Source: Alphaproteobacteria bacterium (lineage in GTDB: Bacteria; Pseudomonadota; Alphaproteobacteria; MPNO01; UBA830). From it: a stretch of DNA of 64,000 bases. The translations under genes were made by a program, and so were the position numbers. Below the pieces are notes generated by a model. The model was not told the DNA's origin and searched no databases. It was given only the letters and a program-made list of their open reading frames with translations. The stretch covers positions 1,472,001-1,536,000 of the forward strand of contig OZ251539.1 of assembly GCA_965243135.1 (NCBI GenBank), read 5' to 3'. The number at the start of each line of letters is the position of its first letter. Position 1 is the stretch's first letter. Of this stretch, positions 1-64,000 are shown in pieces.

Positions 1-889
1 ACCGCGAGGTCCATGCCGCGATCTCCGATCTGAGCGCGCTTTCGTTCGCGTTGCGGTCGGCGTTGGTCCGGTATCTCTCGTCCGTCGCCAGATCCGGGCG
101 GCCGATCGCCTTGCAAAAGGCCTGGAACGCCCGGTCGGTGGTGACTACCAGAACGACGTGCCCGTCGGCGGTCTCGAACGCGTCGACCGGATAGGTCACG
201 GGATGGCGGCTCCCGATTCTGACCGGCGACTTGTCGGCGTAGAACTGAATCCCGAGGACCGTCAGCATCATGGAATACACCGAATCCAGCATGGCGACGT
301 CGAGATAGCGCCCTTTGCCGGTTCGCTCCCGAGCGAAAAGGGCGGTCGAGATGCCCCAGGCGGCGAACATGCCGGCGCATACGTCGACGACCGATTCCCC
401 GACCGCCGTGGGCGGGCCGTCGCGCTGGCCCGTGACGTGCATCAACCCGCTCATCGCCTGCACGATAAGGTCGTACGCGGGCCGGTCGGCGAGCGGTCCG
501 TCCTGTCCGAACCCGGAAATGCTGGCGTAAACGAGTCTGGGGTTGACCGGCTCGAGCGACGCGTAGTCGAGTCCGAGGCGTTTGGCGACGCCCGGACGGA
601 AGTTTTCGACGACGACGTCGCAGGACGCCGCCAGCGCAACCGCGACGTCCCGACCCGATTTGAGATCCAGGGCCATACTCTTCTTGCCGCGGTTGAGCAG
701 CATGAAATAGGCGCTCTCGCCGTCGGCGAACGGACCGAAATGGCGGCTGTCGTCGCCTCTGCCCGGCATTTCTATCTTGATGACTTCGGCGCCGAGATCC
801 GCGAGCATGGCGGAGCAGAACGGTCCGGACATCACGCGCGAGAGGTCCAGCACGCGAACGCCCTCCAGCAGAAGATCCCCGGCGGCCAT
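1..889 (-). CDS. CaiB/BaiF family III CoA-transferase (3' end runs off the window)
   Basis: Manual translation from ATG 889 gives MAAGDLLLEGVRVLDLSRVMSGPFCSAMLADLGAEVIKIE...LNRGKKS, the family signature. Absent from the ORF track because it is truncated. Confidence 0.9.
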   Translation of the reverse strand, partial: MAAGDLLLEGVRVLDLSRVMSGPFCSAMLADLGAEVIKIEMPGRGDDSRHFGPFADGESAYFMLLNRGKKSMALDLKSGRDVAVALAASCDVVVENFRPGVAKRLGLDYASLEPVNPRLVYASISGFGQDGPLADRPAYDLIVQAMSGLMHVTGQRDGPPTAVGESVVDVCAGMFAAWGISTALFARERTGKGRYLDVAMLDSVYSMMLTVLGIQFYADKSPVRIGSRHPVTYPVDAFETADGHVVLVVTTDRAFQAFCKAIGRPDLATDERYRTNADRNANESALRSEIAAWTSR

Positions 890-1305
890 CAGACTTCGCC
901 CGCTCTCGGCGTTCCCGCTCCTCCGGCGGGCGCAGGCGAAAAATTCCCGCGAACGGCAGGCGGACGGACCGGACCGGGCGGTGGCGCCGCGATGCGCCGA
1001 CTGTGCGGCATGCAGATCCTCGTTATTCGCGAGGAAAGCATAACGGAACCGGCGCGCGCCATCCACCGGCCGGCTGCGGAAATCGTCGGCGCGTTTTTCG
1101 GCGGCCGGTTCCTGCCGACGCAACGGAGTCGCGCGCTGCGAGACGGCGATCGCGTTTCCGAGCGACGGTCGCCAAGGCCGCCGGCTCCGGATTCGCAGCC
1201 GTTCCGGCGACGCGGAGGGACGGCGGTTCGCGCTCGTAGCCCTCCGTCTGTTGCGCATGCGACCGGCGCTCGTTAGACTGCCGACGGCAAACAGGGAGGC
1301 GGGAC

Positions 1306-2328
1306 ATGATCTCGAAATGCACGAAAATTGCGCTTTCGGCCGCTGGCGCCGTCGCCGCGCTTTCGGTCGGCGCGGAAGCGCAGACCTTTCGTTACAGCCA
1401 GTGGCTGCCGGTCGGACACTTCTCGCAGAGCGAGGTAATGCACGTCTGGTTCAAGGATATCGAGAAGGCGACGGAGGGCAGGGTGAAGATCCAGCCGACC
1501 GCGAAGGGTCTTGGAGCTCCGCCGCGCCAGTACCAGCTCGCCATCGACGGAATCGCCGACGTCGCATGGGCTCCCCATGGTTACACGCCGGGCGTGCATC
1601 CGCTGAGCGAGATGGCGGAATTGCCGTTTGTCACGCGCAGCACGGAAGCGAATTCAGTAGCTTATTGGAAAGTGTTCAAGAAGTATCTTCAGCCGGGCGG
1701 CATGCACAAGGAAGTGCATACGCTCACCGTGCACGTTCACCCCGCCGGGCACCTCTACAACAACAAGCGCGAGGTTCTGCAACTCGACGACCTGAAGGGG
1801 ATCAAGTTCAGAATCCCGAACCGGATGGTCTCCGAGGCGCTCAAGATGTTCGGAGCCGTTCCGGTGGCCGGTCCCGTGACGCAGCTGCGGAACGGATTGG
1901 CGAAGGGAGTCTATGACGGCACCGGTTTCACGGACGAGGCGGTCTACAATTTCAAGATCAGCAAGTTCATCAAGTACGTGACCAGGTTTCCGGGCGGCCT
2001 CTACAACACCAGTTTCTTTTGCGTGATGAACAAGAACGCATGGAACAAGGTCGCCAAGGAAGATCAAGCCGCCGTCATGAAGCTGTCCGGCGCGGCGTTC
2101 GGCGAACGGCTGGGCGTCGTCTGGGATCGTTACGACAACGCCGCTCCGGCGAAACTGAAGGCGGACGGCGCCAAGTATCACGTTTTGGAGGGATCGGCGC
2201 TGGCCAAGGCCAAGTCGACCCTCGCGGCGTTCGAACGGAACTGGATCGCCAAGGCGAAGGAAAAGGGCGTGGACGGCGGCGCCGCGCTCGAAATGTTCCG
2301 CGCCGAAGTCGCGGCGCACGGCACCTGA
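1306..2328 (+). CDS. dctP: TRAP transporter substrate-binding protein
   Basis: Signal peptide; IEKATEGRVKI and LKGIKFRIP motifs; followed by small and large TRAP permeases. Confidence 0.92.
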   Translation: MISKCTKIALSAAGAVAALSVGAEAQTFRYSQWLPVGHFSQSEVMHVWFKDIEKATEGRVKIQPTAKGLGAPPRQYQLAIDGIADVAWAPHGYTPGVHPLSEMAELPFVTRSTEANSVAYWKVFKKYLQPGGMHKEVHTLTVHVHPAGHLYNNKREVLQLDDLKGIKFRIPNRMVSEALKMFGAVPVAGPVTQLRNGLAKGVYDGTGFTDEAVYNFKISKFIKYVTRFPGGLYNTSFFCVMNKNAWNKVAKEDQAAVMKLSGAAFGERLGVVWDRYDNAAPAKLKADGAKYHVLEGSALAKAKSTLAAFERNWIAKAKEKGVDGGAALEMFRAEVAAHGT

Positions 2329-2340
2329 TCCGGCGAGCCG

Positions 2341-2362
2341 GCCGCCCCGCCTGAGGGGCGGC
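2341..2362 (+). other. Intergenic GC-rich stem-loop after dctP (possible mRNA-stabilising hairpin)
   Basis: GCCGCCCC-gcctga-GGGGCGGC, 8-bp stem, no U-tract. Confidence 0.45.
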
Positions 2363-2379
2363 GGCGACTTCGCGGAAAC

Positions 2380-2910
2380 ATGAACCGACGCATGCCCGGG
2401 CCGGAGCGCTGGTTGGCTTGCCTCACCCGCGCTCTCGACCGCTCGCTCGGGCGTGCGGTCGCCGCCATCATGTTCGCGATGATGGCCTTGACGTTCTGCG
2501 ACGTCGTCGGCCGGCAGGGCTTCGATTCGCCCATCAGCGGTGCCAACGAATTGACGGAGATCGGTCTCGGCTTCGTCGTCTATTTGGGATTGCCGCTCGT
2601 CTGCCTGCGCCGGGAGCACATAACCATCGGCCTCATGGCCGGACTGTTTCGGGGGGCGGCGCTGAGAGCGCAGCACGTCGCGCTCAACCTGATATTCGCG
2701 GCGGTTTCGTTCGTCTGGGCGCGTGAGGTCTGGAGGCAGGCGGGGGCGCTCCGGGATTCGAACTCCGAGTTCATGTTCCTTCAGATCGACGTCTCGCCGT
2801 TCGTCTACGTAATGAGCGCGTTCACCTTCTTCGCGGCGCTGATCTTTCTTTTTCTCGCGTGGTGCTATCTGCGGGGCGCGGCTCCGAAGTCCTCGGGGGA
2901 GGGCGGTTAG
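2380..2910 (+). CDS. dctQ: TRAP transporter small permease
   Basis: About 4 TM segments; DVVGR...GANELT...EHITI pattern. Confidence 0.9.
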   Translation: MNRRMPGPERWLACLTRALDRSLGRAVAAIMFAMMALTFCDVVGRQGFDSPISGANELTEIGLGFVVYLGLPLVCLRREHITIGLMAGLFRGAALRAQHVALNLIFAAVSFVWAREVWRQAGALRDSNSEFMFLQIDVSPFVYVMSAFTFFAALIFLFLAWCYLRGAAPKSSGEGG

Positions 2911-2913
2911 GCC

Positions 2914-4206
2914 GTGGAAGCCGTCGTCGTCGCCTTCGCCGCGCTCTTCGCGCTTTTGTTTCTGCAGGTTCCGATTTCGTTCGGGATGGCGATCGTGGGC
3001 ACGATCGGCTTCGGCTACTATGTCGGGTTTGGACCGGCGTTCCGCAGCATCGGCAGCACGGCCGTCGACACGGTCATGGTCTACGATTTTTCCGTGCTTC
3101 CGCTTTTCATCCTGATGGGCAATTTCGTCGCGCGATCCGGCATTTCCCACGACCTGTACGAGGCGTCGAACGCCTGGCTCGGCCACCGGCGCGGCGGCCT
3201 CGCCATGGCCACGGTCGTCGCCTGCGGGGGATTCAGCGCGGTTTGCGGCTCGAGTCTCGCCACGGTCGCCACGATGTCGAAGGTCGCCATCCCTTCGATG
3301 CGCAAGTTCGGTTACGACGAACGCCTCGCGACGGGCTCGATCGCGGCCGGCGGCACGCTCGGCATTCTGATTCCGCCGAGCGTCGCGCTGGTGTTCTACG
3401 GAATCATGACCGAAACCGACATCGGGCAACTCTTTGCCGCAGGTATCGTGCCCGGCGTTCTCGGCATCTTTCTGTACGCGGCGGCCGTCGCGGTGATGAC
3501 CCGCATCAATCCCGAGCTGGGCCCGCCCGGAGAGCGTCTTCCCTGGCGCGAGAGATTTGGCGCGCTGCGCGGAATCTGGGGAATGCTTCTGCTTTTCCTG
3601 ATCGTCATGGGCGGCATATACGGCGGCGTTTTCACGCCCACGGAAGCCGCCGGAATAGGCGCGTTCGGCGCTTTCGCGATCGCCTTGCTGCGCGGCCGCC
3701 TCACGCTCGCGATCACGCTCGACGCCCTTGCCGAAACCGGGCGGACGACGGCCATGCTTCTGGCTTTGCTGATCGGCTCTTTGCTTTTCGCCAATTTCAT
3801 CAACGTCGCCCGGGTCCCCAACGAGATCGCCGACTGGTTCGCGAGCATAAACGCGACGCCGATCATGGTGGTCGTCGTCTGCATCGCCGTCTACATCCTG
3901 CTGGGATGCATTCTCGAAAGCATTTCGATGATGCTGCTGACCGTGCCGGTGTTCTATCCGGTCATGCAGTCGCTCGGGCTCGACCTCGTATGGTTCGGCA
4001 TCGTCGTGGTGGTGGTGATCGAGATCAGCCTGATTACGCCGCCGATCGGGCTCAACGTGTTCGTTCTGAAGTCGATGCTTCCGGAAGTGGAACTTACGCG
4101 GATATTTCGCGGCGTCCTGCCGTTCATTGCCGCCGACATCGTACGAGTAACGCTGATCGTCGCGGTTCCGGGGATTTCGCTTTTCCTGCCGCGCCTCATG
4201 GAATAA
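2914..4206 (+). CDS. dctM: TRAP transporter large permease
   Basis: Highly hydrophobic; GGTLGILIPPS, FTPTEAA and ITPPIGLNVF motifs. Confidence 0.95.
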   Translation: MEAVVVAFAALFALLFLQVPISFGMAIVGTIGFGYYVGFGPAFRSIGSTAVDTVMVYDFSVLPLFILMGNFVARSGISHDLYEASNAWLGHRRGGLAMATVVACGGFSAVCGSSLATVATMSKVAIPSMRKFGYDERLATGSIAAGGTLGILIPPSVALVFYGIMTETDIGQLFAAGIVPGVLGIFLYAAAVAVMTRINPELGPPGERLPWRERFGALRGIWGMLLLFLIVMGGIYGGVFTPTEAAGIGAFGAFAIALLRGRLTLAITLDALAETGRTTAMLLALLIGSLLFANFINVARVPNEIADWFASINATPIMVVVVCIAVYILLGCILESISMMLLTVPVFYPVMQSLGLDLVWFGIVVVVVIEISLITPPIGLNVFVLKSMLPEVELTRIFRGVLPFIAADIVRVTLIVAVPGISLFLPRLME

Positions 4207-4261
4207 GGCCGGCGGGCCGTCGGTTGCGAATCGGCGGCGCTGGCGCCTGGCTTTCGGCGGT

Positions 4262-4858
4262 TTACCGGGCCTCGATGGCTGGATCGGGCACGACGCTGAT
4301 CAGCACGTTCAGGTCGCCGGGTCCGCCGCCGCCGAATCCCTCGATGCCGAAGCCGCGCACGGTGACGACGTCGCCGTTCGACGCGCCCTGGGGAACGTCG
4401 ATGGCCACGGTCAACCCGGTCATCGTGTTGACGAGCTTGCACGCGCCTTCGCGCGCTTCGGTTTCGGTGACTTCCAGGTTCTCGGCGAGGTCTTCCCCCC
4501 TCATCCAGAGGGAAGTCGCCGCCGCGCCCTTGACGCGCCCGAGCCTGGTTCCTGCGATATCGCCGTACAGGTCGATGGTGCGTTCGCCGGTCGCCTCGTC
4601 GATCTCGAATTCGAACCAGGCGCCGCCTTTCTCCCACGGCCGCGGTTCGCCGGTCGCCGCGGAGCGGTCGTAGGCGACGCGTCTGCCGTTGTCCGCGAGC
4701 AGATTGTATGCGGCCGTCACTTCCTTGAAGCGCTCCGCGGCCGCCTCGTCGCCCGCATTCGCGTCCGGATGCAGTTCCTTCGCGAGTTTCCTGTATGCGC
4801 GCTTGATTTCGTCGAGCGGAGCCTTGCGATCGACCCCGAGAATTTCGTAAGGGGACAT
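4262..4858 (-). CDS. Short J-domain (DnaJ/CbpA-like) protein
   Basis: MSPYEILGV...IKRAYRKLAKELHPD...FKEVTAAY J-domain plus a C-terminal G-x-G...GDL-x-V segment; no Zn finger; start re-assigned to ATG 4858. Confidence 0.85.
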   Translation of the reverse strand: MSPYEILGVDRKAPLDEIKRAYRKLAKELHPDANAGDEAAAERFKEVTAAYNLLADNGRRVAYDRSAATGEPRPWEKGGAWFEFEIDEATGERTIDLYGDIAGTRLGRVKGAAATSLWMRGEDLAENLEVTETEAREGACKLVNTMTGLTVAIDVPQGASNGDVVTVRGFGIEGFGGGGPGDLNVLISVVPDPAIEAR

Positions 4859-5420
4859 TCCGGCAGTGTCGTCGCCTTGCGGGGCCGGGTCAACGCGCGC
4901 CGACCGTGAGATGTCTTGCGTCGGGCGCGGGTTGCGAGGCGCCTTTCGGCGGACGGGCGGACCGCGGAAAGGCGGGGCAGGGGAGAGCCGATCGCCTTCC
5001 GCGACGATCCGCGGCGATTTCTCCTTGCCGCCTCGCCGGGAGCGGCGACCGGGCTCGCGCATTGCCCGTTTCGACGGAGCCCGCGGCCAACGCAGGCTTC
5101 GCCGGAGCGAAAAATCCTGCGGCACGCGCTGCCGGCCGTTGCGATTCGTCGGAACTGCTCTATGAGTGCCGCAGCGGCTCCGGTCGAGCCGCTGCGGTGT
5201 ACCTAACCGCGCTGACAAAGTCCGCGCTCCGCTGCCCAGCCCACGGCATCGGGGCGCGGCGCTTTCGGCAGGAGAAGGGCCGCCCTCGACTTTGGCCTGA
5301 CCGCCTTCCGCCGAACGCCTTGGAACCGGCTCGTTCGGCGAGCCGCGGATCGCCCAACCCAGCGCGCTGACGGAAGCATCTTGCGGGGCTGCGGCATGAC
5401 GCGCAACGGGGGATTTCCCG

Positions 5421-5429
5421 TTATCCACA
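5421..5429 (+). promoter_or_regulatory. Perfect DnaA-box consensus
   Basis: TTATCCACA in intergenic DNA; function unproven. Confidence 0.4.
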
Positions 5430-5503
5430 GATTCGCGGAATTTTTGAGGACGGGCGGTGGACAAACCGACGTTCCGGCCGCGTCGGTCGACGGTCGGAAA
5501 AAC

Positions 5504-5578
5504 TGGTGCCGCCGGAGTGGATTGAACACTCGACCTCACCCTTACCAAGGGTGCGCTCTACCACTGAGCTACGGCGGC
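5504..5578 (-). tRNA. tRNA-Thr(GGT)
   Basis: Reverse complement GCCGCCGTAGCTCAGTGGTAGAGCGCACCCTTGGTAAGGGTGAGGTCGAGTGTTCAATCCACTCCGGCGGCACCA forms a cloverleaf with encoded CCA. Confidence 0.97.
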
Positions 5579-5650
5579 ACGCCCGGCAGTCTGCCACTTT
5601 GCGCGCCGAAGTTCAACTGCAATAAAGCGCCGAAGAGGTTATTCTCGGGC

Positions 5651-5803
5651 ATGACCGCATCCGACAAGCTTTCCGAAAAGGACGCCGCGCGCCGTGAACG
5701 CCTGGCCCGACAACTTCGCGAGAACCTGCAACGGCGCAAGCGACAGGCCCGGGCGCGGCGTTCTTCGAATTCGAGCGACGGCGATTCCGGCGATGACGCC
5801 TGA
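5651..5803 (+). CDS. Small basic hypothetical protein upstream of murA
   Basis: RRERLARQLRENLQRRKRQARAR resembles the small ORF commonly found before murA in Alphaproteobacteria. Confidence 0.65.
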   Translation: MTASDKLSEKDAARRERLARQLRENLQRRKRQARARRSSNSSDGDSGDDA

Positions 5804-5878
5804 CGGCGTCGCGAGCGGCGCCGTCCGCCGGTTCGCCGGAATTCCGCCCGGCGCGGCACCGGCCGTTTTCCGGACCGG

Positions 5879-7144
5879 GTGATGGACAGGATCGTCGTTC
5901 AGGGAGGCAACCCGCTCGTAGGCTCGATCCGGGTGAGCGGCGCGAAGAACGCCGCGCTGCCCCTCATGGCGACGAGTCTGCTGACCGAAGAGACGCTGAC
6001 TCTGGCGAACCTGCCGGAACTCGTCGACATATCGACGATGGCCGAACTGTTGCTTCAGCACGGTGCCGTCGTGACGCGCGAGGCCGACGGACGGCTTCTC
6101 CTGAAAGCCGCCGACATCGACAATCTCGTCGCGCCTTACGATCTCGTGCGCCGCATGCGGGCGTCGATTCTCGTTCTCGGGCCGCTGACCGCGCGTTTCG
6201 GAGAAGCGTCGGTGTCTCTGCCGGGAGGTTGCGCCATCGGCACCCGCCCGGTCGATCTCCACATCGCCGGACTCGAGCGGCTCGGCGCCAGGATCTCGCT
6301 GGACGGAGGATACGTCATGGCGCACGCTCCCGGAGGCCTTCGCGGCGACCGCTTCGTCTTTCCCTCCGTATCGGTGGGCGCGACGGAAAACCTGATGATG
6401 GCGGCGACCCTTGCGAGAGGGGAGACGGCCTTGGAGAACGCGGCTCGCGAACCCGAAATCGTCGACCTCGCGGATTGCCTCGCCGCCATGGGCGCGAAGA
6501 TCGAGGGAGCGGGGACCGGCAAGATCTTCGTTCAGGGCGTCGACCGGCTCGGCGGCGCCGAACACGTCGTGATCGCGGATCGCATCGAAACCGGCACCTA
6601 CGCCATGGCGGCCGCGATGACCGGCGGAAAGCTCGACCTCGTGGGCGCGCGGCCGGAACTCCTGGAAGCGGCGCTCCGGACCCTCGAAGAGGCGGGCCTG
6701 GAGTTCGAGGCGACGGCCCGCGGACTCCGGGCCGGCCTGGCGCGCGGCGGCCTGCGCGGCACGGACGTCGCGACCGGTCCGTATCCCGGGTTTCCCACGG
6801 ATCTGCAGGCGCAGATGATGGTGTTGATGTCGGTGGCTCGCGGCGAATCCACGATCACCGAGACGATCTTCGAGAATCGCTTCATGCACGTTCCCGAACT
6901 GGCGCGGATGGGCGCGAGAGTGGACGTGCGGGGCGCTTCGGCCGTGGTGCGCGGCGTCGGCGGCCTGACCGGCGCGGAGGTGATGGCGACCGATCTGCGG
7001 GCGTCGGTTTCGCTGGTTCTGGCGGGCCTCGCGGCCAGGGGCGAAACCGCGGTGCGGAGGGTGTACCATCTGGATCGGGGATACGAAGCGATCGAGGAAA
7101 AGCTTTCCGGCTGCGGAGCGGTCATCGAGCGGATGAAGGAGTGA
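5879..7144 (+). CDS. murA: UDP-N-acetylglucosamine 1-carboxyvinyltransferase
   Basis: [31 protein letters not shown] (catalytic Cys), DLRAS. Confidence 0.98.
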
Positions 7145-7147
7145 CGC

Positions 7148-7594
7148 TTGCAGGACGACTCCCTTAAACTCGCCGCCGCCGACGCGGAGGACCTCGATAT
7201 CCTCTCCGCGTTGCTGCAGGACGCGGTCGTTCCGGTCGGCGACATGACCTACATCCCGTCCGAGCGCCGGTTCGTCCTCGTCGCGTGCAGGTTCCGCTGG
7301 GAAGACGCGCCGCGGATGCCCGGGCGCATTTACCAGCGCGTGCGGTGCGGAATCGCCTTCGACAGGGTGTCGGCGGTCCGCCGCCGCAACTTCGACCGTC
7401 GCGAGCGAATGTTCGACATGTTGGCGCTGAAGGCGGGCGACGGGTGTGTGGATCTGGTATTCGCGGGCGGGGCGACGGTTCGGCTCGTGACCGACCGGAT
7501 CGTGTGCCATGCGGAGGATTTCGGCGAGCCGTGGCCGACCCGCTGGCGGCCCGATCACCCGCTCGACGGCGGCAAGCCCGGGGAAGGCGAATGA
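7148..7594 (+). CDS. DUF2948 family protein
   Basis: LKLAAADAEDLDILSALLQDAV...RFRWE...LVFAGG; conserved position between murA and his genes. Confidence 0.85.
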   Translation: MQDDSLKLAAADAEDLDILSALLQDAVVPVGDMTYIPSERRFVLVACRFRWEDAPRMPGRIYQRVRCGIAFDRVSAVRRRNFDRRERMFDMLALKAGDGCVDLVFAGGATVRLVTDRIVCHAEDFGEPWPTRWRPDHPLDGGKPGEGE

Positions 7595-8259
7595 ACGCTG
7601 ACGACGGCCTGCGCTTCGCCACGCCGCGAGGGCGCATTCTCGACGAGTTGATGCCGCTGCTGAGGCAGGCCGGGATCGCGCCGGAGGCCTCTTTTTCGGA
7701 CGAGCGGGAGCGCAAGCTCCAGTTCGCGACGAACATGCCGGAACTTTCGCTTCTGCGCGTGCGGTCTTTCGACGTCGCGACCATCGTCGCTTTCGGCGGC
7801 GCGCAGTTCGGCGTGGCCGGGCGCGACGTGCTCATGGAGTTCGACTATCCGGAGATCTACGCGCCCCTCGATCTCGCGATCGGGCATTGCCGCATGGTCG
7901 TGGCCGAGCCAGAGGAGCTTCGCCGGAACGACAATCCCGCTTCGTGGAGTCACGTCCGCGTGGCGACCAAGTATCCGGAAGTCACGCGCCGGCATTTCGC
8001 CGCCCGCGGCGTGCAGGCCGAATGCGTCAAATTGAACGGGGCGGTCGAAATCGCTCCGTCCCTCGGACTGTGCCGCCGCATCGTCGATCTCGTTTCCACC
8101 GGCTCGACCCTGAAGGCCAATGGCCTCGTCGAAATCGAGGAGGTCGCTTCCATCACGTCGTGCCTGATCGTCAATCGGGCGGCGCTCAAGACGCGGTCCG
8201 CCGAATTGCACGGCTGGATCGACCGATTCAGAAAGGTCGTCGATGCCGCTCAGACTTGA
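7591..8259 (+). CDS. hisG: ATP phosphoribosyltransferase, short form (HisZ-dependent)
   Basis: PRGRI, VATKYP, KLNGAVEIAP, IVDLVSTGSTLKANGL; about 222 aa; start ATG 7591. Confidence 0.95.
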   Translation: MNADDGLRFATPRGRILDELMPLLRQAGIAPEASFSDERERKLQFATNMPELSLLRVRSFDVATIVAFGGAQFGVAGRDVLMEFDYPEIYAPLDLAIGHCRMVVAEPEELRRNDNPASWSHVRVATKYPEVTRRHFAARGVQAECVKLNGAVEIAPSLGLCRRIVDLVSTGSTLKANGLVEIEEVASITSCLIVNRAALKTRSAELHGWIDRFRKVVDAAQT

Positions 8260-9547
8260 CGCTGCCGATCCCGCCTTCGCCGCGGACTTCTCCGCGTTCG
8301 TCGCCGCGCGCCGCGGCGTCGCGGAAAACGTCGCGGCGGCGGTGGCTGACATCGTCGCCGACGTACGGAAGCGCGGCAGCGACGCGGTGCTCGACTACAC
8401 CCGGCGCTTCGACGGGCTGGATCTTGCCGCGAGCGGCGACCTCGTTTTTTCGGCGGACGAGATCGCGCGCGCGCGCGACCGCTGCGACCCGGCGCAAGTC
8501 GACGCCCTGGAATTCGCCGCGGCCCGGATCCGCGAGTTTCACGAGCGCCAGCGTCCGGACGGATTCGCCTATACCGACGAGGACGGAGTCAGGCTCGGCC
8601 TCCGCTGGACTCCGGTATCGTCGGCGGGAATCTACGTGCCGGGCGGCGCGGCGGCCTACCCTAGTTCGGCGTTGATGAACGCGATACCCGCCGCGGTCGC
8701 TGGCGTTCCCCGGATCGTCATGGCGGTGCCGACGCCGGGCGGGAACGTCAACCCGCTCGTTCTCGCGGCGGCGGAGATCGCCGGCGTCGGAGAGGTCCAT
8801 CGCATGGGCGGCGCCCAGGCGATCGCGGCGCTGGCCTGGGGCACCGACGTTCTCGATCCGGTCGACAAGATCGCCGGGCCGGGCAACGTCTGGGTTGCCG
8901 AAGCCAAGCGCCAGGCGTTCGGCGCGGTCGGAATCGATATGATCGCCGGCCCGTCGGAGATCCTCGTCGTCGCCGACCGGGAGAACGATCCCGCGTGGAT
9001 AGCGGCCGACCTCCTGTCGCAAGCCGAGCACGACGTCAGCGCGCAGGCGATCCTGATTACGGACGACGCCGGATTCGCCGATGCGGTCGAAGCGGCGGCC
9101 CGGACGCTTCTGGAGACGCTGCCCCGCGCCGAGATCGCCGGCGCCAGCTGGGAGGGCCACGGCGCGATCGTGGTCGTCGGCGCGCTCGCCGACGCGCCGC
9201 CGCTCGTCGACCGGATTGCTCCCGAACATCTGGAACTCGCCGTCTCGGACCCGGATCCGCTCGCCGAACGAGTCCGTCACGCCGGCGCGATCTTCTTCGG
9301 AAGGCACACGCCCGAGGCGGTCGGCGACTACGTCGCCGGACCCAACCACGTGTTGCCGACCGACGGGAGCGCGCGCTTTTCGTCCGGGCTCGGGGTTGCC
9401 GACTTCATGAAACGGACGACGCTGGTGGGTTGCGACGACCGGGCGCTGGCGAGGATCGGACCCGCGGCGGCGACGCTGGCGGCCGCGGAAGGTCTGGCCG
9501 CCCATGCGCTGTCGGTGTCGCTCCGGCTCGGCGAGGCGGAGCGTTGA
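8243..9547 (+). CDS. hisD: Histidinol dehydrogenase
   Basis: GIYVPGG, IDMIAGPSE, DLLSQAEHD, APEHLEL, GPNHVLPT. Confidence 0.98.
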   Translation: MPLRLDAADPAFAADFSAFVAARRGVAENVAAAVADIVADVRKRGSDAVLDYTRRFDGLDLAASGDLVFSADEIARARDRCDPAQVDALEFAAARIREFHERQRPDGFAYTDEDGVRLGLRWTPVSSAGIYVPGGAAAYPSSALMNAIPAAVAGVPRIVMAVPTPGGNVNPLVLAAAEIAGVGEVHRMGGAQAIAALAWGTDVLDPVDKIAGPGNVWVAEAKRQAFGAVGIDMIAGPSEILVVADRENDPAWIAADLLSQAEHDVSAQAILITDDAGFADAVEAAARTLLETLPRAEIAGASWEGHGAIVVVGALADAPPLVDRIAPEHLELAVSDPDPLAERVRHAGAIFFGRHTPEAVGDYVAGPNHVLPTDGSARFSSGLGVADFMKRTTLVGCDDRALARIGPAAATLAAAEGLAAHALSVSLRLGEAER

Positions 9548-9557
9548 CGCGCCGGCC

Positions 9558-10022
9558 ATGAGCCGACTGATCGACGTGCGGCTCGACGACGCCAACTTCC
9601 ATGCGCGCAATCCGGAAGTCGAGCACGAACGCCGCGTGGCGATTTTCGATCTGCTTGAGGAGAACAGCTTCGCGCTCGCGGGCGGCGACGCCGGACCCTA
9701 CGCTCTCCGCCTCTCGCGAGAGGAAAACCGGCTGATATTCGAAGTGAGCGGCGAGGACGGCGGGCATCTCGCCGACGTGCCGCTGTCGCTGTCCTCGCTG
9801 CGCAAGATCATTCGGGACTACTTCACCGTCTGCGAGAGCTATTACGACGCGATCAAGAACGCGAGCCCCTCGAAGATCGAGGCAATCGACATGGGGCGGC
9901 GCGGGCTTCACGACGAGGGCGCGGAGATTCTCAGGACGGCGCTCGCCGACCGGATCGAAATCGACGAAAGCACGGCGCGGCGGTTGTTTACGCTGATCTG
10001 CGTGCTTCACGTGCGGGGTTGA
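9558..10022 (+). CDS. UPF0262 family protein
   Basis: EHERRVAIFDLLEEN, IEAIDMGRRGLHDEGA, TARRLFTLICVLH. Confidence 0.92.
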   Translation: MSRLIDVRLDDANFHARNPEVEHERRVAIFDLLEENSFALAGGDAGPYALRLSREENRLIFEVSGEDGGHLADVPLSLSSLRKIIRDYFTVCESYYDAIKNASPSKIEAIDMGRRGLHDEGAEILRTALADRIEIDESTARRLFTLICVLHVRG

Positions 10023-10027
10023 AGGCG

Positions 10028-10459
10028 ATGTCCGTCCGCCCGTCCAGCGTCCTTTTCGTTTGCAGCGAGAACGCCCTGCGCTCGCCGATGGCCGAGGCGT
10101 TGACCAAGGCCGGTTTCGGCTCGGAGGTCTTCGTCGATTCGGTGGGAGTGCGCGACGGCGACCTCGACGCCATGGCGATAGCCGTGATGGAAGAAATCGG
10201 CGTCGACCTGTCGCGCCACAAGTCGAAGCGCCTCGCCGATCTCATGGACACGTCGTTCGAACTTATCGTGACCCTGTCGCCGGAGGCGCAGCACAAGGCC
10301 ATCGAACTGACCCGGGTCACGGCTTCCGAGGTCGAGTATTGGCCGACGCCGGATCCGTCGGTCGCGGAAGGACATAGGGAATCGCGCCTTATCGCCTACC
10401 GCGAATTGCGCGACTATCTGCGAACGCGGATCGAGCGGCGCTTTCGCGGCGAGGGCTGA
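10028..10459 (+). CDS. Low-molecular-weight phosphatase/ArsC-like protein
   Basis: [15 protein letters not shown]-loop (CxxNxxRS) and a C-terminal PDP. Confidence 0.88.
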
Positions 10460-10527
10460 GCCGCCGGGCGGCGCCTGCGAGGCGGGCCGTTCCGCGGTTC
10501 CCGTTTTCGGCGCGGTCTGCGAGGCGC

Positions 10528-10556
10528 TTGACCTGAAGGCCGCAAAGCCGCATTGT
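10528..10556 (+). promoter_or_regulatory. Putative sigma70 promoter of infA
   Basis: TTGACC-N17-CATTGT followed by SD AGGAG. Confidence 0.5.
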
Positions 10557-10580
10557 TCCAACGAACGATTAGGAGATACG

Positions 10581-10799
10581 ATGCCAAAGGAAGACTTGAT
10601 GGAGTTTTCCGGGACCGTGACGGAATTGCTTCCCAACGCGATGTTCCGGGTGAAACTTGACAACGAGCATATCGTACTGGCCCATACCTCCGGCAAGATG
10701 CGCAAGAACCGCATTCGCGTCCTTGCAGGCGACCGCGTCAACGTCGAAATGACGCCGTACGACCTCACCAAGGGACGCATCACCTTTCGTTTCAAGTAA
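10581..10799 (+). CDS. infA: Translation initiation factor IF-1
   Basis: 72 aa; [14 protein letters not shown]...[15 protein letters not shown]...[11 protein letters not shown]. Confidence 0.99.
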
Positions 10800-10804
10800 A
10801 TTTC

Positions 10805-11392
10805 ATGGCGCGGCTGGTTCTCGCCTCCGCGTCGCCGCGCCGACGGGAGTTGCTGGCCGGAATCGGAATCTTTCCGGACGCGGTCGTTCCTCCGGATTTG
10901 GACGAGACGCCCTGCAGGCGCGAGCTCCCGGCCCGGACCGCGCGGCGCTTGGCGGACTCGAAAGCGGATTCGATCGCCGGACGAGAGCCCGAGGCGTTCG
11001 TGATCGCGGCCGATACCGTGGTCGCGCTGGGCCGCCGGCCTTTGGGCAAGCCGGTCGACGAGAACGAAGCGCGGCGCTTCCTCGGCATGATTTCCGGGCG
11101 TCGGCACCGCGTCTACGGCGGGGTGGCGGTGATCGCGCCGGACGGTCGCCGCGCCGGACGGTTGGTGACGACGGTGGTCAGTTTCAAGCGTCTTTCTCGT
11201 CCGGAAGTCGAGGACTATCTAGCCAGCGGCGAATGGCGCGACAAGGCGGGAGGGTACGCCATACAGGGCAGGGCGGCGGCCCTCGTTCCGCGGATCAACG
11301 GTTCGTACTCCAACGTCGTCGGGCTGCCGCTTTACGAAACCGTCTCGCTTTTGCAAGGATTGGGCTTTCGGGCCGGGAAGAAGACGGAATGA
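10805..11392 (+). CDS. maf: Maf-family nucleoside triphosphate pyrophosphatase
   Basis: LASASPRRRELL, AADTVV, DKAGGYAIQG, SNVVGLPL. Confidence 0.95.
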   Translation: MARLVLASASPRRRELLAGIGIFPDAVVPPDLDETPCRRELPARTARRLADSKADSIAGREPEAFVIAADTVVALGRRPLGKPVDENEARRFLGMISGRRHRVYGGVAVIAPDGRRAGRLVTTVVSFKRLSRPEVEDYLASGEWRDKAGGYAIQGRAAALVPRINGSYSNVVGLPLYETVSLLQGLGFRAGKKTE

Positions 11393-12798
11393 CGAGGGAA
11401 TTGTTCGTAAACGTCATGCCGACGGAAGTTCGGGCCGCCTTGGTCGAGGACGGGCGCCTGACCGACCTCGTCCTGGAGCGCAGCGAGCGGGCCAGTCTGA
11501 TCGGAGACGTTTACCTCGGGCGAGTCGAGCGCGTGATGAATGGCGCCGCCTTCGTCGATATCGGAATGGCGCGCTCCGGCTTTCTCGGACTCGACGAAGG
11601 CTGGCGGGACGGCGGCGACTCGGTGCACGAGGGCGAGGCTGTCGTCGTTCAGGTCCTGAAAGACGCCACCGGAACGAAGGGCGTCCAGCTGTCGCGCCGA
11701 TTGGCTCTGCCGGGACGATTTCTGGTCTACACGCCGCTCCAGGATCGCGTGACGGTGTCCCGGCAGATCGCGGACGAAGACGAACGCGCCCGGTTGGTCG
11801 GGCTGGCGGAGGAAATCGCCGGCCCCGGAGACGGCTTCATACTTCGAACCGCGGCGGCCGGCGTCGGGCGCGCCGAACTGGAAATCGACGCCGGAGATCT
11901 GCTTGAGAAATGGCGGGCGATAGAAGACGCGCGGACGATCGCGAAGCCGCCGTCCTGCTTGCATGCCGATGCGGATCCGGTGCTCCGAATCCTGCGGGAC
12001 TACGCGCTGGGCGACATCGATTCCATTCGCCTCGACGATCGCGCGGCCGTCGCGGCGGCGCGCGAGTTTTGCGAGCAGGTCGCGGCGGGAACGGCACAGC
12101 GCGTCCGGCATCACGCCGGACCCGCGGACATGTTCCGGCAGTTCGACATCGAGGAAGAAATTGAACGGCTCTGTCTGCGCCGGGTGCCCCTTCCGTCCGG
12201 CGGGACCTTGGTGATCGAGAGCACGGAAGCTCTCACCGCCATCGACGTCAACTCAGGGCGGTTGGACGCAGGACCCGAGCGGACCGCGTTCCTGACGAAT
12301 TGCGAGGCGGCTGCGGAGGCGCTGCGCCAGATCCGGTTGCGAAACGTCGCCGGGCTGATCGTGGTGGATTTCATCCACATGGACGACCAAAGCCACAGGG
12401 ACGAGGTTCTTTCGCTTCTCGAAAGCGCCGCCGCTGCGGACCGCAACGCGACGCGCGTCCTCGGTTTTTCGAATGCCGGCCTCGTCGAGATCACGCGCCG
12501 CCGCCGCCGCGAGCCGCTCCTGAACATCATGACCGAAACGTGCGCAGCCTGCGCCGGGCTGGGCCGGACGGCGTCCGTCGACGTCGTTTGCCTGGATATA
12601 CTCAGGGCGCTCAGGCGCGACGCGCGGATTGCGCCGCCCGGGACGCTGGCGGTTCGCGCCGCGCCCGAGGTGGCGGACCGGCTGGCCGCGCGCTACGAGG
12701 ACTCGGTCGGGGCGCTGCGCGCGGAAAGCGGCCGCGCCGTAGAGATTTCCGGCGAGAAGGGGCGCGGGCGCGAGCGTTATGAAATCGCCGTCGTGTAG
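11389..12798 (+). CDS. rng: Ribonuclease E/G family protein (RNase G-like)
   Basis: S1 domain (GAAFVDIG), TEALTAIDVNSG, QIRLRNVAGLIVVDFIHM, CxxC Zn link; start ATG 11389. Confidence 0.9.
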   Translation: MTRELFVNVMPTEVRAALVEDGRLTDLVLERSERASLIGDVYLGRVERVMNGAAFVDIGMARSGFLGLDEGWRDGGDSVHEGEAVVVQVLKDATGTKGVQLSRRLALPGRFLVYTPLQDRVTVSRQIADEDERARLVGLAEEIAGPGDGFILRTAAAGVGRAELEIDAGDLLEKWRAIEDARTIAKPPSCLHADADPVLRILRDYALGDIDSIRLDDRAAVAAAREFCEQVAAGTAQRVRHHAGPADMFRQFDIEEEIERLCLRRVPLPSGGTLVIESTEALTAIDVNSGRLDAGPERTAFLTNCEAAAEALRQIRLRNVAGLIVVDFIHMDDQSHRDEVLSLLESAAAADRNATRVLGFSNAGLVEITRRRRREPLLNIMTETCAACAGLGRTASVDVVCLDILRALRRDARIAPPGTLAVRAAPEVADRLAARYEDSVGALRAESGRAVEISGEKGRGRERYEIAVV

Positions 12799-12964
12799 CG
12801 GCGGCGCGCCCAAGTGTCCGATTTGCGGCGCGCCTCGGACGCCGGAGCACCGTCCGTTCTGTTCCAGACGATGCGCCAATATCGATCTGGGCCGGTGGCT
12901 ATCGGGAACCTATGCGGTCGCCGCCGAAGAGCCGCCGGACGACGCGGGCGAAGACGAGGAATAG
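12779..12964 (+). CDS. yacG: DNA gyrase inhibitor YacG
   Basis: CPICG...RPFCSRRCANIDLGRWL. Confidence 0.92.
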   Translation: MKSPSCSGGAPKCPICGAPRTPEHRPFCSRRCANIDLGRWLSGTYAVAAEEPPDDAGEDEE

Positions 12965-13067
12965 GCGACCGGGCGCTCGCGCAGGAGGCCCTCGTCCCGC
13001 GGTGGTTCGGCCTTCCGGTTCCTCGATCCGGCGGCTTTCGCGGCCGGCGGCGGCGAAGAAAATTTCG

Positions 13068-13097
13068 TTGACAAGCCGGTCGCGCATCGGCTATGCA
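13068..13097 (+). promoter_or_regulatory. Putative sigma70 promoter of tRNA-Phe
   Basis: TTGACA, then CTATGC 17 bp downstream, just before the tRNA. Confidence 0.6.
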
Positions 13098-13111
13098 GGC
13101 CAACCTGTCGT

Positions 13112-13187
13112 GCCCAGGTAGCTCAGTCGGTAGAGCACTGCACTGAAAATGCAGGTGTCGGTGGTTCGATTCCGCCCCTGGGCACCA
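13112..13187 (+). tRNA. tRNA-Phe(GAA)
   Basis: GCCCAGGTAGCTCAGTCGGTAGAGCACTGCACTGAAAATGCAGGTGTCGGTGGTTCGATTCCGCCCCTGGGCACCA, 76 nt. Confidence 0.97.
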
Positions 13188-13206
13188 CCATCCCGCCTTC
13201 GGCGCG

Positions 13207-15027
13207 TCAGGCGTCCATCTCCCGTTCGCCGACCATCCGGAATTCGGAGATCCCGAGCTCGTCGTGGAAATGCCGCAAATGGCGAGGATGCTCCGTCCGC
13301 GCGGGAGCGTCCCGTATCCCGGCGCGCAGCGCCGCCGTGGCTGAAGCGTCGACCTGTCCATCGACGATCGCGACGCCGTAGACCTCGCGCGCGTATTCGA
13401 CGGTGAGGATCTCTTCGCGCACGTCTTCGAGCACTGCGGCCGGATCTCGCTCCAGCGGATCGCCGTGGCCGCCGCCGCCGCCCGAGACGTGAAGGAACGC
13501 CTCGTCCTTCCCGAACCGTACCGCTTCCATGGGCATGACCGGAATCGGCGACTGTCCGGGAGTGCCTGCATTTCTCAGATTCCAGGACGGCGTTCCCGCC
13601 GCGCCGCCGCTCAGGCCGTAGGGGAGAAAACGCCGCCGGTCTGAACGCATCACCATGTGCGTTTCCTCGCCGAGAAAACGGTATTCCCGTTGATAGGCGG
13701 GCGCGCCGCGGCGCTTGCCCGGCCCTCCGGAATTCCGGACCAGGCCGTAGCGGACGATTTCCAGCGGGAACAGCGTCTCCACCATTTCGACAGGCTGGTT
13801 GGTGAGATTCCCCCCTGGGTTGGGTATGCCGAACGTTCCGTCGCGATCGTGCGTCGCTCCCCAGCTTCCGGCCCACGCCTCCGTGCAGACGAAACGGCGG
13901 CCGCCGTCCCAGCCGCTGAAGGACGGGAAGGTCACGCCGCCTTCGCCGGCGGCGGGCACGCGCTCGGGCACGATTTGCGCGAAGCATCCGAGCAGCGCGT
14001 CGAGCGCCCGCCAGCCGACGATCGCACGCGCCGCGCAGGCCGCCGGCGGCAACGGATTCACGATCGTGCCCTCCGGCGCCACGACGTTCAGCGGGCGGAC
14101 GAAGCCTTCGAAGTTCGGGACGTCTTCGCGAGCGATGCACTTGACGATCAGATGGCAGGCAGATTTGACGAACGGAACAGGGCAATTGACGGCGGCGTCC
14201 ACCTGCGGGGCGGAGCCGTTCCAGTCGAGCGTCATGTCGCTGCCGTCGATGGTGACGGCTACCTTGAGGGCAAGCGGTTCCGGGTCTTCGCCAAGCCCGT
14301 CGATATAGTCGGTGAACGTCCAGCTCCCGTCGGGCAGGGCGGCGATTTCGGCCCGCATCGCCCGTTCGGCGTGATCGTGCAGCGCCTCCACGATCGCATG
14401 GTACGCCTCCGCCCCGTAGCGGCGGATCAGCCGGGACAAGGCCGCGTCCGCCGTGCGGCAGGCGGCGACCTGCGCGCGCATGTCTCCGCCCAGCTTGTCG
14501 GGCATGCGGGTGTTCTTTTCCATCAGACGGAAGAACGTCTCGTTGGGCTCGCCGCGGTCGTACAGGCGGATGGGCGGAATTCGCAGGCCTTCCTGAAAGA
14601 TCTCCCGCGCGTAGACGGCCGACGAACCGGGCGCGATGCCGCCCATGTCGATCTGGTGGACGAGGGTCGCCGCGTAGCCTTGAAGGTCGCCGTCGACGAA
14701 GACGGGCTTGACGATGTAGACGTCGGGAAGGTGCTGGCCGCCGCCGCCGTAGGGATCGTTCCAGACGAACATGTCTCCGGGATGCATGTCGCTGCCGTAG
14801 TCCTTCAGGAGGGCCCGCATGGCGTCGGGAAACGATCCGAGATGCAGGGCCATCGTCATGCCGTGCGCCGCGACCCGTCCCTCGCGGTCGCAGATGCCGG
14901 TCGAATAGTCCATGGAATCGCGGACGATCGTGGAGTACGCCGTGCGCATTATCACCAGCGCCATCTCGTCGGCGATGGAGCCGAGGGCGTTCCGCACCAC
15001 TTCCATCGTGACCGGATCGGGCGTCAT
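13207..15027 (-). CDS. Hydantoinase B/oxoprolinase family protein
   Basis: MTPDPVTMEVVRNAL...STIVRDSMDYS, NDPY..GQHLPD, SGGPGKRRG, GGGGGHGDPLERD. Confidence 0.93.
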   Translation of the reverse strand: MTPDPVTMEVVRNALGSIADEMALVIMRTAYSTIVRDSMDYSTGICDREGRVAAHGMTMALHLGSFPDAMRALLKDYGSDMHPGDMFVWNDPYGGGGQHLPDVYIVKPVFVDGDLQGYAATLVHQIDMGGIAPGSSAVYAREIFQEGLRIPPIRLYDRGEPNETFFRLMEKNTRMPDKLGGDMRAQVAACRTADAALSRLIRRYGAEAYHAIVEALHDHAERAMRAEIAALPDGSWTFTDYIDGLGEDPEPLALKVAVTIDGSDMTLDWNGSAPQVDAAVNCPVPFVKSACHLIVKCIAREDVPNFEGFVRPLNVVAPEGTIVNPLPPAACAARAIVGWRALDALLGCFAQIVPERVPAAGEGGVTFPSFSGWDGGRRFVCTEAWAGSWGATHDRDGTFGIPNPGGNLTNQPVEMVETLFPLEIVRYGLVRNSGGPGKRRGAPAYQREYRFLGEETHMVMRSDRRRFLPYGLSGGAAGTPSWNLRNAGTPGQSPIPVMPMEAVRFGKDEAFLHVSGGGGGHGDPLERDPAAVLEDVREEILTVEYAREVYGVAIVDGQVDASATAALRAGIRDAPARTEHPRHLRHFHDELGISEFRMVGEREMDA

Positions 15028-17081
15028 GCGCCTTTCTCCAGAACGACGTTGCCGGCCTCGTCCGTCAGGGCGCTCCAGCCCGGCGGAACGACGCAGGTGG
15101 AATCGTATTCTTCGAGGACCGCCGGACCGGTTCGCGGCAGCGCGCCGCGATCCACGACCGGCGTCTCGACCGCCCCGGCCGCAGGCCCGAAATATGCCGT
15201 TCGAACATGTGTCCCCGCCGCCTTCCGCCGTTGCCGGAACTTCACGCGCTCCGAGCGTTCGCCGGCGGCGCGCGCGACCGCGCGCAACGTCACGCACTCG
15301 ACCGCTTCGGCCCCGGCCTTGTGGCCGTAGGTGCGTTCGTGCTCGTCGCCGAACCTGTCGGCGAGCCGGGCGAAGTCCGGCGGCTTCCCTTCGCAGCTCA
15401 CCGTGAGTTCGTGCGCCTGTCCGGCGTATCTGAGGTCGGCATGTCGGGAGACGGCGTACCGCTTGCAGCCTTCCCGCCGCATCTCGTTTTTCACGGCCTC
15501 TTCCAGCCGCAGGAACGCCTCCTCCATTCTTTCGGGATCGACGCCGGAGAGGGGACGAAGCCAGCCGCAGCTCGTTTCGTGCTGAACGTCGGCCAGCAGC
15601 AAGCCGTAGGCGCTGAACACGCCCGGCGCGGGCGGAACGACGACGCGCCGCATATCGAGCAGGTCGGCGATTTCGGCGGCGACCGTCGGGCCGTTGCCGC
15701 CGAACGCGAACAACGAGAAGTCCCTCGGGTCGCGGCCGCGGTACGTGGTCACGGCCTTGACCGCCCGGACCATGGCGTTGCATCCGACCTGAAACACGCC
15801 CCAGGCCGCATCGGTCAGGTTTCGTCCGAGGGGCGCGCCGACGCGCTTTTCCAGAACGGCGCGCGCGCGATCCGGGTCGAGGGCCAGATCGCCGCCCACG
15901 AGATGGTCGGGATTGAGGTATCCGAGCGCGAGCAGCGCATCGGCGAAGGTGGGATCCGAGCCGCCCCGGCCGTAGCAGACCGGACCCGGAACCGCGCCTG
16001 CGCTTTCCGGTCCCACCTTCAGGAGGCCGCCGCGATCGAACGCGACGAGGCTGCCGCCGCCGGCGCCGATCTCGGAGATGTCGATGACCGGCAGCTTGAG
16101 CGCGTAACCGCCTCCCATCACGAGCTTGCTCGACAGGTTTATCCCGGCGCCCACTTCGTAGTCGCCGGTCCGCGCGACGCGGCCGCCTTCCACCATCGAA
16201 GCCTTGGCCGTCGTGCCGCCCATGTCGAGCGTGATGCAATCGCCGGGCGGCGCGTGCCGGGCCGCCCCGACAACCCCGGCCGCGGGGCCGGACTCGACGA
16301 TATGGGCCGGCTTGCGGGCGGCCGCGTCGATCGACATGGCGCCGCCGTCGGACTTCATGATCCGCACCGGCGCGGTCACGCCGATTTCCTCGAGGCGTCG
16401 GCCGAGGGAATCGAAATACCCCGCCATGACCGGTCCGAGGCAGGCGTTGATCACGGTCGTCGAGGTGCGTTCGTATTCGCGGATCTCCGGCAGGATGTCG
16501 CTCGAACAGGTGACGAAGACGCCGGAACCGAGAACCTCGCGGGCGATGCGCGCGGCGCGGCGTTCATGATCGGGATTGGCGTAGGCGTGAAGAAAGGAGA
16601 TGGCGACGGCGGCGACGCCTTCGCCGGCGAGACGCTCGCAGGCGGCGGCGACGTCCGCTTCGTCGAGCGGCATGCGGACGTCTCCGCGGGGGCCGGTCCT
16701 CTCGCGCACTTCCAGCCGCCGTCGGCGCGGCACGAGCGGCGGCGGCTTGATCCAGTTCAGGGTATACATCTCGGGGATGCGCAGTCGCCTCAGCTCCAGC
16801 ACGTCCCTGAACCCTTTCGTCGTGAGCAGGCCCGTGCGGGCGCTCTTGCCTTCCAGAATGGCGTTCGTCGCGACCGTCGTGCCGTGAACCACGGTTTCGA
16901 CCGCTTCCGGACCTGCTCCCGCCCGCTCGAGGGCCGCTCGGAGCCCGGTCGCGACGCCGCGTCCGAAGTCGTCGGGCGTCGTCGGCAACTTCTCGGCGTG
17001 CACCGTTCCGTCTCGGCCCATCAGGACGAGATCCGTAAAGGTCCCTCCGATGTCGATGCCGGCGAGGTAACGGGCCGTCAT
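15024..17081 (-). CDS. Hydantoinase A/oxoprolinase family protein (ATP-binding subunit)
   Basis: IDIGGTFTD, HGTTVATNAILE, ESGPAAG, DMGGTT, GAGGGS. Confidence 0.93.
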   Translation of the reverse strand: MTARYLAGIDIGGTFTDLVLMGRDGTVHAEKLPTTPDDFGRGVATGLRAALERAGAGPEAVETVVHGTTVATNAILEGKSARTGLLTTKGFRDVLELRRLRIPEMYTLNWIKPPPLVPRRRRLEVRERTGPRGDVRMPLDEADVAAACERLAGEGVAAVAISFLHAYANPDHERRAARIAREVLGSGVFVTCSSDILPEIREYERTSTTVINACLGPVMAGYFDSLGRRLEEIGVTAPVRIMKSDGGAMSIDAAARKPAHIVESGPAAGVVGAARHAPPGDCITLDMGGTTAKASMVEGGRVARTGDYEVGAGINLSSKLVMGGGYALKLPVIDISEIGAGGGSLVAFDRGGLLKVGPESAGAVPGPVCYGRGGSDPTFADALLALGYLNPDHLVGGDLALDPDRARAVLEKRVGAPLGRNLTDAAWGVFQVGCNAMVRAVKAVTTYRGRDPRDFSLFAFGGNGPTVAAEIADLLDMRRVVVPPAPGVFSAYGLLLADVQHETSCGWLRPLSGVDPERMEEAFLRLEEAVKNEMRREGCKRYAVSRHADLRYAGQAHELTVSCEGKPPDFARLADRFGDEHERTYGHKAGAEAVECVTLRAVARAAGERSERVKFRQRRKAAGTHVRTAYFGPAAGAVETPVVDRGALPRTGPAVLEEYDSTCVVPPGWSALTDEAGNVVLEKGA

Positions 17082-19429
17082 GCGGCGCGCATGGCCCGCC
17101 AGATGGCGAAAGGCGTCAACGGCATCGCCAGGTCGCGGACTCCAAGACCGGACAGCGCGTCGAGAGCCGCCCCCACGACGGCGGCCGGCGCGCCGATGGA
17201 CCCCGATTCGCCGCAACCTTTCGCGCCGAGCGGATTGTGCGTGCAAGGTTGCGACTCGTCGAACTCTCCCTCGAAGGCCACGAGATCGTCCGCTCGCGGC
17301 ACGCAATAGTCCATGAAGGAGGCCGACAGGAGCTGGCCGGACTCCGGGTCGTAGGCGCAGCGTTCGGTCGCGGCCTGGCCGATGCCCTGCGCGAGGCCGC
17401 CGTGAATCTGCCCTTCGACGATCATCGGATTGATGATGGTTCCGATATCGTCGACCGTCAGGTAGCGCAGCATCTCCATGCGGCCGGTTTCGGGGTCGAT
17501 CTCGATCTCGCAGAGATGGCCGCCGTTGGAATACGCGAAGTTCGGAGGATCGTAGAACGCGGTCTCGTTCAGCCCCGGCTCCAGGCCGGCAGGAAGGACG
17601 TGGGCGAGATTGGCCGTTTTGGCGACCTCCGCGAGGGAAACGCTCCGGTCGGTGCCTGCGACCCTGTAGACGCCGTCCTCCCCGAAGGTCACGTCTTCCG
17701 GCGCGGCTTCCATGAGTTCCGCGGCGATGCGGCGGCCCTTGTCCACGATCTTGTCTGCGGCCGTCGCGATCGCCGAGCCGCCGACCGCGATGGATCGCGA
17801 GCCGAAGGTGCCCGTTCCCATGGGCACCGCGTCGGTGTCCCCCTCGGTCACGCGGACGGCCTCGAAGGGCAAGCCAAGTCGCGTGGCGACGATCTGGGCG
17901 TAGGTCGTCTCGTGACCCTGTCCGTGATTATGGGTGCCGGCGAGCACCTGGACGCCGCCCTCGGCGTCGATGCGGATTTCCGCGCTCTCGAAGAAGCCGA
18001 CGCGCGCTCCCATCATGCCGGCCAGTCTGGACGGCGCGACGCCGGAAGTCTCGACGTAAGTGGCGAGGCCGATTCCCCGAAGCATGCCTCGGGCGCCGCT
18101 TTCAGTCCGTCGCGCTTCGAACCCGGCCCAGTCCCCGGCATCGAGAAGCCTGTCGAGGATCGCGGGAAAGTCGCCGCAGTCGTAGGTCGGCCCGATCGGC
18201 GTCGCGTAGGGCATCGCGTCGGCGGGAACGAGATTGCGCCGCCGGATTTCGGCGCGGTCGCGCCTGAGGGCGCGGGCGGCTTCGTCGGCGAGCCTTTCGA
18301 GAACGAAGCACGCTTCCGGCCGCCCGGCGCCGCGATAGGCGTCGGTAGGCACCGTATTGGTGAATACGCCCGTTATCTCGACATGGATGGCCGGCGTTCG
18401 GTAGACGCCGGCGAGCAGCGCCGAATAGATCGGGGCGGGGATGGCCGCTCCGAAGGTCGATACGTAGGCGCCGATGTTGGCGAGGGTGCGCACCCGAAGT
18501 CCGAGAAAGTTCCCGTCGTCGTCGAAGCCGAGGGAGGCGCGCGTCACGTGGTCGCGGGCCTGGGTATCGGAACAGAATGCTTCCGAACGGCCGGATATCC
18601 AGCGCAGGGGCCTTTCGAGCCGGCGCGCCGCCCAGACCAGCACGGTTTCTTCCGGGTAATGCTTCCCCTTGGTGCCGAACCCGCCGCCGACGTCGGGCGA
18701 CACCACGCGCACCCGGTTCGGGCGAAGGCCCAGCGCCTCGGTCACGGAACGCCGAATCAGATGGGGAGCTTGGGTCGCGTCGTAAAGGGTCGTGACGTCC
18801 GTCGACGGGTCGTGGACGGCGAGGCAGGCGCGCGCCTCGAGAGCGGCGCAAGCGAGACGATTGTTTACGATCTCGAGTTCGACGACGTGCGGCGCGGAGG
18901 CGAGGGCGGCTCCGGCCGCGTCGGCGTCGCCGCGGCCCCACGTGTAGGCTTCGTTGCCCGGCGCCTCCGCGTGAACCAGCGGAGAATCCTCCAGCAGCGC
19001 CTCCGCCGCGTCGGCGACCGCGGGACGGGGTTCGTAGTTCACCGCTACGGCCTCCGCCGCGTCGGCCGCCTGAAGCGCGGTTTCCGCGACCACCAGCGCG
19101 ACCGGCTCGCCGACATGGCGCACGCGGCCGGACGCGAGCGGCCGGCGCGGCGGTTGCTTCATCGGGCTGCCGTCGGAATTGCTCACCATCCACATGAAGG
19201 GCAGGGGGCCGACCGACTTCATGTCGCTGTCGGTCAGCACGGCGGCCACGCCCGGCATCGCCGCCGCGGGTTCGGCATCTATGGACGCGATGTCAGCATG
19301 GGCGTGAGGCGACCTGACGAAGACGGCGTGGAGCTGGCCCGGGTGCGAGATGTCCGAAACGAATCGTCCCCGGCCTCGGAGAAACTTTTCGTCCTCCTTG
19401 CGAAGCGCGGCGTCGCCGATGCCGTTCAT
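17078..19429 (-). CDS. Xanthine dehydrogenase family molybdopterin-binding subunit (form II CoxL-like)
   Basis: VGGGFGTK, AYRGAGRPEA, HGQGHET, GQIHGGLAQGIGQA, GAKGCGE. Confidence 0.92.
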   Translation of the reverse strand: MNGIGDAALRKEDEKFLRGRGRFVSDISHPGQLHAVFVRSPHAHADIASIDAEPAAAMPGVAAVLTDSDMKSVGPLPFMWMVSNSDGSPMKQPPRRPLASGRVRHVGEPVALVVAETALQAADAAEAVAVNYEPRPAVADAAEALLEDSPLVHAEAPGNEAYTWGRGDADAAGAALASAPHVVELEIVNNRLACAALEARACLAVHDPSTDVTTLYDATQAPHLIRRSVTEALGLRPNRVRVVSPDVGGGFGTKGKHYPEETVLVWAARRLERPLRWISGRSEAFCSDTQARDHVTRASLGFDDDGNFLGLRVRTLANIGAYVSTFGAAIPAPIYSALLAGVYRTPAIHVEITGVFTNTVPTDAYRGAGRPEACFVLERLADEAARALRRDRAEIRRRNLVPADAMPYATPIGPTYDCGDFPAILDRLLDAGDWAGFEARRTESGARGMLRGIGLATYVETSGVAPSRLAGMMGARVGFFESAEIRIDAEGGVQVLAGTHNHGQGHETTYAQIVATRLGLPFEAVRVTEGDTDAVPMGTGTFGSRSIAVGGSAIATAADKIVDKGRRIAAELMEAAPEDVTFGEDGVYRVAGTDRSVSLAEVAKTANLAHVLPAGLEPGLNETAFYDPPNFAYSNGGHLCEIEIDPETGRMEMLRYLTVDDIGTIINPMIVEGQIHGGLAQGIGQAATERCAYDPESGQLLSASFMDYCVPRADDLVAFEGEFDESQPCTHNPLGAKGCGESGSIGAPAAVVGAALDALSGLGVRDLAMPLTPFAIWRAMRAA

Positions 19430-19646
19430 GTCTTTCCTCCGGTTTGTCCGGCAGGAGCCGGTCGCGCCCGTCGGCTTTCGCGTCGACCGGGCGGCGCCCG
19501 CGCAACCCGGCCGGCGTCAGTATAGCCCGCGCCCTGCGAAGGGCGACCGCCTGGCGCGCGGCCGGATCGGTCGATGCCTGGACGCGGGCGTTCTCGGGGG
19601 CCTGCCGGCGGAAGCCGGAGGTCGCGGCCGCTTCGCGGAATCCCGT

Positions 19647-20831
19647 TCAGGCATCGACCTCCGCGCCGGGAACGGCGATCGGCGGCCCGGCCAGCGCGAG
19701 CAACGCTTCGTCCGCGCCGGAGGAACCGACGATCGAAACGCCGAGCGGCGCATCCGCATGCGCGAGCGGAAGACTGATCTGCGGCAGGCCGGCAAGGCCC
19801 GCGGGGCAGGTGAGGCCCATCGTTCGGGCGCGGAAGGCGTCGATTTCCTCCGGACTCGCATCCCGCCGCGGACAGCAGGGCGCCGTGGGCATGACGACGA
19901 TCGCGCCGTCCGCGAGCAGGGAGGCCATGCGCGCCCGCGCCGCGTCGCGAATCGGCCGATAGTTCTCGACGCGGGAAGCCGTCAGGGTCGCGGCGTATGC
20001 GAAGCGTTCCTTCACGCCAGGACCGAATTCCGGGCGGTTGGCGATTACCCAGTCGCCGTGATTCCTCCAGATCTCGAACGCCTGGATGTGCCGGAACGCT
20101 TCGAACCATTCGTCCAGGCCCGCAGGAGCGAGCGTTACGGTTTCTCGCTTCAACCCGCGATCCCGAATCCAGGCTTCCGCAGCGGTTTCCGCCGCCTGGC
20201 GTTCGCCGTCGGGCAACCGGTCGAAGGCGTCCTCGGCCAGCAACGCCCGTTCCGGAACCGGGGCAGCGGGGGACTCGTCCAGCAGAACGCCGCCGATCGC
20301 CGCGAGGAGCGCGGAGTCGCGGGCGAACCAGCCGACCGCGTCGAAGGAGCCGGCGAGCGGCGCGACGCCGGAATCGTCCACGCGCCCGTGGGTGGGGCGG
20401 ATGCCGTAGATTCCGGAAAAGCTGGCCGGGCACCGGACGGAACCGCCGCAGTCCGTCCCAAGCGCAAAATCGACCAGCCCGCCGGCCACCGCCGCGGCGG
20501 AACCCGACGAAGAGCCGCCGATGGAGCGGTCGGGCGCGGCCGGATTGACGGGAGCGCCGTAATGAACGTTGTCCCCCGCCAAGCTGTAGCACATCTCGTC
20601 GCATACGGTCTTTCCGACGAGCGACGCGCCGGCGTCGAGGATCTTCGCCACCGCGGCGGCGTGTTCGCCGGGCGCCGGATGGGTCCGGCGCCAGATCGGC
20701 TGGCCGTTTCCCGTCGGAATGCCGGCGATATCGAAAACGTCCTTCGCGGCGAAGGACAGCCCCCGCAGCGGACCGCCGTCCGAGCCGGACAGCGAGGTCC
20801 GTTCCAGAAACGCGCCGAACCTGTCTTCCAT
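19647..20831 (-). CDS. Amidase-signature family amidase
   Basis: AAKD, GGSSSGSAAAVA, LGTDCGGSVRCPASF. Confidence 0.92.
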   Translation of the reverse strand: MEDRFGAFLERTSLSGSDGGPLRGLSFAAKDVFDIAGIPTGNGQPIWRRTHPAPGEHAAAVAKILDAGASLVGKTVCDEMCYSLAGDNVHYGAPVNPAAPDRSIGGSSSGSAAAVAGGLVDFALGTDCGGSVRCPASFSGIYGIRPTHGRVDDSGVAPLAGSFDAVGWFARDSALLAAIGGVLLDESPAAPVPERALLAEDAFDRLPDGERQAAETAAEAWIRDRGLKRETVTLAPAGLDEWFEAFRHIQAFEIWRNHGDWVIANRPEFGPGVKERFAYAATLTASRVENYRPIRDAARARMASLLADGAIVVMPTAPCCPRRDASPEEIDAFRARTMGLTCPAGLAGLPQISLPLAHADAPLGVSIVGSSGADEALLALAGPPIAVPGAEVDA

Positions 20832-20851
20832 CCCGGAAGCGAACGGGGAGG

Positions 20852-21328
20852 TCAATCGAGCTTCCGGCGGAATGTCCGGTGGCATCCGCTGCAGCTGCGG
20901 CCCAGCGCGCTGAACGCCGCGCGCATGTCGTTCCCGGAAGACGCCGCCAGCTTTTCGGCGAGCGTCGCGAGCTCCAGCGCCGCCGTCTCGAATTCGTTCC
21001 GCATCAGCCAGATCTCGGGGCGCGCTCCCGTGGCCTCGGGGTATTTGTCCATGTCCGTGCCGACGGGGAATTGCGCGGCGACGGATTTCGCAAGGGAGGC
21101 GATCTCCAGCGCGCTCTCCGCGACCGCCTGGCGATCGCCGCTCGCCAGGAGGCTGCCGATTTTCTTCATGCTCGCGCCGAGCGAGGCCATCGTCGCGTGG
21201 CGTTCGGCGATTGCGGCAGCGGCCACCGGGTCGGACACCTTCGCGCCGATGAGCGACTTATCGTGCGCCGTCGCCGATCCGGCGGCGACCGCCAGCCCAA
21301 GCGCGGCAATGGCGGCGAATCTTTTCAT
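20852..21328 (-). CDS. Class II cytochrome c (c'/c556 type), periplasmic
   Basis: Signal peptide; ARPEIW; C-terminal CSGCH heme motif. Confidence 0.9.
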   Translation of the reverse strand: MKRFAAIAALGLAVAAGSATAHDKSLIGAKVSDPVAAAAIAERHATMASLGASMKKIGSLLASGDRQAVAESALEIASLAKSVAAQFPVGTDMDKYPEATGARPEIWLMRNEFETAALELATLAEKLAASSGNDMRAAFSALGRSCSGCHRTFRRKLD

Positions 21329-21371
21329 GTCATGTCTCCTTTCGAGCGCGTTCGGAGGCTGGAACCCCGCG

Positions 21372-22364
21372 TCATGCGCCGAGCAGTTTGCGCGTGTTGC
21401 CCTCGTACATCAGCTCCCGATCCGCGTCCGAGCAACGCAGATTGCCAAGGACGTCGATCGTCGAGCGGATGAGCCGCGCTCCGCCTTCTTCGTCGTACGG
21501 GCAGTCGGTCGCGAAAAACGAGTGGTCCGCGCCGAAGAAATCCAGGCCCGCCTGGCTCGCCGCGCGGGCGCCGAACATCGCGGTATCGCCGTAGAAGTCC
21601 CTGAAATACTCCACCAGCGGCTTCCTCAGCACGTCGCGGAACGATTTGCCGTCGCCCATTTCCGCGTTGCGGCTCTCCCAGCTCGGCGAGAAACGTCCTT
21701 CGGCGTGCGGCGCATAGGCTCCCCAGTGATGGGCGATGATTCTGAGGCCGGGGATTTCGTCGAACATGCCCGAGCAGACGATGCGCGCCATGGCGGCGCT
21801 CGTCTCGTAGGCCCAGCCGAATCCCCAGAAGATCTCGTAGAACGAACGGTCTTCCGTCAGGTAGTCGGGATGCGTGGACGGGCGCGTCGGATGCAGCCAG
21901 ATCGCCTTTCCGCGCTCGACGATCCGGGCGAAGACGTCGCGGAACTCGGGAGCGTCGAGCGCCCGCCCGTTCACGTTGGAAAACAGTTGGAATCCGACTG
22001 CGCCGAGTTCGTCGATCGCCCGGTCGATCTCGGTCAGGGCGGCCTTCGGGGCGTTCATGGGCAACGAGGCGATGAACCAGGGCATGCGGTCGGGGTGCTC
22101 GCGGCAGATCCGCGCCATGCCGTCGTTCGCCGCCCGCGTCAGCCCGGGACTCCTGTCGGGTCCCGCGATCGCGTCGATCGGCGGCTGCGACATCGAAACG
22201 ATCTGCCGGTAATCGTCGAACTCGTCGAGCATGCGCAACCGCGCGTCCATGTCGTAGATGGTGCGGATCGATTTCCAGCGCTTCACCGCGGCGGCCGGCA
22301 TCAGGCTTTCCACTTGCTCGAAGAATTCGGGCGGAAAGACATGGTTGAATACGTCGATTTTCAT
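21372..22364 (-). CDS. Amidohydrolase_2 family protein (decarboxylase/hydrolase-like)
   Basis: MKIDVFNH, AANDGMA, IWLHP, AHHWG, FATDCPY. Confidence 0.85.
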   Translation of the reverse strand: MKIDVFNHVFPPEFFEQVESLMPAAAVKRWKSIRTIYDMDARLRMLDEFDDYRQIVSMSQPPIDAIAGPDRSPGLTRAANDGMARICREHPDRMPWFIASLPMNAPKAALTEIDRAIDELGAVGFQLFSNVNGRALDAPEFRDVFARIVERGKAIWLHPTRPSTHPDYLTEDRSFYEIFWGFGWAYETSAAMARIVCSGMFDEIPGLRIIAHHWGAYAPHAEGRFSPSWESRNAEMGDGKSFRDVLRKPLVEYFRDFYGDTAMFGARAASQAGLDFFGADHSFFATDCPYDEEGGARLIRSTIDVLGNLRCSDADRELMYEGNTRKLLGA

Positions 22365-22417
22365 TTCCGTCGACTCCTGCGGTTCAACCGGGGCGAAATC
22401 CGGGCGAGATTCGCCGT

Positions 22418-23038
22418 TCAGTAGGATCCCCACGCCCGGCGCGCAGCGGGCCGGGCTTCGATCGCGTCGTGCCAGCGCCGGAGGTTCGGGAAATCGTCCA
22501 GTCCGAAGTGGCGGACGCCGTGGATGTGAACGTCCGGATAGCAGGCGATGTCGGCGATGGAGTATTCGTCTCCCGCGAGATGCGCGTTCTCCGCGAGACG
22601 GCGGTCGAGAACGCCCAGCAGATCGCGAAGCGTCGATTCGTAATGCGCCTTGGCCGCCGGGACGTCCTCGCCGAAACGGTAAAAGAAGAGGCCGAACTGC
22701 TGCGCGAGGGTGGTGAACGTCGCCGAGCCGAAGATGAACCACTGGTCGACGGCGAGCCGCCGCACCGGATCCTCGGGATAGAGATCCGGCGACGCCTTCT
22801 CGGCGAGATACTTGAGGATGGCGCCGGACTCGCAAAGCGTTATCCGCTGCGCGCCCGGTCCGTCATGATCGACGATGGCCGGGATCTTGTGGCCCGGGCT
22901 GATCTTCATGAACTCGGGATCGAACTGCTCCCGCTTGGTGAGGTCGACCGGCCGGATCGCGTGCTCGACCCCCGTTTCCTCGACCATCTGCCGCGCCTTG
23001 TAGCCGTTGTCCGTCGCCCAGAAATAAAGCTCGATCAT
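22418..23038 (-). CDS. Glutathione S-transferase family protein (YfcG-like)
   Basis: TDNG, ISPGHKIPAIVD, ESGAILKYLAEK, YSIADIA. Confidence 0.9.
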   Translation of the reverse strand: MIELYFWATDNGYKARQMVEETGVEHAIRPVDLTKREQFDPEFMKISPGHKIPAIVDHDGPGAQRITLCESGAILKYLAEKASPDLYPEDPVRRLAVDQWFIFGSATFTTLAQQFGLFFYRFGEDVPAAKAHYESTLRDLLGVLDRRLAENAHLAGDEYSIADIACYPDVHIHGVRHFGLDDFPNLRRWHDAIEARPAARRAWGSY

Positions 23039-23183
23039 GTCGCCTCCGCCTTCTCTCGGTTTCCCGAGGACAGTCTACCGCCGCCGTTCCTCGTTGCAAC
23101 GCTCGGAAAGCGGCCGGGACGGTTGCAGGGCGAGCGGAATTCCGTCAGTCTGAAATGCAGACCACCATAGGGAGTAGCCGAAA

Positions 23184-24215
23184 ATGATCCGGACCATGCT
23201 TGCCGCCGCCGCGGCCTTCGCTTCTCTGGCGTTCCTCGCGCAGTCCGCCGCCGCGGCGGATATCGAGCGGAAATACAAGGGACGCACCATCACCATCGTG
23301 CTCGGCTACGGAGCCGGCGGCACCTACGGCAAGACCTCGCTGCTGCTGAGCCGGCATCTGGGCAAGTTCATTCCGGGCAACCCCACGCTGGTGGTCCAGC
23401 ACATGCCCGGCGCCGGCGGCCTCAAGGCCGCGAACTACGCCTACAACGCCATGCCGAAGGAGGGCTTCCACTTCCTGATGCCGCCGGACATGTCGATCGT
23501 TTCGCAAGTTCTTCGTCCCACGAAGGTCAAGTACGACGCGCGCAACTTCACCTTTCTCGGCCGCGTGTTCGGCTCGAACAACCTCGTCGCGGTTCGACGG
23601 GATACCGGCGTGACCGGCCTCGACGCCGCCCGCAAGAAGCAGGTCATCATGGGCTCGACCGGCAAGGGTTCGCCCACCTTCATCGTTACCTCGCTCGTCA
23701 ACGGAATGCTGGGCGCGAAGTTCAAGATCGTCACGGGCTACAAGGGTTCCGCGAGAACCCGGCAGGCGATGGAGCAGGGCGAGGTGCAGGGAGTCTCGCT
23801 CGCGTGGGCCGCCTGGAAGAACGCGCATCTCCATTGGTTCCAGGGCGCCGATTCTTTTGCCGTCGGCATCGTGCAGAGCGGTTTTCGCCGCGATCCTGAC
23901 CTTCCCGATATCCCGCTGATCAGCGAGCTTGTCGAGGGCGACGACTCCAAGGCGGCCGCCGACCTGATCGCCACCTCCAGCCTGATCGGACGCAGCCTGG
24001 TGCTGCCGCCCGGCGCTCCGAAGGAATTGGTCGAGCCCCTCCGGGAGGCCTTCTGGAAGACGGTGAACGATCCTGAATTCATGGCCGACGCGAAAAAGAC
24101 CAAGCTGCCGCTTTCGCAATTGAAGGGCGCTGAAATCCAGGCCACGGCCGAGCGCATTCTCGGCATGTCGCCGGACACCGCCGCGAAGGCCAGAAAGGCG
24201 ATTTTCGGCGGTTGA
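23184..24215 (+). CDS. Tripartite tricarboxylate transporter substrate-binding protein (Bug/TctC-like)
   Basis: Signal peptide; GYGAGGTYG, VQHMPGAGG, VTGYKGS...AMEQGEVQG. Confidence 0.88.
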   Translation: MIRTMLAAAAAFASLAFLAQSAAAADIERKYKGRTITIVLGYGAGGTYGKTSLLLSRHLGKFIPGNPTLVVQHMPGAGGLKAANYAYNAMPKEGFHFLMPPDMSIVSQVLRPTKVKYDARNFTFLGRVFGSNNLVAVRRDTGVTGLDAARKKQVIMGSTGKGSPTFIVTSLVNGMLGAKFKIVTGYKGSARTRQAMEQGEVQGVSLAWAAWKNAHLHWFQGADSFAVGIVQSGFRRDPDLPDIPLISELVEGDDSKAAADLIATSSLIGRSLVLPPGAPKELVEPLREAFWKTVNDPEFMADAKKTKLPLSQLKGAEIQATAERILGMSPDTAAKARKAIFGG

Positions 24216-24267
24216 TCGTTGGAGGGAAGGCCCGCTCCTCCGGCGCGGGTCTTCCGTTTTCCGGCTG

Positions 24268-24885
24268 ATGGATCCGGTCGCCGAAGACATCCTCCGTTTC
24301 TGGTTCGGCGCCGCGGACCCGCGCGCCGAGTTCGAGCGGCGCGACGTGTGGTTCAAGGCGACCCCGGAGTTCGACGCGCAGCTCGTCGAGAACTATCTCG
24401 ACGTCCACGAGCGCGCGGCGGCCGGAGCGTTCGACCGCTTCGTGGAGTCCGCCGCGGATTGCCTCGCCCTGATCGTCGCGCTCGATCAGTTCCCGAGAAA
24501 CGTCTATCGCGGGACGCCGCGCGCTTTCGAAGCCGATCCGAAAGCCCGCGAGGTCGCGGCCGCCGCGATCGATCGGGGTTACGACAAGGGCTTCAGTTAC
24601 TTTCCGCGGGTGTTCGTCTACCTGCCGTTTGAGCACAGCGAACGTCTGGCCGACCAGGAGCGTTCCGTCGCCCTGTTCTCCGGCCTCGGCGAAGGGCCGT
24701 CGCTCGACGCGGCCGTCGGCCACTACGAAGCGATCAGGAAATTCGGCCGGTTCCCGCATCGCAATGCCGCGCTCGGGCGCCGCAACACGCCGGAAGAGGA
24801 AGAGTATCTCAAGGATCCGCCGTTATGGGGGATGACGGCCGCCGAGGCGGCCGAACTGGAACGCCGCAAGGCATGCGGATCGTGA
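24268..24885 (+). CDS. DUF924 family protein
   Basis: ILRFWFG, LDQFPRNVYRG, YLPFEHSE, FGRFPHRNAALGR. Confidence 0.92.
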   Translation: MDPVAEDILRFWFGAADPRAEFERRDVWFKATPEFDAQLVENYLDVHERAAAGAFDRFVESAADCLALIVALDQFPRNVYRGTPRAFEADPKAREVAAAAIDRGYDKGFSYFPRVFVYLPFEHSERLADQERSVALFSGLGEGPSLDAAVGHYEAIRKFGRFPHRNAALGRRNTPEEEEYLKDPPLWGMTAAEAAELERRKACGS

Positions 24886-24926
24886 CGGGCAGGCGTTCGG
24901 CCCGCAACCGCAGCTAGCTGCGCCGC

Positions 24927-26012
24927 ATGAGCGGGTCGCTGCGCGTCTGGGCCTGCGGCTGTTCGCACGTCGGCGCCGACAAGGCCGCCGGCCGGGAAAG
25001 CCTCGCCGACGCGATACGCCAATCGGAAACCGGAGACGGGAACCCGGACCTCGCCTTCGACTGGGACGTTTGCCTCAACCTGGGGGACTTCAGCGCCGCG
25101 TTCGGATTGCCGACGGAGGAAGAGGGGGAAGAAATCGTTCGCCAGTTCGGCGCGTTGACCCGGCACCGGCGCGAGGACGTCTACGCTCTTTGCGGCAACC
25201 ACGATCGCAATGCCCCGGACGAGCCGCCCGGACAATGGTTTCGCAAGTACGTCGATCCCTTCGGCGAGAACGCTGCCGTCTCCGGCGTCGACCGCGACCG
25301 CTACAGATATCCGGTTCGCGGCGACTGGGAGTGCTACCGGTTCGACGTCGGCAACGTCCGGTTCCTGATGATGAGCGACGTCAACGAGCCGTCCCTGCCC
25401 GCGGGACGGGGCAAGCTGGGCGGAAATCCCGGCGGCGTCGTAAGCCGCGAGACGTTCGACTGGTGGGTCGATCAGGTGGAATCCAGCCATCGCGACAGGA
25501 TCGTCGTCACCGCGCATCACTACGTTCTGAAGGACACGACGGTCGCGAGCGGAGAGTGGGAAGGAATGACCCGCAACCGGGACGGAAGCTGGCGGTCGGA
25601 ATATCACGGCTATTACGCGGAGGGCACGCCGCAGGGCGCTTCCTATCTCTACTGGGTCGCGGGACGGCCGGACAGCGGCGCGTTCGAATCCTGGCTGGAA
25701 GCCCATCCGGGGGCCGTCGACCTCTGGCTCGGCGCGCACACCCACGCGAACCCCGACGACGCGAGAGGCGGCAAGTCCCATATCGAAACCCGCTACGGCG
25801 GCACGACCTTCGTGAACGTCGCCGCCCTGACCCGGCATTTCGTGAGGGACCACGCCATGCCGATGAGCCGCCTGTTGATCTTCGAGGACGGTTCCGATCT
25901 GCTGCGGATCAAGTGCTGCATGCATACCGACGAGTATCGTCCGCGGGGTTTCTACGAAGAAAAGGAACGGACGGTCCGATTGACCAAGGCGTTCAGCAAG
26001 GAGGAAATGTGA
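24927..26012 (+). CDS. Calcineurin-like metallophosphoesterase (atypical first motif)
   Basis: LGDF, GNHD, AHH and GAHTH motifs. Confidence 0.75.
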   Translation: MSGSLRVWACGCSHVGADKAAGRESLADAIRQSETGDGNPDLAFDWDVCLNLGDFSAAFGLPTEEEGEEIVRQFGALTRHRREDVYALCGNHDRNAPDEPPGQWFRKYVDPFGENAAVSGVDRDRYRYPVRGDWECYRFDVGNVRFLMMSDVNEPSLPAGRGKLGGNPGGVVSRETFDWWVDQVESSHRDRIVVTAHHYVLKDTTVASGEWEGMTRNRDGSWRSEYHGYYAEGTPQGASYLYWVAGRPDSGAFESWLEAHPGAVDLWLGAHTHANPDDARGGKSHIETRYGGTTFVNVAALTRHFVRDHAMPMSRLLIFEDGSDLLRIKCCMHTDEYRPRGFYEEKERTVRLTKAFSKEEM

Positions 26013-26956
26013 TGCGCAAGGAACTGTTCTTCGCGGTCGCGCTTGCCGCGGCCGCCATGGCCGCGCCGGCGGCGCAGGCGCAATGGAAGCCAGCGAAGCC
26101 GGTGACGATGATGGTCATGTTCCCGGCGGGCGGCGGAGGAGACATTCTCGGCCGCGCGGTGGCCAGCTTCATCGAAAAGGAGATGGATGCGAAGATCGTC
26201 GTCGAAAACAGGCGCGGCGGCGGCGGCGCGGCCATGGCCAAGGCGCTGGTGAAGGCGCCTGCCGACGGCTACGCGATCGGCATGGCGGTCAGCGAGACCT
26301 TCGCCTTCGCGCCGGTTCTCAATCCGAACGTCGGTTACGGCCCCTCCGATTTCACGCATCTCGGCTCGATCGCCAGCACCCAGGTCGGCTTGGTCGCGAA
26401 GGCCGACGCGCCGTGGAACGACCTCGAGGAACTCGTCGCCGCGGCGAAGGCGGGGCAGGAGATCACCATCGGGAGCTTCAGCCCGGGGTCGAACGTGATC
26501 ATGCGGCTGGTGGCCAAGCATTTCGGGGCGCCGCTGAAGCTGGTGCCGGTGCGCGGCGGTCGCGCGGGCATCCAGAGCGTCATGGGCGGCCACATCTCGG
26601 CGACGCTGGCCGCAGGCCCGCAGGCGCCGTTGATCCGCAAGGGCGAACTGAAGCTTCTCGCCTCGGCCGAGCGGGAACGGTTGATCGTCGGCGATGCCCC
26701 CACCTTCATCGAATACGGCGCGAAGGATGCGTTTTTCGACGTCAAGTGGACGTTTTCCGCGCCCGCCGGCCTGCCGGAGAATATCGCGGCGGCCTATACC
26801 GGCGCTCTGAAGGCCGCGACCGGCGACGAGAAGCTGAAGGGTCTGATCCAGGACAGGCTGAGCCTGAAGCTGGAGTTCACGTCCGGCAAGGATCTGCTCG
26901 ACGGAATTCTCGCCGACAGGGAGCGGAACGCGGCGCGCATCGCGGCCGCCAAATGA
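26012..26956 (+). CDS. tctC: Tripartite tricarboxylate transporter substrate-binding protein
   Basis: Signal peptide; FPAGGGGD, VENRRGGGG, APADGY; start ATG 26012 overlaps the upstream stop. Confidence 0.9.
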   Translation: MRKELFFAVALAAAAMAAPAAQAQWKPAKPVTMMVMFPAGGGGDILGRAVASFIEKEMDAKIVVENRRGGGGAAMAKALVKAPADGYAIGMAVSETFAFAPVLNPNVGYGPSDFTHLGSIASTQVGLVAKADAPWNDLEELVAAAKAGQEITIGSFSPGSNVIMRLVAKHFGAPLKLVPVRGGRAGIQSVMGGHISATLAAGPQAPLIRKGELKLLASAERERLIVGDAPTFIEYGAKDAFFDVKWTFSAPAGLPENIAAAYTGALKAATGDEKLKGLIQDRLSLKLEFTSGKDLLDGILADRERNAARIAAAK

Positions 26957-26968
26957 CCTGACGGACCC

Positions 26969-27415
26969 GTGACGGCGGCCGTGGCGAACCGGTCCGACCT
27001 GGCGGTCGGGACGGCGGCCGCGGTTCTGGGCGCGGCCCTGATCTTCTGGATCGTCCCGGCCGCCACGGGGCCGGCCCTGTTCGCGCTCGTTTCACCGCAA
27101 TTCTACCCTCTGCTTGCGGCGTGGCTTCTGGTCGCGGCGGGAGCGGGACTGGCGGTTTCGGGAATCGGAGGCGCAGCCGCCGTGGACGTTCCCCGGCGGC
27201 GCGGGGCGGCGGCGGGGCTCGCGGCCGCCGGCTTGGGGTCGGCGGTTTTCCTGATGCTGAAGATCGGCTTCGTGGCGGCGGGCGCGGCGGTCGTTCTCGC
27301 CGTCATGCTGCTGGCGGGAGAACGGCGAATTCCGTTCCTGGTCGGCCTGCCCGCGACCCTTCCGTTTCTGCTCTGGCTCATGTTCGACGTTCTGCTCGGC
27401 CGGCCGCTGCCGTAA
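26969..27415 (+). CDS. tctB: Tripartite tricarboxylate transporter small permease
   Basis: 4 TM segments; SPQFYP and C-terminal FDVLLGRPLP. Confidence 0.82.
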   Translation: MTAAVANRSDLAVGTAAAVLGAALIFWIVPAATGPALFALVSPQFYPLLAAWLLVAAGAGLAVSGIGGAAAVDVPRRRGAAAGLAAAGLGSAVFLMLKIGFVAAGAAVVLAVMLLAGERRIPFLVGLPATLPFLLWLMFDVLLGRPLP

Positions 27416-27422
27416 CGCTTTC

Positions 27423-28910
27423 ATGCCGGGACTCGACACCGTTCTCGTCGGCGTCGCCGACGCGCTGACGCTGGTCAACGTCGTGTTCGTCGTGATCGGC
27501 GTCGCCACCGGGATCCTCGTCGGCGCGATTCCCGGCCTCAACGGCCCGATGGCGATCGCCATCGCGATCCCGGCGACGTTCTGGCTGCCGCCCTTGCCTG
27601 CGATCGGCTTTCTGATCGGCATCATGAAGGGCAGCGCCGTGGGCGGCGCCGTCCCGGCGATCCTCATGAACACGCCGGGCACGCCGGACTCCGCCCTGAC
27701 CGCCGTCGACGGATATCCCCTCGCCCGGAAGGGAAAGTCCGGCAAGGCCCTCCGGATGGGCCTCTACGCCTCGATCACCGGAGACACGGTGTCCGATATC
27801 GTCCTGTTCACGGCGGCCGCGCCTCTTTCGCTCGTCGCGCTCATGTTGGGGCCGGTCGAACAGGCGGCGCTCATCTTCTTCTCGATCTGCGTCGTCGCGG
27901 GCCTGATCGGAGGCAATCCGTTTCGCGGCCTGACGGCGGCGGCCTTCGGGTTCGTCTTCGCCGCCGTCGGCCAGTCTCCGGAGGAGGCGACGCCCCGCCT
28001 GACCTTCGGCTTCTCCGAGGTGGAGGACGGGCTGCCCCTGGTTTCGGTCGGCATCGGCGTGCTCGTGCTCGGGGAGATTCTGTTCGCGCTCGCCCACCGG
28101 CGCGACGCGACGACAGGTTCGCTCGCGCCGCGACCCGACGCGGACGGCAAGCGGCTCCGCTTCCGGGAATACCTGTCCGCCTCCCGGACGATCTTCCGCT
28201 CCGCCGCCATCGGCACGTTCATCGGCGCGATTCCCGGCGTCGGCTCGACGGTCGCCGCCGCTCTCGGATATTCGGCCGCCCGCCGCGCTTCGAAGACGCC
28301 GGAAAGGTTCGGCGAAGGCGAAATCGAAGGGGTCGCGGCGACCGAAGCCGCGAACAGCGCCGTCGCCGGAGCCAACCTGATTCCGCTTTTGGCGATAGGC
28401 GTCCCCGGAAACGTCGTCGCGGCCTTCCTCCTGGGCGCGCTCGTCATTCACGGCGTCGTTCCGGGCCCGACCCTGATCCGGGACGAAGGACGGTTGGTCT
28501 TCGCGATATTCACGGCCATGGCCGTCGCCAACGTCTCCAATCTGGCGATCGGCCGCATCGGTCTCGGCGCGTTTTCGCTGGTGGCGCGCATCCCCGCCAG
28601 CTTCATCTATCCGTGCGTCGTTTTGCTTTGCTTCGCGGGCGCCTGGATCGGCGGCGGCGGCCCGCCGGGCCTCGTTCTCGTCGCCGCCTTCGGCGCGTTC
28701 GGCTACGGGTTGCGGGCGCTGGGCATGCCGGTCGTCACCTTCATCATCGCTTTCGTTCTGGGACGGCTCTGGGAACTGCCGTTGACGCAGGCCGTCATTC
28801 TGACGCGCCAGGACCCGCTGCGGCTCGCGAACTATCCCGTCGCGCTGCTGATCGTCGCGCTCGGCGTCGGGCTGGTCCTTTACGCCGCGTTCGTCCGTCC
28901 GCGGCGATAG
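27423..28910 (+). CDS. tctA: Tripartite tricarboxylate transporter large permease
   Basis: GAIPGL, AILMNTPGTP, ATEAANSA, PLLAIGVPG, HGVVPGP. Confidence 0.93.
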   Translation: MPGLDTVLVGVADALTLVNVVFVVIGVATGILVGAIPGLNGPMAIAIAIPATFWLPPLPAIGFLIGIMKGSAVGGAVPAILMNTPGTPDSALTAVDGYPLARKGKSGKALRMGLYASITGDTVSDIVLFTAAAPLSLVALMLGPVEQAALIFFSICVVAGLIGGNPFRGLTAAAFGFVFAAVGQSPEEATPRLTFGFSEVEDGLPLVSVGIGVLVLGEILFALAHRRDATTGSLAPRPDADGKRLRFREYLSASRTIFRSAAIGTFIGAIPGVGSTVAAALGYSAARRASKTPERFGEGEIEGVAATEAANSAVAGANLIPLLAIGVPGNVVAAFLLGALVIHGVVPGPTLIRDEGRLVFAIFTAMAVANVSNLAIGRIGLGAFSLVARIPASFIYPCVVLLCFAGAWIGGGGPPGLVLVAAFGAFGYGLRALGMPVVTFIIAFVLGRLWELPLTQAVILTRQDPLRLANYPVALLIVALGVGLVLYAAFVRPRR

Positions 28911-28919
28911 GCGGCGGGA

Positions 28920-30422
28920 CTACCGCGCGGCCAATTCCCGCAACCGCGTCTTCAGGACTTTGCCGTAGTCGTTCTTCGGGAGCGCATCGACGAACCTGTA
29001 GACGCGGGGCCGCTTGAAGCGGGCGATCCGATCGAGGCAGAAGCGGTCGAGCTCCGCCTCCCGAACCGCCGCTCCGGGCCTCGCGACGACGAAGGCGACG
29101 ACCTCCTCGCCCCAGTCGGGATGCGGCCGGCCGACGACCGCGCACTCGAGCACGCCGTCGTGACCGACCAGGACCTCCTCGACCTCGCGCGGATAGACGT
29201 TCGATCCTCCCGAAATCACGAGGTCCTTCGAACGGTCCTTGAGCGTCAGGAACCCGTCGGCGTCGAGCGCGCCGACGTCGCCGGTCCGCAGCCAGCCGTC
29301 GCGGAGCGTCTCGGCGGTCGCTTCGGGGTTGCGGAAATATCCTCGCATGACGACGTCGCCGCGCGCCGTCACTTCGCCGAGTTCTCCGGCGGCCGCGGTT
29401 TCGCCGCGTTCGTTCGTCACCCGCACCTCGACCCCCGCGTGCGCCCGGCCGACCGAGGCAAGCCGATTCCTGTAGTCCGGATGACCGGCGTCGGCGTGCA
29501 GAGCGCGAGACAGGCAGGAGATGGTCATGGGCGCCTCGCCCTGGCCGTAGATTTGCACCAGCCGGGATCCGAAGACGTCCAGCGCTTCAAGGAGGTCGTC
29601 GACGTACATCGGAGCGCCGCCGTAGACGATGGTCTTGAGCCCGGCGAGGGCGGATCGATCGAGTCCCGGCGTTCGCATCAGGCGGGTCAGCATGGTGGGA
29701 GCTAGAAAAAGGGTCGCGCCGTTCCACGCCCGCAGCAGGGAGATCGTTTCGCCGGGATCGAATCCGCCCGATTCGGGAACCACCTGGCAGGCGCCCCGCT
29801 CGACGTGCGGCAGGAGATAGAGGCCCGAGCCGTGGCTCATGGGCGCCGCGTGGACGATGCAGTCTTCCGGCGCGATCTCGTCGACGCCGGCGAAGTAGGC
29901 GGCGTTCATGGCGCGAAGGTTGCGATGGCTCAGCATCGCCCCCTTGGGCTTGCCGGTGGTGCCGGACGTGTAGAAGAGCCAGGCGAGGTCGTCCGCGTCG
30001 ACGTCCGCCGGGGGCAAGGGGTCGGAGCGCGACAGTTCGTCGAACCGCTTCGAATCCGCCGGGATCGCGGCATGCCTTCCGCCGGCGATTTCGATTCCGT
30101 CGGTCGCGAAGCACGCTTTCGCGCCAGCGTCGTCGAGAATCCAGGCGAGTTCCCGGGGATGCAGCCGCGCGTTCATCGGCAACACCGCGCAGCCGGCGAT
30201 CCATGCGGCGAACATGATTTCGGAAATCGCGGGATGGTTTCTCATGGCGAGGGCGGCGATGTCGCCCTTGCCGAGACCGAGGGTCGTCCTCAAGGCGCCC
30301 GCGATCCTGGCGGACCGGTCGGCGTGTTGCGCGTAGGTCGCGACGACGCGGTCGCCCGCCGCCAGCGCCGGAGCGTCCGGGCGGCGTTCGGCGGCGTCGA
30401 CCAGGAGCCTTGCGAGGTTCAT
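28920..30422 (-). CDS. Acyl-CoA synthetase (AMP-forming)
   Basis: YTSGTTGKPKG, YGQGE, TGDVG, DRSKDLVISGG, NDYGKV. Confidence 0.93.
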   Translation of the reverse strand: MNLARLLVDAAERRPDAPALAAGDRVVATYAQHADRSARIAGALRTTLGLGKGDIAALAMRNHPAISEIMFAAWIAGCAVLPMNARLHPRELAWILDDAGAKACFATDGIEIAGGRHAAIPADSKRFDELSRSDPLPPADVDADDLAWLFYTSGTTGKPKGAMLSHRNLRAMNAAYFAGVDEIAPEDCIVHAAPMSHGSGLYLLPHVERGACQVVPESGGFDPGETISLLRAWNGATLFLAPTMLTRLMRTPGLDRSALAGLKTIVYGGAPMYVDDLLEALDVFGSRLVQIYGQGEAPMTISCLSRALHADAGHPDYRNRLASVGRAHAGVEVRVTNERGETAAAGELGEVTARGDVVMRGYFRNPEATAETLRDGWLRTGDVGALDADGFLTLKDRSKDLVISGGSNVYPREVEEVLVGHDGVLECAVVGRPHPDWGEEVVAFVVARPGAAVREAELDRFCLDRIARFKRPRVYRFVDALPKNDYGKVLKTRLRELAAR

Positions 30423-30432
30423 CCGCGGCGGG

Positions 30433-31599
30433 CTACCGAACGGCCTCGAGGATCGACGCGTAGTTGGCCACCGCCGCGCCGCCCATGTTGAAGACTCCGG
30501 CGACACTCGCGCCGTCGATCTGCAGCGCCCCGGCTTCGCCGCGGGTCTGCATGGCGGCCATCACGTGCATCGAAATTCCCGTGGCGCCGATCGGGTGTCC
30601 TTTGGATTTCAGGCCGCCCGAGGGATTGATCGGCAATTCGCCGTCCTTGGCCGACCGGCCCTCGGCGATCACCCGCGCGCCTTCGCCCTTTTCGGCGAGG
30701 CCCATGGCTTCGTAGATCAGCAGTTCGGCGATGGTGAAGCAATCGTGCACTTCGGCGACGTCGAGGTCGCGGACCGTCATTCCCGCGCGTTCGAACGCCA
30801 GCGTCCATGCCTTTTCCGGGCCTTCGAAGAGGGTCACGTCGCGTCTTGACATCGGCAGGAAGTCGTTCGCTTGCGACACGGAGCGGAACTTCACCGCCTT
30901 GTCCGTCGCCATGGCCGCGCCGTCGTCGGCGAGAACGAGGGCGGCCGCTCCGTCGGTGACCGGCGAGCAGTCGGAACGCTTGAGCGGGCCGGAAACGATC
31001 GGGTTGGCCTCGGATTCGCGGCGGCAGAAATCGTAGCCCAGATCCTTCTGGAAGTGGGCGAGGGGATTCGCGGCGCCGTTCGCATGGTTCTTGGCGGCGA
31101 TGCGCGCGAGAGCGTCGGTCTGGTCGCCGTATTTCCGGAAATAGCTCTCCGCGATCCGTGCGAAGATGTCGACGAAGGAGCCGTTCTTCCCGCCTTCCTC
31201 TTCGACGTAGCTTGCCTTGGTCAGCACTTCGCCGATCGCGTCGCCCGCGAGTTCCGTCATCTTTTCGACGCCCACGCAAAGCGCGAAGCGCGCCTTGCCG
31301 GCGGCGACGGCGGCGAGTCCCTGATGAATCGCGGCCGAACCCGTGGCGCAGGCGTTTTCCACCCGCGTCGCCGGCTTGAAGCGCAGGTCCGGATGCGCAT
31401 GAAGGACGAGGGAAGCCGGGAAGTCCTGCTTCACGAAGCCGCCGTTGAAGTGGCCGACGTAGATTTCGTCGACGTCCGCCGGCGCGATGCCGGCGTCGGC
31501 GATGGCTTCGGTCGCGGCGTCGACGATCAGCGTTTCCAGGCCGACGCCGTCGTGCCTGCCGAACTTTCCGTGCGCCCAGCCGACGATGCAGCCCGTCAT
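30433..31599 (-). CDS. SCP2-type thiolase-domain acetyl-CoA acetyltransferase
   Basis: VENACATG, EVHDCFT, GHPIGATG. Confidence 0.9.
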   Translation of the reverse strand: MTGCIVGWAHGKFGRHDGVGLETLIVDAATEAIADAGIAPADVDEIYVGHFNGGFVKQDFPASLVLHAHPDLRFKPATRVENACATGSAAIHQGLAAVAAGKARFALCVGVEKMTELAGDAIGEVLTKASYVEEEGGKNGSFVDIFARIAESYFRKYGDQTDALARIAAKNHANGAANPLAHFQKDLGYDFCRRESEANPIVSGPLKRSDCSPVTDGAAALVLADDGAAMATDKAVKFRSVSQANDFLPMSRRDVTLFEGPEKAWTLAFERAGMTVRDLDVAEVHDCFTIAELLIYEAMGLAEKGEGARVIAEGRSAKDGELPINPSGGLKSKGHPIGATGISMHVMAAMQTRGEAGALQIDGASVAGVFNMGGAAVANYASILEAVR

Positions 31600-32162
31600 G
31601 ACGCGCTTCCTTCGGATCGTTGCGCCGCGGCCGGAACGGGCGCGGCGCCGACGAGCACCGCGGCCAGCAGGCAGGGCTCGCCGTTGCGGACGCTCCACGA
31701 ATGATTGGTGCCGCGTTGAACCATCACGTCCCCCTGTTTCAGGCGCGTCTCGCTGTCGTCGAGGACGGCCCATATCTCTCCCTTCAGGACGATCAGATAA
31801 TCGACCGTAGCCGTCCTGTGCATCATCGGGTCGTCGCTGGAGGCGTCGGCCGCGTGACCGGCGCCGATCGAATCGAACGCCTCGGCGGCGTCGGCCCTGC
31901 CGCGCCACGCCTCGTCGGGCGGGAATTCGACGATGCGGAAGATCGTGCCGTTCGGCGGCGGCTCCAGAACGACCGGACGATCGGCGGCGTCCCGGTCTCC
32001 GGCGTTCTCGGCCGGCGCGCCGTCGGTCCGCCAGAGGTCCGTAAGCGCCAGCCCCGGCATCGAGTCCATCTCCTTGACCGCGGTCGCCTCGCCGTCGACG
32101 AGGAAAACCGACTTGCCGTTTTCGTCGTGGCCGGTCACGACGCGGCGGATTTTTTCGACCAT
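31596..32162 (-). CDS. Cupin domain protein
   Basis: RRVVTGHDENGKS, MHRTATVDY, VQRGTNHSW. Confidence 0.88.
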   Translation of the reverse strand: MVEKIRRVVTGHDENGKSVFLVDGEATAVKEMDSMPGLALTDLWRTDGAPAENAGDRDAADRPVVLEPPPNGTIFRIVEFPPDEAWRGRADAAEAFDSIGAGHAADASSDDPMMHRTATVDYLIVLKGEIWAVLDDSETRLKQGDVMVQRGTNHSWSVRNGEPCLLAAVLVGAAPVPAAAQRSEGSAS

Positions 32163-33133
32163 CGTTCGTCCTCCCTGACGATTCTGTTCCGCAGAGTTCC
32201 GATCCCCTCGACCTCGAGTTCCATCAGGTCGCCGTCCGCGAGATAGCGTCCGAGTTCGAGGCCGCACCCTCCGCCGACCGTTCCCGAACCGAAGAACTCG
32301 CCGGGCCGCAGCGTTTCCGAGCGCGAAACGTGGGCGATCAGATCCTCGAAAGTCCAGTGGATGCTGCTCGAATGGCCGCGCGACCATTCTTCGCCGTTGA
32401 TCCGCGCCGTCATGACGCAGTCGTAGGGGTCGAGCTCGTCGGCCGTGACGATGCACGGTCCGATCACGTTGCCGGTGTCGAAATCCTTGCCTTTGCCGGG
32501 ACCGAGGCCTCCCGTCATCTCGACCGCCTGGACGTCGCGCGCGGACACGTCGTTGAAGACGGCGTAGCCGAAGATGTGCCGCCGGGCTTTTTCCTTCGGT
32601 ATGTCGCGGCCGCCCTTGCCCACGAAGAAGCCGAACTCGAGCTCGTAGTCCATCGCGTCGGCGTAGGCGGGCCACGATACGTCCTCCCCGGTGCCGACGA
32701 CCGCGAACCGGTTGGCCTTGTAGTAGATTGGCTGCCGGTACCAGACCTCGGGAACCCGGAACAGCCCGTTCCTCTCGAATTCCGCGAGCGCGGCCTCCGG
32801 ATCGGGTTCGAGCGCGGCGCGGCTCTCGCGAAGCGCGCGGTAAGCCTGCACGAGATGCTCCTCGAAACACAGGCAGTCGCGGATCTGGGGCGGTTCGGGA
32901 AGCGGCGTTCGGAGCGCCACGAGCGCCGTTTCGACGACGGCGGACGAAGGCGGGTCGGCGGCGACGGCGCGCGCAGCGTTCAGAGCCTCATCGCCGGCTT
33001 CGACGAGGCGCTTCATCGACGCGAAGGCGGGTTCCTGCCGGGCGGCGTGCAAATCGACCACCGCGGCGTCGTCCTCCACGAGCGCTCCCAGGCGGTCGGC
33101 ACCGTCGCCGCGTTTGAAAGTGATCAGCCGCAT
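32135..33133 (-). CDS. Fumarylacetoacetate hydrolase family protein
   Basis: DYELE, NDVSARD, KGKDF, GSGTVG. Confidence 0.92.
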   Translation of the reverse strand: MRLITFKRGDGADRLGALVEDDAAVVDLHAARQEPAFASMKRLVEAGDEALNAARAVAADPPSSAVVETALVALRTPLPEPPQIRDCLCFEEHLVQAYRALRESRAALEPDPEAALAEFERNGLFRVPEVWYRQPIYYKANRFAVVGTGEDVSWPAYADAMDYELEFGFFVGKGGRDIPKEKARRHIFGYAVFNDVSARDVQAVEMTGGLGPGKGKDFDTGNVIGPCIVTADELDPYDCVMTARINGEEWSRGHSSSIHWTFEDLIAHVSRSETLRPGEFFGSGTVGGGCGLELGRYLADGDLMELEVEGIGTLRNRIVREDERWSKKSAAS

Positions 33134-33291
33134 GAGGCGTTACTGCGCGACCCGGCGGCCGAGGTCAAGCGGGCGAGCCGGGGCGGGCCGTCCGTCGCGA
33201 AAATCCGCGCAGGCCGGGTTTCCGTCCGCGCTTTGACCTCGAACGCGCAAATTGCGACGCTATAGAAAATCCGCGGGTCGGGAGGAGAACG

Positions 33292-34479
33292 ATGAACGCG
33301 CTGGACATCATGGACGAATCGGAGCGGGCGGCGGGCCTCGAGAAACGGGCGTTCGATCTTCTTCCGGTTCTCGAGGCGCGCGGCGCCGAAACCGAAAGGC
33401 TTCGCCGGTTGCCGGACGCCACCGTCGCGGACCTGAGATCGGCCGGACTGTCCCGACTTTGCCAGCCGCGAAAATACGGCGGGGCGGAGCTTCCGCTCGA
33501 CCGCGCGGTCCGCATCGTCGCGACGGTCGCTCGCGGATGCGCGTCCGCGGGCTGGATTTGCGCCATCCATTCGGATCACTCGATTCTCGTCAGCATGTTT
33601 CCGGCGGAGGTTTCGGAGGAAATCTGGGGCGAGAATCCCGAGGCGGCGGTTTCCGCCGGCTACTTTCCCGTCGGGCGCGTCGAACGGGCTTCGGGGGGCT
33701 GGAAACTGTCCGGAAAATGGGGGTGGGTAAGCGGTTGCGACTTCGCCGACTGGATTATCCTCGGGGCTTTCGTATCGCCCGGCGAGCCGGATCCGGGTCA
33801 CACCTTCTTTCTGGTGCCGCGAAGCGAAACGGAGATCGAAGACAACTGGCGCGTGATGGGCCTGCGGGGAACCGGAAGCAAGAACGTGGCGGTCGAGGAC
33901 CGCTTCGTGCCCGACCATCGAACGCTTCGCTTCGCCCAGGCGAGCGGCGGCGCGGAGGCTCGCGGAAACGGCGAGACGCGGCCGCTTTACCGGCTGCCGC
34001 ACGTGACCGCGGTGCCGTTCTTCTTCAACGGCGTCGGATTGGGCATCGCGGAGAGCACGCTCGACGCCGTCACAGATCAGATCGCGAACCGGGAATCGAT
34101 GGGCGTGAAGCTCGCGGGTCAACCGACTCTTCAGGCCGGCATCGCCGAGGCGGCGGCGGAGATCGACTGCGCGCGCCTGCTTGTCGAACGGGACGCGTCG
34201 GGGGCCATGGCGGCGATGCGCGAGGGCCGTTCCCTCACGCTTCGGGAAAAGGCTCGCAACCGTCGCGACCAAGCCTACGCCGGCCGGTTGTGCAAAAGCG
34301 CGGTCGGCAGGTTGCAGGGGATGGCGGGAGCCGGCGCGATATTCGACGGTCACGTTGTCGAGCGAAAGTTTCGCGACATGCACGCCGTAGCCAACCACAT
34401 CATCCAGAGCTGGGATATCGCGGCCACCACGTTCGGCGAGGTGACGTTCGGCCTCGAGCCGACGTCGCCGCTCATATAG
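33292..34479 (+). CDS. Two-component flavin-dependent monooxygenase, oxygenase subunit (HsaA/HpaH-like, acyl-CoA dehydrogenase fold)
   Basis: QPRKYGG, CASAGW, SGKWGWVSGC, DNWRVMGLRGTGS, FRDMHA. Confidence 0.88.
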   Translation: MNALDIMDESERAAGLEKRAFDLLPVLEARGAETERLRRLPDATVADLRSAGLSRLCQPRKYGGAELPLDRAVRIVATVARGCASAGWICAIHSDHSILVSMFPAEVSEEIWGENPEAAVSAGYFPVGRVERASGGWKLSGKWGWVSGCDFADWIILGAFVSPGEPDPGHTFFLVPRSETEIEDNWRVMGLRGTGSKNVAVEDRFVPDHRTLRFAQASGGAEARGNGETRPLYRLPHVTAVPFFFNGVGLGIAESTLDAVTDQIANRESMGVKLAGQPTLQAGIAEAAAEIDCARLLVERDASGAMAAMREGRSLTLREKARNRRDQAYAGRLCKSAVGRLQGMAGAGAIFDGHVVERKFRDMHAVANHIIQSWDIAATTFGEVTFGLEPTSPLI

Positions 34480-34587
34480 GCCGTTCCTGACACTCCGAAG
34501 CCGCAGCCGCGGGGCGTCGGGTTGTTGCAGCCGGCCGGTCGTCGCGCTCCCTCGCGTGTCTGTGCAATAAAAATCATGAAATTTGTC

Positions 34588-34616
34588 TTGAATAATTGTT
34601 TTTCATGGAACATAAT
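34588..34616 (+). promoter_or_regulatory. Putative sigma70 promoter of fic
   Basis: TTGAAT-N17-CATAAT in an AT-rich patch; CATGAAA/TTTCATG inverted repeat flanks the -35. Confidence 0.55.
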
Positions 34617-34673
34617 CGAATTTCAATGCCGAATCGCCTTGGTCGGCGGGAGGCGGAGTTGTCAGGAAAATTC

Positions 34674-36224
34674 ATGGACGCCGCTCCGCAGCATCGGTTT
34701 TCAGGCCCCGTCGCGGTTTTTCAGGATCGCCGGCTGCCCGAACGCGCGACTCCGGCCGGCTACGCCGCGCTGATCGACGCTTTCGATCTCGACGTTCCGC
34801 CGCCTGTTCGCCTGTCCGCGATCGGGGAGAAACATCGCGTCTACCGACGCGACGGTTGGCAGATCTACACCCCCCGCCATGCTCCCGAACCGACCGTCGA
34901 GGGACACCTCGTCTTCGCCTTGAGATACGAAGGACTCGATCTCGCGGTTCTGCGCCGACTCTTTCTCGCCGCGGGACCGCGCCCGATCGAGAGCTTCGCG
35001 CGCGCCAGACCGACGAGCGCCTACGCCCGGCGGCTATGGTTCCTCTACGAATGGCTGCTGGGACAGGCGCTCGATCTTCCCGACGCGCGGAATGGCAGCT
35101 ACGTTCCGGCCGTCGATTCCGACCGTCAGTTCGATACGGAAGGCGACCTGTCGCCGCGCCACCGGGTGCGCGACAACATGCCCGGTACGCCGGCTTTCTG
35201 TCCGATGGTCTTTCGAAGCGAGCGTCTGGAAGCCTTTGCGGCCCGCAATATGTCCGAACGGGCGCGGGAAGCCGCGGAAGCCGTACCTGCGGATGTCCTT
35301 TCCCGCGCCGCCGCCTTTCTGCTGCTCAAGGATTCCAGGGCCAGTTACGCCATCGAAGGCGAGCGACCGCCCCAGGACCGGATCCAGCGGTGGGCGCGCG
35401 CGATCGACGAAGCCGGTCGGAGGCCGATCGATCTCGACGAATTGCTTCATCTTCAGCGCCTTGTCATCGGCGACGCCCGGTTCGTCCGAATCGGCTTGCG
35501 CAGGGAAGGCGGTTTCGTGGGCGAGCACGATCGCGAGACCATGGCGCCGTTGCCTGACCATGTAAGCGCCCGTCACGAAGACGTTCCCTCGTTGATCGAC
35601 GGACTGATCGGGTTCGACCGCGCCGCCGCCCGATCGCTCGACCCCGTCGTCGCCGCGGCGGTCCTGGCCTTCGGCTTCGTCTACGTCCATCCCTTCGAGG
35701 ACGGAAACGGACGCCTGCATCGCTACCTCGTCCATCATGCGCTCGCCGAACGCGGATTCAATCCGCCAGGAGTCGTTTTTCCCGTCTCGGCCGTCATGTT
35801 GGATCGCATCGAGGACTACAAGCGGGTTCTCGAAACGGGCTCCTCGCGCATGCTTCCTCACGTTCGTTGGGAGCCGACCGCGCGCAACAACGTGCGGGTT
35901 CTGAACGAGACGGCGGACTTCTACCGGTATTTCGACGCCACGCCGCACGCGGAGTTTCTCTACGCGTGCGTAGAGCGGACGATCGAAGAGGATTTGCCGC
36001 GGGAAGCCGATTTCTTGAGGCTGCACGACCGGTTCCGAATGGAGACCACTGCCGTCGTCGACATGCCGGATCGTTTTCTGGATCTGTTGTTTCGCTTCCT
36101 CGACCAGAACGACGGGCGCTTGCGGGCCCGAACGGGCGAATTCGCCGAGTTGCGCCCCGAAGAGGTCACGGCCGTGGAAGCGATCTACCAGCGCCTGTTC
36201 AAGGCGGACGCTGCGGGTGGTTGA
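34674..36224 (+). CDS. Fic-domain protein (AMPylase-type)
   Basis: Canonical HPFEDGNGRLHR; inhibitory-type SYAIEG motif N-terminal to it; start uncertain (34596-34674). Confidence 0.9.
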   Translation: MDAAPQHRFSGPVAVFQDRRLPERATPAGYAALIDAFDLDVPPPVRLSAIGEKHRVYRRDGWQIYTPRHAPEPTVEGHLVFALRYEGLDLAVLRRLFLAAGPRPIESFARARPTSAYARRLWFLYEWLLGQALDLPDARNGSYVPAVDSDRQFDTEGDLSPRHRVRDNMPGTPAFCPMVFRSERLEAFAARNMSERAREAAEAVPADVLSRAAAFLLLKDSRASYAIEGERPPQDRIQRWARAIDEAGRRPIDLDELLHLQRLVIGDARFVRIGLRREGGFVGEHDRETMAPLPDHVSARHEDVPSLIDGLIGFDRAAARSLDPVVAAAVLAFGFVYVHPFEDGNGRLHRYLVHHALAERGFNPPGVVFPVSAVMLDRIEDYKRVLETGSSRMLPHVRWEPTARNNVRVLNETADFYRYFDATPHAEFLYACVERTIEEDLPREADFLRLHDRFRMETTAVVDMPDRFLDLLFRFLDQNDGRLRARTGEFAELRPEEVTAVEAIYQRLFKADAAGG

Positions 36225-36911
36225 TTCTTGAGATCCGGCGAGACAGCGCGTCGTCGCGCTCCCGTTTTCGTCCCGGCGGCGGCTCCGCCCACCCGCGATT
36301 TCTTCGGCGCAACCTTCGCCCCTTCGCCTCTCGAAGTCGGCTCCGGGCGCGGCTTTACCGCGTTCAGGCGTCTCCGGCCGAACATCGGCGTTTCCCGCGC
36401 TGAAGAGGCGGCGAACGAGCGCTCCGCCCAACGCCGATCGGGAGACGAACGGCATCGGCGGGAAATCGGCGATCTTTGGGGAGGGCGAGGTTCGCCTGCG
36501 CACGATCCTCGATACCGAAGGCCCTGCGGCGCTCCGCTCTCAAGTAACGTCGCCCGGCGGCGCCTTTCGGCGGCGCCGGGCGCGAAAAATGCCGCTGGAC
36601 GCCGGGGCAGAGAGTGCGGCCGCCGCCTGAATAAGCCATTGCGGGGAGATTTTCGCGCCGCTCCCGGGGGATGCCCGCAGTCCCCGGGAGCGTCCGCTGC
36701 GAATCTGCAACCGCGTCGACAACGCTTGCCGTAAGCGCCGCACGCTGCGAAATCTCGAACGTACGGCATCCCAAAAAATTTTATTTCTGCTATACGTTCC
36801 CCTTGAAAACTTTTCATAACGCTATATGTTCATTTTATGTAATGCATTTCTGAAGGTTTTGGAATGTCCCCCCCGCGTCGACCGCGAAGGAGACGGAGAG
36901 GAGTCAAAGCC

Positions 36912-37988
36912 ATGGGTTACGACGCCATATACAAGAGTTTGTTCAATCATAGGCGGGTGTTCGCCGATCTGCTGCGCGGCTTCATCCCGACAAGGCTAAC
37001 CGGTACGATCGATTTCGATACCCTGCAACCGGTGCCGACGGAATACGCGAGCGGACGTCCGCTGCAGAGCGACATGGTCTGGCGCGTGCGCGTTCGCAAG
37101 GGCGGCCTGGAAGGGTGGTACTATGTTCTGGTGGAGTTCCAGTCCACGAGCGACTGGAAGATGGCGCTTCGTATGCTGAGATATGCTGGGGACATGCTCG
37201 ACAAGCTGTCGAACAACTTTCCGAAGCGTTCCGGCTGGAAACTGCCCCGAATACTGCCGGTGGTCATCTACAACGGGCGGAGTCCTTGGTTGGCGCCGGA
37301 GGGGATGGGCGATTTGAGCGTGGAGGTCGACGAAGATCTTCTGCCGTACGAGCCGCGGCAAAATTTCTTTCTGATTGACATTGGCAAGGTGGGCGTCAAC
37401 GATGCGCTGTTGGACAATGTGTTGTACGCGGAGGCGTTGATCGAGCAGGGCCGATGGGATGAGCTGCTGTCGGCGCTGCCGAAGCTGGATAAGGTGATCG
37501 ACCCGGACGCCGAAGCGGATCTTCGCTGTCTGATCGCGGAGTTGGTGCGGCAGGCGGCGGCAGGCGGCGGTCAGGCGACCGACGGCGAGGCGCTGGCGAA
37601 ACTGAAGGCGTACCAGAGGAAAGGGGAGCTGGGAGCGATGGGATCGTTGTTGGCCAAACGGATGGACGAGGCTATCGAGGAGAGAAGCGCCAAGGCCATG
37701 GCAAAGGGCAGGACAGAGGGCATGGCCCAAGGCATGGCCGAAGGCATGGCCGAAGGCATGGCCCAAGGCATGGCGCGGGGCATGGCGCGGGGCAAAGAGC
37801 ATCAGCGGGCGATGTTGTCGCGTCTGGCGGCGCGGAAGTTCGATGCGGATACGGCAACGCGGCTCGGGGCGCTGCTGGCGGCCGTCGACGACCCCGATGG
37901 CCTTGCCGCAATCGGGGACTGCTTGATCGACTGCGAAGATGGCGACGAGTTGCTGTCCCGCGTGGCGGGCGTCGCCAAACAGCACTGA
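36912..37988 (+). CDS. Rpn/YhgA-like PD-(D/E)XK recombination-promoting nuclease family protein
   Basis: YDAIYKSLF, SDMVWRV, VLVEFQS, MALRMLRY, LPVVIYNG, C-terminal EGMAQG repeats. Confidence 0.9.
   Translation: MGYDAIYKSLFNHRRVFADLLRGFIPTRLTGTIDFDTLQPVPTEYASGRPLQSDMVWRVRVRKGGLEGWYYVLVEFQSTSDWKMALRMLRYAGDMLDKLSNNFPKRSGWKLPRILPVVIYNGRSPWLAPEGMGDLSVEVDEDLLPYEPRQNFFLIDIGKVGVNDALLDNVLYAEALIEQGRWDELLSALPKLDKVIDPDAEADLRCLIAELVRQAAAGGGQATDGEALAKLKAYQRKGELGAMGSLLAKRMDEAIEERSAKAMAKGRTEGMAQGMAEGMAEGMAQGMARGMARGKEHQRAMLSRLAARKFDADTATRLGALLAAVDDPDGLAAIGDCLIDCEDGDELLSRVAGVAKQH
37719..37790 (+). repeat. 12-bp coding tandem repeat, 6 copies
   Basis: GGCATGGCCCAA, GGCATGGCCGAA x2, GGCATGGCCCAA, GGCATGGCGCGG x2, encoding GMA(Q/E/R). 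Confidence 0.95.
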
Positions 37989-38260
37989 ACGGCGTCTGAC
38001 GACCGGTCCCGTCGCGGCTAGCGGACGCTTGCGAACCGGAGGCGTGCGCCCCGCCGCCATTCAGGCTCGTCGCCTGCGCTGCGCCTTGTCTCGAACGTTG
38101 TTCCGCCTGTCCTGCGGTCGTGCAGGCGGAAACCGAACCCGGCGGCCGATCCGAAATCGGCGGTTGGCAAAAAATGGCCGGCGCGAGCGCGTTGGCTCTT
38201 CCGGCGTTCGCGCTGTCGCCGGGAATCGGCCATAATCGTCCGGTTCGCAGGGAGGCTCGC

Positions 38261-39037
38261 ATGCCACGCTGTCTCGTCGACATTTCCGTGCCGCTCGAAG
38301 CGGGGATCAAGTCCGACCCCGACTTCATGTTGCCGAAGATCGTCTACCGCGGCCACGCCGAAACCGCGAAGGACGTCTGCGCGCTGTTTCCCGGCCTCGA
38401 GCCCGAACAGCTGCCGGACGGCATGGGCTGGGCGATCGAGGAGATCGAGCTTACGACCCACAACGGCACGCATGTCGACGCTCCGTGGCACTATCACCCG
38501 ACGATGGACGGCGGCAGGCGCGCCGCCGCGATCGACGAAATCCCGCTCGACTGGTGTTACAGGCCCGGGGTCAAGTTCGATTTCCGCCATTTCGAAGACG
38601 GATATCTCGTCACGCCCCGCGACATGCAGGCGGAGCTCGACCGCATAGGCCACGAGCTGAAGCCGTACGACATCGTCGTGGTCAACACTTCGGCCGGAGA
38701 GCGCTACGGCAAGGACGACTACCTTTCGAAAGGCTGCGGCTTCGGCCGCGAATCCACGCTGTGGCTGACGGAACGAGGCGTGCGAGTCGTCGGCACCGAC
38801 GCCTGGACCTGGGACGCGCCGTTTCCGCATACCCTCGAGCGCTGGAAGCGGACGCGGGATCCCTCGATCATCTGGGAAGGCCACAAGGCCGGGATGGAAA
38901 GGGGATATTGCCAGATCGAGAAGATGGGCAATCTGGACAAGCTGCCGTCGACCGGCTTCGAAGTCATCTGTTTCCCGACCAGGATCAAGGGCGCGTCGGG
39001 CGGCTGGACCCGCGCGGTCGCGGTCATCGACGAGTAG
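38261..39037 (+). CDS. Cyclase family metal-dependent hydrolase (kynurenine formamidase-like)
   Basis: HNGTHVDAPWH (HxGTHxDxPxH), VVGTDAW, QIEKM. Confidence 0.9.
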   Translation: MPRCLVDISVPLEAGIKSDPDFMLPKIVYRGHAETAKDVCALFPGLEPEQLPDGMGWAIEEIELTTHNGTHVDAPWHYHPTMDGGRRAAAIDEIPLDWCYRPGVKFDFRHFEDGYLVTPRDMQAELDRIGHELKPYDIVVVNTSAGERYGKDDYLSKGCGFGRESTLWLTERGVRVVGTDAWTWDAPFPHTLERWKRTRDPSIIWEGHKAGMERGYCQIEKMGNLDKLPSTGFEVICFPTRIKGASGGWTRAVAVIDE

Positions 39038-39076
39038 AAACCGGCCCCGTGCGGGCGAAGCCAAGGAACGAAGACT

Positions 39077-40015
39077 ATGGCGAAAGACGGAAAAGTCATC
39101 ATCACCTGCGCGGTAACCGGGTCGATTCACACGCCCACGATGTCGCCGCATCTGCCGATCACTCCGGACGAGATCGCCGAAGGCGCTGTCGCCGCCGCGG
39201 AGGCGGGCGCTTCGATCCTGCATCTGCATGCGCGGGATCCGAAGGACGGCCGCCCGACGCCCGACCCCGCGGTGTTCATGGAGTTTCTGCCGCGAATCAA
39301 GCAGCAGACGGACGCTGTCGTGAACATCACGACGGGCGGCGGACACGGCATGACGCTCGAAGAGCGCTGCGCGGCGGCGCTGCATGCGAGTCCGGAGATG
39401 ACGTCGCTCAACATGGGGTCGATGAACTTCGGACTCTTCCCGATACTCGACAAGGGCATGGACTGGCGGCACGAGTGGGAACCGGCCTATCTGGAGATGA
39501 CGCGGGATTTTATCTTCAGGAATACTTTCAAGGATATAGAATGGGTTCTTAAGGAACTAGGCGAAGGCCATGGCGTGCGCTTCGAGTACGAGTGCTACGA
39601 CATGGGGCACCTCTACAACCTGGCGCATTTCCTCGACCGCGGGATGATCGAGCCGCCGGTCTTCGTGCAGACGATCTTCGGCATACTCGGCGGCATCGGG
39701 GCCGACATCGAGAATCTCGCGCACATGCGGCGGATTGCCAACAAGCTGTTCGGAGAAGAAAACTACGAATGGTCGATCCTGGCGGCCGGCCGTCATCAGA
39801 TGAACTTCGTCACGACCGGCGCCATCATGGGCGGCAACGTCCGCGTCGGTCTCGAGGATTCGCTTTATCTCGGCAAGGGCGTCCTCGCCGAGAGCAATGC
39901 CGATCAGGTCGCGAAGATCCGGCGGATCGTCGAGGATCTCTCGCTCGAGGTCGCCACTCCGGCCGAGGCGCGCGAACGGCTGAGGCTCAAGGGCGGCGAC
40001 ATGGTGAAGTTCTGA
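39077..40015 (+). CDS. Beta-keto acid cleavage enzyme (DUF849/Kce family)
   Basis: IITCAVTG, LHLHAR, TTGG, SLNMGS, NVRVGLED. Confidence 0.93.
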   Translation: MAKDGKVIITCAVTGSIHTPTMSPHLPITPDEIAEGAVAAAEAGASILHLHARDPKDGRPTPDPAVFMEFLPRIKQQTDAVVNITTGGGHGMTLEERCAAALHASPEMTSLNMGSMNFGLFPILDKGMDWRHEWEPAYLEMTRDFIFRNTFKDIEWVLKELGEGHGVRFEYECYDMGHLYNLAHFLDRGMIEPPVFVQTIFGILGGIGADIENLAHMRRIANKLFGEENYEWSILAAGRHQMNFVTTGAIMGGNVRVGLEDSLYLGKGVLAESNADQVAKIRRIVEDLSLEVATPAEARERLRLKGGDMVKF

Positions 40016-40037
40016 TTTTCCGGCGGCGCGTTCGCCG

Positions 40038-41813
40038 TCAAGGGGCCGAGAGCGTTATGCGGAACGCGTGATCGACGGAGGCGCGGGCCGCCGCCGCGGC
40101 AAGTCCGGCCTCGGTTCCGGCGCGAATTCGATACAGCGGCGCATCGCGGGATATCCGGTCGCCCGGGCGCGCCATGAGTTCGATTCCCGCGCCCTTGTCG
40201 GCCGGCGCGCCCGCGGCGCGGGCGATGCCCGCTAGTCGAAAGCAGTTCACGGCTTCGATTTCCCCGTCGGAGCCTGCCGCGACCTCGGCCGCGTGAATTC
40301 CGACGGCGACGGGTTCGGGAACGCGGCCTTGGGCGGAGATCATTCGCTGCAGCGTTTCGTGCGCGGCGCCGCCGTCCAGAAGATCTTGCGCCCGCTTGCG
40401 GGCGTCGGCCTCCGTCATGGCCGGATCGAAGCGGAGAACGGCCGCCGCGAACTCCAACGCCTTTTCGCGCAGGTCGGCCGGCGCGCCGGCGTCGTCGCGC
40501 AGCACCGCCAGCGCGTCGCGCGCTTCCAGCGCGGGTCCGACTCCCCGTCCCACCGGTTGGCGTCCGTTCGTCAGGCGAACGTCGAGCTCGAGCCCCAGCG
40601 CCAGGCCGACATGCAGGAACAGGTCGCGCAATTTCGTCGCCGCGGCCTCGCCGCGAACCTTGGCGGTGGGACCGACCGGAACGTCGATGACGCAGTGAGT
40701 GGCGCCGGCCGCAACCTTCTTCGACAGGATCGACGCCACCGACCATGCGAGAGAGTCGATCCGCCGCGGGCGGGTGATCGCGTTCATCACGTCGTCCACT
40801 CGCGAGTGGGTTAACCGACCGTTCCAGACGATGCATCCGTTGGTCTCGCGCACGACGCGCCGCACCGCGTCCGCGTCGAGGTCGACCCGCGCCAGAACTT
40901 CCATCGCGTCCGCGGTGCCCGCCGGGGACGTGATCGCCCGGGACGACGCCTTGGGAATCGTCATGCCGTGCGCCGCGACGATCGGAACCACGATCGGAGT
41001 GATCCGGCTTCCCGGAATGCCGCCCATCGAATGCTTGTCGGCGACGAGATCCGCTTCCCACGCCAGCCGCTGCGCGAACTCGATGCGGGCGCGCGCAAGA
41101 CTGACCGTTTCGTCTCTGGCGAGCGTGGCCGCGGTCGCCGCCAGAAAATCAGCGACTTCTCCGTCGTCGAAACGGCCGGCGACGATGTCGCCCAACGCCT
41201 CCCGATAGCCCCTGCAGTCGAGCCTCGCGCCGTTGCTCTTGCGAACGAACGGCGAAGGATGCGATCGCGTGCCGCGGCGAAGCGCGTCGACGAAGCGGTC
41301 GACTCCCTCCTGCACGGTTCCCTCGTTGACGATCGCAATGCGGCTCGCGCCATCCGGAATGTCGGGGGAGGGTCGCGAGAGACGGCGGGCGATGTCGGCG
41401 GTCGTCTCCCGGGATCGCCTCGAAAGGCGAGCGGCAAGGATTTCGGTCGGCGCGGTCACCTCGAGCAGGAGGACGGGGGAATAGCGCGCGATGGCCTGGC
41501 CGACGATTCCGCGCGAGACGTTCGCGACGACGTGACGGCCGGACGCGAGCTCGGTTTCGCAGGAGGCCGGTATGCCGTATTTCAATCCGTGCGCGTTCCA
41601 GTGAAGCATGAATCCGCCCGCGGCGAGGCGTTCCGCGAACGCGGTCCGGGACATCGCTTCGTGGCGCTCGCCTCCGGCGGCGCACGGTCGCGTGATGGCG
41701 CGCCGGACGAAAGCGTACCGGGGGTCGCCTGCGAGCGCGCTGCGCGCGCCGTCAATCAGGGTGTCCTTTCCCGCGCCGCTGGGACCGACGACCAGGACGA
41801 GCGTGCCGGACAT
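40038..41813 (-). CDS. Fusion: ribose 1,5-bisphosphokinase (PhnN) + AMP/thymidine phosphorylase family domain
   Basis: N-terminal VVGPSGAGKDTL, RRAITRP, HGLKYGIP, ANVSR; C-terminal DKHSMGGIPG, PKASSRAITSPAGTADAMEVLA, SILSKK, QPVGRGVGPALEA, GAPADKGAG; one uninterrupted ORF. Confidence 0.9.
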   Translation of the reverse strand: MSGTLVLVVGPSGAGKDTLIDGARSALAGDPRYAFVRRAITRPCAAGGERHEAMSRTAFAERLAAGGFMLHWNAHGLKYGIPASCETELASGRHVVANVSRGIVGQAIARYSPVLLLEVTAPTEILAARLSRRSRETTADIARRLSRPSPDIPDGASRIAIVNEGTVQEGVDRFVDALRRGTRSHPSPFVRKSNGARLDCRGYREALGDIVAGRFDDGEVADFLAATAATLARDETVSLARARIEFAQRLAWEADLVADKHSMGGIPGSRITPIVVPIVAAHGMTIPKASSRAITSPAGTADAMEVLARVDLDADAVRRVVRETNGCIVWNGRLTHSRVDDVMNAITRPRRIDSLAWSVASILSKKVAAGATHCVIDVPVGPTAKVRGEAAATKLRDLFLHVGLALGLELDVRLTNGRQPVGRGVGPALEARDALAVLRDDAGAPADLREKALEFAAAVLRFDPAMTEADARKRAQDLLDGGAAHETLQRMISAQGRVPEPVAVGIHAAEVAAGSDGEIEAVNCFRLAGIARAAGAPADKGAGIELMARPGDRISRDAPLYRIRAGTEAGLAAAAARASVDHAFRITLSAP

Positions 41814-41820
41814 GCGGCGG

Positions 41821-42714
41821 CTACTTCAGGATCGTGACGTCGAGACCGATGTCGGCGGCGGGAGCCGACTGCGTCATGCGGCCGACGGAAAGCGCGTCAA
41901 CGCCGGATTCGGCCTTTTCCGCGATGTCGTCCAATCCGATGCCGCCCGAAGCTTCCGTGCGGCAGCGGCCGGCGACGATTTCCAGTCCCTTTCCCATCGT
42001 CTCGGCCGACATGTTGTCGAACATGATGACGTCGGCGCCCGCCGCGGCGGCTTCCTCTACCTGTTCGAGCGTGTCGCATTCGACTTCGATCTTGGTGAGG
42101 ACCGGCGTCAACGCGCGCGCTTGGGCGACCGCCTTGGTTATCGAGCCGTGCACCGCGATATGGTTGTCCTTGATGATTACGCCGTCGTGAAGGCCGAGGC
42201 GGTGCGGGCGGGCGCCTCCGACGCAGGCGGCGTATTTCGAGAGCAGCCGCAGGCCGGGCACCGTCTTGCGGGTGTCGATGAGCTGCGTTCGGGTATGGGC
42301 GATCGCCGAAGCGTACCGGTTCACCAGAGTCGCGATGCCGCACATGAACTGAAGGACGTTGAGCGAGGTGCGTTCGACGGTCAGCAAACCGCGCGCCGGC
42401 CCCCTGACTCTCATCATCGCCGCGCCCGCGCCGGCCTTCGCGCCGTCTTCGACGAGAGTCTCGACGGAAGCATCCGGAACCATGTGGCGAAACACTTCCG
42501 CCGCGACCTCGATGCCCGCGACCACGATGTTCTGGCGGGTGTTCATCGCGAAATCAGCCCTTGCGCCGGCCGGAATCAGAATGTTCGTCGTCAGATCCCG
42601 GTCGCCCGCGTCTTCGGCGACCCAGCTTTCGATCATGCGGCGAAGCGCTTCCGCCGAGGGCAGGAGAAATCCCGGATCTCCGCGCATTTCGCTCGGCGCG
42701 TCCGTTTTCGTCAT
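41821..42714 (-). CDS. nadC: Quinolinate phosphoribosyltransferase (decarboxylating)
   Basis: ERTSLN, DTRKTVPGLR, HRLGLHD..IIKDNH, EVECD, FDNM, EASGGI. Confidence 0.95.
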   Translation of the reverse strand: MTKTDAPSEMRGDPGFLLPSAEALRRMIESWVAEDAGDRDLTTNILIPAGARADFAMNTRQNIVVAGIEVAAEVFRHMVPDASVETLVEDGAKAGAGAAMMRVRGPARGLLTVERTSLNVLQFMCGIATLVNRYASAIAHTRTQLIDTRKTVPGLRLLSKYAACVGGARPHRLGLHDGVIIKDNHIAVHGSITKAVAQARALTPVLTKIEVECDTLEQVEEAAAAGADVIMFDNMSAETMGKGLEIVAGRCRTEASGGIGLDDIAEKAESGVDALSVGRMTQSAPAADIGLDVTILK

Positions 42715-42874
42715 GCTTCGCCTCTCGAATCAGCTATAATCGTTTCTACGCAGGCGAGTTCGCCGACGCAAGGTTCAGGGCGGCCCGGCTGCGGGAACCG
42801 GTGGAGGACCTATGGACAACGGGACCGAGGCGGCGCGTCCGTTCGGACTGCCACACAGCGGAGAAGGAAACGAG

Positions 42875-43189
42875 ATGATCACGGTACTGGTGACCTACAA
42901 GCTTGCCGACGGCGTCGACCGCGCGGCGGCCCATGCGATGTCGCGGCAGGCGGCGCCGCGGTTCCGGGGAATCGACGGCCTTTGCAGCAAGCACTTTCTC
43001 TACCAGGAGGAAGAGGGGCTCGGCGGCGGCTTCTATACATGGGAGAGCCGCGAGAAGGCGGAGGCGTTTCATTCGGACGCCTGGCTGGATTCCATGGAGC
43101 AGCGCATGGGGTCGCGGCCCGAGCTGAGGTATTTCGAGACGGCGGTTCTCGTCGACAATTCGGCCGGCGAAATCCAGACCGCGGCGTGA
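42875..43189 (+). CDS. YdhR-like putative monooxygenase (dimeric alpha-beta barrel)
   Basis: GLCSKHFL...GGGFYTWESREKAEAFH; SD AAGGA before ATG 42875. Confidence 0.75.
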   Translation: MITVLVTYKLADGVDRAAAHAMSRQAAPRFRGIDGLCSKHFLYQEEEGLGGGFYTWESREKAEAFHSDAWLDSMEQRMGSRPELRYFETAVLVDNSAGEIQTAA

Positions 43190-43246
43190 GCCGCGCGCGG
43201 CTCGACGACAAGGGCCGCGCCGCTTCGCCGCGCCCCGGGCGTCAAT

Positions 43247-44647
43247 CTATCGCCTGACCTGTTCGACCAGGCGCCGAATGGACGGGTCGTCCTTGCCCAT
43301 TGGCCTGACGCGGGCGAATTTCTCGCGTTCCTCGCCGCGCCAGGTCGCGGGCTTGGTGGCGTCGATGGCGAGCTTGCCGCCGACGCGCATGACCGTATAG
43401 TCCTTCCGCACTTCCGGGATCGAGATGTCCAGCGGATGCAGGCGCGTCCCCGGGATGACGTGCGCCATCGTTTCGGGGTTGCAGCGGCAGGCGATCGCCC
43501 ACAGCACGTCCTGCGCGTTGTAGATGTCGACGTCTTCGTCGACGGCGATGGCGACCTTGACGTGCAGATTCGGTCCCGACAGCGCCGAGATGAGCGTGTC
43601 GCGCGCTTGGCCGTCCCACTGCGCTTGCATCTGGACGATCATCATGAACTGCGAAGCCCAAGGCGGCACGAAGACGTCGAGAACGTTCGTGTTGCCGTGC
43701 GTGTCCCGCAGCCGGTTGTAGTAGGCCGCTTCCATCGGGAGGGTGATCAGGGGCTGGTGGTCCGTGAACCACGTCGCCTGTATGTGGCGGAAAATCGGGT
43801 CGCGTCGATGCGTGATGCCGGTGATCCGGTAAACCGGCGCAGGTCCCTCTGCGCCCGCGCCGAACGTCGTAAACTCGCCGAACGGCCCCTCCGGCGCCCG
43901 GTCGCGCGGATGAACGAGTCCTTCGATGACGATTTCGGCGTGAGCGGGGACCTCGAGGTCGATGGTTTCGCATCTGACCATCTCGATGTCCTCGCCGAGG
44001 ATGCCGGCTCCGTACTCCAGCTCGTCGAAGTCCTCGTGCTTTCCTGACCAGTTCGACATGATCTCGTACACCGGGTGCAGGCCGATGGCGAAAGCCATGG
44101 GCATCGGTTCGTCCTTCGCGGCGTATTTCATGTAATGCGCATAGTTGTGGCGGGCGGCCATCCAGAAGGTCGCTTTGTTCGGGTCGTCCGTCAGCATCAT
44201 CCGGATGATCGCTTCGTTGCGGATGCCGGTTTCGGGATCCTTGGTGATCGTGATGCCCGACCCGAGGTAGCGGCCGCCGTCGCCATGGCTGTGCTGCGGG
44301 ATGGGGAGCGCCCGTAGATCGACCGCGTCGCCGAGCAGCTTCACCTCCTTGACCGGACCGTCGCCGACCATGACCGAGCGGCCGCGTTCGGTGGCCATCC
44401 GCTCGGCGAGATAGGGGCAGACCTCCTGTGCGCGATCGAGTCCGAACGCGGCCGCCTGTCCCTCCCGGTCCATGATCAGCATGTCCGCGAGACGCCAGCC
44501 GGGGTAGCCCTTGAGGTTGTGGAACGTCAGCGGGCCCTTGCTTTCGGAGCACAGGTAGCCGACCTGGGTGACGGGATCGACTTCGTCATGGATGTGCAGC
44601 ATGCGGTTGTCGATGGTTTCGAGAAAACTGCGCAATGTGTGCGGCAT
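43247..44647 (-). CDS. UbiD family (prFMN-dependent) decarboxylase
   Basis: HSHGDGGRYL, VPAHAEIVIEG, EGPFGEF, VDEDVDI, IDATKP. Confidence 0.92.
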   Translation of the reverse strand: MPHTLRSFLETIDNRMLHIHDEVDPVTQVGYLCSESKGPLTFHNLKGYPGWRLADMLIMDREGQAAAFGLDRAQEVCPYLAERMATERGRSVMVGDGPVKEVKLLGDAVDLRALPIPQHSHGDGGRYLGSGITITKDPETGIRNEAIIRMMLTDDPNKATFWMAARHNYAHYMKYAAKDEPMPMAFAIGLHPVYEIMSNWSGKHEDFDELEYGAGILGEDIEMVRCETIDLEVPAHAEIVIEGLVHPRDRAPEGPFGEFTTFGAGAEGPAPVYRITGITHRRDPIFRHIQATWFTDHQPLITLPMEAAYYNRLRDTHGNTNVLDVFVPPWASQFMMIVQMQAQWDGQARDTLISALSGPNLHVKVAIAVDEDVDIYNAQDVLWAIACRCNPETMAHVIPGTRLHPLDISIPEVRKDYTVMRVGGKLAIDATKPATWRGEEREKFARVRPMGKDDPSIRRLVEQVRR

Positions 44648-44779
44648 GACCGACGGCTCCTTGGCGAGGCACGGCCGTCGTCCGCGCGGCCGAGGCCGTC
44701 GGGACGGCGCGCCTGATTTGAAAATCGTTCGCTGCGGGCATATTAACGTTTCGCGATCGAACAGGGAAAGGATCGACGG

Positions 44780-45994
44780 ATGGCGACGATGGCGGCTAGG
44801 GCGGCCGGGCATTCACCCCGCGTCTGGGGGAAGTTCGGTTGGGAAGATCCGATGAAGCTGGACGAACAGCTTACCGAGGACGAACGAATGGTGCGGGAGA
44901 CGGCCCGCCAGTACGCGCGGGAAAAGCTGATGCCGCGGATCGTCGACGCTTACAACGAGCAGCGCGTGGACAGGGACGTAATCCCCGAAATGGGCCAGCT
45001 CGGCTTGCTCGGTTCGACCATTCGCGGATACGGCTGCGCCGGCGTCAGCTACGTCGCCTACGGTCTGATCGCCCGCGAGATCGAAATGGTCGATTCGTCG
45101 TATCGATCGACGCTGTCCGTGCAGTCGAGTCTCGTCATGTGGCCCATCTACAACTACGGGACCGAGGAACAGCGCCGGAAATACCTGCCCGGGCTCGCCA
45201 GCGGCGAGTCGATCGGAGCGTTCGGCCTGACGGAGCCGGATCACGGGTCGGATCCCGGCGGCATGAAAACCCGGGCGGTCAAGGCGGACGGCGGCTATCG
45301 GCTGAACGGCAGCAAGACCTGGATCTCCAATTCGCCGATCGCGGACTTGTTCGTAGTTTGGGGCAAGGACGACGAGGGCATCATCCGAGGCTTCATTCTC
45401 GAGCGCGGCATGGAGGGCCTGTCCACGCCGAAGCTTCACAACAAGCTCAGCTTGCGGGCTTCCGTCACGGGCGAAATCGTCATGGACAACGTCTTCGTTC
45501 CGGACGAGAACTACCTTCCCGAAGCGCGCGGGCTCGGGGGTCCCTTCGGCTGCCTCAACAACGCCCGCTACGGCATCGCATGGGGCGCGCTCGGCGCCGC
45601 CGAGTTCTGCTGGCAGGCGGCGCGCGGCTACGCGCTCGACCGCACCCAGTTCGGCAAGCCGCTCGCTTCCTATCAGCTCGTCCAGAAGAAGCTCGCCGAC
45701 ATGCAGAGCGAGATCTTCATCGGCTATCAGTCCTGTCTCCGCATGGGCCGGATGATGGACGACGGATCGTGCTCGCCGGAGCTGATATCGATGCTCAAGC
45801 GCAATTCCACCGGAAAGGCGCGGGACATTTGCCGGGACGCCCGCGACATCCACGGCGGCAACGGCATCATGGACGAATACCACGTCATGCGGCACTTGAT
45901 GAACATGGAAACGATTTACACTTACGAAGGCACGCACGACATCCACGCGCTGATCCTCGGGCGGGCGCAGACGGGCATCCAGGCGTTCTTCTGA
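44780..45994 (+). CDS. gcdH: Glutaryl-CoA dehydrogenase
   Basis: [67 protein letters not shown]. Confidence 0.93.
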
Positions 45995-46016
45995 GGCCGC
46001 CGCGCCGGGGCGCGCC

Positions 46017-47240
46017 ATGGTCCGGCCGCTGGAGCATGTCCGCGTACTCGATCTGAGCCGCATCCTCGCCGGGCCGTGGGCGGGGCAGACCTTCGCCGAT
46101 CTCGGCGCGGAGGTCATCAAGATCGAACGGCCGGGCAGGGGAGACGACACGCGAGCTTGGGGGCCTCCCTACGCAGTCAGTCCTGATGGCGGGGAAACGG
46201 GCGAATCGGCTTATTTCCTGTCGGCCAACCGCGGCAAGAAATCGGTGACCGTCGACCTCGGCAAGCCGGAAGGCCAGGAGGTCGTCCGAGCCCTGGCGGA
46301 AACGTCGGACGTGTTGATCGAAAACTACAAGGCTGGCGGCCTGGCGGCGTACGGGCTCGATTACGAGGCGCTACGGCGGGTCAACCCGCGCCTGGTGTAC
46401 TGCTCCATCACGGGATTCGGACAGACCGGCCCGTACAGCGGCCGCGCCGGTTACGATTTCCTCATTCAAGCCATGGGCGGCCTGATGAGCGTCACGGGAG
46501 AGGCGGACGACCGGCCGGGCGGCGGCCCTCAAAAGGTCGGCGTCGCGCTGACGGACATCGTCACCGGGCTGTACACGACCGTCGCCGCGCTTTCGGCGCT
46601 CGCATGGCGCGAGAAGACCGGGCGCGGCCAGCACGTGGACATGGCGCTGCTGGACGCGACGGTCGCCGCGATGGCCAATCAGGCGATGAATTACCTGATC
46701 GGGGGCAGGGCTCCGGAACGGATGGGCAATGCGCATCCGAACGTGGTTCCGTACCAAGCCTACAAAACGGCCGACCACTACGTCATTCTCGCGGTCGGCA
46801 ACGACGAACAGTTCAGGAGGTTCTGCGAAGTCGCGGGCCGTTCGCAGCTGGCGGACGACGAACGCTTCGCGACCAATCGCGCCAGGGTGGTCAACAGGCG
46901 CCTGCTGGGCCCGATTCTCGACGAGGCCATCGGATCCAGGCCGCGCGCCTTCTGGCTGGAAGAGCTCGAGAAGGCGGGCGTTCCCTGCGGGCCGATCAAC
47001 GATCTGGCGCAGACGTTCGGCGACCCGCATGTCCTGGCGCGCGGCATGCGGCGCGAGCTTGAGCATCCGACCGCGATTTCGGTTCCCACGGTGGCGAATC
47101 CGATTCGGTTCTCGGAATCTCCCATCGAATACGACCGCGCGCCGCCGACGCTCGGTCAGCATACGGAGGAAATTCTGTCCGGCTTGCTCGGCAAGGACGC
47201 CTCGGAGATCGAGCGATTGCGGGAAATCGGGGCTATCTGA
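46017..47240 (+). CDS. CaiB/BaiF CoA-transferase (probable succinyl-CoA:glutarate CoA-transferase)
   Basis: VLDLSRILAGPW, NRGKKS, GYDFLIQAMGGLMS; directly downstream of gcdH. Confidence 0.9.
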   Translation: MVRPLEHVRVLDLSRILAGPWAGQTFADLGAEVIKIERPGRGDDTRAWGPPYAVSPDGGETGESAYFLSANRGKKSVTVDLGKPEGQEVVRALAETSDVLIENYKAGGLAAYGLDYEALRRVNPRLVYCSITGFGQTGPYSGRAGYDFLIQAMGGLMSVTGEADDRPGGGPQKVGVALTDIVTGLYTTVAALSALAWREKTGRGQHVDMALLDATVAAMANQAMNYLIGGRAPERMGNAHPNVVPYQAYKTADHYVILAVGNDEQFRRFCEVAGRSQLADDERFATNRARVVNRRLLGPILDEAIGSRPRAFWLEELEKAGVPCGPINDLAQTFGDPHVLARGMRRELEHPTAISVPTVANPIRFSESPIEYDRAPPTLGQHTEEILSGLLGKDASEIERLREIGAI

Positions 47241-47317
47241 ACTGGGTCCGCGAGCCGTCTTGACCGCGCCGCGGCCGTTCGTCATCCTTTGCGCGTCAGC
47301 ATCGGGGACATCGCTTC

Positions 47318-47821
47318 ATGGCGTTGCCTGCGACGGACGAGGCCAAGCGCGAAGCCGGCGCCGCGAAGGACGGCGCGCCGGCTTTCGCGCTCCGCAAGCA
47401 GGTCGGCCATCTGCTGCGCCGGGCGCATCAGCGTCATACGGCGATCTTTCAGGCGATGATCGGCGACGGCCGGGTGACGCCGTTGCAGTTCGCCGTTTTG
47501 ACGACGCTCGCGGACATGGACGAAGCGTCGCAGAATCATCTCGGCCGTCTCACGGCCATGGACGCGGCCACCATGCAGGGCGTGATCAAGCGTCTGCTCG
47601 CTCGCGGGTTGATCAGGCGCCGCGCGGACCCGGGAGACCGGCGGCGCCTGCTGCTCACGTTGTCGGGGGCGGGCGAAGAGTTGGTGGCCGAGGTCACGGA
47701 TCGCGGCCACGCGATCAGCGAACGAACGCTGGAACCGCTGTCGGCCGCCGAACGGAAGACCTTTCTCCGCTTGCTCGGTCGCTTGTCGAGCAGCCCCGCT
47801 TCGAGGCGGCCCGTCGCCTAG
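47318..47821 (+). CDS. MarR family transcriptional regulator (NicR-like)
   Basis: QVGHLLRRAHQRHTAIF, TPLQFA, SQNHLGRLTAMDAATMQGVIKRL, DRRR. Confidence 0.88.
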   Translation: MALPATDEAKREAGAAKDGAPAFALRKQVGHLLRRAHQRHTAIFQAMIGDGRVTPLQFAVLTTLADMDEASQNHLGRLTAMDAATMQGVIKRLLARGLIRRRADPGDRRRLLLTLSGAGEELVAEVTDRGHAISERTLEPLSAAERKTFLRLLGRLSSSPASRRPVA

Positions 47822-49134
47822 TCCGCCCGCTCCAGCGCGGCGATCATCTCGTCCGGGCTGGCGAACTTGCGCCGGGGGGCGCCGGCAGGCGCCGCTTCGA
47901 CTTCCAGCCTGTCGATCTCCTGCCAATCGGAAAAGGAAACGATCCGGACGCCGCGCGCCGCCAGCCGGGCGTCGACCGCGGCCCGCCCGGGCCGCGCGCC
48001 GTCGGGACATTCGGCGAGGAGGCGGTCGACGACTTCGAGCGAATCGTTCTTGTTGGTGCCGATCGTGCCGGTCGCGCCCCGCTTCAGCCAGCCGACCGCG
48101 TACAGGCGGTCGGAAATCCTGCCGTTCTCGTTCGCGACGATTCCGGCGCGGTCGTCGAAGGGAATTCCTTCGATGGGGAAAGCGTGCGATCCGATGCACG
48201 TGACGACGATCTGGCAAGAGACGTCGAAGGTCTCGCCGGTTCCCGACACGCGGCCGTTTTCGTCGACGGCCGTGCGTTCGAGGCGCACGCCTTCGACTCG
48301 CGAGTCTCCGAGAATTTCCTTCGGCGACGCGCAAAAGGCGAAATGGACCCGCTTTTCCTTGTCGGCCGGGTCGACGTCGAGGAAGGAGCGCAGCGTATCG
48401 ACGTTCCTCTGGCGCAGCCTCAGGTCGCGATCGGACATGTAGGGCGCCGCGACCTCGGCCGGCAGCTGCGCCGGATCGACGACGGGGACGGCGTTCCGAA
48501 GCTCTCCCATCTCTCGCAGCTCCACGTTGGTGAACGCCGCTTGCGCGGCTCCGCGGCGCCCGAACATGTAGATGTTCCTTACGGGCGAGGCGTGAAGCGG
48601 GGCCGCGGCATGATCGACCAGATCGGTGACCGACATTTCCTCCCGCGTTTTCGCGAAAACGCGCGCCACGTCGAGCGCCACGTTGCCGATTCCGACAACG
48701 GCGGCCGCTTCGACGTCCAGATCCGGATCGAGTCCGGCGAAGTCCGGATGTCCGTTGAACCATCCGACGAAGGCGTTGGAGCCGAAGACGTTCGGCAGAT
48801 CCTCGCCCGGGATTCCCAGCCTGTTGTCGCGCGGGGCGCCGCAGGCGAGAACCACGGCGTCGTAGGCGTCGAGGAGCTCGGCGACGGAAACGTCGCGGCC
48901 GACCTCGACGTTGCCGAGGTAGCGGAGGCGCTCGTCCTGCATGGTGCGGTCGTACGCGCGGGAGACGCGCTTGGTCTTCTGGTGGTCCGGCGCGACGCCG
49001 CCCCTGATCAGTCCGTAGGGGCTGGGCAGCCTTTCGATCACGTCCACGGCGCAATCGCGCTCCTTGTCGAGCAGACCCTGCGCGGCGTACATGCCGCCGG
49101 GGCCTGACCCGACGATCGCGACGGTGCGAGTCAT
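47818..49134 (-). CDS. Ferredoxin-NADP+ reductase (adrenodoxin reductase/FprA-like)
   Basis: GSGPGG, PYGLIRGGVAPDH, GIGNVALDVAR, GRRG, GWLKRGATGTIGTN. Confidence 0.92.
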   Translation of the reverse strand: MTRTVAIVGSGPGGMYAAQGLLDKERDCAVDVIERLPSPYGLIRGGVAPDHQKTKRVSRAYDRTMQDERLRYLGNVEVGRDVSVAELLDAYDAVVLACGAPRDNRLGIPGEDLPNVFGSNAFVGWFNGHPDFAGLDPDLDVEAAAVVGIGNVALDVARVFAKTREEMSVTDLVDHAAAPLHASPVRNIYMFGRRGAAQAAFTNVELREMGELRNAVPVVDPAQLPAEVAAPYMSDRDLRLRQRNVDTLRSFLDVDPADKEKRVHFAFCASPKEILGDSRVEGVRLERTAVDENGRVSGTGETFDVSCQIVVTCIGSHAFPIEGIPFDDRAGIVANENGRISDRLYAVGWLKRGATGTIGTNKNDSLEVVDRLLAECPDGARPGRAAVDARLAARGVRIVSFSDWQEIDRLEVEAAPAGAPRRKFASPDEMIAALERAD

Positions 49135-49244
49135 TCGAAGAAACCTCTATTCTGGAAAATCGGACTGCGTTGCGGCGCGCGCCGCATAATACCGGGCCGC
49201 GCGGGGCAGGGAAGGGGCGGCGAGGTTTTCGCGCCGCGCACGCC

Positions 49245-50390
49245 TTACCAGAGCGTTTTCGTCGCGATGCGCGCGCCTTCCGCCATCGCTTCGAATTTCG
49301 CCCAGATCACCGTGGGGTGGACTTCGGTGCGATAACACGCTTGCGAGGAAAAACCGCAGTCTCCGCCGGCAAGGACGTTCTCCCGCCCGACCGCCTTCGC
49401 GAAGCGGACGATGCGTTCGGCGATCAGCTCCGGGTGCTCGACGATATTGCTCGCGTGGGTGACGACGCCGGGAATCAGCGCCCGGCCTTCGGGGAGCCGG
49501 ATGTCCTCCCATATCCGGTACTCGTGCTCGTGACGCGCGTTCGCCGCCTCGAAAGAATAGGCTCCCGCCTTGATTCCGAGCATGTATTTCGCGACGTCCG
49601 CCATGGGCGCTTCGTGGACGCGCGGTCCTTCGTTGATGCCGTAGCAGGTGTGGTAGCGGATTTTCTCCGCGGGGATGTTGCGGACGGCGTGATTGGTCGC
49701 TTCCACGTAGACGCTGGCCATGCGGTCCTTCCCGGCGTCGTCGAGTTTCGGGTCGACCAGGGTGTCGCAGAGGAAGGGATCGTCGATCTGCAACAGCAGG
49801 CCGGCCTCGACGATGGCCTCGTATTCTTCCCGCAGCGCCTCCGCGACGGCTTCCGCGTACTCCTCTTCAGTTCCGTAATATTCGTTGAAACCCACTCCTG
49901 CGGGCGCGACCGCAGGCATGAACGCGCCTTCGCACTCGACCTCGGCGAGCGCCGCCTTGAGATTGTCGATATCCCTGTCGAGCGCCGCCCGCCCCTTGTA
50001 GGCCACCGGGCCCACGCAAGCCATGGGATGCACGGGAACCACCGTGCCGCCCATCATCGCCCGCGCGAAATAGTCTTCGTAATACTCCGGGAAAGCGGCG
50101 ATTTCCGCCGCGAAAAGGTCGTGCTTCCGGTCCGGTCGCGGCTCGAACCCGTCGATCCGCTCCTCGATATAGGAGAAGAAGCCCGGCTTCGACATTTCGC
50201 CGTCGGCGACCACGTCGATGCCGGCCTCCGCCTGCCGCCGGACGACGTCGCGAACGCCGTTTCGGATTTCCTTTCGGTAGGCTTCCTCGTCATGGTCCTC
50301 GCCGCTCAGTTTCGCCTTCATCGCGTCGAGAACCGCCGCCGTGCGGGGCAGGCTGCCTACGTGAGTCGTCAGGATGCGACTTCCTTGCAT
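49245..50390 (-). CDS. Cobalamin-independent methionine synthase II family (single-domain MetE-like) protein
   Basis: TTHVGSLPR, DGEM, HTCYG, FEAAN, DCGF Zn-ligand pattern. Confidence 0.88.
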   Translation of the reverse strand: MQGSRILTTHVGSLPRTAAVLDAMKAKLSGEDHDEEAYRKEIRNGVRDVVRRQAEAGIDVVADGEMSKPGFFSYIEERIDGFEPRPDRKHDLFAAEIAAFPEYYEDYFARAMMGGTVVPVHPMACVGPVAYKGRAALDRDIDNLKAALAEVECEGAFMPAVAPAGVGFNEYYGTEEEYAEAVAEALREEYEAIVEAGLLLQIDDPFLCDTLVDPKLDDAGKDRMASVYVEATNHAVRNIPAEKIRYHTCYGINEGPRVHEAPMADVAKYMLGIKAGAYSFEAANARHEHEYRIWEDIRLPEGRALIPGVVTHASNIVEHPELIAERIVRFAKAVGRENVLAGGDCGFSSQACYRTEVHPTVIWAKFEAMAEGARIATKTLW

Positions 50391-50499
50391 GACACTCTCT
50401 CCTTTCCCAGCTCCAGGCCTGCCTCGGTCGACTTCGGAAGACCTTTGCGCTGCTGGCTTCATTAAAGGCGATGCCTGGCCGAGCGGGCAATCCGGTTCC

Positions 50500-52497
50500 C
50501 TATGGCTGCACGGCAGGGCGGGGCTGGCGCAGCCGTTTCAACCTGAACCTGAAGCTTTTGGCCGGACGCGGCGTCGGCACGTTGGTCATCTTCAACTCGT
50601 AGCCGGGCGGATCCAGTTCGAGCTCGGCAGCATGAAAGACGGTCGCAATGACGAGCAGCGTCTGCGTCTCCGCGAAATTTCCGCCGAGGCAGTGGTGGGT
50701 TCCCACGCCGAAAGGGACGAAGACGTTGGGCTGCCGATGCTCGGCGCGCTCCGGCAGGTAGCGGTCGATGTCGAATCGATCCGGATCGGGAAAGAATTCG
50801 GGCAGGCGGTGCGTTACGGAGGTCGCCACGAACAGCGATTTGCCGGCGGGAACGCGGTAGCCGGCGAAGTCGAAGGAATTCGCCGCCTTGCGAAAAATTA
50901 CCGGCGCCGCCGGGTACATGCGCATGGCCTCCAACACCGCGCGATGCGTCACGTCCAGCCGCCGCAGGCTCTCCGCAGATAACGGTTCGGCGAAGAACCG
51001 GTCCGCTTCCGCAACGATTCGCGCCTTCAGATCCGGATGCTTCAGGATTGCGTACAGCGTGAACGCGCAGGTGTTGGCCACGGTCTCGATGCCGACCAGA
51101 TAGGGGCTCAGCACCATGGCGGTCATGTCCGTTTCGGGCATGAATTGCGGATCGGAGCGGTGCAGGTCGATAATGTCGTTGATCAAGTCGCCGGAATCGT
51201 GATGCGGCCCGCCGGGCATGTGGGACTGCAAGCTCTTGCGCGCCAGTTGTTCAATGCGCTCGCGGGCCTTCTTGAACCTACGGGCGAACGGAAACATCGG
51301 CAGTTGCTTCGCGATCGAGGTGACGAGCACCGTTTCAAGGTAGACAACAAGGTCTTCCAGATACTCGGAGGCCGATTCGCCCCCCAGGATCCGGCCCATC
51401 TGGTCGGCGATGATCCGCTGCATCAAGAACAGCGGCTTGATGCGCCGGCCCTCCGGCTGGGCGGCGACATGTTGTCGGCAGACTTCGCTGGCGAGTTCGA
51501 GATGCGCTTGGAACCGCGCGCCGGAAAACGCCGGAGCCATGGCTCTGCGCATGGCGATATGTTCCTTGCCGTCCATATTCAGTACGAGCCTCGAGGCGCC
51601 GAGGCTTTCGGCCAGGCCCCGCCAAGGGTCGTGGGAACTGAGGAAGAACCGTCCTTTGCGGTGGACGAGCCGATTGGCCTCCGCGCCGGCAAGCACGAGA
51701 ATTCTGCGGCGCAGCAGACGAATTTCGAACACCGGGCCGAGTTCGAGGTATTGCTTTGTCAGAAACTCGCGAACGTCCCTGGCCGCTTCCCGAGCGCTGC
51801 CAAGCAACGGCGCTCCCTTGACGAAAGGTATTTCCCTGGCTGGAGGAGAGGCGGGTGCCGCCTCCTCTCGACCGGAATTGCGCACCGCTCGCGTTACGGC
51901 CTGGCCGATCAAGTCCATGCGCCGCACCTGATCGATCCGCTCCCGCACCTCGCCGCGTTCGGCTTTGCTCAGCATTCGCTCGAATAGGCCGCAGGCGTCT
52001 GCGAGGCAGATGACGACGACTTCCCGCGGTCCCGGCATGTCGCCACCGAACAGCACGCCCATGATGCGAAGCCGTACCTCCTGTTCGGCCCGGCCATCCG
52101 CTGTCGGATACCGTCGCGCCCGCGCTACCTTCGGCGACGGCAGCATGGCGCCCTCCTCGACGGATTGCAGAATGCCGGCTTCGACCAGGCGCGCCAGCGC
52201 CGCAGAGCGAATCCGATCGCCGTCCTCGGCGATGCGACGCACCCAGTACTCGGCCTCGTGCGCTTGTTCGCTTTCCGCCACAGACTTCAGGACAGGATCG
52301 AGAAGGTCGTCTCCCACAGGCGCAGGATCGACCAACACGAGCTGTTCGAGATCGGTGTCGATTCGGTTTTCCAGCGCCAAATCCATGAGAACCGCTCCGG
52401 CGAGGGCATGGCGAAGGTCCGCTTCCGGCAAGAACGCCAGAGCGCCCGCGTCCTCGTTCAGCAGCAGCAGCATGATTTCTTCGGCGAAACGCAGCAC
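50500..52497 (-). CDS. Fusion: GOLPH3/Vps74 (GPP34) domain + cytochrome P450
   Basis: aa 1-205: FAEEIMLLLL...LAGAVLMDLALENRI...GDDLLDPVL...ARLVEAGIL...RYP. aa ~225-665: VGIETV I-helix, EAMR (ExxR), FPDPDRFDIDRY, PFGVGTHHCLG heme Cys. GTG start with SD GAGGA. Confidence 0.88.
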   Translation of the reverse strand: MLRFAEEIMLLLLNEDAGALAFLPEADLRHALAGAVLMDLALENRIDTDLEQLVLVDPAPVGDDLLDPVLKSVAESEQAHEAEYWVRRIAEDGDRIRSAALARLVEAGILQSVEEGAMLPSPKVARARRYPTADGRAEQEVRLRIMGVLFGGDMPGPREVVVICLADACGLFERMLSKAERGEVRERIDQVRRMDLIGQAVTRAVRNSGREEAAPASPPAREIPFVKGAPLLGSAREAARDVREFLTKQYLELGPVFEIRLLRRRILVLAGAEANRLVHRKGRFFLSSHDPWRGLAESLGASRLVLNMDGKEHIAMRRAMAPAFSGARFQAHLELASEVCRQHVAAQPEGRRIKPLFLMQRIIADQMGRILGGESASEYLEDLVVYLETVLVTSIAKQLPMFPFARRFKKARERIEQLARKSLQSHMPGGPHHDSGDLINDIIDLHRSDPQFMPETDMTAMVLSPYLVGIETVANTCAFTLYAILKHPDLKARIVAEADRFFAEPLSAESLRRLDVTHRAVLEAMRMYPAAPVIFRKAANSFDFAGYRVPAGKSLFVATSVTHRLPEFFPDPDRFDIDRYLPERAEHRQPNVFVPFGVGTHHCLGGNFAETQTLLVIATVFHAAELELDPPGYELKMTNVPTPRPAKSFRFRLKRLRQPRPAVQP

Positions 52498-52533
52498 TGT
52501 CCGTTCCTCAGGCGCCGGCGTGGGCTGTCGATT

Positions 52534-53676
52534 TCATGCGCTGGCCCGCGGAGGTTCGTAACCCCATGCGTCGACCGCGAACCCCCAGCGTTCGGTCACC
52601 CGGTCGATGTCCGCCTGACTCATCGTGAAGCGGTTCTTGCGGTAACCCGACAACGTTCGGAGATATAGTTCCACTTGCGGGCGGCAGACGCGCCAGTCCG
52701 GCAGGTCGAGTTCTGCGTACAAGCGCTCCAACTCGCCAAGAGGATCGCGCTCAAGATCCTCGTAGCGCACCTCCGCGAGCCGCCCGCGGAGGACGCCTTC
52801 CCGGTCGCGCAGAAATTTGGTCATCGTCCGCCGGTACGCCTCGACGAGAAACCGTTCCATCTCGCGCCAGTCGTAATGGTCGAGCTGGTACAAGGGAAGC
52901 AAGGTCCGGTAAAGATGCAGCAGCGATGGATAAACGGTGTACGGATTACGAACGATGTGGATGAACTTTCCCTTTGGAAAAAGGCGCAACAGATGGTCGG
53001 CGCGCGCCATGTTCACGGTGTTGCGGAACACCATGGGCTTGCCGTTCGCGAGCAGCGACGCCTTGCGAACGACGCCCAGATACGTGCGCTCCCAATGAGA
53101 CAGTTCCCTCGACGACAGGCCGCCGTCGACCGTGTCGCCCAACAGGACATATTTGTTCAACCATCGCATGGAGTGCTGGGGAAAGGAAAGCTGGTGAATG
53201 AAGGACATGCGCGATTCGTTGGCGACTGCCAGATCTTCCTCCTGGGGGGCGTCCATGGATATTTTCACATTGTCCATCGGCCGCGTTTGTTCCTTTCCTT
53301 CGCCCGCTTTCGCCATGCCTTTTTCGAAGAGTCGCTTCAGCCAGTCATGCCCGATCAGGGCGAACGTCGACGTCACTCCCTGATAGGTGCTGAAGTAGCC
53401 GAAGCGGGCGTCTTGCGTGATCAGATTTTGCAGATGCGTGGTGCCCGAACGCCCGAAACCCAAAATGAACAACGGAGGCGGATCCAAGACGACCTTGTTT
53501 ACCCGCCTGGAATACGCCAAGCTCTCGGCGATGCGCAGCGGCGAAGCCAGCGCCGACATGGCCAGGATGCCCGCGGCTCTGCCCCAGTATGGCCGGGCGA
53601 TCCCGCGGTTCTCTATGATGAGCTGCGCCCATACGGATAACGGTGCGAAACTGCAGGGATGAAAGTCGTTCCTCAT
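52534..53676 (-). CDS. PAPS-dependent sulfotransferase (Stf3-like)
   Basis: PLFILGFGRSGTTHL (5'-PSB), RPMDN..S..APQEE, FIHIVRNPY...S (3'-PB), VRYEDL. Confidence 0.9.
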   Translation of the reverse strand: MRNDFHPCSFAPLSVWAQLIIENRGIARPYWGRAAGILAMSALASPLRIAESLAYSRRVNKVVLDPPPLFILGFGRSGTTHLQNLITQDARFGYFSTYQGVTSTFALIGHDWLKRLFEKGMAKAGEGKEQTRPMDNVKISMDAPQEEDLAVANESRMSFIHQLSFPQHSMRWLNKYVLLGDTVDGGLSSRELSHWERTYLGVVRKASLLANGKPMVFRNTVNMARADHLLRLFPKGKFIHIVRNPYTVYPSLLHLYRTLLPLYQLDHYDWREMERFLVEAYRRTMTKFLRDREGVLRGRLAEVRYEDLERDPLGELERLYAELDLPDWRVCRPQVELYLRTLSGYRKNRFTMSQADIDRVTERWGFAVDAWGYEPPRASA

Positions 53677-54001
53677 TTTCTGCCGATCCGTTGGGAACAG
53701 GAATGGAAGGTATCACGCGCCCGCGACAGACAGCAACTCCCGCCGCCGCCCGTCCCGCTCGGCCGACCCGACAGGCTTCGTCGGGAGCGGGGCAGGGTTT
53801 CCCCGGCCTCGGGACTCTGCGATTTCGTCGTGCGCCCGGTCGTGAGCGTGACTCGGGCTGCGGAAACGAATGTTGCGCGGCGGCGCATTGTCGGGAGAAC
53901 GCTTTCCGTGAACGGAATCGCTCCGACCTCGCGCGTTTGAGCGTTTCCGTCGACGGATGGCGCGGGAGTCTGACGCTGGAAGGCGGAGCGCCGGGGCCGG
54001 A

Positions 54002-55258
54002 ATGAACGCCGGACTGTGGACTCGGACCGCCGGGCGGGCGCTCGGCCTTCCGCCGCTTGCCGGGGACGTTTCCGCCGATATCGTCGTCGTTGGCGGCGGA
54101 TATACCGGTTGTTCGGCAGCCTTGCATCTGGCGGAAGCGGGCGCAGAGGTCCGCCTGCTGGAAGCGAAAACGGTCGGACATGGCGGATCGGGGCGCAACG
54201 TCGGTCTCGTCAACGCGGGACTGTGGGTGTCCCCCGAGGGCGTCGAGAAGAGGTTGGGAATGGCGGCGGCCGGAAAGCTAAACCGGGCGCTGGCCGCGGG
54301 ACCCGACCTCGTGTTCGAACTTATCCGAAGACACGGGATCGCTTGCGAAGCCGTGCGAAACGGCACGCTGCATTGCGCGCACGCACCTTCCGGACTTCGG
54401 ACGCTGAAGGAGCGGCTGCGCCAACTGAGGAAAGACGACGCGCCCGCGGAGCTGCTGACGAAGGAAGAAACGCGAATCCGGACAGGCGCTGCCGGGTTTC
54501 ACGGCGCGTTGCTCGACCGCCGGGCGGGAACCATCCAGCCTCTTGCCTATGTGCGGGGCCTGGCGCGCGCCGCAGTCTCGGCCGGCGCGAAACTGCACGA
54601 AAACACTCCCGTATCGGAGTGCCGCCGCGTCGGCGGCAACTGGCGCGTGCGGACGCAGGGTTGCGCGGTGACCGCCCGAACCCTGATCCGCGCGACCAAC
54701 GCCTATCCGCAACCTATCGCGGGGCTTGCGGCGACCGAATTCATCCCTCTCGACTATTTTCAGTTCGCGACGCCGCCGCTGCGCGAGGAACTATTGGCAT
54801 CCGTACTTCCCGGCGGGGAGGGCTGCTGGGACACGGGACGCGTGATGACGTCTTTTCGCCGCGACGCGGAAGGCCGGCTGATCATCGGCGGGATGGGAAC
54901 AATGGACGGCGTCGGAGGCGCGGCGCACCGCGGATGGGCTCGCTGCAAGCTCGCCCGGTTGTACCCGGCGGCGGCGGGCGTCGCTTTCGACCACGCATGG
55001 TCGGGGCGCATCGCTGTCTCGGGCGATCGCCTGCCTCGCGTCGAGGACATCGGGACGGATGCGATCGCCGTTCACGGCTATTCGGGACGCGGCATTGCGC
55101 CGGGAACGGCGTTCGGCAGGGCTGCGGCCGAGTGGGCGCGCACGGGCGACGAGGATGCGCTTCCTGTCGCGCCGGGGCCTCCGCGACGAGAGGGTTTTCG
55201 GCGGCTCAAGGCGCTCGGCTACGAGACGGCGGCGATCCTGTTTCACTTGGCTCGGTGA
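54002..55258 (+). CDS. FAD-dependent oxidoreductase (DAO/PuuB-like)
   Basis: GGGYTG, GSGRNVG, IQPLAY, GYSGRGIAPG; start could be 53957. Confidence 0.88.
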   Translation: MNAGLWTRTAGRALGLPPLAGDVSADIVVVGGGYTGCSAALHLAEAGAEVRLLEAKTVGHGGSGRNVGLVNAGLWVSPEGVEKRLGMAAAGKLNRALAAGPDLVFELIRRHGIACEAVRNGTLHCAHAPSGLRTLKERLRQLRKDDAPAELLTKEETRIRTGAAGFHGALLDRRAGTIQPLAYVRGLARAAVSAGAKLHENTPVSECRRVGGNWRVRTQGCAVTARTLIRATNAYPQPIAGLAATEFIPLDYFQFATPPLREELLASVLPGGEGCWDTGRVMTSFRRDAEGRLIIGGMGTMDGVGGAAHRGWARCKLARLYPAAAGVAFDHAWSGRIAVSGDRLPRVEDIGTDAIAVHGYSGRGIAPGTAFGRAAAEWARTGDEDALPVAPGPPRREGFRRLKALGYETAAILFHLAR

Positions 55259-55350
55259 AAAGCGGCGGCCGGTCGCGCCGCAGGCGCGCCGGGCGAAGAG
55301 GGCGGCCGGGCGCTCTTCACGAAGCTCGATTCGCGCGGTAATTTCCTTGC

Positions 55351-55851
55351 GTGAACAGCACGTTCTACATGGTCGAGATGGACTACCCGGAACGCTCGGG
55401 TCCGGGCCGCGAAGCGTTCGACGGGTTTTACGAACGCCATATTTCGATGTTGCTCGCCATTCCGGGTTTTTTGACCGCGCAGCGCTTCGAATGCGTGCAC
55501 GCGGCGCGCGCGCCGTTTCTCGCCATCTATCGGCTCGCCGGTCCCGAGGCGATGGGCAGCGCGGCCTACCGTTCGAAGGCCGGCCGAATGTCGGTGCCGG
55601 AACGGTTCCGGGCGCGGATGACCAACTGGGACCGCAATCTGCTTCAGGGACCGATCGACCACCTCGAGGTCCTGGACGGCACGCTGAGCTTCGCGGACCG
55701 TTCCGCGGCCGACGAGCTGCCGGCGGGATTCGCGCATTTGAAGGTCGTCGGCCTCGACCGCACGACGGCCTGGCGCGGCGTTCGCAGAAACGGCCCGGAG
55801 ACGGCCGGGACAAGGACGTTTCGCCCGATTACCCCGCCGTTGGCGCGGTAG
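55351..55851 (+). CDS. Hypothetical protein, EthD-like alpha-beta barrel
   Basis: FDGFYERHISMLLAIPGFLTAQRF...FLAIY pattern; GTG start. Confidence 0.6.
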   Translation: MNSTFYMVEMDYPERSGPGREAFDGFYERHISMLLAIPGFLTAQRFECVHAARAPFLAIYRLAGPEAMGSAAYRSKAGRMSVPERFRARMTNWDRNLLQGPIDHLEVLDGTLSFADRSAADELPAGFAHLKVVGLDRTTAWRGVRRNGPETAGTRTFRPITPPLAR

Positions 55852-55893
55852 GCTTTTCTTCGGCGCGCGGGCCGGCGCGCCTTGTCGGGCGCG

Positions 55894-56928
55894 TCAGGCC
55901 CCGGCGCTCACCGTCCAGGTTCGGCCCTTGCGGAGCATGTCGTTGAGCGTGCCGGTCGCCGCGCTCTTCTCGATTTCGGCGAGTTGTTCGTGCACCGCCT
56001 CGTCGTATGGCTTCGCAGGATCGCAGTAGAGCACCCCGAGGGCCACCGGATATTCCGGCTGTTGCATGTCGGCCAGCATCGTGGCCAGCATCTTGTTGGT
56101 CTGGTCGTGGACGAGGATGTCGTCGGCCGTCGCGCCGTCGTCTCCGATTTTGACGATCTCGATGCCGAACCCGTCGGCGCGGCGGGCGATGCCCCGGTCG
56201 CGCTCCTTCCCGAAAATCAGCGGTTGTCCGTGCTCGACGGAGATCGCGTTGTCGGCTACCGCGGACTTGTCGGTCCAGCTGGCGAAGGCGCCGTCGTTGT
56301 AGACGATGCAATTCTGCACGATTTCGACGAAGGACGCGCCCTTGTGCGCGTGCGCGGCCTTGAGCACGCCCGGCATGTGCTTCTGGTTGGTGTCGAAGGT
56401 GCGCGCCACGAATCGCGCGCCGGCCCCGAGCGCGAAGCTGCAGGCGTTGACCGGCGAATCGACGGACCCCTGCGGCGTCGAAGGCGATCGGGTGCCAAGC
56501 TTGCTGGTCGGCGAGTACTGACCCTTGGTGAGGCCGTAAATCTCGTTGTTGAACAGCAGCATGTTGATGTCGACGTTGCGGCGCAGCGCGTGAAGCGTGT
56601 GATTGCCGCCGATCGACAGCGCGTCGCCGTCGCCCATCACGAGCCATATGTCGAGTTCCGGATTGGCCAGCTTGGCGCCCGTGGCGAACGCCGGAGCGCG
56701 GCCGTGAATGGTGTGGAAGCCGTAAGAGGCCATGTAATAAGGAAATCGGGCGGCGCAGCCGATGCCGGAGAAGAAGACCAGATTCTCCAGCGGAATCTGC
56801 AGCTCCGCAAGCGTCCGGTGAACGCCCTTGACGATGGCGTAATCGCCGCAGCCCGGGCACCAGCGGACTTCCTGATCGGAAGCGTAATCGGCCGGCTTGA
56901 GTCGTTCGGCGGGGGTTTCGACGTTCAT
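55894..56928 (-). CDS. korB: 2-oxoacid:ferredoxin oxidoreductase beta subunit
   Basis: WCPGCGD, SGIGC, HTIHGRA, GDGD...NN TPP motif, YGLTKGQYSPT. Confidence 0.95.
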   Translation of the reverse strand: MNVETPAERLKPADYASDQEVRWCPGCGDYAIVKGVHRTLAELQIPLENLVFFSGIGCAARFPYYMASYGFHTIHGRAPAFATGAKLANPELDIWLVMGDGDALSIGGNHTLHALRRNVDINMLLFNNEIYGLTKGQYSPTSKLGTRSPSTPQGSVDSPVNACSFALGAGARFVARTFDTNQKHMPGVLKAAHAHKGASFVEIVQNCIVYNDGAFASWTDKSAVADNAISVEHGQPLIFGKERDRGIARRADGFGIEIVKIGDDGATADDILVHDQTNKMLATMLADMQQPEYPVALGVLYCDPAKPYDEAVHEQLAEIEKSAATGTLNDMLRKGRTWTVSAGA

Positions 56929-56932
56929 CGGA

Positions 56933-58801
56933 CTAATCCTCTATGCGCGAACGGATTTCACGTTCAAGAGTGGAGACCTTGAAGGGCTGGCCGGAAATCT
57001 GGGTGACGCTTTCGGCGTCGACCAGATACTTGCCGCGCAGCACGTGAACCAGCTGCCCGTTGTTCATCTCCGGCACGACGATCCTGTCGAACCGCGACAG
57101 GAGTTCGTCGAGATTGGCGGGCAGCGGCCATATGTGGCGGATGTGGATATGCGAAGCGCTCAACCCGTCGGCTCGGCAACGCTGCACGGCCTGGTTGATG
57201 GCCCCGTAGGTCGAACCCCAGCCGACGACGGCGAGCTTGCCGCGGTCGTCGCCGCTCGCTACCTCCTGCGGCGGGATATCGTCGGCGATGCCGTCGATCT
57301 TGGCGGCGCGCACCTTGGTCATCTTGTGGTGGTTGGCCGAATCGTAGGAAATATGGCCGGTATCGTAGTCCTTTTCGATGCCGCCGATCCGGTGCATCAT
57401 TCCCGGCGTGCCCGGAATCGCCCAATTGCGCGCGAGAGTCTTCTCGTCGCGCAAATATGGATGAAAGCCCTCCGGATCGGCGCGGAACGAGACCTTGAAC
57501 TCGGGAATCCGGTCGATGTCGGGGATTTCCCAAGGTTCGGCGGCGTTCGCGAGATAGCCGTCGGTGAGAAGAATGACCGGCGTCATGTACTTGACGGCGA
57601 GCCGCACCGCCTCGATCGCTGTCTCGAAGCAATCTCCCGCGGTCGCGGAGGCGACGACGGGAAGCGGCGTGTCGGCATTGCGGCCGAAAACGGACTGGTT
57701 GAGATCGGATTGCTCCGTCTTGGTCGGGAGGCCTGTGGACGGGCCGCCGCGCTGGCTGTTGACCACCACGAGCGGCAGTTCCGCGACAAGGGCGAGGCCG
57801 ATCGCTTCGGTCTTGAGCGCCACGCCCGGCCCCGACGACGACGTGACGCCGATCGCTCCGGCGTAGGATGCGCCGATCGCCGAGCAAACGGCGGCGATCT
57901 CGTCCTCCGCCTGGAAGGTCGTGACCCCGTATTGCTTGAGGTTGGTAAGCGTATGCAGCAGCGCCGACGCCGGCGTGATCGGGTAGGAGCCGAGAAAGAG
58001 CTTGAGCCCGGCCTTGTGGGCGCCCGTGACCAGCCCCCAGGCGATCGCCTCCGTGCCGGTCACCGCACGGTAGGTGCCGGGCCGGACCTCGGCCCTGGGC
58101 ACCATGTAGGCTTCCGCTCCGGAAGGCAGTTCGACCGTCTCTCCATAGGCATGGCCGGCGTTGAGCGCAGCGATGTTGGCCGCCGCGATGTTGGGCGACT
58201 TGCCGAATCTGTGCTTCACCCAATCGACGGTTGGCTGCCGGTCGCGGTCGTATATCCAGCACATAAGGCCAAGCGCCCAGAAGTTCTTCGCGCGCGTCGC
58301 TTCCTTGGCCGACACGCCGCAATCGGCGACCGCGGCGTTGGTCAACTTGTTCATCTCGACCGCAATCACGGCGTAGTTGTCGAGGGTGCCGTCTTCCAGC
58401 GGATTCTCGCCGTACCCGGCACGCGCGACGTTGCGGGCCGTGAAGGCGTCCGTGTTGACGATGATCGTGCCGCCCTTGGGCACGTCCCTGAGATGCACCT
58501 TGAGCGCCGCCGGGTTCATGGCGACGAGGACGTCGGGTTCGTCGCCGGGAGTCTGGATATCGTAGGACGCGAAATTGATCTGAAACGCAGAGACGCCGAA
58601 GGTCGTTCCGGCCGGCGCCCGGATCTCCGCCGGAAAATCGGGAAAGGTCGCGAGATCGTTCCCCATCAACGCGGTCGACTGCGTAAACTGAGTGCCCGTC
58701 AGCTGCATTCCGTCGCCGGAATCGCCGGCGAAGCGGATGACGACCGAATCCAGCGCCTTGCGATCACTCTCCGGGGCGGCTTCCGCGATGTTTGTGGCCA
58801 T
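56933..58801 (-). CDS. korA: 2-oxoacid:ferredoxin oxidoreductase alpha (gamma-alpha) subunit
   Basis: FAGDSGDG, PAEIR, YPITPAS, QAEDEIAA, QRGGPSTGLPTK, EMNNGQL; start ATG 58801. Confidence 0.95.
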   Translation of the reverse strand: MATNIAEAAPESDRKALDSVVIRFAGDSGDGMQLTGTQFTQSTALMGNDLATFPDFPAEIRAPAGTTFGVSAFQINFASYDIQTPGDEPDVLVAMNPAALKVHLRDVPKGGTIIVNTDAFTARNVARAGYGENPLEDGTLDNYAVIAVEMNKLTNAAVADCGVSAKEATRAKNFWALGLMCWIYDRDRQPTVDWVKHRFGKSPNIAAANIAALNAGHAYGETVELPSGAEAYMVPRAEVRPGTYRAVTGTEAIAWGLVTGAHKAGLKLFLGSYPITPASALLHTLTNLKQYGVTTFQAEDEIAAVCSAIGASYAGAIGVTSSSGPGVALKTEAIGLALVAELPLVVVNSQRGGPSTGLPTKTEQSDLNQSVFGRNADTPLPVVASATAGDCFETAIEAVRLAVKYMTPVILLTDGYLANAAEPWEIPDIDRIPEFKVSFRADPEGFHPYLRDEKTLARNWAIPGTPGMMHRIGGIEKDYDTGHISYDSANHHKMTKVRAAKIDGIADDIPPQEVASGDDRGKLAVVGWGSTYGAINQAVQRCRADGLSASHIHIRHIWPLPANLDELLSRFDRIVVPEMNNGQLVHVLRGKYLVDAESVTQISGQPFKVSTLEREIRSRIED

Positions 58802-59501
58802 GTTTTTTCTGTCCGAATTCTGGTGAGCCGGGAGGCTAGGGAGGCGCGCCGCGCCCGTCAAGTTTCGCCCGGACCGAACCGAGCTGTCGCGAAACATATA
58901 ACACGGCGGGCGAATCTTGCGAAAAACCTGCATTTCCGCGGGAGGCTTGCGCCGATCGACCGTCGGGCAAAGGCCGGCTGCGGGAAGACCGCCAACATCC
59001 CGGTCGCTTTCTGCAGGCGGGCGGGTTCTTCGGCGGATCTTCGCGGCGACGGGGTCCGAACGTCGGTGCCTCCCTCCCTCGGCGCGGTGCGTTCGATCAG
59101 CGCCTTCAGCGACGCCGTTCGTGGCGGCGTCCGGCCTCGTCCCGCCGCGCCGTCCGCTCGGCTTCTGCGCGATATCGCTGGGCTTCCAACTGGGCCGCCT
59201 CGTGCCTGCGCTGCGCTTGGGCGCGATCCCGAGTGCGGTTGAAATAGAACATAAGCGAAAGGCCGGCAGCGATCGGTCCGCACTGAATGCAGCCGATCAG
59301 ATTCGACGTTTCGCCCTGGGCCAGACTTGCCTTATGGAGAGCGAGGGTCGCGTTCCGGAACGTTGCAGCTTCGAATTCCGTCATGGCGAGCGGCTTCTCG
59401 AACCTTTCGCAGGAGACGCGCATCTTAGCGGAAGCGACTCGCCGATGTCCATATTGCGGGGCGCGCGCCGGCTTTGTCGGTTGCCGACCGCTCCTCGCCG
59501 C

Positions 59502-59543
59502 TTGACTTGAGCGGAAAGGCCGCATTGTATGCATGCGAACGAT
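59502..59543 (+). promoter_or_regulatory. Putative promoter with overlapping palindromic operator for the Mo-hydroxylase operon
   Basis: TTGACT-N17-TTGTAT; imperfect palindrome ATTGTATGCATGCGAACGAT (59524-59543, 14/20 positions symmetric). Confidence 0.5.
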
Positions 59544-59558
59544 CTGGATCGGGCGGCA

Positions 59559-60419
59559 ATGTCATCCTACCTGAGACCCGAGAGTCTCGACGAGGCGTTG
59601 CGGGCGCTGGCCGACGGCGGCTACGCGATAATCGCCGGCGGGACCGACTTCTACCCGGCCAGGGTGGGCCGCGCGATTCGAGAAGACGTGCTGGACGTCA
59701 CCGCGATTCCGAACTTGCGGGGCATCGAGGATTGCGGAGATAGTTACCGCATCGGCGCGCTGACGACCTGGAGCGACGTGCTTCGCGCCGATTTGCCGGA
59801 CTGGTTCCGAGCGCTCCGGCTCGCGGCCCGTGAAGTCGGCGGAGTTCAGGTGCAGAATGCCGGAACGATCGTCGGCAACATATGCAACGCTTCGCCCGCC
59901 GCCGACGGCGCGCCGTGCCTGATGGCCATGGACGCGGCGGTCGAGCTTGCCTCGATCTCCGGCGAACGCGAGGTGCCGGTCGCCGGATTCGTTGCGGGCA
60001 ACCGGAAGACGGTTCGAAAGCCAGACGAAATGGTGATCGCCCTGCGCGTTCCGAAAGCCCGGCCTCGCGCTTCGAGCGTATTTCTGAAACTCGGCGCGCG
60101 CAGGTATCTGGTAATTTCGATCGTCATGGCGGCGGCCGTCCTGGAAACGGCTTCCGACGGCACCGTCGATCGGATGCGCATTGCAGTGGGCTCCTGTTCG
60201 GAGACCGCATGCCGGCTGCCGGATCTGGAGTCGGCTCTCGCGGGCCGGCCCGTCGACGCGGCGCTTGCCGACCGCGTCGCGACGGATTCGCTCGCGCCGC
60301 TGGCGCCGATCGACGACATGCGCGGCACCGCCGCGTACAGGATGGAGGCCGCGCTGACCATGGTGCGCCGCGCCGTCTCCGAGCTCGGAGGGCATGCATG
60401 CCAATCTCTTTCACGCTGA
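59559..60419 (+). CDS. Molybdenum hydroxylase FAD subunit (nicotinate dehydrogenase NdhF-like)
   Basis: AGGTD, VGGVQVQNAGTIVGNICNASPAAD, KLGARRYLVISI, PIDDMRGTAAYR. Confidence 0.92.
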   Translation: MSSYLRPESLDEALRALADGGYAIIAGGTDFYPARVGRAIREDVLDVTAIPNLRGIEDCGDSYRIGALTTWSDVLRADLPDWFRALRLAAREVGGVQVQNAGTIVGNICNASPAADGAPCLMAMDAAVELASISGEREVPVAGFVAGNRKTVRKPDEMVIALRVPKARPRASSVFLKLGARRYLVISIVMAAAVLETASDGTVDRMRIAVGSCSETACRLPDLESALAGRPVDAALADRVATDSLAPLAPIDDMRGTAAYRMEAALTMVRRAVSELGGHACQSLSR

Positions 60420-63148
60420 ACGGCGGCGCGGTTTCCGTCGAGTCCTCGCCGATCGTTCGGCTGGCCGAGGCGCTTCGCGGCGAACTGGGGCTGACCGGCA
60501 CGAAGGTGGGATGCGACGCGGGCGACTGCGGAGCCTGCACGGTGCTCGTCGACGGAGAGCAGTTCTGCTCCTGCATGGTTCCCGTCGCTCAGGTGGAGGG
60601 ACGCGAGGTCACCACCGTGGAAGGACTAGCGGCCAGGGACGGGCGCTTGTCGGCTATCCAGGAGGCGTTTCACCGCAACGGAGCGGCGCAGTGCGGCATT
60701 TGCACGCCCGGCATGCTGATGTCGGCGGCGGCGCTGCTCCGCAGCAATCCGCGGCCCGGAGAAGACGAGGTTCTCGACGCGATGGGCGGCGTGCTGTGCC
60801 GGTGCACGGGCTACCGCAAGATCGTCGACGCGGTGATGGACGCGGTCGCGCCGACGGATTCCGGGGGCGTCGAGCCCGAGGCGGGCGAGGCGATGGGCGC
60901 GCGCGCGCTCAAGACCGACGGAGTGCGCAAGGTCGACGGCAGCGAAATGTACGGCGCCGACCTGGCGCCGGAAGATGCGCTCTGGGTGCGAGTGGTGCGG
61001 TCGCCCCATGCCAGCGCGACCTTTTCGCTGGGTTCGCTGAAAGCTTTGCATGCCGCCCATCCCGGTCTCGTCAGGGTTCTTACCGCCGCCGACGTGCCCG
61101 GCAACAACGGCTTCGGCGTTTACCCGACGGTCAAGGACCAGCCTGCGTTCGCCGACGGCGAAGTGCGGTTTCGGGGGGAAGCGGTGGCGGCGTTGGTCGG
61201 AGACTACGCGACCGTCTTCGGCATTCGGGACGAGGAGGTGCCGATCGAGTACGCCGCGCGCGACCCGGTGCACGGCATCGACGCCGCCCTGGCCCCGGAC
61301 GCGCCTCGAATTCACGACGGCTATCCCGGCAACGTCTTCGCGCGCGGCCTGGTCCGAAAGGGCGACGCCGAGGCGGCTCTGGCGTCGGCCGACGTCGTCG
61401 TCGAGGACAGTTTCGAAACCGGTTTCGTCGAACACGCCTATATCGAGCCCGAGGCGGGATGGGCGCGTCGCGTCGGCGACCGTCTGGAGATAACCGTTAC
61501 GACCCAATCCCCGTACATGGATCGCGACGAGATGGCGCAGATCATCGGCATTCCGCCGGAGAGCGTGCGCATCGTTCCCACCGCCTGCGGCGGCGGTTTC
61601 GGCGGCAAGCTCGATCTCGGCGTGCAGATTCCGGTCGGCCTCGCGGCGTGGCTGCTCGACCGGCCGGTGCGCGGCGTCTGGAACCGCCCGGAATCGATGG
61701 CGGCGACGACCAAGCGCCACCCGTCGCGCATCACCGGACGCTACGGCTGCACGCGCGACGGCGACCTCGTCGCCTACCGGATGACCGGGGACTTCGACAC
61801 CGGCGCCTACGTCTCCTGGGGGATGACGGTGAAGGACCGGGTTCCGGTCCACGCGACGGGGCCTTATTTCGTGCCGCATGTCGACGCGAGGTCCCGCGCG
61901 GTCTTCACGAACGGCGCGCCCGCCGGGGCGTTCCGCGGCTTCGGCGTTCCGCAGGCGGCGATCGCCCACGAGGCGCTGATGGACGCGATGGCCGAAAAGA
62001 TCGGCATGGATCCTCTGGAGTTCAGGTTGCGCAACGCCATTCGAAAGGGCCAGCGTACCGCGACCGGGCAAGCGCTCGAACACAGCGCGGGGCTCGACCA
62101 GTGCCTCGAAGCCTTGCGCGATCGGTGGCGGTCGGCGCGAGCGGCCGCCGAGAAGTTCAACGCCGGAAGCGACGGCGTCCGGCGCCGGGGCGCGGGCGTC
62201 GGGTGCATGTGGTACGGCTGCGGCAATACCTCGATGAGCAATCCTTCGACCATGCAGATGGGAGTGGCGCCGGACGGAACGGTGACGCTCTACTCGGGCG
62301 CCCAGGACATCGGCCAGGGCACCAACACGACGATGGTGCAGGTGGCGGCCGACGCGCTCGGGATTCGCATGAGCGCGATACGGCTCGTCTGGGGAGACAC
62401 CGACCTGACCGCCGACGCGGGCAAGAGTTCGGCGTCCCGTCAGGCTTACGTGTCGGGCAAGGCGGCGATGCTCGCGGGCGAAAGCCTGAGGGCTCAGATC
62501 CTGCGGCTCGCCAACGTCGGCGAAGGCGCCTCGTTCGAATTCGAGTCCGGTTCGCTGATCGTTCGCGACGGCGACGCCGCGCGCGTCATCGATCTTTCCG
62601 CGATGCCCGCCGACAAGCCGCGCGGCAACGTGCTGTTCGGCGAGGCGACGTTCGACCCCCCGACCACGCCGCTCGACGAGATGGGGCAGGGGAGCCCCTA
62701 CGGCACGTACGCTTTCGGGGCGCAGGTGGCGGAGGTGGAGGTCGACACGGAACTCGGGACGGTCAAGGCGCTTCGCGCGTGGGCGGCCCACGACGTGGGC
62801 GCCGCCATCAACCCGATGCAGGTGGAGGGGCAAATCCACGGAGGAGTCGCCCAGGGGCTTGGCTTCGCCCTCATGGAGGAATACGTCCCCGGGCGCACCG
62901 AGAACCTGCACGATTACCTGATCCCGACGGTCGGGGACGTGCCTCCCATCGAGGTGTTGACGATCGAGGATCGCGAACCGACCGGGCCCTACGGGGCCAA
63001 GGGCATCGGGGAACCGGCGCTCATTCCCACGGCGCCGGCGATCTTCGGCGCGATCCGCCACGCGACGGGGGCGCGAATCAAACGCGCGCCTGCGACGCCC
63101 GACCGCGTCCGCTCCGCCATTCTGGCGGCCGGAGGGGAAAGGCCGTGA
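60398..63148 (+). CDS. Fused [2Fe-2S] + molybdopterin subunit, probable nicotinate dehydrogenase
   Basis: GCDAGDCGACT, QCGICTPG, LCRCTGY, then GGGFGGK, GAFRGFGVPQ, GQIHGG, GAKGIGE; followed by an hnr-like gene. Confidence 0.85.
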   Translation: MPISFTLNGGAVSVESSPIVRLAEALRGELGLTGTKVGCDAGDCGACTVLVDGEQFCSCMVPVAQVEGREVTTVEGLAARDGRLSAIQEAFHRNGAAQCGICTPGMLMSAAALLRSNPRPGEDEVLDAMGGVLCRCTGYRKIVDAVMDAVAPTDSGGVEPEAGEAMGARALKTDGVRKVDGSEMYGADLAPEDALWVRVVRSPHASATFSLGSLKALHAAHPGLVRVLTAADVPGNNGFGVYPTVKDQPAFADGEVRFRGEAVAALVGDYATVFGIRDEEVPIEYAARDPVHGIDAALAPDAPRIHDGYPGNVFARGLVRKGDAEAALASADVVVEDSFETGFVEHAYIEPEAGWARRVGDRLEITVTTQSPYMDRDEMAQIIGIPPESVRIVPTACGGGFGGKLDLGVQIPVGLAAWLLDRPVRGVWNRPESMAATTKRHPSRITGRYGCTRDGDLVAYRMTGDFDTGAYVSWGMTVKDRVPVHATGPYFVPHVDARSRAVFTNGAPAGAFRGFGVPQAAIAHEALMDAMAEKIGMDPLEFRLRNAIRKGQRTATGQALEHSAGLDQCLEALRDRWRSARAAAEKFNAGSDGVRRRGAGVGCMWYGCGNTSMSNPSTMQMGVAPDGTVTLYSGAQDIGQGTNTTMVQVAADALGIRMSAIRLVWGDTDLTADAGKSSASRQAYVSGKAAMLAGESLRAQILRLANVGEGASFEFESGSLIVRDGDAARVIDLSAMPADKPRGNVLFGEATFDPPTTPLDEMGQGSPYGTYAFGAQVAEVEVDTELGTVKALRAWAAHDVGAAINPMQVEGQIHGGVAQGLGFALMEEYVPGRTENLHDYLIPTVGDVPPIEVLTIEDREPTGPYGAKGIGEPALIPTAPAIFGAIRHATGARIKRAPATPDRVRSAILAAGGERP

Positions 63149-64000
63149 GCGCCGACGTCGTCACTTGCGACGCCTGCCCGGTGCTGTGCCGCATCCGCGA
63201 GGGCAAGACGGGCGCCTGCAGCCGCTACGGAAACGAGAACGGCGTTCTGACCCGCATGGATCCGCTCGTCGTGACCCAGCGGGTCGCGGACGAGAACGGC
63301 GAACTGGTGCCGTTTCTGCCGGCTTCGGAGGATCCGGACGGCGCGCTGAATTTCGAACGGCCGTCCTTCGTGACCGGCATCGGCGCGACCACGACCTATC
63401 CGGATTACAAGCCGGCGCCGTTCATCGTTTCCTCCGAGCACGCCGGCGTCGACATGGTGACCGTCGTATCCGAGGGAATCTTCAGCTATTGCGGGGTCAA
63501 GATCAAGATCGACACCGACCGCTACATCGGGCCCGAACCCGCTCCGGTGCGGGTGGACGGCGAGCAGATCGGCCACGTGACCACGGCCGAATACGGCTCG
63601 CAGATGCTGGCGCTCGGCGGGGTGCGGCACCTCACCGGCGGCAGCAAGAAGGAAGGCAACGTCACCTGTCAGGCCATGCTGGCGCTGTGCAACGGGCAAC
63701 CGGTCGAGATGACCGTGGACGACGGCGCCGCGCTGACGGTCGAGGCCGGCAAGCCGCCGGTCATAGACGGCGAGCGGGAGGAGCGCATGCGCGTGGGCTG
63801 CGGTTCGGCGACCATCGGGATCTTCGCCCTGCAGTGGCACGGCCACGTGGACGAGGTGATCGTGGTCGACGACCACATCACCGGCGTTCTGACCGAGCAT
63901 CAGTCGGGAAAATTTCTCGACATGCCGCCGACAGGCATTCGCGTGGCGGGCCGCCGGTCGACGCCGGGGCGGTATTTTCAGGTCGCCGAACCGGGCGGCG
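63145..64000 (+). CDS. 6-hydroxynicotinate reductase-like protein (proteobacterial type), runs off the window
   Basis: Manual translation from GTG 63145: MSADVVTCDACPVLCRIREGKTGACSRYGN...TTYPDYKPAPFIVS...GIFSYCGVKIKIDTDR...MRVGCGSATIG; absent from the ORF track because it is truncated. Confidence 0.8.
   Translation, partial: MSADVVTCDACPVLCRIREGKTGACSRYGNENGVLTRMDPLVVTQRVADENGELVPFLPASEDPDGALNFERPSFVTGIGATTTYPDYKPAPFIVSSEHAGVDMVTVVSEGIFSYCGVKIKIDTDRYIGPEPAPVRVDGEQIGHVTTAEYGSQMLALGGVRHLTGGSKKEGNVTCQAMLALCNGQPVEMTVDDGAALTVEAGKPPVIDGEREERMRVGCGSATIGIFALQWHGHVDEVIVVDDHITGVLTEHQSGKFLDMPPTGIRVAGRRSTPGRYFQVAEPGG

Follow-up and report, generated by a model that had tools for sequence, protein, structure and literature searches.

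A nadC-linked fusion of a PhnN-type kinase and an AMP-phosphorylase-like domain, conserved in Proteobacteria and predicted to regenerate PRPP for NadC

The window that we analyzed, a 64,000-nucleotide stretch (positions 1,472,001 to 1,536,000) of contig OZ251539.1 from an alphaproteobacterial genome that is 98.8% complete (GCA_965243135.1), carries on its minus strand nadC, encoding a 297-aa quinolinate phosphoribosyltransferase (41821..42714; TIGR00078, QRPTase_N and QRPTase_C), followed by an ORF with an ATG start that encodes a 591-aa protein (40038..41813). The two genes are separated by 7 nt (CCGCCGC, 41814..41820), and a promoter and terminator scan showed no promoter-like site and, between the two genes, no terminator-like site. 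One terminator-like site is present upstream of nadC (42877-42895); shuffled sequences lead to an expectation of 2.4 such sites. The 591-aa protein is composed of a PhnN-type ribose-1,5-bisphosphate (R15P) kinase domain (aa 3-179, 41277..41807), a short linker (aa 180-189, 41247..41276; columns about 196-293 in an alignment of the fusions), and a type-2 (AMP-phosphorylase-like) nucleotide phosphorylase domain (aa 190-586, 40056..41246; NF003338, TIGR03327 and structure matches). An earlier note on this DNA had described such a two-domain ORF beginning 7 nt past the nadC stop codon, and the ORF list, the NCBIfam scores and the sequence of the junction (TAG-CCGCCGC-ATG) confirm both points.

The kinase domain matched TIGR02322 (NCBIfam) over nearly the full profile (aa 3-179 align with positions 1-177 of 179) with a score of 193.3 bits, above the cut-off of 156, in agreement with its proposed identity as PhnN. 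Its P-loop, GPSGAGKDT (aa 10-18), is shared by 12 of the 13 fusions that were aligned, and the thirteenth row begins past the motif. From the known activity of the family, the domain is predicted to convert R15P and ATP to PRPP. There are no phn genes in the window, as had been noted, and a search of the whole genome for PhnJ (PF06007) yielded no matches, the E. coli control being positive. Likewise, the genome contains no RuBisCO large subunit and no R15P isomerase above the cut-off (the best e2b2 match scored 145.6 bits vs 314.1), consistent with the proposal that R15P has a fate here other than the archaeal isomerase and RuBisCO. The fused domain is the only PhnN above the cut-off in the genome, and since no other recognizable consumer of R15P is present, R15P is the logical shared intermediate.

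The phosphorylase domain, the sole gene of its kind in the genome, scored 523.3 bits against NF003338/PRK04350 (cut-off 434). Its closest solved structure is the Thermococcus kodakarensis AMP phosphorylase (4GA4/4GA5, 248-249 bits), compared with about 110 bits for human thymidine phosphorylase and 77 bits for the E. coli enzyme, and the DeoA-type models were all missed (TIGR02643, 118.1 bits vs a cut-off of 570.7; NF004490, 167.6 vs 269; TIGR02644, 159.3 vs 409). Both AMP-phosphorylase-type motifs that had been picked out previously were found, at aa 259-268 (DKHSMGGIPG) and aa 287-302, and both align with the T. kodakarensis enzyme. The claim that this is an archaeal-type phosphorylase nevertheless holds only in part. 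The domain resembles AMP phosphorylase more than the nucleoside phosphorylases, but the two models suggested for verifying it were matched below their cut-offs (TIGR02645, 417.9 bits vs 434.6 for the fusion protein; TIGR03327, the AMP phosphorylase equivalog, 365.6 vs 535, with aa 189-586 corresponding to profile positions 90-492), the archaeal-type N-terminal domain (about 85-90 aa) is absent from the window protein (relatives of about 680 aa have it at the position of the linker), and the pocket is changed. By analogy with the archaeal enzyme, the domain would release R15P and a free base from a nucleoside 5'-monophosphate and phosphate.

To place the fusion among its relatives, we compared 80 related loci, comprising 25 fusions and 55 stand-alone phosphorylases. 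nadC is located directly upstream of the phosphorylase gene in 25/25 fusion loci and in 0/55 stand-alone loci (compared by an exact test), and the nadC-linked fusions span the Alpha-, Beta- and Gammaproteobacteria. Cupriavidus, Variovorax, Bosea and Rhodoplanes are among the carriers that can be cultured. None of the 55 stand-alone phosphorylases adjoins nadC or PhnN; the next gene in 45 of these loci is instead Prs-like. The earlier note had counted a nadC linkage unique to this genome as a possible argument against its proposal, and the synteny indicates that the linkage is not unique. These data show that an archaeal-type nucleotide phosphorylase fold was recruited twice in Proteobacteria, with a Prs-like partner in the stand-alone form and with PhnN and NadC in the fusions. 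On the strength of these sequence comparisons, we take the 591-aa protein to be a real bifunctional enzyme that forms an obligate two-gene module with NadC, and the fusion probably regenerates the PRPP that NadC uses. Architecture and linkage thus support the core idea of a route from a nucleotide via R15P and PRPP to NadC. As for the accompanying claim that PRPP would be made without Prs, the two-domain architecture and the nadC linkage fit such a route, but the bypass is not a necessity, as a canonical prs is present in the genome (375 bits).

NadC itself scored 302.4 bits against TIGR00078 (cut-off 198.4), 69.5 bits against QRPTase_N and 189.1 bits against QRPTase_C, and the copy adjoining the fusion gene is the single nadC found by profile search in the whole genome. 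The fusion-linked copies in all 25 fusion genomes scored 303-331 bits against TIGR00078, and in 18 of these genomes the linked copy is likewise the sole nadC. Four genomes (G003, G008, G018 and G024) have a separate nadC that adjoins nadA, indicating that the fusion-linked nadC there is an extra, non-housekeeping paralog. Genome searches detected no nadA in the window's genome or in 19 of the 25 fusion genomes, and the module therefore occupies the single point of entry to NAD, de novo or by salvage, in those organisms.

The surroundings of the module point to quinolinate and nicotinate. Importers (Bug27-type quinolinate binders, TRAP and MFS) are present in 12 of the 25 fusion loci, and Bug27 orthologs in fusion loci score 437 and 457 bits to 2QPQ; Bug27 has been shown to bind quinolinate (PMC11452294). 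The window contains a MarR-family regulator gene (47318..47821, plus strand; Pfam), and homologous MarR genes occur in 7/25 fusion loci (six detected by tblastn and that of L014 by Pfam). Nicotinate-catabolic genes lie within 6 kb of the module in 10/25 fusion loci, and in L022 and L023 they form one operon with nadC (in the order hydroxylase, reductase, UPF0280 protein, nadC, fusion). In the window's genome, no Bug gene is located beside the pair, and 21 kb separate it from the nicotinate-catabolic island. On the plus strand, this island includes genes for the FAD-binding subunit of a xanthine-dehydrogenase-family Mo-hydroxylase, a candidate nicotinate dehydrogenase (59529..60419; FAD_binding_5, CO_deh_flav_C), for the fused 2Fe-2S and molybdopterin-binding large subunit of the same hydroxylase (60420..63148, start approximate; Fer2_2, Ald_Xan_dh_C, MoCoBD_1/2), which is 58% identical to the L022 gene product and whose ortholog heads the L022 and L023 operon, and the 5' part of a gene for a 6-hydroxynicotinate reductase homolog (63157..64000, running to genome position 1536599; 69% identity to the L022 gene). 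Close relatives of the latter are named 6-hydroxynicotinate reductase by NCBI and JGI. The reductase homolog was found in 20/25 fusion genomes and 13/50 control genomes, a co-occurrence that is confounded by taxonomy, and was absent from the remaining five fusion genomes (G003, G008, G016, G017 and G024). PF02073, used as a marker of the aerobic nicotinate pathway on the presumption that NicX has an M29-like fold, matched only in three Bosea genomes, with scores typical of true aminopeptidases.

Other neighbors were considered as parts of the module and rejected. In searches of the 80 loci by tblastn, a UbiD-family decarboxylase gene (43247-44812, minus strand) and a gene for a glutaryl-CoA-dehydrogenase-like ACAD (44780-45994, plus strand) recur in L013 and L020, and a family III CoA-transferase gene (46017-47240, plus strand) recurs in L013 (all three assigned by Pfam); these neighbors, and with them the BKACE and cyclase genes, are confined to the window and its closest relatives (L012, L013 and L020) among the loci searched.

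The fusion had been proposed to feed NAD synthesis, but its surroundings are those of quinolinate uptake and nicotinate breakdown, not of NAD synthesis alone, which brings nicotinate mononucleotide (NaMN) into consideration as an alternative substrate. The pocket of the phosphorylase domain bears on the same question. In a group-specific residue comparison, eight residues (R243, S262, N331, H336, N344, T347, W357 and F455) were invariant in the fusions and present in 0/55 stand-alone enzymes; at positions 243, 331, 336, 344 and 347, the stand-alone enzymes retain the archaeal state and the fusions have changed. S262, N344, T347 and W357 appear to map on or beside Ser117, Tyr199/Arg202 and Ile214 of the human thymidine phosphorylase active site (residues as given in PMC2719695), in a sequence alignment whose register is uncertain by one residue near Arg348. 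Among the changes are one from Glu to Thr and one from Leu to His, and these would be favorable for a base that is anionic. In a tree that is unrooted (midpoint only) and without archaeal sequences, the phosphorylase domains of the fusions group in a single clade (SH-aLRT 100) with the stand-alone PRK04350 enzymes as sister group; the state of the fusion clade is called derived after visual comparison with a single archaeal sequence. Because the equivalog cut-off is missed, the N-terminal domain is absent and pocket residues are invariantly different, AMP, CMP and UMP as substrates of the fusion are an assumption.

We tentatively favor a reading in which the cleaved nucleotide is NaMN, NadC's own product, such that NadC and the fusion would form an ATP-driven quinolinate-to-nicotinate cycle. 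NadC would convert quinolinate (imported or derived from tryptophan breakdown) and PRPP to NaMN, CO2 and PPi; the phosphorylase domain, acting as a NaMN phosphorylase (a new activity), would convert NaMN and phosphate to nicotinate and R15P; and the kinase domain would use ATP to turn R15P back into PRPP, yielding ADP. Overall, ATP would drive the decarboxylation of quinolinate to nicotinate while phosphoribose is recycled as a carrier, and the nicotinate would then enter, in most carriers, the 6-hydroxynicotinate/THON catabolic pathway encoded nearby, with part of the NaMN still going to NAD. The pyridinium N-glycosidic bond is energy-rich, so phosphorolysis of NaMN should run downhill. Moreover, each quinolinate that passes through NadC for catabolism would otherwise use up one PRPP, and such a drain accounts for a dedicated recycling enzyme better than a small, vitamin-level flux would. 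To our knowledge, NaMN is not among the substrates that have been tried on the AMP-phosphorylase-type family. Some observations count against the cycle: cleaving the product of the sole nadC (18/25 fusion genomes and the window's genome) would compete with NAD synthesis; PncB would allow a futile loop from nicotinate back to NaMN, and the expectation that carriers would lack PncB and so avoid this loop failed, as PncB-family genes are present in 16/25 fusion genomes; and in the five genomes without the reductase, no fate for nicotinate is apparent.

The main rival is a generic NMP source, in which ordinary NMPs (AMP, CMP, UMP) would be cleaved to R15P to fill a private PRPP pool, and NadC would draw on this pool to convert imported or kynurenine-derived quinolinate to NaMN for NAD. 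We regard this alternative as possible but somewhat doubtful. It has precedent in the archaeal AMP phosphorylase, which acts on AMP, CMP and UMP, and in E. coli PhnN, which supports NAD synthesis (both as cited in PMC9700705 and PMC11452294), and the same idea is in print for nadC-phnN (PMC11452294). It would also accommodate the genomes in which the linked nadC is the only one and nadA is missing, as well as the five carriers in which nicotinate catabolism was not detected, and PncB would be harmless under it. However, NAD synthesis needs little PRPP and a canonical prs is present, which makes the strict 25/25 coupling hard to explain, and salvage of the adenine released from AMP itself consumes PRPP. 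In addition, the fusion pocket is invariantly unlike the AMP-phosphorylase-like state kept by the stand-alone enzymes, the module is an addition in genomes that already have a complete nadA and nadC set, and in L022 and L023 the module shares one operon with nicotinate-catabolic genes, all of which speak against a generic NMP source.

The remaining alternatives fare less well. If the phosphorylase acted on nucleosides or another ribosyl compound (giving, for example, ribose-1-phosphate), or the kinase on a substrate other than R15P, then PRPP would no longer connect the enzyme to NadC. The missed AMP phosphorylase equivalog cut-off, the remodeled pocket and the name thymidine phosphorylase used by some sources would fit such a view; we consider it quite unlikely, since AMP phosphorylase is far closer than thymidine phosphorylase (249 vs about 110 bits), TIGR02643 is missed by a wide margin, the kinase domain clears the PhnN equivalog cut-off along the whole profile, and the invariant partner NadC uses PRPP. 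Another alternative is that the enzyme works toward synthesis and salvages nicotinate independently of PncB: PRPP and ADP would give R15P, and nicotinate and R15P would give NaMN, in parallel to NadC. Guanylate-kinase-type kinases are reversible, and the window's genome and 9/25 fusion genomes contain no PncB/NadV-family gene yet have nicotinate-handling genes. On thermodynamic grounds, however, a simple 1-phosphate ester should not readily yield a pyridinium N-glycosidic bond (PncB needs ATP coupling even with PRPP), PncB is present in most carriers, and the fusion suggests a flow of R15P from phosphorylase to kinase, the known direction for both families, making this alternative very unlikely. 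Finally, that the fusion is left over from phosphonate (C-P lyase) metabolism, as its NCBI name ('phosphonate metabolism protein ... PhnN') would have it, or adjoins nadC by chance, is contradicted by the absence of PhnJ, the 7-nt spacer and an adjacency that is kept in every fusion across three proteobacterial classes and in none of the controls, and we give it almost no credence.

Depending on the source, the protein is publicly named 'phosphonate metabolism protein PhnN' or 'thymidine phosphorylase'; both names are misleading, as neither fits the context of this widespread protein, which points to a bacterial role of R15P and PRPP regeneration outside C-P lyase. Our literature search found no publication on a PhnN-thymidine phosphorylase fusion or tying quinolinate to R15P, no published biochemistry or experiment on the fusion, and, in titles and the openings of abstracts, no quinolinate-to-nicotinate route; the paper that it returned for PhnN together with AMP phosphorylase is silent on a fusion. 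If the NaMN cycle is correct, it would represent the first defined role for R15P in bacteria outside phosphonate breakdown and a previously undescribed entry route for quinolinate into nicotinate catabolism, combining a new enzyme activity with a new catabolic logic in which the phosphoribosyl carrier is recycled like a cofactor. It would also account for a possible removal of quinolinate by bacteria, or its use for growth, and would matter for NAD homeostasis where NadA and PncB are missing.

The module shares parts with several known systems. The archaeal AMP (NMP) phosphorylase of the pentose bisphosphate pathway, or NMP shunt (T. kodakarensis; 4GA4, 4GA5, 4GA6), has the same DxHSxGG and PKxSSRAITSxAGTAD motifs as the window's domain, for which R15P is the presumed product; the latter, by contrast, is fused to a kinase, lacks the N-terminal domain of about 90 aa, has five changed pocket-region residues, and is found in a genome with neither R15P isomerase above the cut-off nor RuBisCO. 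E. coli PhnN, of the C-P lyase pathway, belongs to the same equivalog model that the window's kinase domain passes over its full length, and PRPP made by PhnN serves NadC in E. coli (as cited in PMC9700705 and PMC11452294); here, however, there is no phn operon, and the kinase is fused to a phosphorylase and always located beside nadC.

Our data also suggest similarity with catabolic and salvage loci. Gene content matching nicotinate catabolism via 6-hydroxynicotinate/THON (Eubacterium barkeri; the Azorhizobium caulinodans/Bradyrhizobiaceae cluster, PMC3511419) accompanies the module in the form of a Mo-hydroxylase, a 6-hydroxynicotinate reductase homolog, an enamidase-like amidohydrolase and two conserved unknown proteins, whereas that literature, in the portions accessible, mentions no nadC, no fusion and no quinolinate as entry substrate. 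Quinolinate salvage loci of Betaproteobacteria are arranged as nadQ-nadC-bug69 in Bordetella and as bug27-nadC-phnN in Variovorax and Jezberella (PMC11452294), and the nadC-'phnN'-Bug27 arrangement is also present in L014, L015, L038, L039 and L064. The adjacency of nadC and phnN and the idea that PhnN supplies PRPP to NadC are thus already in print, where they are raised in passing and without the phosphorylase domain ('thymidine phosphorylase' has 0 occurrences in the accessible text of PMC11452294); the fusion loci differ in that MarR, not NadQ, is the recurrent regulator, and the window's lineage has no Bug27 beside the pair. A further related system is the stand-alone type-2 'thymidine phosphorylase' (PRK04350) with its Prs-like gene (PRK07199 subfamily), which belongs to the same NCBIfam subfamily as the fusion and is also coupled to a PRPP-related enzyme (45/55), but which keeps the N-terminal domain, the archaeal-type pocket, and DKHCIGG where the fusion has DKHSMGG.

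The fusion and nadC are encoded on the minus strand as adjacent ORFs of 591 aa (40038-41813) and 297 aa (41821-42714), and the junction between them reads TAG, seven bases, ATG. NCBIfam profiles placed a PhnN (ribose-1,5-bisphosphate phosphokinase) domain at aa 3-179 (TIGR02322, 193.3 bits, cut-off 156) and assigned the rest of the protein to the type-2 "thymidine phosphorylase" family (NF003338, 523.3 bits, cut-off 434); it scores far under the cut-offs of DeoA-type models. NadC was identified by TIGR00078 (302.4 bits, cut-off 198.4), and both QRPTase domains were found. These data bear out throughout the observation in the earlier note of a kinase-phosphorylase fusion behind nadC, and both motifs that it cited were found (aa 259-268 and 287-302). 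Its reading of the second domain as AMP-phosphorylase-type holds in part: the nearest solved structure is the T. kodakarensis AMP phosphorylase (248-249 bits, with human thymidine phosphorylase at ~110 bits), but the match to the archaeal equivalog TIGR03327 scores 365.6 bits, under the cut-off of 535, and starts only from profile position 90. In alignments the fusions fall into two architectures, a ~680-aa form that retains a ~90-aa archaeal-type N-terminal domain, placed between kinase and phosphorylase, and a ~590-aa form, including the window protein, that has lost it.

The surroundings hold several further features. A UbiD-family decarboxylase (43247-44812, minus strand) lies just upstream of nadC, is kept at 83% identity in two related loci (L013 and L020), and may use a pyridine or aromatic carboxylate as substrate; a 125-aa plus-strand ORF with no family matches lies between the two genes. 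In a 665-aa ORF (50500-52497, minus strand) a GPP34 (Golgi phosphoprotein 3) domain at the N terminus is joined to a cytochrome P450 domain, a pairing that is unusual for a bacterium. Short GMA(Q/E/R)-type repeats follow one another near aa 280-305 of a 374-aa ORF (36864-37988, plus strand). DNA near-identical to 40038-42714 occurs in sequencing runs labelled sponge metagenome (0.53-0.81 of sampled words).

The fusion is widespread, and it is misannotated in public databases. Its best 120 database relatives are all 570-702 aa long and are named "phosphonate metabolism protein ... PhnN" by NCBI and "thymidine phosphorylase" by JGI; UniRef labels one "Multifunctional fusion protein". Scanning one genome per species yielded 80 loci, in which linkage was scored by tblastn with the two fusion halves and NadC as queries. 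The synteny with nadC is kept in relatives: nadC lies directly upstream, on the same strand, in 25/25 fusion loci, whereas neither nadC nor PhnN was found within 6 kb of any of the 55 stand-alone phosphorylase genes (those without a PhnN part), a contrast that was put to an exact test. Carriers include Rhodospirillaceae MAGs, Rhodoplanes, Bosea, Methyloligellaceae and a Rhodobacteraceae isolate among the Alphaproteobacteria, Cupriavidus, Caballeronia, Variovorax and Ottowia among the Betaproteobacteria, and the gammaproteobacterium Salinicola. Full fusions are rare in an even sample of 301 same-class genomes (G000 and G318 certain, G227 and G327 possible), in which stand-alone phosphorylases and stand-alone PhnN are far commoner; one genome of this sample, G115, is unpublished, and no claim is built on it.

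To relate the two groups, we built a maximum-likelihood tree from 80 phosphorylase cores: that of the window, 24 from fusion loci and 55 from stand-alone loci. L046, whose 3.1-kb contig truncates the gene, was omitted. In this unrooted tree of bacterial sequences, without archaeal ones, a single branch (SH-aLRT 100) splits fusion from stand-alone phosphorylases. Taxa are intermixed within the fusion clade, with Bosea, for example, among Betaproteobacteria, which suggests horizontal spread. A ~297-aa gene comes after the stand-alone phosphorylase in 45 of the 55 loci, and a representative (L091:5787-6680, plus strand) passes the Prs-like subfamily model PRK07199 (NF005537; 345 bits, cut-off 322). 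A PRPP-related enzyme is thus the partner of both bacterial phosphorylase branches, and the stand-alone phosphorylase with its Prs-like gene is a second conserved pair of this kind. A beta-CASP/MBL-type gene of ~530 aa is also nearby in 26/55 stand-alone loci (e.g., L089:8087-9685).

At eight alignment positions the two groups never share a residue, and each group is invariant or almost so (fusion/stand-alone: R243/M, S262/C, N331/G, H336/L, N344/I, T347/E, W357/Q and F455/L). Alignments with one archaeal enzyme, compared by eye, show the stand-alone state at 243, 331, 336, 344 and 347, and therefore it is the fusion lineage that changed. We placed these positions on the sequence of human thymidine phosphorylase (chain index + 6 = residue number, verified on the DKHS motif), with active-site residues as given in PMC2719695. 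On this map S262 aligns with Ser117, N344 and T347 fall in the Tyr199/Arg202 base-binding segment (with a register uncertain by one residue), W357 adjoins the residue aligned with Ile214, and the base-contacting Arg, Ser and Lys are retained as R348, S361 and K365. A Glu has been lost and a His and an Asn gained beside the base-binding Arg, changes that would suit nicotinate or another anionic base.

The genome that contains the window, a single 6.1-Mb contig that is 98.8% complete, has no other PhnN over cut-off and no other type-2 phosphorylase. It contains no PhnJ and therefore no C-P lyase, extending to the whole genome an absence that had been noted for the window. RuBisCO is likewise absent and no R15P isomerase exceeds its cut-off (best match 145.6 bits versus 314.1), and therefore the fused kinase is the only recognisable consumer of R15P in this genome. 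With a canonical prs in the genome, this route need not replace Prs, and the earlier proposal of PRPP synthesis "without Prs" does not stand as a necessity. The genome has no nadA, no nadB over cut-off, no PncB/NadV-family gene and exactly one nadC, the copy adjoining the fusion; no entry to NaMN other than NadC is visible. A 3-hydroxyanthranilate dioxygenase is encoded (254 bits, cut-off 146), and quinolinate probably comes from tryptophan through the kynurenine route.

Among the 25 fusion genomes, many of which are MAGs such that absences are provisional, nadC was found over cut-off in all (single copy in 18, at least two in 7), nadA in 6 and not in 19, and 3-hydroxyanthranilate dioxygenase in 10; in another 10 neither nadA nor the dioxygenase was found, and quinolinate would need to be imported there. 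In four genomes (G003, G008, G018 and G024) a second nadC adjoins nadA, which makes the fusion-linked copy a distinct paralog there. In G018 (Variovorax, the genome of L038), nadA and a 6-hydroxynicotinate reductase homolog each match as two adjoining pieces (C3:49054-49988 and C109:14806-16292), which suggests frameshifts or assembly errors.

Clustering and then annotating neighbouring ORFs identified recurrent partners of the fusion. Importers are present in 12/25 fusion loci: Bug27-type TctC in L014, L015, L038, L039 and L064 (two such proteins score 437 and 457 bits to PDB 2QPQ), TRAP-TAXI in L027, L030, L033, L035 and L041, and MFS in L019 and L059. A MarR gene occurs in 7/25, and also in the window (47318-47821). 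Ten of the 25 loci carry further genes within 6 kb: one for a ~490-aa protein named 6-hydroxynicotinate reductase by NCBI and JGI, one for a UPF0280-type protein (NF003322), one for an amidohydrolase, and one or two for PF06684 proteins. The Mo-hydroxylase gene comes first in L022 and L023, followed by those for the reductase, the UPF0280 protein, NadC and the fusion, and tight spacing on one strand indicates a single operon. Reductase homologs occur in 20/25 fusion genomes versus 13/50 stand-alone genomes (L087-L091 left out), an odds ratio of 11.4 that is inflated by relatedness, and by coordinates the reductase and the linked nadC share a contig and lie no more than 30 kb apart in 11/25.

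The same nicotinate-type set occurs in the window's genome ~21 kb away from nadC, as a nicotinate-catabolism-like island (59529-64000 and beyond; locus L093:529-7713; genome 1541585-1545542). Its genes encode the FAD subunit of a Mo-hydroxylase (59529-60419), a 2Fe-2S/MoCo fusion subunit (to 63148) and a 6-hydroxynicotinate reductase homolog (from 63157, continuing beyond the window end), followed past the window end by MoaA, PF06684 proteins and an amidohydrolase. Two of the conserved partners, the PF06684 and UPF0280-type (NF003322) proteins, have no assigned function; this genome's UPF0280 homolog sits apart (genome 3769920-3770714). The enamidase-like amidohydrolase (genome 1544383-1545542, ~window 72383-73542 and hence outside it; L093:13383-14542) matches its homolog as two adjoining pieces in different frames, joined at genome 1545300, which suggests a possible frameshift or sequencing error, and a second, more distant copy lies beside another PF06684 gene (genome 1876427-1877557).

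At the sequence level, a putative nucleotide-cleaving (AMP phosphorylase) type domain is fused to a PhnN kinase with NadC as invariant partner. Because of the known activities of both families, we consider it likely that the phosphorylase would use Pi to split a nucleoside 5'-monophosphate into free base and R15P, and that the kinase would convert R15P and ATP to PRPP for NadC. Our favoured candidate for the cleaved nucleotide, held tentatively, is NaMN, in which case the NadC, phosphorylase and kinase reactions would close a cycle with the net reaction quinolinate + ATP + Pi -> nicotinate + CO2 + ADP + PPi. The strict coupling to nadC, the remodelled pocket, the importers and MarR regulator, the operon in common with nicotinate catabolism, and the status of the linked nadC as an extra paralog where a genome has the full de novo set all argue for such a cycle, as does cost, since catabolic flux through NadC would otherwise use up a PRPP for each quinolinate. 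Against it, the linked nadC is the sole copy in 18/25 genomes and in the window's genome, PncB-family genes occur in 16/25, and no nicotinate pathway was detected in five carriers. The version in the earlier note, in which ordinary NMPs supply the ribose and quinolinate salvage is directed to NAD, is a serious rival, which we judge somewhat less likely.

In the literature searched, supplements aside, we found no paper on the fusion or joining quinolinate to R15P; mention elsewhere is possible. The rival's idea of a PRPP supply to NadC for quinolinate salvage is already in print for "nadC-phnN" neighbours of bug27 in Variovorax and Jezberella (PMC11452294); that paper leaves the phosphorylase domain unmentioned. 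As set out in PMC3511419, the nicotinate degradation cluster of Azorhizobium and Bradyrhizobiaceae carries out its first three steps via THON, includes two conserved unknown proteins, and runs its later steps via glutarate; the island in the window's genome matches this cluster in content.

Follow-up and report, generated by a model that had tools for sequence, protein, structure and literature searches.

A sulfotransferase gene adjoining a GPP34-cytochrome P450 fusion gene forms a candidate lipid-tailoring module in an alphaproteobacterium

In the 64,000-nucleotide stretch of alphaproteobacterial DNA analysed here (the window), a PAPS sulfotransferase gene adjoins a gene for a GPP34-cytochrome P450 fusion protein. 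The pairing is kept across phyla and in both gene orders, and in sister subclades of the fusion other hydroxyl-modifying transferases take the place of the sulfotransferase. The P450 probably hydroxylates, and the sulfotransferase then O-sulfates, a lipophilic molecule; that this molecule is a triterpenoid (hopanoid- or sterol-like) is proposed tentatively. What is new here is that the fusion's pairing with hydroxyl-modifying transferases is conserved, that the GPP34 domain has lost the PI4P pocket and that the P450 has affinity to the CYP51 clan.

Results

Anatomy of the gene pair

The genes and their downstream neighbours are listed in Table 1. The preliminary description had placed a sulfotransferase gene and a gene for a 665-aa P450 protein in the same orientation, 36 bp apart, and this was exact; the sulfotransferase gene is the upstream one. 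A GAGGA ribosome-binding site lies ~7 nt ahead of the GTG of the fusion gene. Both genes have a GC3 of 0.76-0.77 and hundreds of full-length homologues. This codon bias, together with the homologues, indicates that both ORFs are genuine genes that did not arise by chance. A search of positions 47000-54500 gave no terminator or promoter above chance level, and no transmembrane segments were detected in the sulfotransferase or the fusion protein. HMMER matched all three expected Pfam families (PF13469, PF00067 and PF05719) above cut-off.

The MetE-like gene may be co-transcribed with the pair; a homologue of it was present in 0 of 80 related loci (described below), and it lies outside the conserved module. 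The Pyr_redox_2 oxidoreductase could serve as a local redox partner. Its homologues were likewise found near the fusion in 0 of the 80 loci, and the module has no conserved redox partner.

Table 1. Positions of the gene pair, its domains and its downstream neighbours in the window
Feature	Position	Strand	Description
Sulfotransferase gene	52534..53676	minus	380 aa, ATG start; Pfam Sulfotransfer_3
Spacer	52498..52533	minus	36 bp, from sulfotransferase stop to fusion GTG; contains GAGGA ribosome-binding site
GPP34-cytochrome P450 fusion gene	50500..52497	minus	665 aa, GTG start; published 'GPP34_L' architecture
GPP34 (GOLPH3-like) domain	51880..52485	minus	residues 5-206; Pfam E 5.8e-40
Cytochrome P450 domain	50602..51816	minus	residues 228-632; Pfam E 5.4e-53
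Heme-ligand Cys603 codon	50689-50691	minus	within P450 domain
MetE-like (Meth_synt_2) gene	49245..50462	minus	37 bp downstream of fusion
FAD/NAD(P) oxidoreductase (Pyr_redox_2) gene	47818..49134	minus	downstream, 110 bp beyond MetE-like gene

The sulfotransferase has a mycobacterial Stf-type fold

The sulfotransferase matched Sulfotransfer_3 over residues 68-328 (118.2 bits against a cut-off of 27; E 8e-34), preceded by three N-terminal helices (residues 13-60). The motifs by which it was first recognised were all present and kept across 44 relatives: W16..L19..N23, GFGRSGTT (73-80), RPMDN (132-136) and PQEE (144-147). We take GFGRSGTT to be the 5'-phosphosulfate-binding (PSB) loop and R243...S251 to be the 3'-phosphate-binding motif. 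G73, R76, G78, T80, R243 and P245 were invariant among the 44 relatives, and S251 was conserved in at least 90% of them. Homologues numbered 1271; among the top 120, 119 were nameless and 1 was labelled 'hypothetical protein'.

With an AF2 model of the protein (pLDDT 92.5), Foldseek ranked Stf9 of M. avium first (2z6v; TM 0.67/0.65, 19% identity) and Stf1 of M. tuberculosis second (2zq5; TM 0.58/0.60, 16% identity), and phmmer gave E 1.1e-7 and 0.03 for these two proteins, respectively. Mycobacterial Stf9 and Stf1 are the nearest solved structures. The label 'Stf3-like' therefore stands at the level of the broad Stf fold and, with 16-19% identity to Stf9 and Stf1, at no closer level. PAPS supply is accounted for by an APS kinase domain in the window's genome (G000:C1:1200624-1201070; 619-aa frame, E 1.3e-65), and in one related locus (L005) cysD and cysNC lie directly upstream of the fusion-sulfotransferase pair.

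The P450 domain is intact and resembles lipid-binding P450s

The p450 match scored 180.8 bits against a cut-off of 22.8. The domain had been called intact, and its motifs are indeed complete: heme loop FGVGTHHCLG (596-605), ExxR (523-526), PERF-type PDRF (572-575) and I-helix G469-x-E-T472, with the acid-alcohol pair E471-T472 in place. They are kept in 80 homologues, among which C603, E523, R526, T472 and F575 are invariant.

The best matches were the Methylococcus capsulatus CYP51-ferredoxin (7jj1, 7snm, 6mcw) and CYP184A1 (7wzl/7wzm), with E 3e-40, a TM-score of ~0.82-0.85 normalised by target length and 25-26% identity. The nearest structures as a set (Methylococcus CYP51, CYP184A1, CYP204A3 and CYP120A1; 23-26% identity) have sterols, fatty acids or retinoids as ligands. 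Of 442 PDB matches, the top 60 were mostly CYP51; CYP184A1 (7wzl), CYP120, CYP170, CYP102-type (BM3-like) and eukaryotic P450s were also among them. The threshold for a P450 family is usually ~40% identity. Assignment to the CYP51 sterol 14-alpha-demethylase family was considered and rejected, identity to bacterial, human and protist CYP51 structures being 20-26%. As judged from sequence identity, the P450 is related to CYP51 at clan level only.

The fusion belongs to a published family and lacks most of the GOLPH3 PI4P pocket

The GPP34-P450 fusion has been described as 'GPP34_L', a hallmark of sponge symbionts found in many phyla, including Proteobacteria (Ferreira et al., Microbiome 2025;13:4, PMC11706023). 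The relatives that we retrieved are MAG records of many phyla, and the record of one (L048, 'SB0661_bin_34') bears a MAG name given in the legend of Fig. 5 of that paper. Both domains were present in 119 of the 120 listed homologue clusters; the exception, P0065 (484 aa), has GPP34 only. The main text of PMC11706023 contains no occurrence of sulfotransferase, acyltransferase, sulfat- or sterol. We did not find the fusion-sulfotransferase pairing in print; the supplements of that paper may list flanking genes. The earlier statement that the system had no description in Alphaproteobacteria thus has to be given up for the fusion, published in 2025, and stands for its pairing with a sulfotransferase.

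The GPP34 match scored 137.9 bits against a cut-off of 29.1. A profile of 28 GPP34 domains matched GOLPH3 (3kn1/9qpq) weakly (E 2e-8). GOLPH3, a PI4P effector, is an adaptor protein peripherally attached to membranes, and it binds client transferases as well (PMC13408441); its PI4P-binding residues are W81, R90, R171 and R174 (PMC13408441, PMC3596250). These align, respectively, to L23, a variable position; to A33, which is Ala in at least 90% of 80 sequences; to D94, a variable or acidic position; and to R97, which is Arg in the majority of sequences. One of the four residues (R97) is thus kept. The domain itself is strongly conserved across all fusion subclades. The AF2 model (pLDDT 90.3, pTM 0.85) suggests that the GPP34 and P450 domains pack together rigidly. 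Membrane targeting by GPP34, as first proposed, we still infer and do not observe, transmembrane segments being absent and the GOLPH3 PI4P pocket not conserved.

The fusion gene is paired with hydroxyl-modifying transferases across phyla

We compared 80 related loci, the best 80 of 537 relatives, from more than 10 phyla; near-duplicates are included, so the locus counts overstate independence. In 32 loci a sulfotransferase homologue was encoded no more than 400 bp from the fusion and in the same orientation, upstream of it in 17 and downstream in 15; one was found within 4 kb in 35 loci, or 36 with the divergent PF13469 gene of L070. A membrane O-acyltransferase (Acyl_transf_3) stood beside the fusion in 33 loci, directly downstream in 30 and nearby in 3. 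One or the other transferase was present in 68/80 loci, with both in one locus, and neither in 12/80. The fusion is also adjoined by an EcKL/APH kinase (L059 and G001, the latter a species of the window's genus), an ICMT methyltransferase (L077) or a KshA-like Rieske oxygenase (L027).

Partner type tracks the P450 subclade: 14 changes were required on the tree, against a mean of 34.3 after shuffling (0/200 shuffles reached 14). Sequence distances of sulfotransferase and P450 were correlated (Spearman 0.66 over 35 gene pairs; 0/999 permutations reached this value). The preliminary description had supposed that the two genes are functionally linked and would co-occur across MAGs. The adjacency in 36/80 loci, spread over phyla and both gene orders, and the correlated distances bear this out.

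In a reciprocal test on five genomes, all six intact genes of the window's sulfotransferase subclade abutted a GPP34 start, and one decayed sulfotransferase copy, in G044, adjoins a GPP34 that has decayed as well. Sulfotransferases of the wider family show no such tie to P450s: among 80 metagenome loci with relatives at 22-50% identity, the fusion occurred in one (L099) and a P450-like gene in one (L164). One blast cluster, both of whose checked representatives are SDRs, occurred in 22/80 of these loci. Within the window's genus the module is patchy, and none of its flanking genes recur in its closest relatives.

Squalene-hopene-type (SHC-type) cyclase genes accompany the fusion in a few loci

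In L079, the fusion and sulfotransferase genes are separated by one for an SHC-type cyclase with a DxDDTA motif, and the sister loci L051 and L056 carry cyclase remnants. In G001 the order is SE-family monooxygenase, MFS transporter, fusion, kinase, SHC-type cyclase; G036 has a cyclase fragment. Such adjacency is rare (one intact gene and two remnants in 80 loci, plus G001 and the G036 fragment). No SHC-family match was found in the window's genome (98.8% completeness) or in the module-bearing genomes G042 and G043. An endogenous hopanoid substrate is therefore excluded here, and the cell would need to acquire any triterpenoid substrate from a host or from co-resident microbes. The substrate may differ between subclades.

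Discussion

Proposed function

We propose that the two enzymes work as a module that tailors a small lipophilic molecule. Drawing on generic cellular ferredoxin and reductase, the P450 domain would insert a hydroxyl into a hydrophobic substrate, and the PAPS-dependent sulfotransferase would turn the new hydroxyl into a sulfate ester. GPP34 would be a fixed accessory domain, probably docking the enzyme on the membrane or handling lipid. Among substrate classes, polycyclic triterpenoids or isoprenoid membrane lipids resembling hopanoids or sterols would be the likeliest. A hydroxyl group is the acceptor in sulfate, acyl and phosphate transfer alike. Hydroxylation followed by conjugation, the order envisaged from the start, fits the data because sister subclades carry other hydroxyl-modifying transferases in place of the sulfotransferase.

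A broader reading is possible, if doubtful as a whole: GPP34-P450 fusions may be the oxidase half of horizontally spreading lipid-tailoring cassettes, not host-manipulating effectors, that hydroxylate polycyclic triterpenoids and then cap them with sulfate, acyl or phosphate, with GPP34 doing in bacteria what the membrane anchor does in eukaryotic P450s. GPP34 would then present a membrane lipid to the P450 active site, and some hosts would take up the triterpenoid from the sponge or from neighbours.

Alternative explanations

A detoxification module would use the P450 (phase I) and the sulfotransferase (phase II) on foreign lipophiles, such as secondary metabolites of the host or of neighbours, and export the conjugate, with no dedicated endogenous lipid. 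We consider this unlikely, although several observations agree with it: genes for RND (AcrB-type) and ABC exporters turn up repeatedly around the fusion at some loci, the MFS transporter gene adjoins it in G001, partner enzymes are freely swapped between subclades, and the window's genome lacks a cyclase with which to make a triterpenoid. The patchy distribution and unshared flanks are also as expected for a horizontally moved accessory trait. However, the strong conservation of GPP34 in all subclades suggests a handling step that is both common and specific, some clusters include cyclase and SE-family genes, and exporters are infrequent in the same-strand gene chains scanned (2 ACR_tran among 110 proteins).

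The pair might instead be a functional equivalent of Cyp128/Stf3, with the P450 hydroxylating the prenyl tail of a respiratory quinone and the sulfotransferase making a sulfo-quinone. To our knowledge, quinones are present in all phyla concerned. The same two enzyme classes adjoin in M. tuberculosis, where hydroxylation followed by sulfation is documented (PMC7404182, citing Sogi 2016 and Holsclaw 2008), and Stf9 and Stf1 are the nearest structures of our sulfotransferase. We nevertheless regard quinone sulfation as very unlikely. The nearest structural templates of CYP128A1 are CYP107-type (3VRM, 1Z8P, 3A4G, 5GNM; ~33% identity; PMC7404182), and none of the four is within the top 60 of 442 PDB matches of the P450 here, an indirect comparison that leans towards the earlier view that it is not of CYP128 type. 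Moreover, identity to Stf1 and Stf9 is low, no quinone biosynthesis gene recurs beside the module, and a universal quinone substrate would sit oddly with a fusion that is published as confined to sponge symbionts (PMC11706023).

That paper proposes that GPP34 proteins are secreted effectors that bind host PI4P and block phagosome maturation; the P450 and sulfotransferase would then be incidental. The fusion is reported there only from sponge symbionts, and GOLPH3 is a genuine PI4P effector (PMC13408441, PMC3596250). Against this, the pocket keeps a single PI4P-binding residue, with an almost invariant Ala at the key R90 position, and the GPP34 fold, whose beginning is conserved, starts right at the N-terminus, which has no hydrophobic signal-like segment. 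In addition, the P450 needs heme and cytoplasmic electron donors, and the partner enzymes either depend on cytoplasmic PAPS or are acyltransferases of the inner membrane. The GPP34 domain is probably not a PI4P-binding secreted effector, and the full hypothesis appears highly improbable.

That the two genes are mere neighbours is extremely unlikely: the wider sulfotransferase family mostly lacks a P450, but the adjacency survives gene-order flips and phyla, the sequence distances correlate, both genes decay together in G044, and the intact subclade sulfotransferases of five genomes abut the fusion without exception.

Implications

GPP34-P450 fusions are among the few gene families reported to be sponge-symbiont-specific. 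If they are enzymes that, with a swappable transferase, make lipids bearing sulfate, acyl or phosphate groups, the effector model published for the long form would need revision, and a biochemical assay becomes possible with two genes, PAPS and a lipid extract; the sulfated polycyclic lipids of sponge holobionts would also gain a candidate source among microbes. If the broader reading is true, bacteria with such cassettes could be one source of the polycyclic lipids, sulfated and acylated, that sponges are known to contain. The module would also be a second, independently evolved P450-plus-sulfotransferase logic beside sulfomenaquinone.

Comparison with known systems

GPP34_L has the same architecture, with an N-terminal GPP34 and a C-terminal P450 domain in ~660 aa, and occurs in MAGs of many phyla; it was treated as a possible secreted PI4P-binding effector (PMC11706023), whereas we find transferase pairing and a lost PI4P pocket. 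Eukaryotic GOLPH3/Vps74 belongs to the same Pfam family and shares the helical fold, but three of its four PI4P-contact residues are not kept here, and GPP34 is here covalently joined to an enzyme. The Methylococcus CYP51-ferredoxin and CYP184A1, bacterial P450s of a eukaryote-like type that bind lipids, are also found in fusion proteins. Here, however, the fused domain is GPP34 and not a redox partner, and the I-helix has an ordinary E-T pair.

With Cyp128-Stf3, the pair shares a P450 adjoining a PAPS sulfotransferase, the mycobacterial Stf-type fold and, by analogy, the proposed logic of hydroxylation and then O-sulfation, which in Mycobacterium acts on a membrane isoprenoid lipid. The P450 here is CYP51/CYP184/CYP120-like and carries a GPP34 domain, whereas CYP128 is CYP107-like, and the sulfotransferase is distant from the solved Stf proteins. 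Because the P450 is probably not of CYP128 type, the likeness to Cyp128/Stf3 is best read as convergence and not as membership.

The gene pair in the window

The preliminary description had reported two co-oriented genes, the second encoding an intact P450 domain with a PERF-type motif. Both ORFs and the 36-bp spacer between them were confirmed on the minus strand, and the family models Sulfotransfer_3, GPP34 and p450 all matched the products, a sulfotransferase and a protein joining GPP34 to a cytochrome P450 (the fusion). A GAGGA ribosome-binding site precedes the GTG of the fusion gene. The P450 domain is intact as described: the heme loop FGVGTHHCLG (Cys603), ExxR, the PERF-type sequence PDRF and the I-helix Glu-Thr pair are present, and all were kept across 80 homologues. 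No transmembrane-grade hydrophobic segment was found in either protein. In NCBIfam, the sulfotransferase matched no family and the P450 had equivalog matches only far below threshold; ESM Atlas matches were limited to generic sulfotransferase and P450 clusters. GC3 of the two genes (0.76-0.77) was slightly lower than that of flanking genes (0.79-0.86), and regional GC falls to 0.625-0.633. A scan of positions 47000-54500 revealed no promoter-like sites and 7 terminator-like sites, vs 7.4 expected.

Features of the gene pair and its surroundings in the window
Feature	Position	Strand	Details
Sulfotransferase ORF	52534-53676	-	380 aa; Pfam Sulfotransfer_3, 8e-34
Fusion ORF	50500-52497	-	665 aa, GTG start; Pfam GPP34 + p450
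GPP34 domain	fusion residues 5-206		Pfam 5.8e-40
Cytochrome P450 domain	fusion residues 228-632		Pfam 5.4e-53
MetE-like (Meth_synt_2) gene	within 47818-50462	-	37 bp downstream of fusion
Pyr_redox_2 flavoprotein oxidoreductase	within 47818-50462	-	downstream of MetE-like gene, 110-bp gap
DAO-family oxidoreductase	upstream of gene pair		divergent
Two-subunit 2-oxoacid:ferredoxin oxidoreductase	55894-58933	-
Molybdopterin-dehydrogenase FAD-binding subunit, then long ORF	59529-63148	+

The MetE-like and Pyr_redox_2 genes may be co-transcribed with the fusion gene in the window genome. Both were rejected as module members, being absent from all 80 related fusion loci; DAO, UbiD and CoA-transferase neighbours were rejected likewise. 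Counted together with a nearby acyl-CoA dehydrogenase gene, each of these neighbours was present in none or one of the 80. Because other neighbours recur so rarely, the conserved unit is the sulfotransferase plus the fusion.

Partner genes of the fusion across genomes

Scanning a single genome for each prokaryotic species revealed 537 relatives. The best 80 loci, in MAGs whose labels span more than 10 phyla, were then analysed: neighbouring genes were used to build HMMs, and representatives were checked with Pfam. A same-strand sulfotransferase gene lay ≤400 bp from the fusion in 32 of these loci (17 upstream, 15 downstream); neither this nor the following counts refer to independent loci, because the best 80 of 537 include near-duplicate genomes. 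Widening the distance to 4 kb raised the number to 35, and a divergent PF13469 gene in L070 brings it to 36. An integral-membrane Acyl_transf_3 gene was directly 3′ of the fusion in 30 loci and near it in 3 more. The two partner types occurred together only in L017, and 68 of the 80 loci carry a sulfotransferase or an acyltransferase. Of the 12 loci with neither, L059 has an EcKL/APH kinase, L077 an ICMT-family methyltransferase and L027 a KshA-like Rieske oxygenase. A halogenase-like flavoprotein also adjoins the fusion in L077, and a sulfatase does so in L042. Nothing else was recurrent among 110 further same-strand neighbours (PhyH in 4, amidohydrolase in 3).

Coupling of the sulfotransferase and the fusion

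Mapping partner labels onto a quick ML tree of 81 fusion proteins required 14 changes, vs a mean of 34.3 after shuffling; none of 200 shuffles gave a number as low. The window fusion belongs to a well-supported clade whose 10 members all have a sulfotransferase partner and come from records labelled Alphaproteobacteria, Pseudomonadales, Longimicrobiales, Bryobacterales, Latescibacterota and Binatia. Sulfotransferase distances were correlated with P450 distances (Spearman 0.66; reached by 0 of 999 permutations). When five genomes were searched whole, all six intact genes of the window's sulfotransferase subclade abutted a GPP34 start, and a seventh, decayed, lay beside a decayed GPP34. This decayed pair is a second copy of the module (G044:C3:137489-139168), in which both genes have stops and frameshifts and have decayed together. 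These comparisons are evidence that the coupling is real; mere adjacency is extremely improbable in view of the correlated distances, the joint decay and the few changes of partner label.

We also analysed 80 metagenome loci of distant sulfotransferase relatives (22-50% identity). The fusion was present in only one (L099), and linkage of the whole sulfotransferase family to P450s was rejected on this count. Because L164 was the only locus with a P450-like gene, and L099 the only one with the fusion, the pairing is a property of one subclade within the wider family. In 22 loci there was instead a gene of one blast cluster, of which two representatives were checked and both were SDRs. Oxidoreductase genes are common neighbours of the wider family, and the loci of these distant relatives, at 28-42% identity where the neighbours recur, look like a separate oxidoreductase-sulfotransferase module. 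An unannotated ~500-aa protein adjoined the sulfotransferase in 11 metagenome loci, and TetR, O-methyltransferase or CysN genes were sometimes present.

The window's genome (G000) has a second, stand-alone GPP34 gene outside the window (G000:C1:5790455-5791057; L001/L088). Its 246-aa frame shares 47% identity with the fused domain and lies among genes for PEPCK, a STAS-domain protein and acyl-CoA synthetases; there is no P450 in the vicinity. In another genome, the 4.3 kb examined around an unfused P450 paralogue (L091 of G003) contained no GPP34, sulfotransferase or acyltransferase.

The fusion family and its published description

A word-indexed search with the fusion revealed 619 relatives, and in 119 of the 120 clusters listed the two-domain architecture was kept, down to 42% identity; the exception (P0065, 484 aa) had GPP34 only, and the sole source name among the 120 was 'cytochrome P450'. 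The preliminary description knew of no earlier account of the system in Alphaproteobacteria. This does not hold for the fusion, which was named GPP34_L in a study of sponge symbionts (PMC11706023, Microbiome 2025); there, GPP34+P450 makes up 656 of 663 long forms, which are reported as confined to sponge symbionts of many phyla. For the pairing, no description was found in the literature on GPP34 and sponges, on sulfotransferases and P450s of sponge symbionts, on sterol sulfate or on hopanoids with P450s and sulfotransferases, and the terms sulfotransferase, acyltransferase, sulfat- and sterol are absent from the main text of PMC11706023. The fusion is therefore already known, while no publication was found on the conserved transferase pairing or on what it implies. 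Within the window's genus no close orthologue was found, the fusions of other species being only 35-41% identical, and the module's distribution within the genus is patchy.

Proposed mechanism and candidate substrates

The P450 would hydroxylate a lipophilic molecule, and the PAPS-dependent sulfotransferase would then O-sulfate the product; this mechanism is the best supported and, in our judgement, probable. GPP34 would be an accessory domain handling lipid or membrane. In L005 (4843-7817), cysD-like and cysN/cysC genes for PAPS synthesis lie directly upstream of a pair 71% identical to that of the window, and an APS kinase is encoded in the window's genome. The preliminary description was confirmed in its observation and partly supported in its interpretation.

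Polycyclic triterpenoids are the leading candidate substrate class, proposed tentatively. In L079, the fusion and the sulfotransferase are separated by an SHC-family (squalene-hopene cyclase) gene with a DCDDTA motif, and the sister loci L051 and L056 keep cyclase remnants. In another species of the window's genus (L097, G001:C7), an SE-family FAD monooxygenase, an MFS transporter, the fusion, an EcKL/APH kinase and a convergent SHC-type cyclase (DIDDTA) follow one another in that order; this fusion belongs to a different subclade from the window's. A frameshifted GPP34-P450 in two overlapping frames (L098, G036:C17:200000-213000) has integrase and transposase genes nearby and a squalene-hopene-cyclase fragment upstream. 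We take DxDDTA to denote a squalene-hopene type cyclase; both the L079 and G001 cyclases carry it, and an oxidosqualene (sterol) cyclase reading was rejected. The window's genome (98.8% complete) had no SHC-family match, nor did two other module-bearing genomes, and an endogenous hopanoid was rejected as substrate in the former. Because of this absence, a triterpenoid substrate would have to be exogenous in the case of the window's genome; alternatively, different subclades may act on different substrates. A role of the pair in detoxification is the strongest alternative, although an unlikely one.

Comparison with known systems

The best PDB matches of the fusion P450 in sequence and fold were a Methylococcus CYP51-ferredoxin fusion, CYP184A1 (oleic-acid complex), CYP204A3, CYP120A1 and CYP170A1. 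By identity (23-26%) and target-normalised TM-score (~0.82-0.85), the fusion P450 is not a CYP51 but is related at clan level to lipid-binding, eukaryote-like P450s. The Mycobacterium tuberculosis pair cyp128-stf3 makes sulfomenaquinone, and the nearest templates of CYP128A1 are CYP107-type enzymes (PMC7404182), whereas these templates were absent from the top 60 PDB hits of the fusion P450. Because of this difference, the likeness to cyp128-stf3 is judged convergent, as the preliminary description had suspected, and quinone sulfation as in mycobacteria is very unlikely. The sulfotransferase model (pLDDT 92.5) is nearest in fold to mycobacterial enzymes, but at low identity: Stf9 of M. avium (TM 0.67, 19%) and Stf1 of M. 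tuberculosis (TM 0.58, 16%).

The whole-fusion model (pLDDT 90.3, pTM 0.85) suggests that the GPP34 and P450 domains are packed in a fixed arrangement. In PMC11706023, GPP34 proteins are proposed to act as secreted effectors, binding PI4P and blocking phagosome maturation. The fused domain matches GOLPH3 (profile E 2e-8), in which W81, R90, R171 and R174 bind PI4P and an R90L mutation abolishes binding (PMC13408441, PMC3596250). However, R174 is the single one of these residues that fused GPP34 generally retains, and the R90 position is an almost invariant Ala, which makes the effector model highly doubtful for the fusion.

Follow-up and report, generated by a model that had tools for sequence, protein, structure and literature searches.

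A GPP34-cytochrome P450 fusion of the type known from sponge symbionts, with a linked sulfotransferase: a candidate module for lipid hydroxylation and sulfation

Proteins with a GPP34 domain followed by a cytochrome P450 have been described as 'GPP34_L' in sponge symbionts (Ferreira et al., Microbiome 2025;13:4, PMC11706023). In that account, 656 of 663 long GPP34 proteins combine GPP34 with a P450, and they come from many phyla of sponge symbionts. Of 20 phyla of sponge symbionts, 16 were reported to have the GPP34 family, against 0 of 85 free-living genomes. Short and long forms are both expressed in Aplysina aerophoba, and short GPP34 genes lie no more than five genes from a P450 in 8 of 13 and 17 of 19 genomes (PMC11706023). 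Few genes specific to sponge symbionts are as widespread as the fusion, and the sole published idea, as given in that paper, is that of a secreted PI4P-binding effector. The evidence presented here points instead to metabolism. The main text of PMC11706023 gives no P450 classification, pocket residues, sulfotransferase or sterol-type neighbours; the terms 'signal peptide', 'binding site', 'sterol' and 'sulfotransferase' do not occur in it. New here are the loss of the pocket, the class of the P450, a conserved sulfotransferase partner and the lack of a cyclase in the genome.

The GPP34 fold is shared with GOLPH3 and Vps74 (3kn1, 9qpq, 2zih, 4tu3). The PI4P pocket of GOLPH3 is described as W81, R90, R171 and R174 (Wood et al. 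2009). The CYP51-ferredoxin of Methylococcus capsulatus (7snm, 7jj1, 6mcw) is also a bacterial P450 with an extra fused domain. P450 BM3, of the CYP102 type, likewise holds a P450 and an accessory domain in one polypeptide. The protein described below shares these traits, but its fused domain is not a redox partner and has no flavin or iron-sulfur family match.

The window analysed here is a 64,000-nucleotide stretch of alphaproteobacterial contig OZ251539.1. The fusion gene (50500..52497, minus strand) is a single ORF of 665 amino acids with a GTG start, and both Pfam domains are found in it. A Shine-Dalgarno-like GAGGA, read from the sequence, lies 7 nt upstream of the start (52505..52509, minus strand). 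The protein has the domain order and size of GPP34_L, with GPP34 ahead of P450 on a single chain of about 650-700 amino acids. The novelty that the first-pass annotation implied for this architecture has thus been overtaken by the published description (PMC11706023).

The same annotation had read the two domains as joined in one frame by an Ala/Pro linker, and this is confirmed. The linker (amino acids 207-227; 51817..51879, minus strand) contains ...SGREEAAPASPPAREIPF..., with no stop and an unbroken frame between the domains. Its sequence and length vary among 23 homologues, in which both flanking domains are conserved at 47-80% identity. In the full-length AF2 model (pLDDT 85.2, pTM 0.77), pLDDT falls below 50 at amino acids 211-215. 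Logan contigs from three runs of two studies bridge positions 51830-51890, the junction check that had been proposed, and carry no indel there. Record 3 of run X2 covers 50767-52491 with 0 differences, record 11 of X5 covers 51379-52494 with 5, and record 20 of X6 covers 51550-51909 with 3. Of the best 120 protein clusters listed, with identities of 42-93%, 119 (the window's own among them) also have both domains together. Together, the bridging contigs and the homologous clusters rule out an assembly chimera or a lost stop codon. Among 600 pattern matches listed from contigs of one genome per species, at least 562 encode relatives.

The N-terminal ~205 residues had been assigned to the GPP34 family, and the assignment holds. 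Pfam PF05719 matches amino acids 5-206 (51880..52485, minus strand) with E 5.8e-40 and 137.9 bits against a cut-off of 29.1, over profile positions 2-199 of 201. The family profile is itself homologous to GOLPH3 3kn1 over positions 1-194 (E 1.5e-12). A Foldseek search with the whole fusion model returned P450s only, and the N-domain was therefore modelled on its own (AF2, pLDDT 90). In the PDB, all 8 matches to this model at E<=1e-3 are GOLPH3 or Vps74 (TMq 0.61-0.73). The model has the helical core and the projecting beta-hairpin of GOLPH3, with strands at amino acids 110-112 and 118-120. The hairpin tip is conserved: G116 is followed by F/L/W residues and then by a basic motif, V-x-R-x-R-R-Y-P.

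Compared with GOLPH3 and Vps74, the fusion lacks the N-terminal region of ~60 residues and most of the PI4P pocket, and is joined to an enzyme. Its N terminus carries no extension and corresponds to GOLPH3 residue 60-61. A profile alignment to 9qpq_A, less certain around the hairpin, places P24 (or L23), A33, D94 and R97 at the four pocket sites. Tree and residue counts cover 77 of 81 loci. Those left out, with no fusion ORF of at least 550 amino acids, are L064, L070 and L073, which are stand-alone P450s, and L056, which is split into two ORFs. The W81 site holds Trp in 0 of the 77 fusion proteins, and the R90 site holds Ala in 74 and Ser in 3. At the R171 site, 50 of 77 have D/E and 4 of 77 have R/K. 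Arg is retained at the R174 site in 47 of 77 and is the sole surviving pocket residue. By this alignment, three of the four PI4P pocket residues are absent family-wide. With that much of the pocket lost, PI4P anchoring in the style of GOLPH3 is unlikely; membrane anchoring or lipid presentation by the domain is plausible on the sequence. The stand-alone P450-domain homologues (46-50% identity) have no GPP34 within 8 kb, so GPP34 is not required for the P450 fold. Two GPP34 domains precede the P450 in P0058, P0071 and P0080.

The P450 domain spans amino acids 228-632 (50602..51816, minus strand; PF00067, E 5.4e-53, 180.8 bits against a cut-off of 22.8). The ExxR motif and the FGxGxHxCLG-type Cys loop noted in the first-pass annotation are both present and conserved, as E523/R526 and as FGVGTHHCLGG with C603. 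P595, G597, G599 and C603 do not vary among 23 sequences, and the haem-ligand loop F596...C603...G605 (50683..50712, minus strand) is kept in 77 of 77 proteins. By residue counts, the I-helix G469-I-E471-T472 (51082..51093, minus strand) supplies an acid-alcohol pair for O2 activation. This G-x-(E/D)-T is retained in every clade except the one with Rieske, Sterol_MT_C and RND partners. Pfam finds GPP34 and p450 only. With no flavin or iron-sulfur family match in the protein, a redox-partner fusion is rejected, and the contrast that had been drawn with typical P450 fusions stands. Electrons must come from separate proteins, as there is no fused redox domain.

The nearest PDB match in sequence and fold is the Methylococcus CYP51-ferredoxin (E about 3e-40, TMt 0.84, 24-25% identity); identity to human CYP51 is 20-21%. 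P450s of one family share more than 40% identity under the CYP naming rule, and CYP51 has an I-helix signature of its own. At 24-25% identity to Methylococcus CYP51, and with GIET, an ordinary Glu-Thr pair, in the I-helix, a true CYP51 is ruled out. On its sequence, the P450 is CYP51-like in fold but not a CYP51. The best structural relatives are CYP51, CYP184A1 with oleic acid, CYP120A1 and BM3, whose haem domains are among the fold matches. Their substrates are sterols, terpenoids or fatty acids, and fatty-acid hydroxylases come close in score. No NCBIfam model was reached by the P450; the best score was 130.5 bits against a cut-off of 700, for a CYP170-type model.

A gene for a 380 amino acid sulfotransferase (52534..53676) lies 36 nt upstream of the fusion on the same, minus strand. 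It was absent from the first-pass annotation and is the best functional clue. The protein matches Pfam Sulfotransfer_3 (E 8e-34, 118.2 bits against a cut-off of 27). Its best PDB match is 2z6v_A, at only E 1.1e-7, with which a GRSGTT loop and an RNP...S motif align. We take these motifs to be the 5'-PSB and 3'-PB, the nucleotide-binding loops of a PAPS-type sulfotransferase. Among known systems, mycobacterial Stf-type sulfotransferases come closest; 2z6v, titled 'putative uncharacterized protein' in the PDB, is presumably Stf9 of Mycobacterium avium. A homologue is found in 18 of 81 loci, window included. All 18 share the strand of the fusion, and 17 of 18 lie no more than 300 nt away (distances are approximate, since ORF starts were set by a simple first-start rule); no other neighbour is common to these loci. 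Their labels run from Alphaproteobacteria to Latescibacterota, Binatia, Gemmatimonadota and Acidobacteriota. Our literature search found no link of a sulfotransferase to GPP34-P450. Bacterial sulfotransferases that act on host sterols occur in the gut.

Two further genes lie downstream on the same strand. A MetE-like (Meth_synt_2, Pfam) gene (49245..50462) is 37 nt from the fusion, and a flavoprotein of the pyridine-nucleotide-disulphide oxidoreductase family (Pyr_redox_2, E 6.8e-16) is encoded at 47818..49134. Neither is a conserved partner; each is present in 0 of 80 related loci. Pfam found no ferredoxin near the fusion gene in the window. The flavoprotein, which presumably resembles adrenodoxin-reductase/FprA types, is the only candidate reductase nearby and a possible local electron donor.

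Partner genes follow the tree of the fusion family. There are 19 changes of partner label on the tree against 46.7 in shuffles, and 0 of 200 shuffles gave a count as low. An ICMT-type methyltransferase is adjacent in 7 of 7, an Acyl_transf_3 partner in 9 of 12 and an ecdysteroid-kinase-like kinase in 5 of 7. Another, distant clade has a Rieske oxygenase, a Sterol_MT_C methyltransferase and an RND pump; here, Sterol_MT_C methyltransferases occur in 11 loci and KshA-type Rieske oxygenases in 13. Efflux pumps are of the RND type in 23 loci and of the MFS type in 8 of 81. All of these partners have roles in conjugating or exporting lipophilic compounds. The clades mix phyla, and identity within the window's clade is 63-80% across phylum labels. 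Several genomes hold at least two paralogues of the fusion, or sulfotransferases in tandem (2 in L004, 3 in L005).

Four runs of one study that carry the window's DNA (X5, X6, X8 and X9) are labelled sponge metagenome, and X5 and X6 contain long, near-identical pieces with few differences. The remaining runs with this DNA are under coded organism names. The fusion is patchy among relatives. It is present in 9 of 41 genomes, with 4 of 4 in the same genus and 0 of 20 in other genera of the same family. In the window's own single-contig genome (98.8% complete), the squalene/oxidosqualene cyclase families PF13243 and PF13249 gave 0 matches, with positive controls. Sterol_MT_C (PF08498) also gave 0 matches there, which is weak evidence, as its control gave none anywhere. 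Of five genomes that hold the nearest sulfotransferase-linked loci, one has a cyclase, ~157 kb from the fusion, and a cyclase is not among the neighbours common to the 18 loci. The lack of a cyclase match in the genome makes it probable that the substrate is taken up from outside or is no cyclic triterpenoid. A hint of host-derived lipids in the first-pass annotation fits the sponge-metagenome DNA and the absence of triterpene cyclase matches.

We propose, at about an even chance and from sequence features, that the fusion is the oxygenase of a module that hydroxylates and then sulfates a lipid. It would be an intracellular O2-activating P450 monooxygenase with GPP34 as an N-terminal accessory module, and would form a two-gene unit with the sulfotransferase. 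The P450 would hydroxylate a lipophilic substrate, isoprenoid or sterol-like or another membrane lipid, and the sulfotransferase would then esterify the new hydroxyl with sulfate. The substrate would most likely be acquired from the host sponge or the sponge's community, or be other than a cyclic triterpenoid. This proposal draws on the intact Cys loop, ExxR and E471-T472, on the same-strand sulfotransferase and on the conjugation and export partners that track the clades. GPP34 may dock the enzyme on the bacterium's own membrane, beside the substrate and membrane-bound partner enzymes, by analogy with the N-terminal anchor of eukaryotic microsomal P450s. Such docking is suggested by the GOLPH3 fold, the hydrophobic hairpin tip and the basic motif, which are kept, unlike the pocket. 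Several points weigh against the proposal. The substrate class is loose, with CYP51 identity only 24-25% and fatty-acid hydroxylases scoring close; the other two same-strand neighbours, the sole candidate reductase among them, are missing from all 80 related loci; the R174 equivalent is Arg in 47 of 77; P450-domain homologues with no GPP34 nearby exist; gene order by itself is no proof of reaction order; and the strong habitat link and cross-phylum spread would suit a host-directed role too.

That role is the one put forward in PMC11706023, where GPP34 proteins, the long form included, are proposed to be secreted effectors that bind host PI4P and halt phagosome maturation, with the symbiont persisting in sponge cells. 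We consider this very improbable. Of the four pocket residues of Wood et al. (2009), three are gone from the family, there is no signal-like N-terminal extension, and the main text of PMC11706023 mentions neither 'signal peptide' nor 'binding site'. By sequence, export through a system independent of an N-terminal signal could still occur. In addition, a fully conserved O2-activating P450, which needs haem and an electron chain, is hard to square with a secreted lipid-binding decoy, and the gene is tightly linked to conjugating enzymes and efflux pumps. The reported restriction to sponge symbionts, the expression in A. aerophoba, the recurrence of the window's DNA in sponge-metagenome runs, the patchy distribution (9 of 41 genomes), the phylum-mixing clades and the retained GOLPH3 fold are all consistent with an effector. 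GPP34 could also be a protein adaptor or oligomerisation module that recruits the partner transferase, or assembles P450 dimers or tetramers through its beta-hairpin, much as GOLPH3/Vps74 hold the tails of Golgi transferases. As described by Wood et al. (2009), the hairpin mediates the GOLPH3 crystallographic dimer, an equivalent interface occurs in the Vps74 tetramer, and mutation of the pocket does not abolish binding to transferase tails. The hairpin is kept in the fusion, double-GPP34 forms exist, each clade has its own transferase partner, and short GPP34 genes often lie close to a P450 (8 of 13 and 17 of 19 genomes; PMC11706023). The partner enzymes have unrelated folds, and it is not obvious that a single surface could serve them all; we judge an adaptor quite unlikely. 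It would concern the role of the domain only and is compatible with hydroxylate-sulfate chemistry.

The remaining alternatives concern the purpose of that chemistry and the origin of the substrate. P450 and sulfotransferase could act as phase I and phase II of a detoxification, inactivating toxic lipophilic metabolites of the sponge or of neighbours and making them soluble for disposal. Sulfate, phosphate, acyl and methyl conjugation and efflux pumps (RND 23, MFS 8 of 81 loci) among the clade partners would suit such detoxification, as would paralogues and tandem sulfotransferases, as in a diversifying defence set, and a genome without a cyclase for triterpenoids of its own. Neither the window nor any other sulfotransferase-linked locus has a linked pump, and 63-80% identity across phylum labels suggests one defined substrate, not broad specificity. 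We think this reading unlikely; it shares its chemistry with the module proposed above and differs in purpose alone. Oxidation and sulfation of a self-made cyclic triterpenoid, as hopanoid or sterol tailoring, is highly improbable, given that both cyclase families have 0 matches in a 98.8% complete genome with positive controls. Four of the five genomes with the nearest sulfotransferase-linked loci have no cyclase match and the fifth has it ~157 kb away; no cyclase is common to the 18 loci, and the missing Sterol_MT_C adds a little, its control having been silent everywhere. What speaks for self-made substrates is that a distant clade lies with Sterol_MT_C (11 loci) and KshA-type Rieske oxygenases (13 loci), and that CYP51 is the best fold match of the P450.

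A wider reading of the hydroxylate-sulfate module, which we offer tentatively and think unlikely, is that GPP34 is a bacterial membrane-lipid handling module. GPP34-P450s, with clade-specific partners (sulfo-, phospho-, acyl- and methyl-transferases) and efflux pumps and shared horizontally across sponge-symbiont phyla, would hydroxylate, conjugate and return host-derived sterol- or terpenoid-like lipids. If so, this would be a first function for bacterial GPP34 proteins, and the sulfotransferase-linked clade, in a genome without its own cyclase, would be a bacterial producer of the sulfated lipids that sponges are known to contain. Hydroxylate-and-conjugate modules acting on membrane lipids would in turn hint at bacteria as the origin of some of the modified or sulfated lipids of sponges. 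They would move the question from manipulation of host cells to lipid chemistry shared by sponge and microbes, and P450 plus sulfotransferase would be a simple two-gene system open to expression and assay.

Some minor observations concern expression and the rest of the genome. No RNA run is among the sequencing runs listed as carrying the window's DNA. A scan of 47500-54200 gave 0 promoter-like sites and 7 terminator-like sites, against 6.1 expected. The same genome also has a short GPP34 gene, which has no adjoining P450 and lies beside genes for a STAS protein and PEPCK.

The fusion gene (window 50500..52497, minus strand) is a single open frame encoding 665 aa. It begins with GTG and has a GAGGA box 7 nt upstream of this start. 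As the first-pass annotation had proposed, a GPP34 domain and a P450 share one frame; Pfam places PF05719 at aa 5-206 (E 5.8e-40) and PF00067 at aa 228-632 (E 5.4e-53). The Ala/Pro linker described there does join the domains in frame, and the ExxR and Cys-loop motifs were both found. The two Pfam domains also occur together in 119 of the 120 best listed protein-search clusters (own cluster counted; 42-93% identity). Among the 600 pattern matches listed in one-genome-per-species contigs, 562 encode relatives. Contigs of three public sequencing runs, from two studies, span the junction at 51830-51890 with no indel. Taken together, the two-domain clusters, related loci and junction-spanning contigs rule out an assembly artefact as the origin of the fusion.

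The arrangement has been described previously. In the long form, GPP34_L, the P450 comes after the GPP34 domain, and 656 of 663 long GPP34 proteins are of this kind (Ferreira et al., Microbiome 2025;13:4, PMC11706023). The first-pass interpretation stands only in part: fusion, linker and motifs hold, but the architecture is not new. Beyond that paper, our literature search found nothing further published on the GPP34-P450 fusion. Other arrangements were seen. Three longer relatives (P0058, P0071 and P0080; 872-954 aa) have a tandem GPP34-GPP34-P450 form, with two GPP34 stretches before the P450. At three loci (L064, L070 and L073; match 8001-9350) the homologue is a stand-alone P450 domain (46-50% identity), with GPP34 absent within 8 kb; the record holding one of them carries the label Candidatus Entotheonella.

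Thirty-eight N-domains were combined into a profile and compared with PDB sequences. GOLPH3 (E 1.5e-12) and Vps74 (E ~1e-10) were the sole matches below E 0.1. The AF2 model of fusion aa 1-215 (pLDDT 90, pTM 0.87) gave eight Foldseek matches at E<=1e-3, all of them GOLPH3 or Vps74 (TMq 0.61-0.73). The profile matches and the structural comparison thus confirm the GPP34 fold read from the sequence in the first-pass annotation.

In GOLPH3, residues W81, R90, R171 and R174 form the PI4P pocket, and binding was probed with double alanine mutants of pocket sites (Wood et al. 2009, PMC2806290). Equivalent positions were taken from a profile alignment to chain 9qpq_A, which has the same numbering. 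The W81 site is P24 in the window protein (L23 by single-sequence alignment), and neither candidate column contains Trp in any of 77 fusion proteins. R90 corresponds to A33 (Ala in 74, Ser in 3), R171 to D94 (Asp/Glu in 50, Arg/Lys in 4) and R174 to R97 (Arg in 47, Lys in 1). Double alanine pocket mutants of GOLPH3 reportedly lose PI4P binding. Judged by alignment, the GOLPH3-type PI4P pocket is not retained in the fusion family. The N-terminal extension is also absent, the fusion aligning from the equivalent of GOLPH3 residue 60-61. Conserved features lie elsewhere. A hairpin has G116 in 63 of the 77 proteins, then F/L and W/L/F at its tip; a basic motif (V124, R126, R128, R129, Y130, P131) is kept in 51-76; and R144 is present in all 77.

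The Cys loop and ExxR are likewise found in all 77 fusion rows. The I helix of the window fusion, G469-I-E471-T472, has an ordinary acid-alcohol pair. This pair is kept in every clade save a distant one (L053-L080), which has H-Y or I/L-Y at the position, with a one-residue gap. The top PDB relative of the P450 domain is Methylococcus CYP51-ferredoxin (E ~3e-40, TMt 0.84, 24-25% identity), followed by CYP184A1 (solved with oleic acid), human CYP51, CYP120A1 and BM3. No NCBIfam model was reached by the fusion P450. The intact motifs, PDB relatives and lack of an NCBIfam match thus predict a competent monooxygenase in a CYP51-like structural neighbourhood; identity as CYP51 itself was rejected. 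Candidate substrate classes are sterol/terpenoid or fatty-acyl lipids.

Four minus-strand genes lie together at the fusion locus, separated by gaps of 36, 37 and 110 nt. A sulfotransferase (52534..53676) precedes the fusion. The fusion is followed by a MetE-like gene for a catalytic-domain protein (49245..50462) and a Pyr_redox_2 flavoprotein (47818..49134), both assigned by Pfam. The latter is a candidate for supplying electrons to the P450 locally. Neither of these two genes occurs at any of 80 related loci. Flanking genes (40038-47240 and 53957-63148) encode a glycosyl transferase family 3/PYNP_C protein, a UbiD-family decarboxylase, an acyl-CoA dehydrogenase, a family III CoA-transferase, a DAO-type FAD oxidoreductase, a pyruvate:ferredoxin oxidoreductase family (POR) protein and a CO-dehydrogenase-type flavoprotein with molybdopterin dehydrogenase. 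UbiD, acyl-CoA dehydrogenase, CoA-transferase, DAO and POR are each found at <=2 of the 80 loci.

The sulfotransferase recurs at 17 of the 80 related loci. Counting the window, it is on the same strand as the fusion in 18 of 18 cases and <=300 nt away in 17; it is the sole neighbour common to these loci. Two Latescibacterota-labelled records have tandem sulfotransferase paralogues upstream of the fusion, two at L004:5463-7851 and three at L005:4351-7976. Elsewhere among the 81 loci, the partners adjacent to the fusion on the same strand include an ICMT-type methyltransferase (7 of 7 occurrences), Acyl_transf_3 (9 of 12), an ecdysteroid-kinase-like kinase (5 of 7), a KshA-type Rieske oxygenase (9 of 13), an RND pump, AcrB (6 of 23), and an MFS transporter (2 of 8). 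A Sterol_MT_C methyltransferase, at 11 loci, is never so placed. The Rieske oxygenase, Sterol_MT_C methyltransferase and RND pump form cassettes in the distant clade L053-L080 (e.g. L057:6865-17061; 33-39% identity), where a locus often holds two paralogues of the fusion. Partner classes cluster on the tree of 77 fusion proteins (19 changes versus 46.7 in shuffles; none of 200 shuffles was as low). The window fusion falls within a supported 10-row set (SH-aLRT 99), 9 rows of which are sulfotransferase-linked. Labels in the sulfotransferase-linked set comprise Alphaproteobacteria, Pseudomonadales, Longimicrobiales, Bryobacterales, Latescibacterota, Binatia and Vicinamibacterales. Such mixed-phylum labels imply that the clade would have spread horizontally.

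The most economical account, to which we give about an even chance, is that the fusion P450 and the adjacent sulfotransferase form a two-gene module for hydroxylation and then sulfation. An intracellular P450 would hydroxylate a lipophilic substrate, and the sulfotransferase would then sulfate the product. GPP34 may serve as a peripheral membrane dock that relies on its hairpin and basic motif in place of a PI4P pocket. A scheme of hydroxylation followed by conjugation accommodates every one of the clade-specific partners (sulfate, phosphate, acyl, methyl, efflux). Acyl_transf_3, ICMT, RND and MFS are families of integral membrane proteins, which fits a membrane-resident substrate with GPP34 as the dock. 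The only published hypothesis casts GPP34 proteins as secreted effectors that would bind PI4P of the host and arrest phagosome maturation (Ferreira et al. 2025, PMC11706023). In that work, sponge symbionts belonging to 16 of 20 phyla had GPP34, and all 85 free-living genomes lacked it; a term search of its main text found no 'signal peptide', 'binding site', 'sterol' or 'sulfotransferase'. An effector model must account for the loss of the pocket, the lack of a signal, an intact P450 catalytic machinery and the operon partners, and we consider it improbable. The functional clue opposing it, and the point added here to a known architecture, is testable: sulfotransferase linkage in a cyclase-free genome, together with pocket loss.

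The genome concerned comprises one contig of 6.10 Mb and is 98.8% complete. Neither of two squalene/oxidosqualene cyclase families gave a match in it, and controls were positive. Hence, hopanoid or sterol tailoring by the fusion is improbable in this genome, and the substrate is more likely a non-triterpenoid lipid or one imported from the host or community. Among five genomes that carry the nearest sulfotransferase-linked loci, a cyclase occurs in one, ~157 kb away from the fusion. Our genome has two GPP34 genes, the fusion and a short form with 46% identity to the fusion's N-domain. The short gene (G000:C1:5790455-5791057, minus strand; L083:9414-10070) encodes 218 aa (Pfam E 4.9e-50). It adjoins a STAS-domain protein and PEPCK, and no P450 was found nearby. 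GPP34 occurs in 9 of 41 related genomes, own counted: 4 of 4 in the same genus, none of 20 in other genera of the family and 4 of 5 in one other family of the order.

Near-identical DNA was found in 9 runs from 3 studies, including 4 runs with a sponge metagenome label. In three runs (X2, X5 and X6) contigs stop or branch at window 52463-52495, the conserved 5' end of the fusion, with differing loose ends. This pattern probably reflects words that the gene has in common with its paralogues or with further strains present in the metagenomes.
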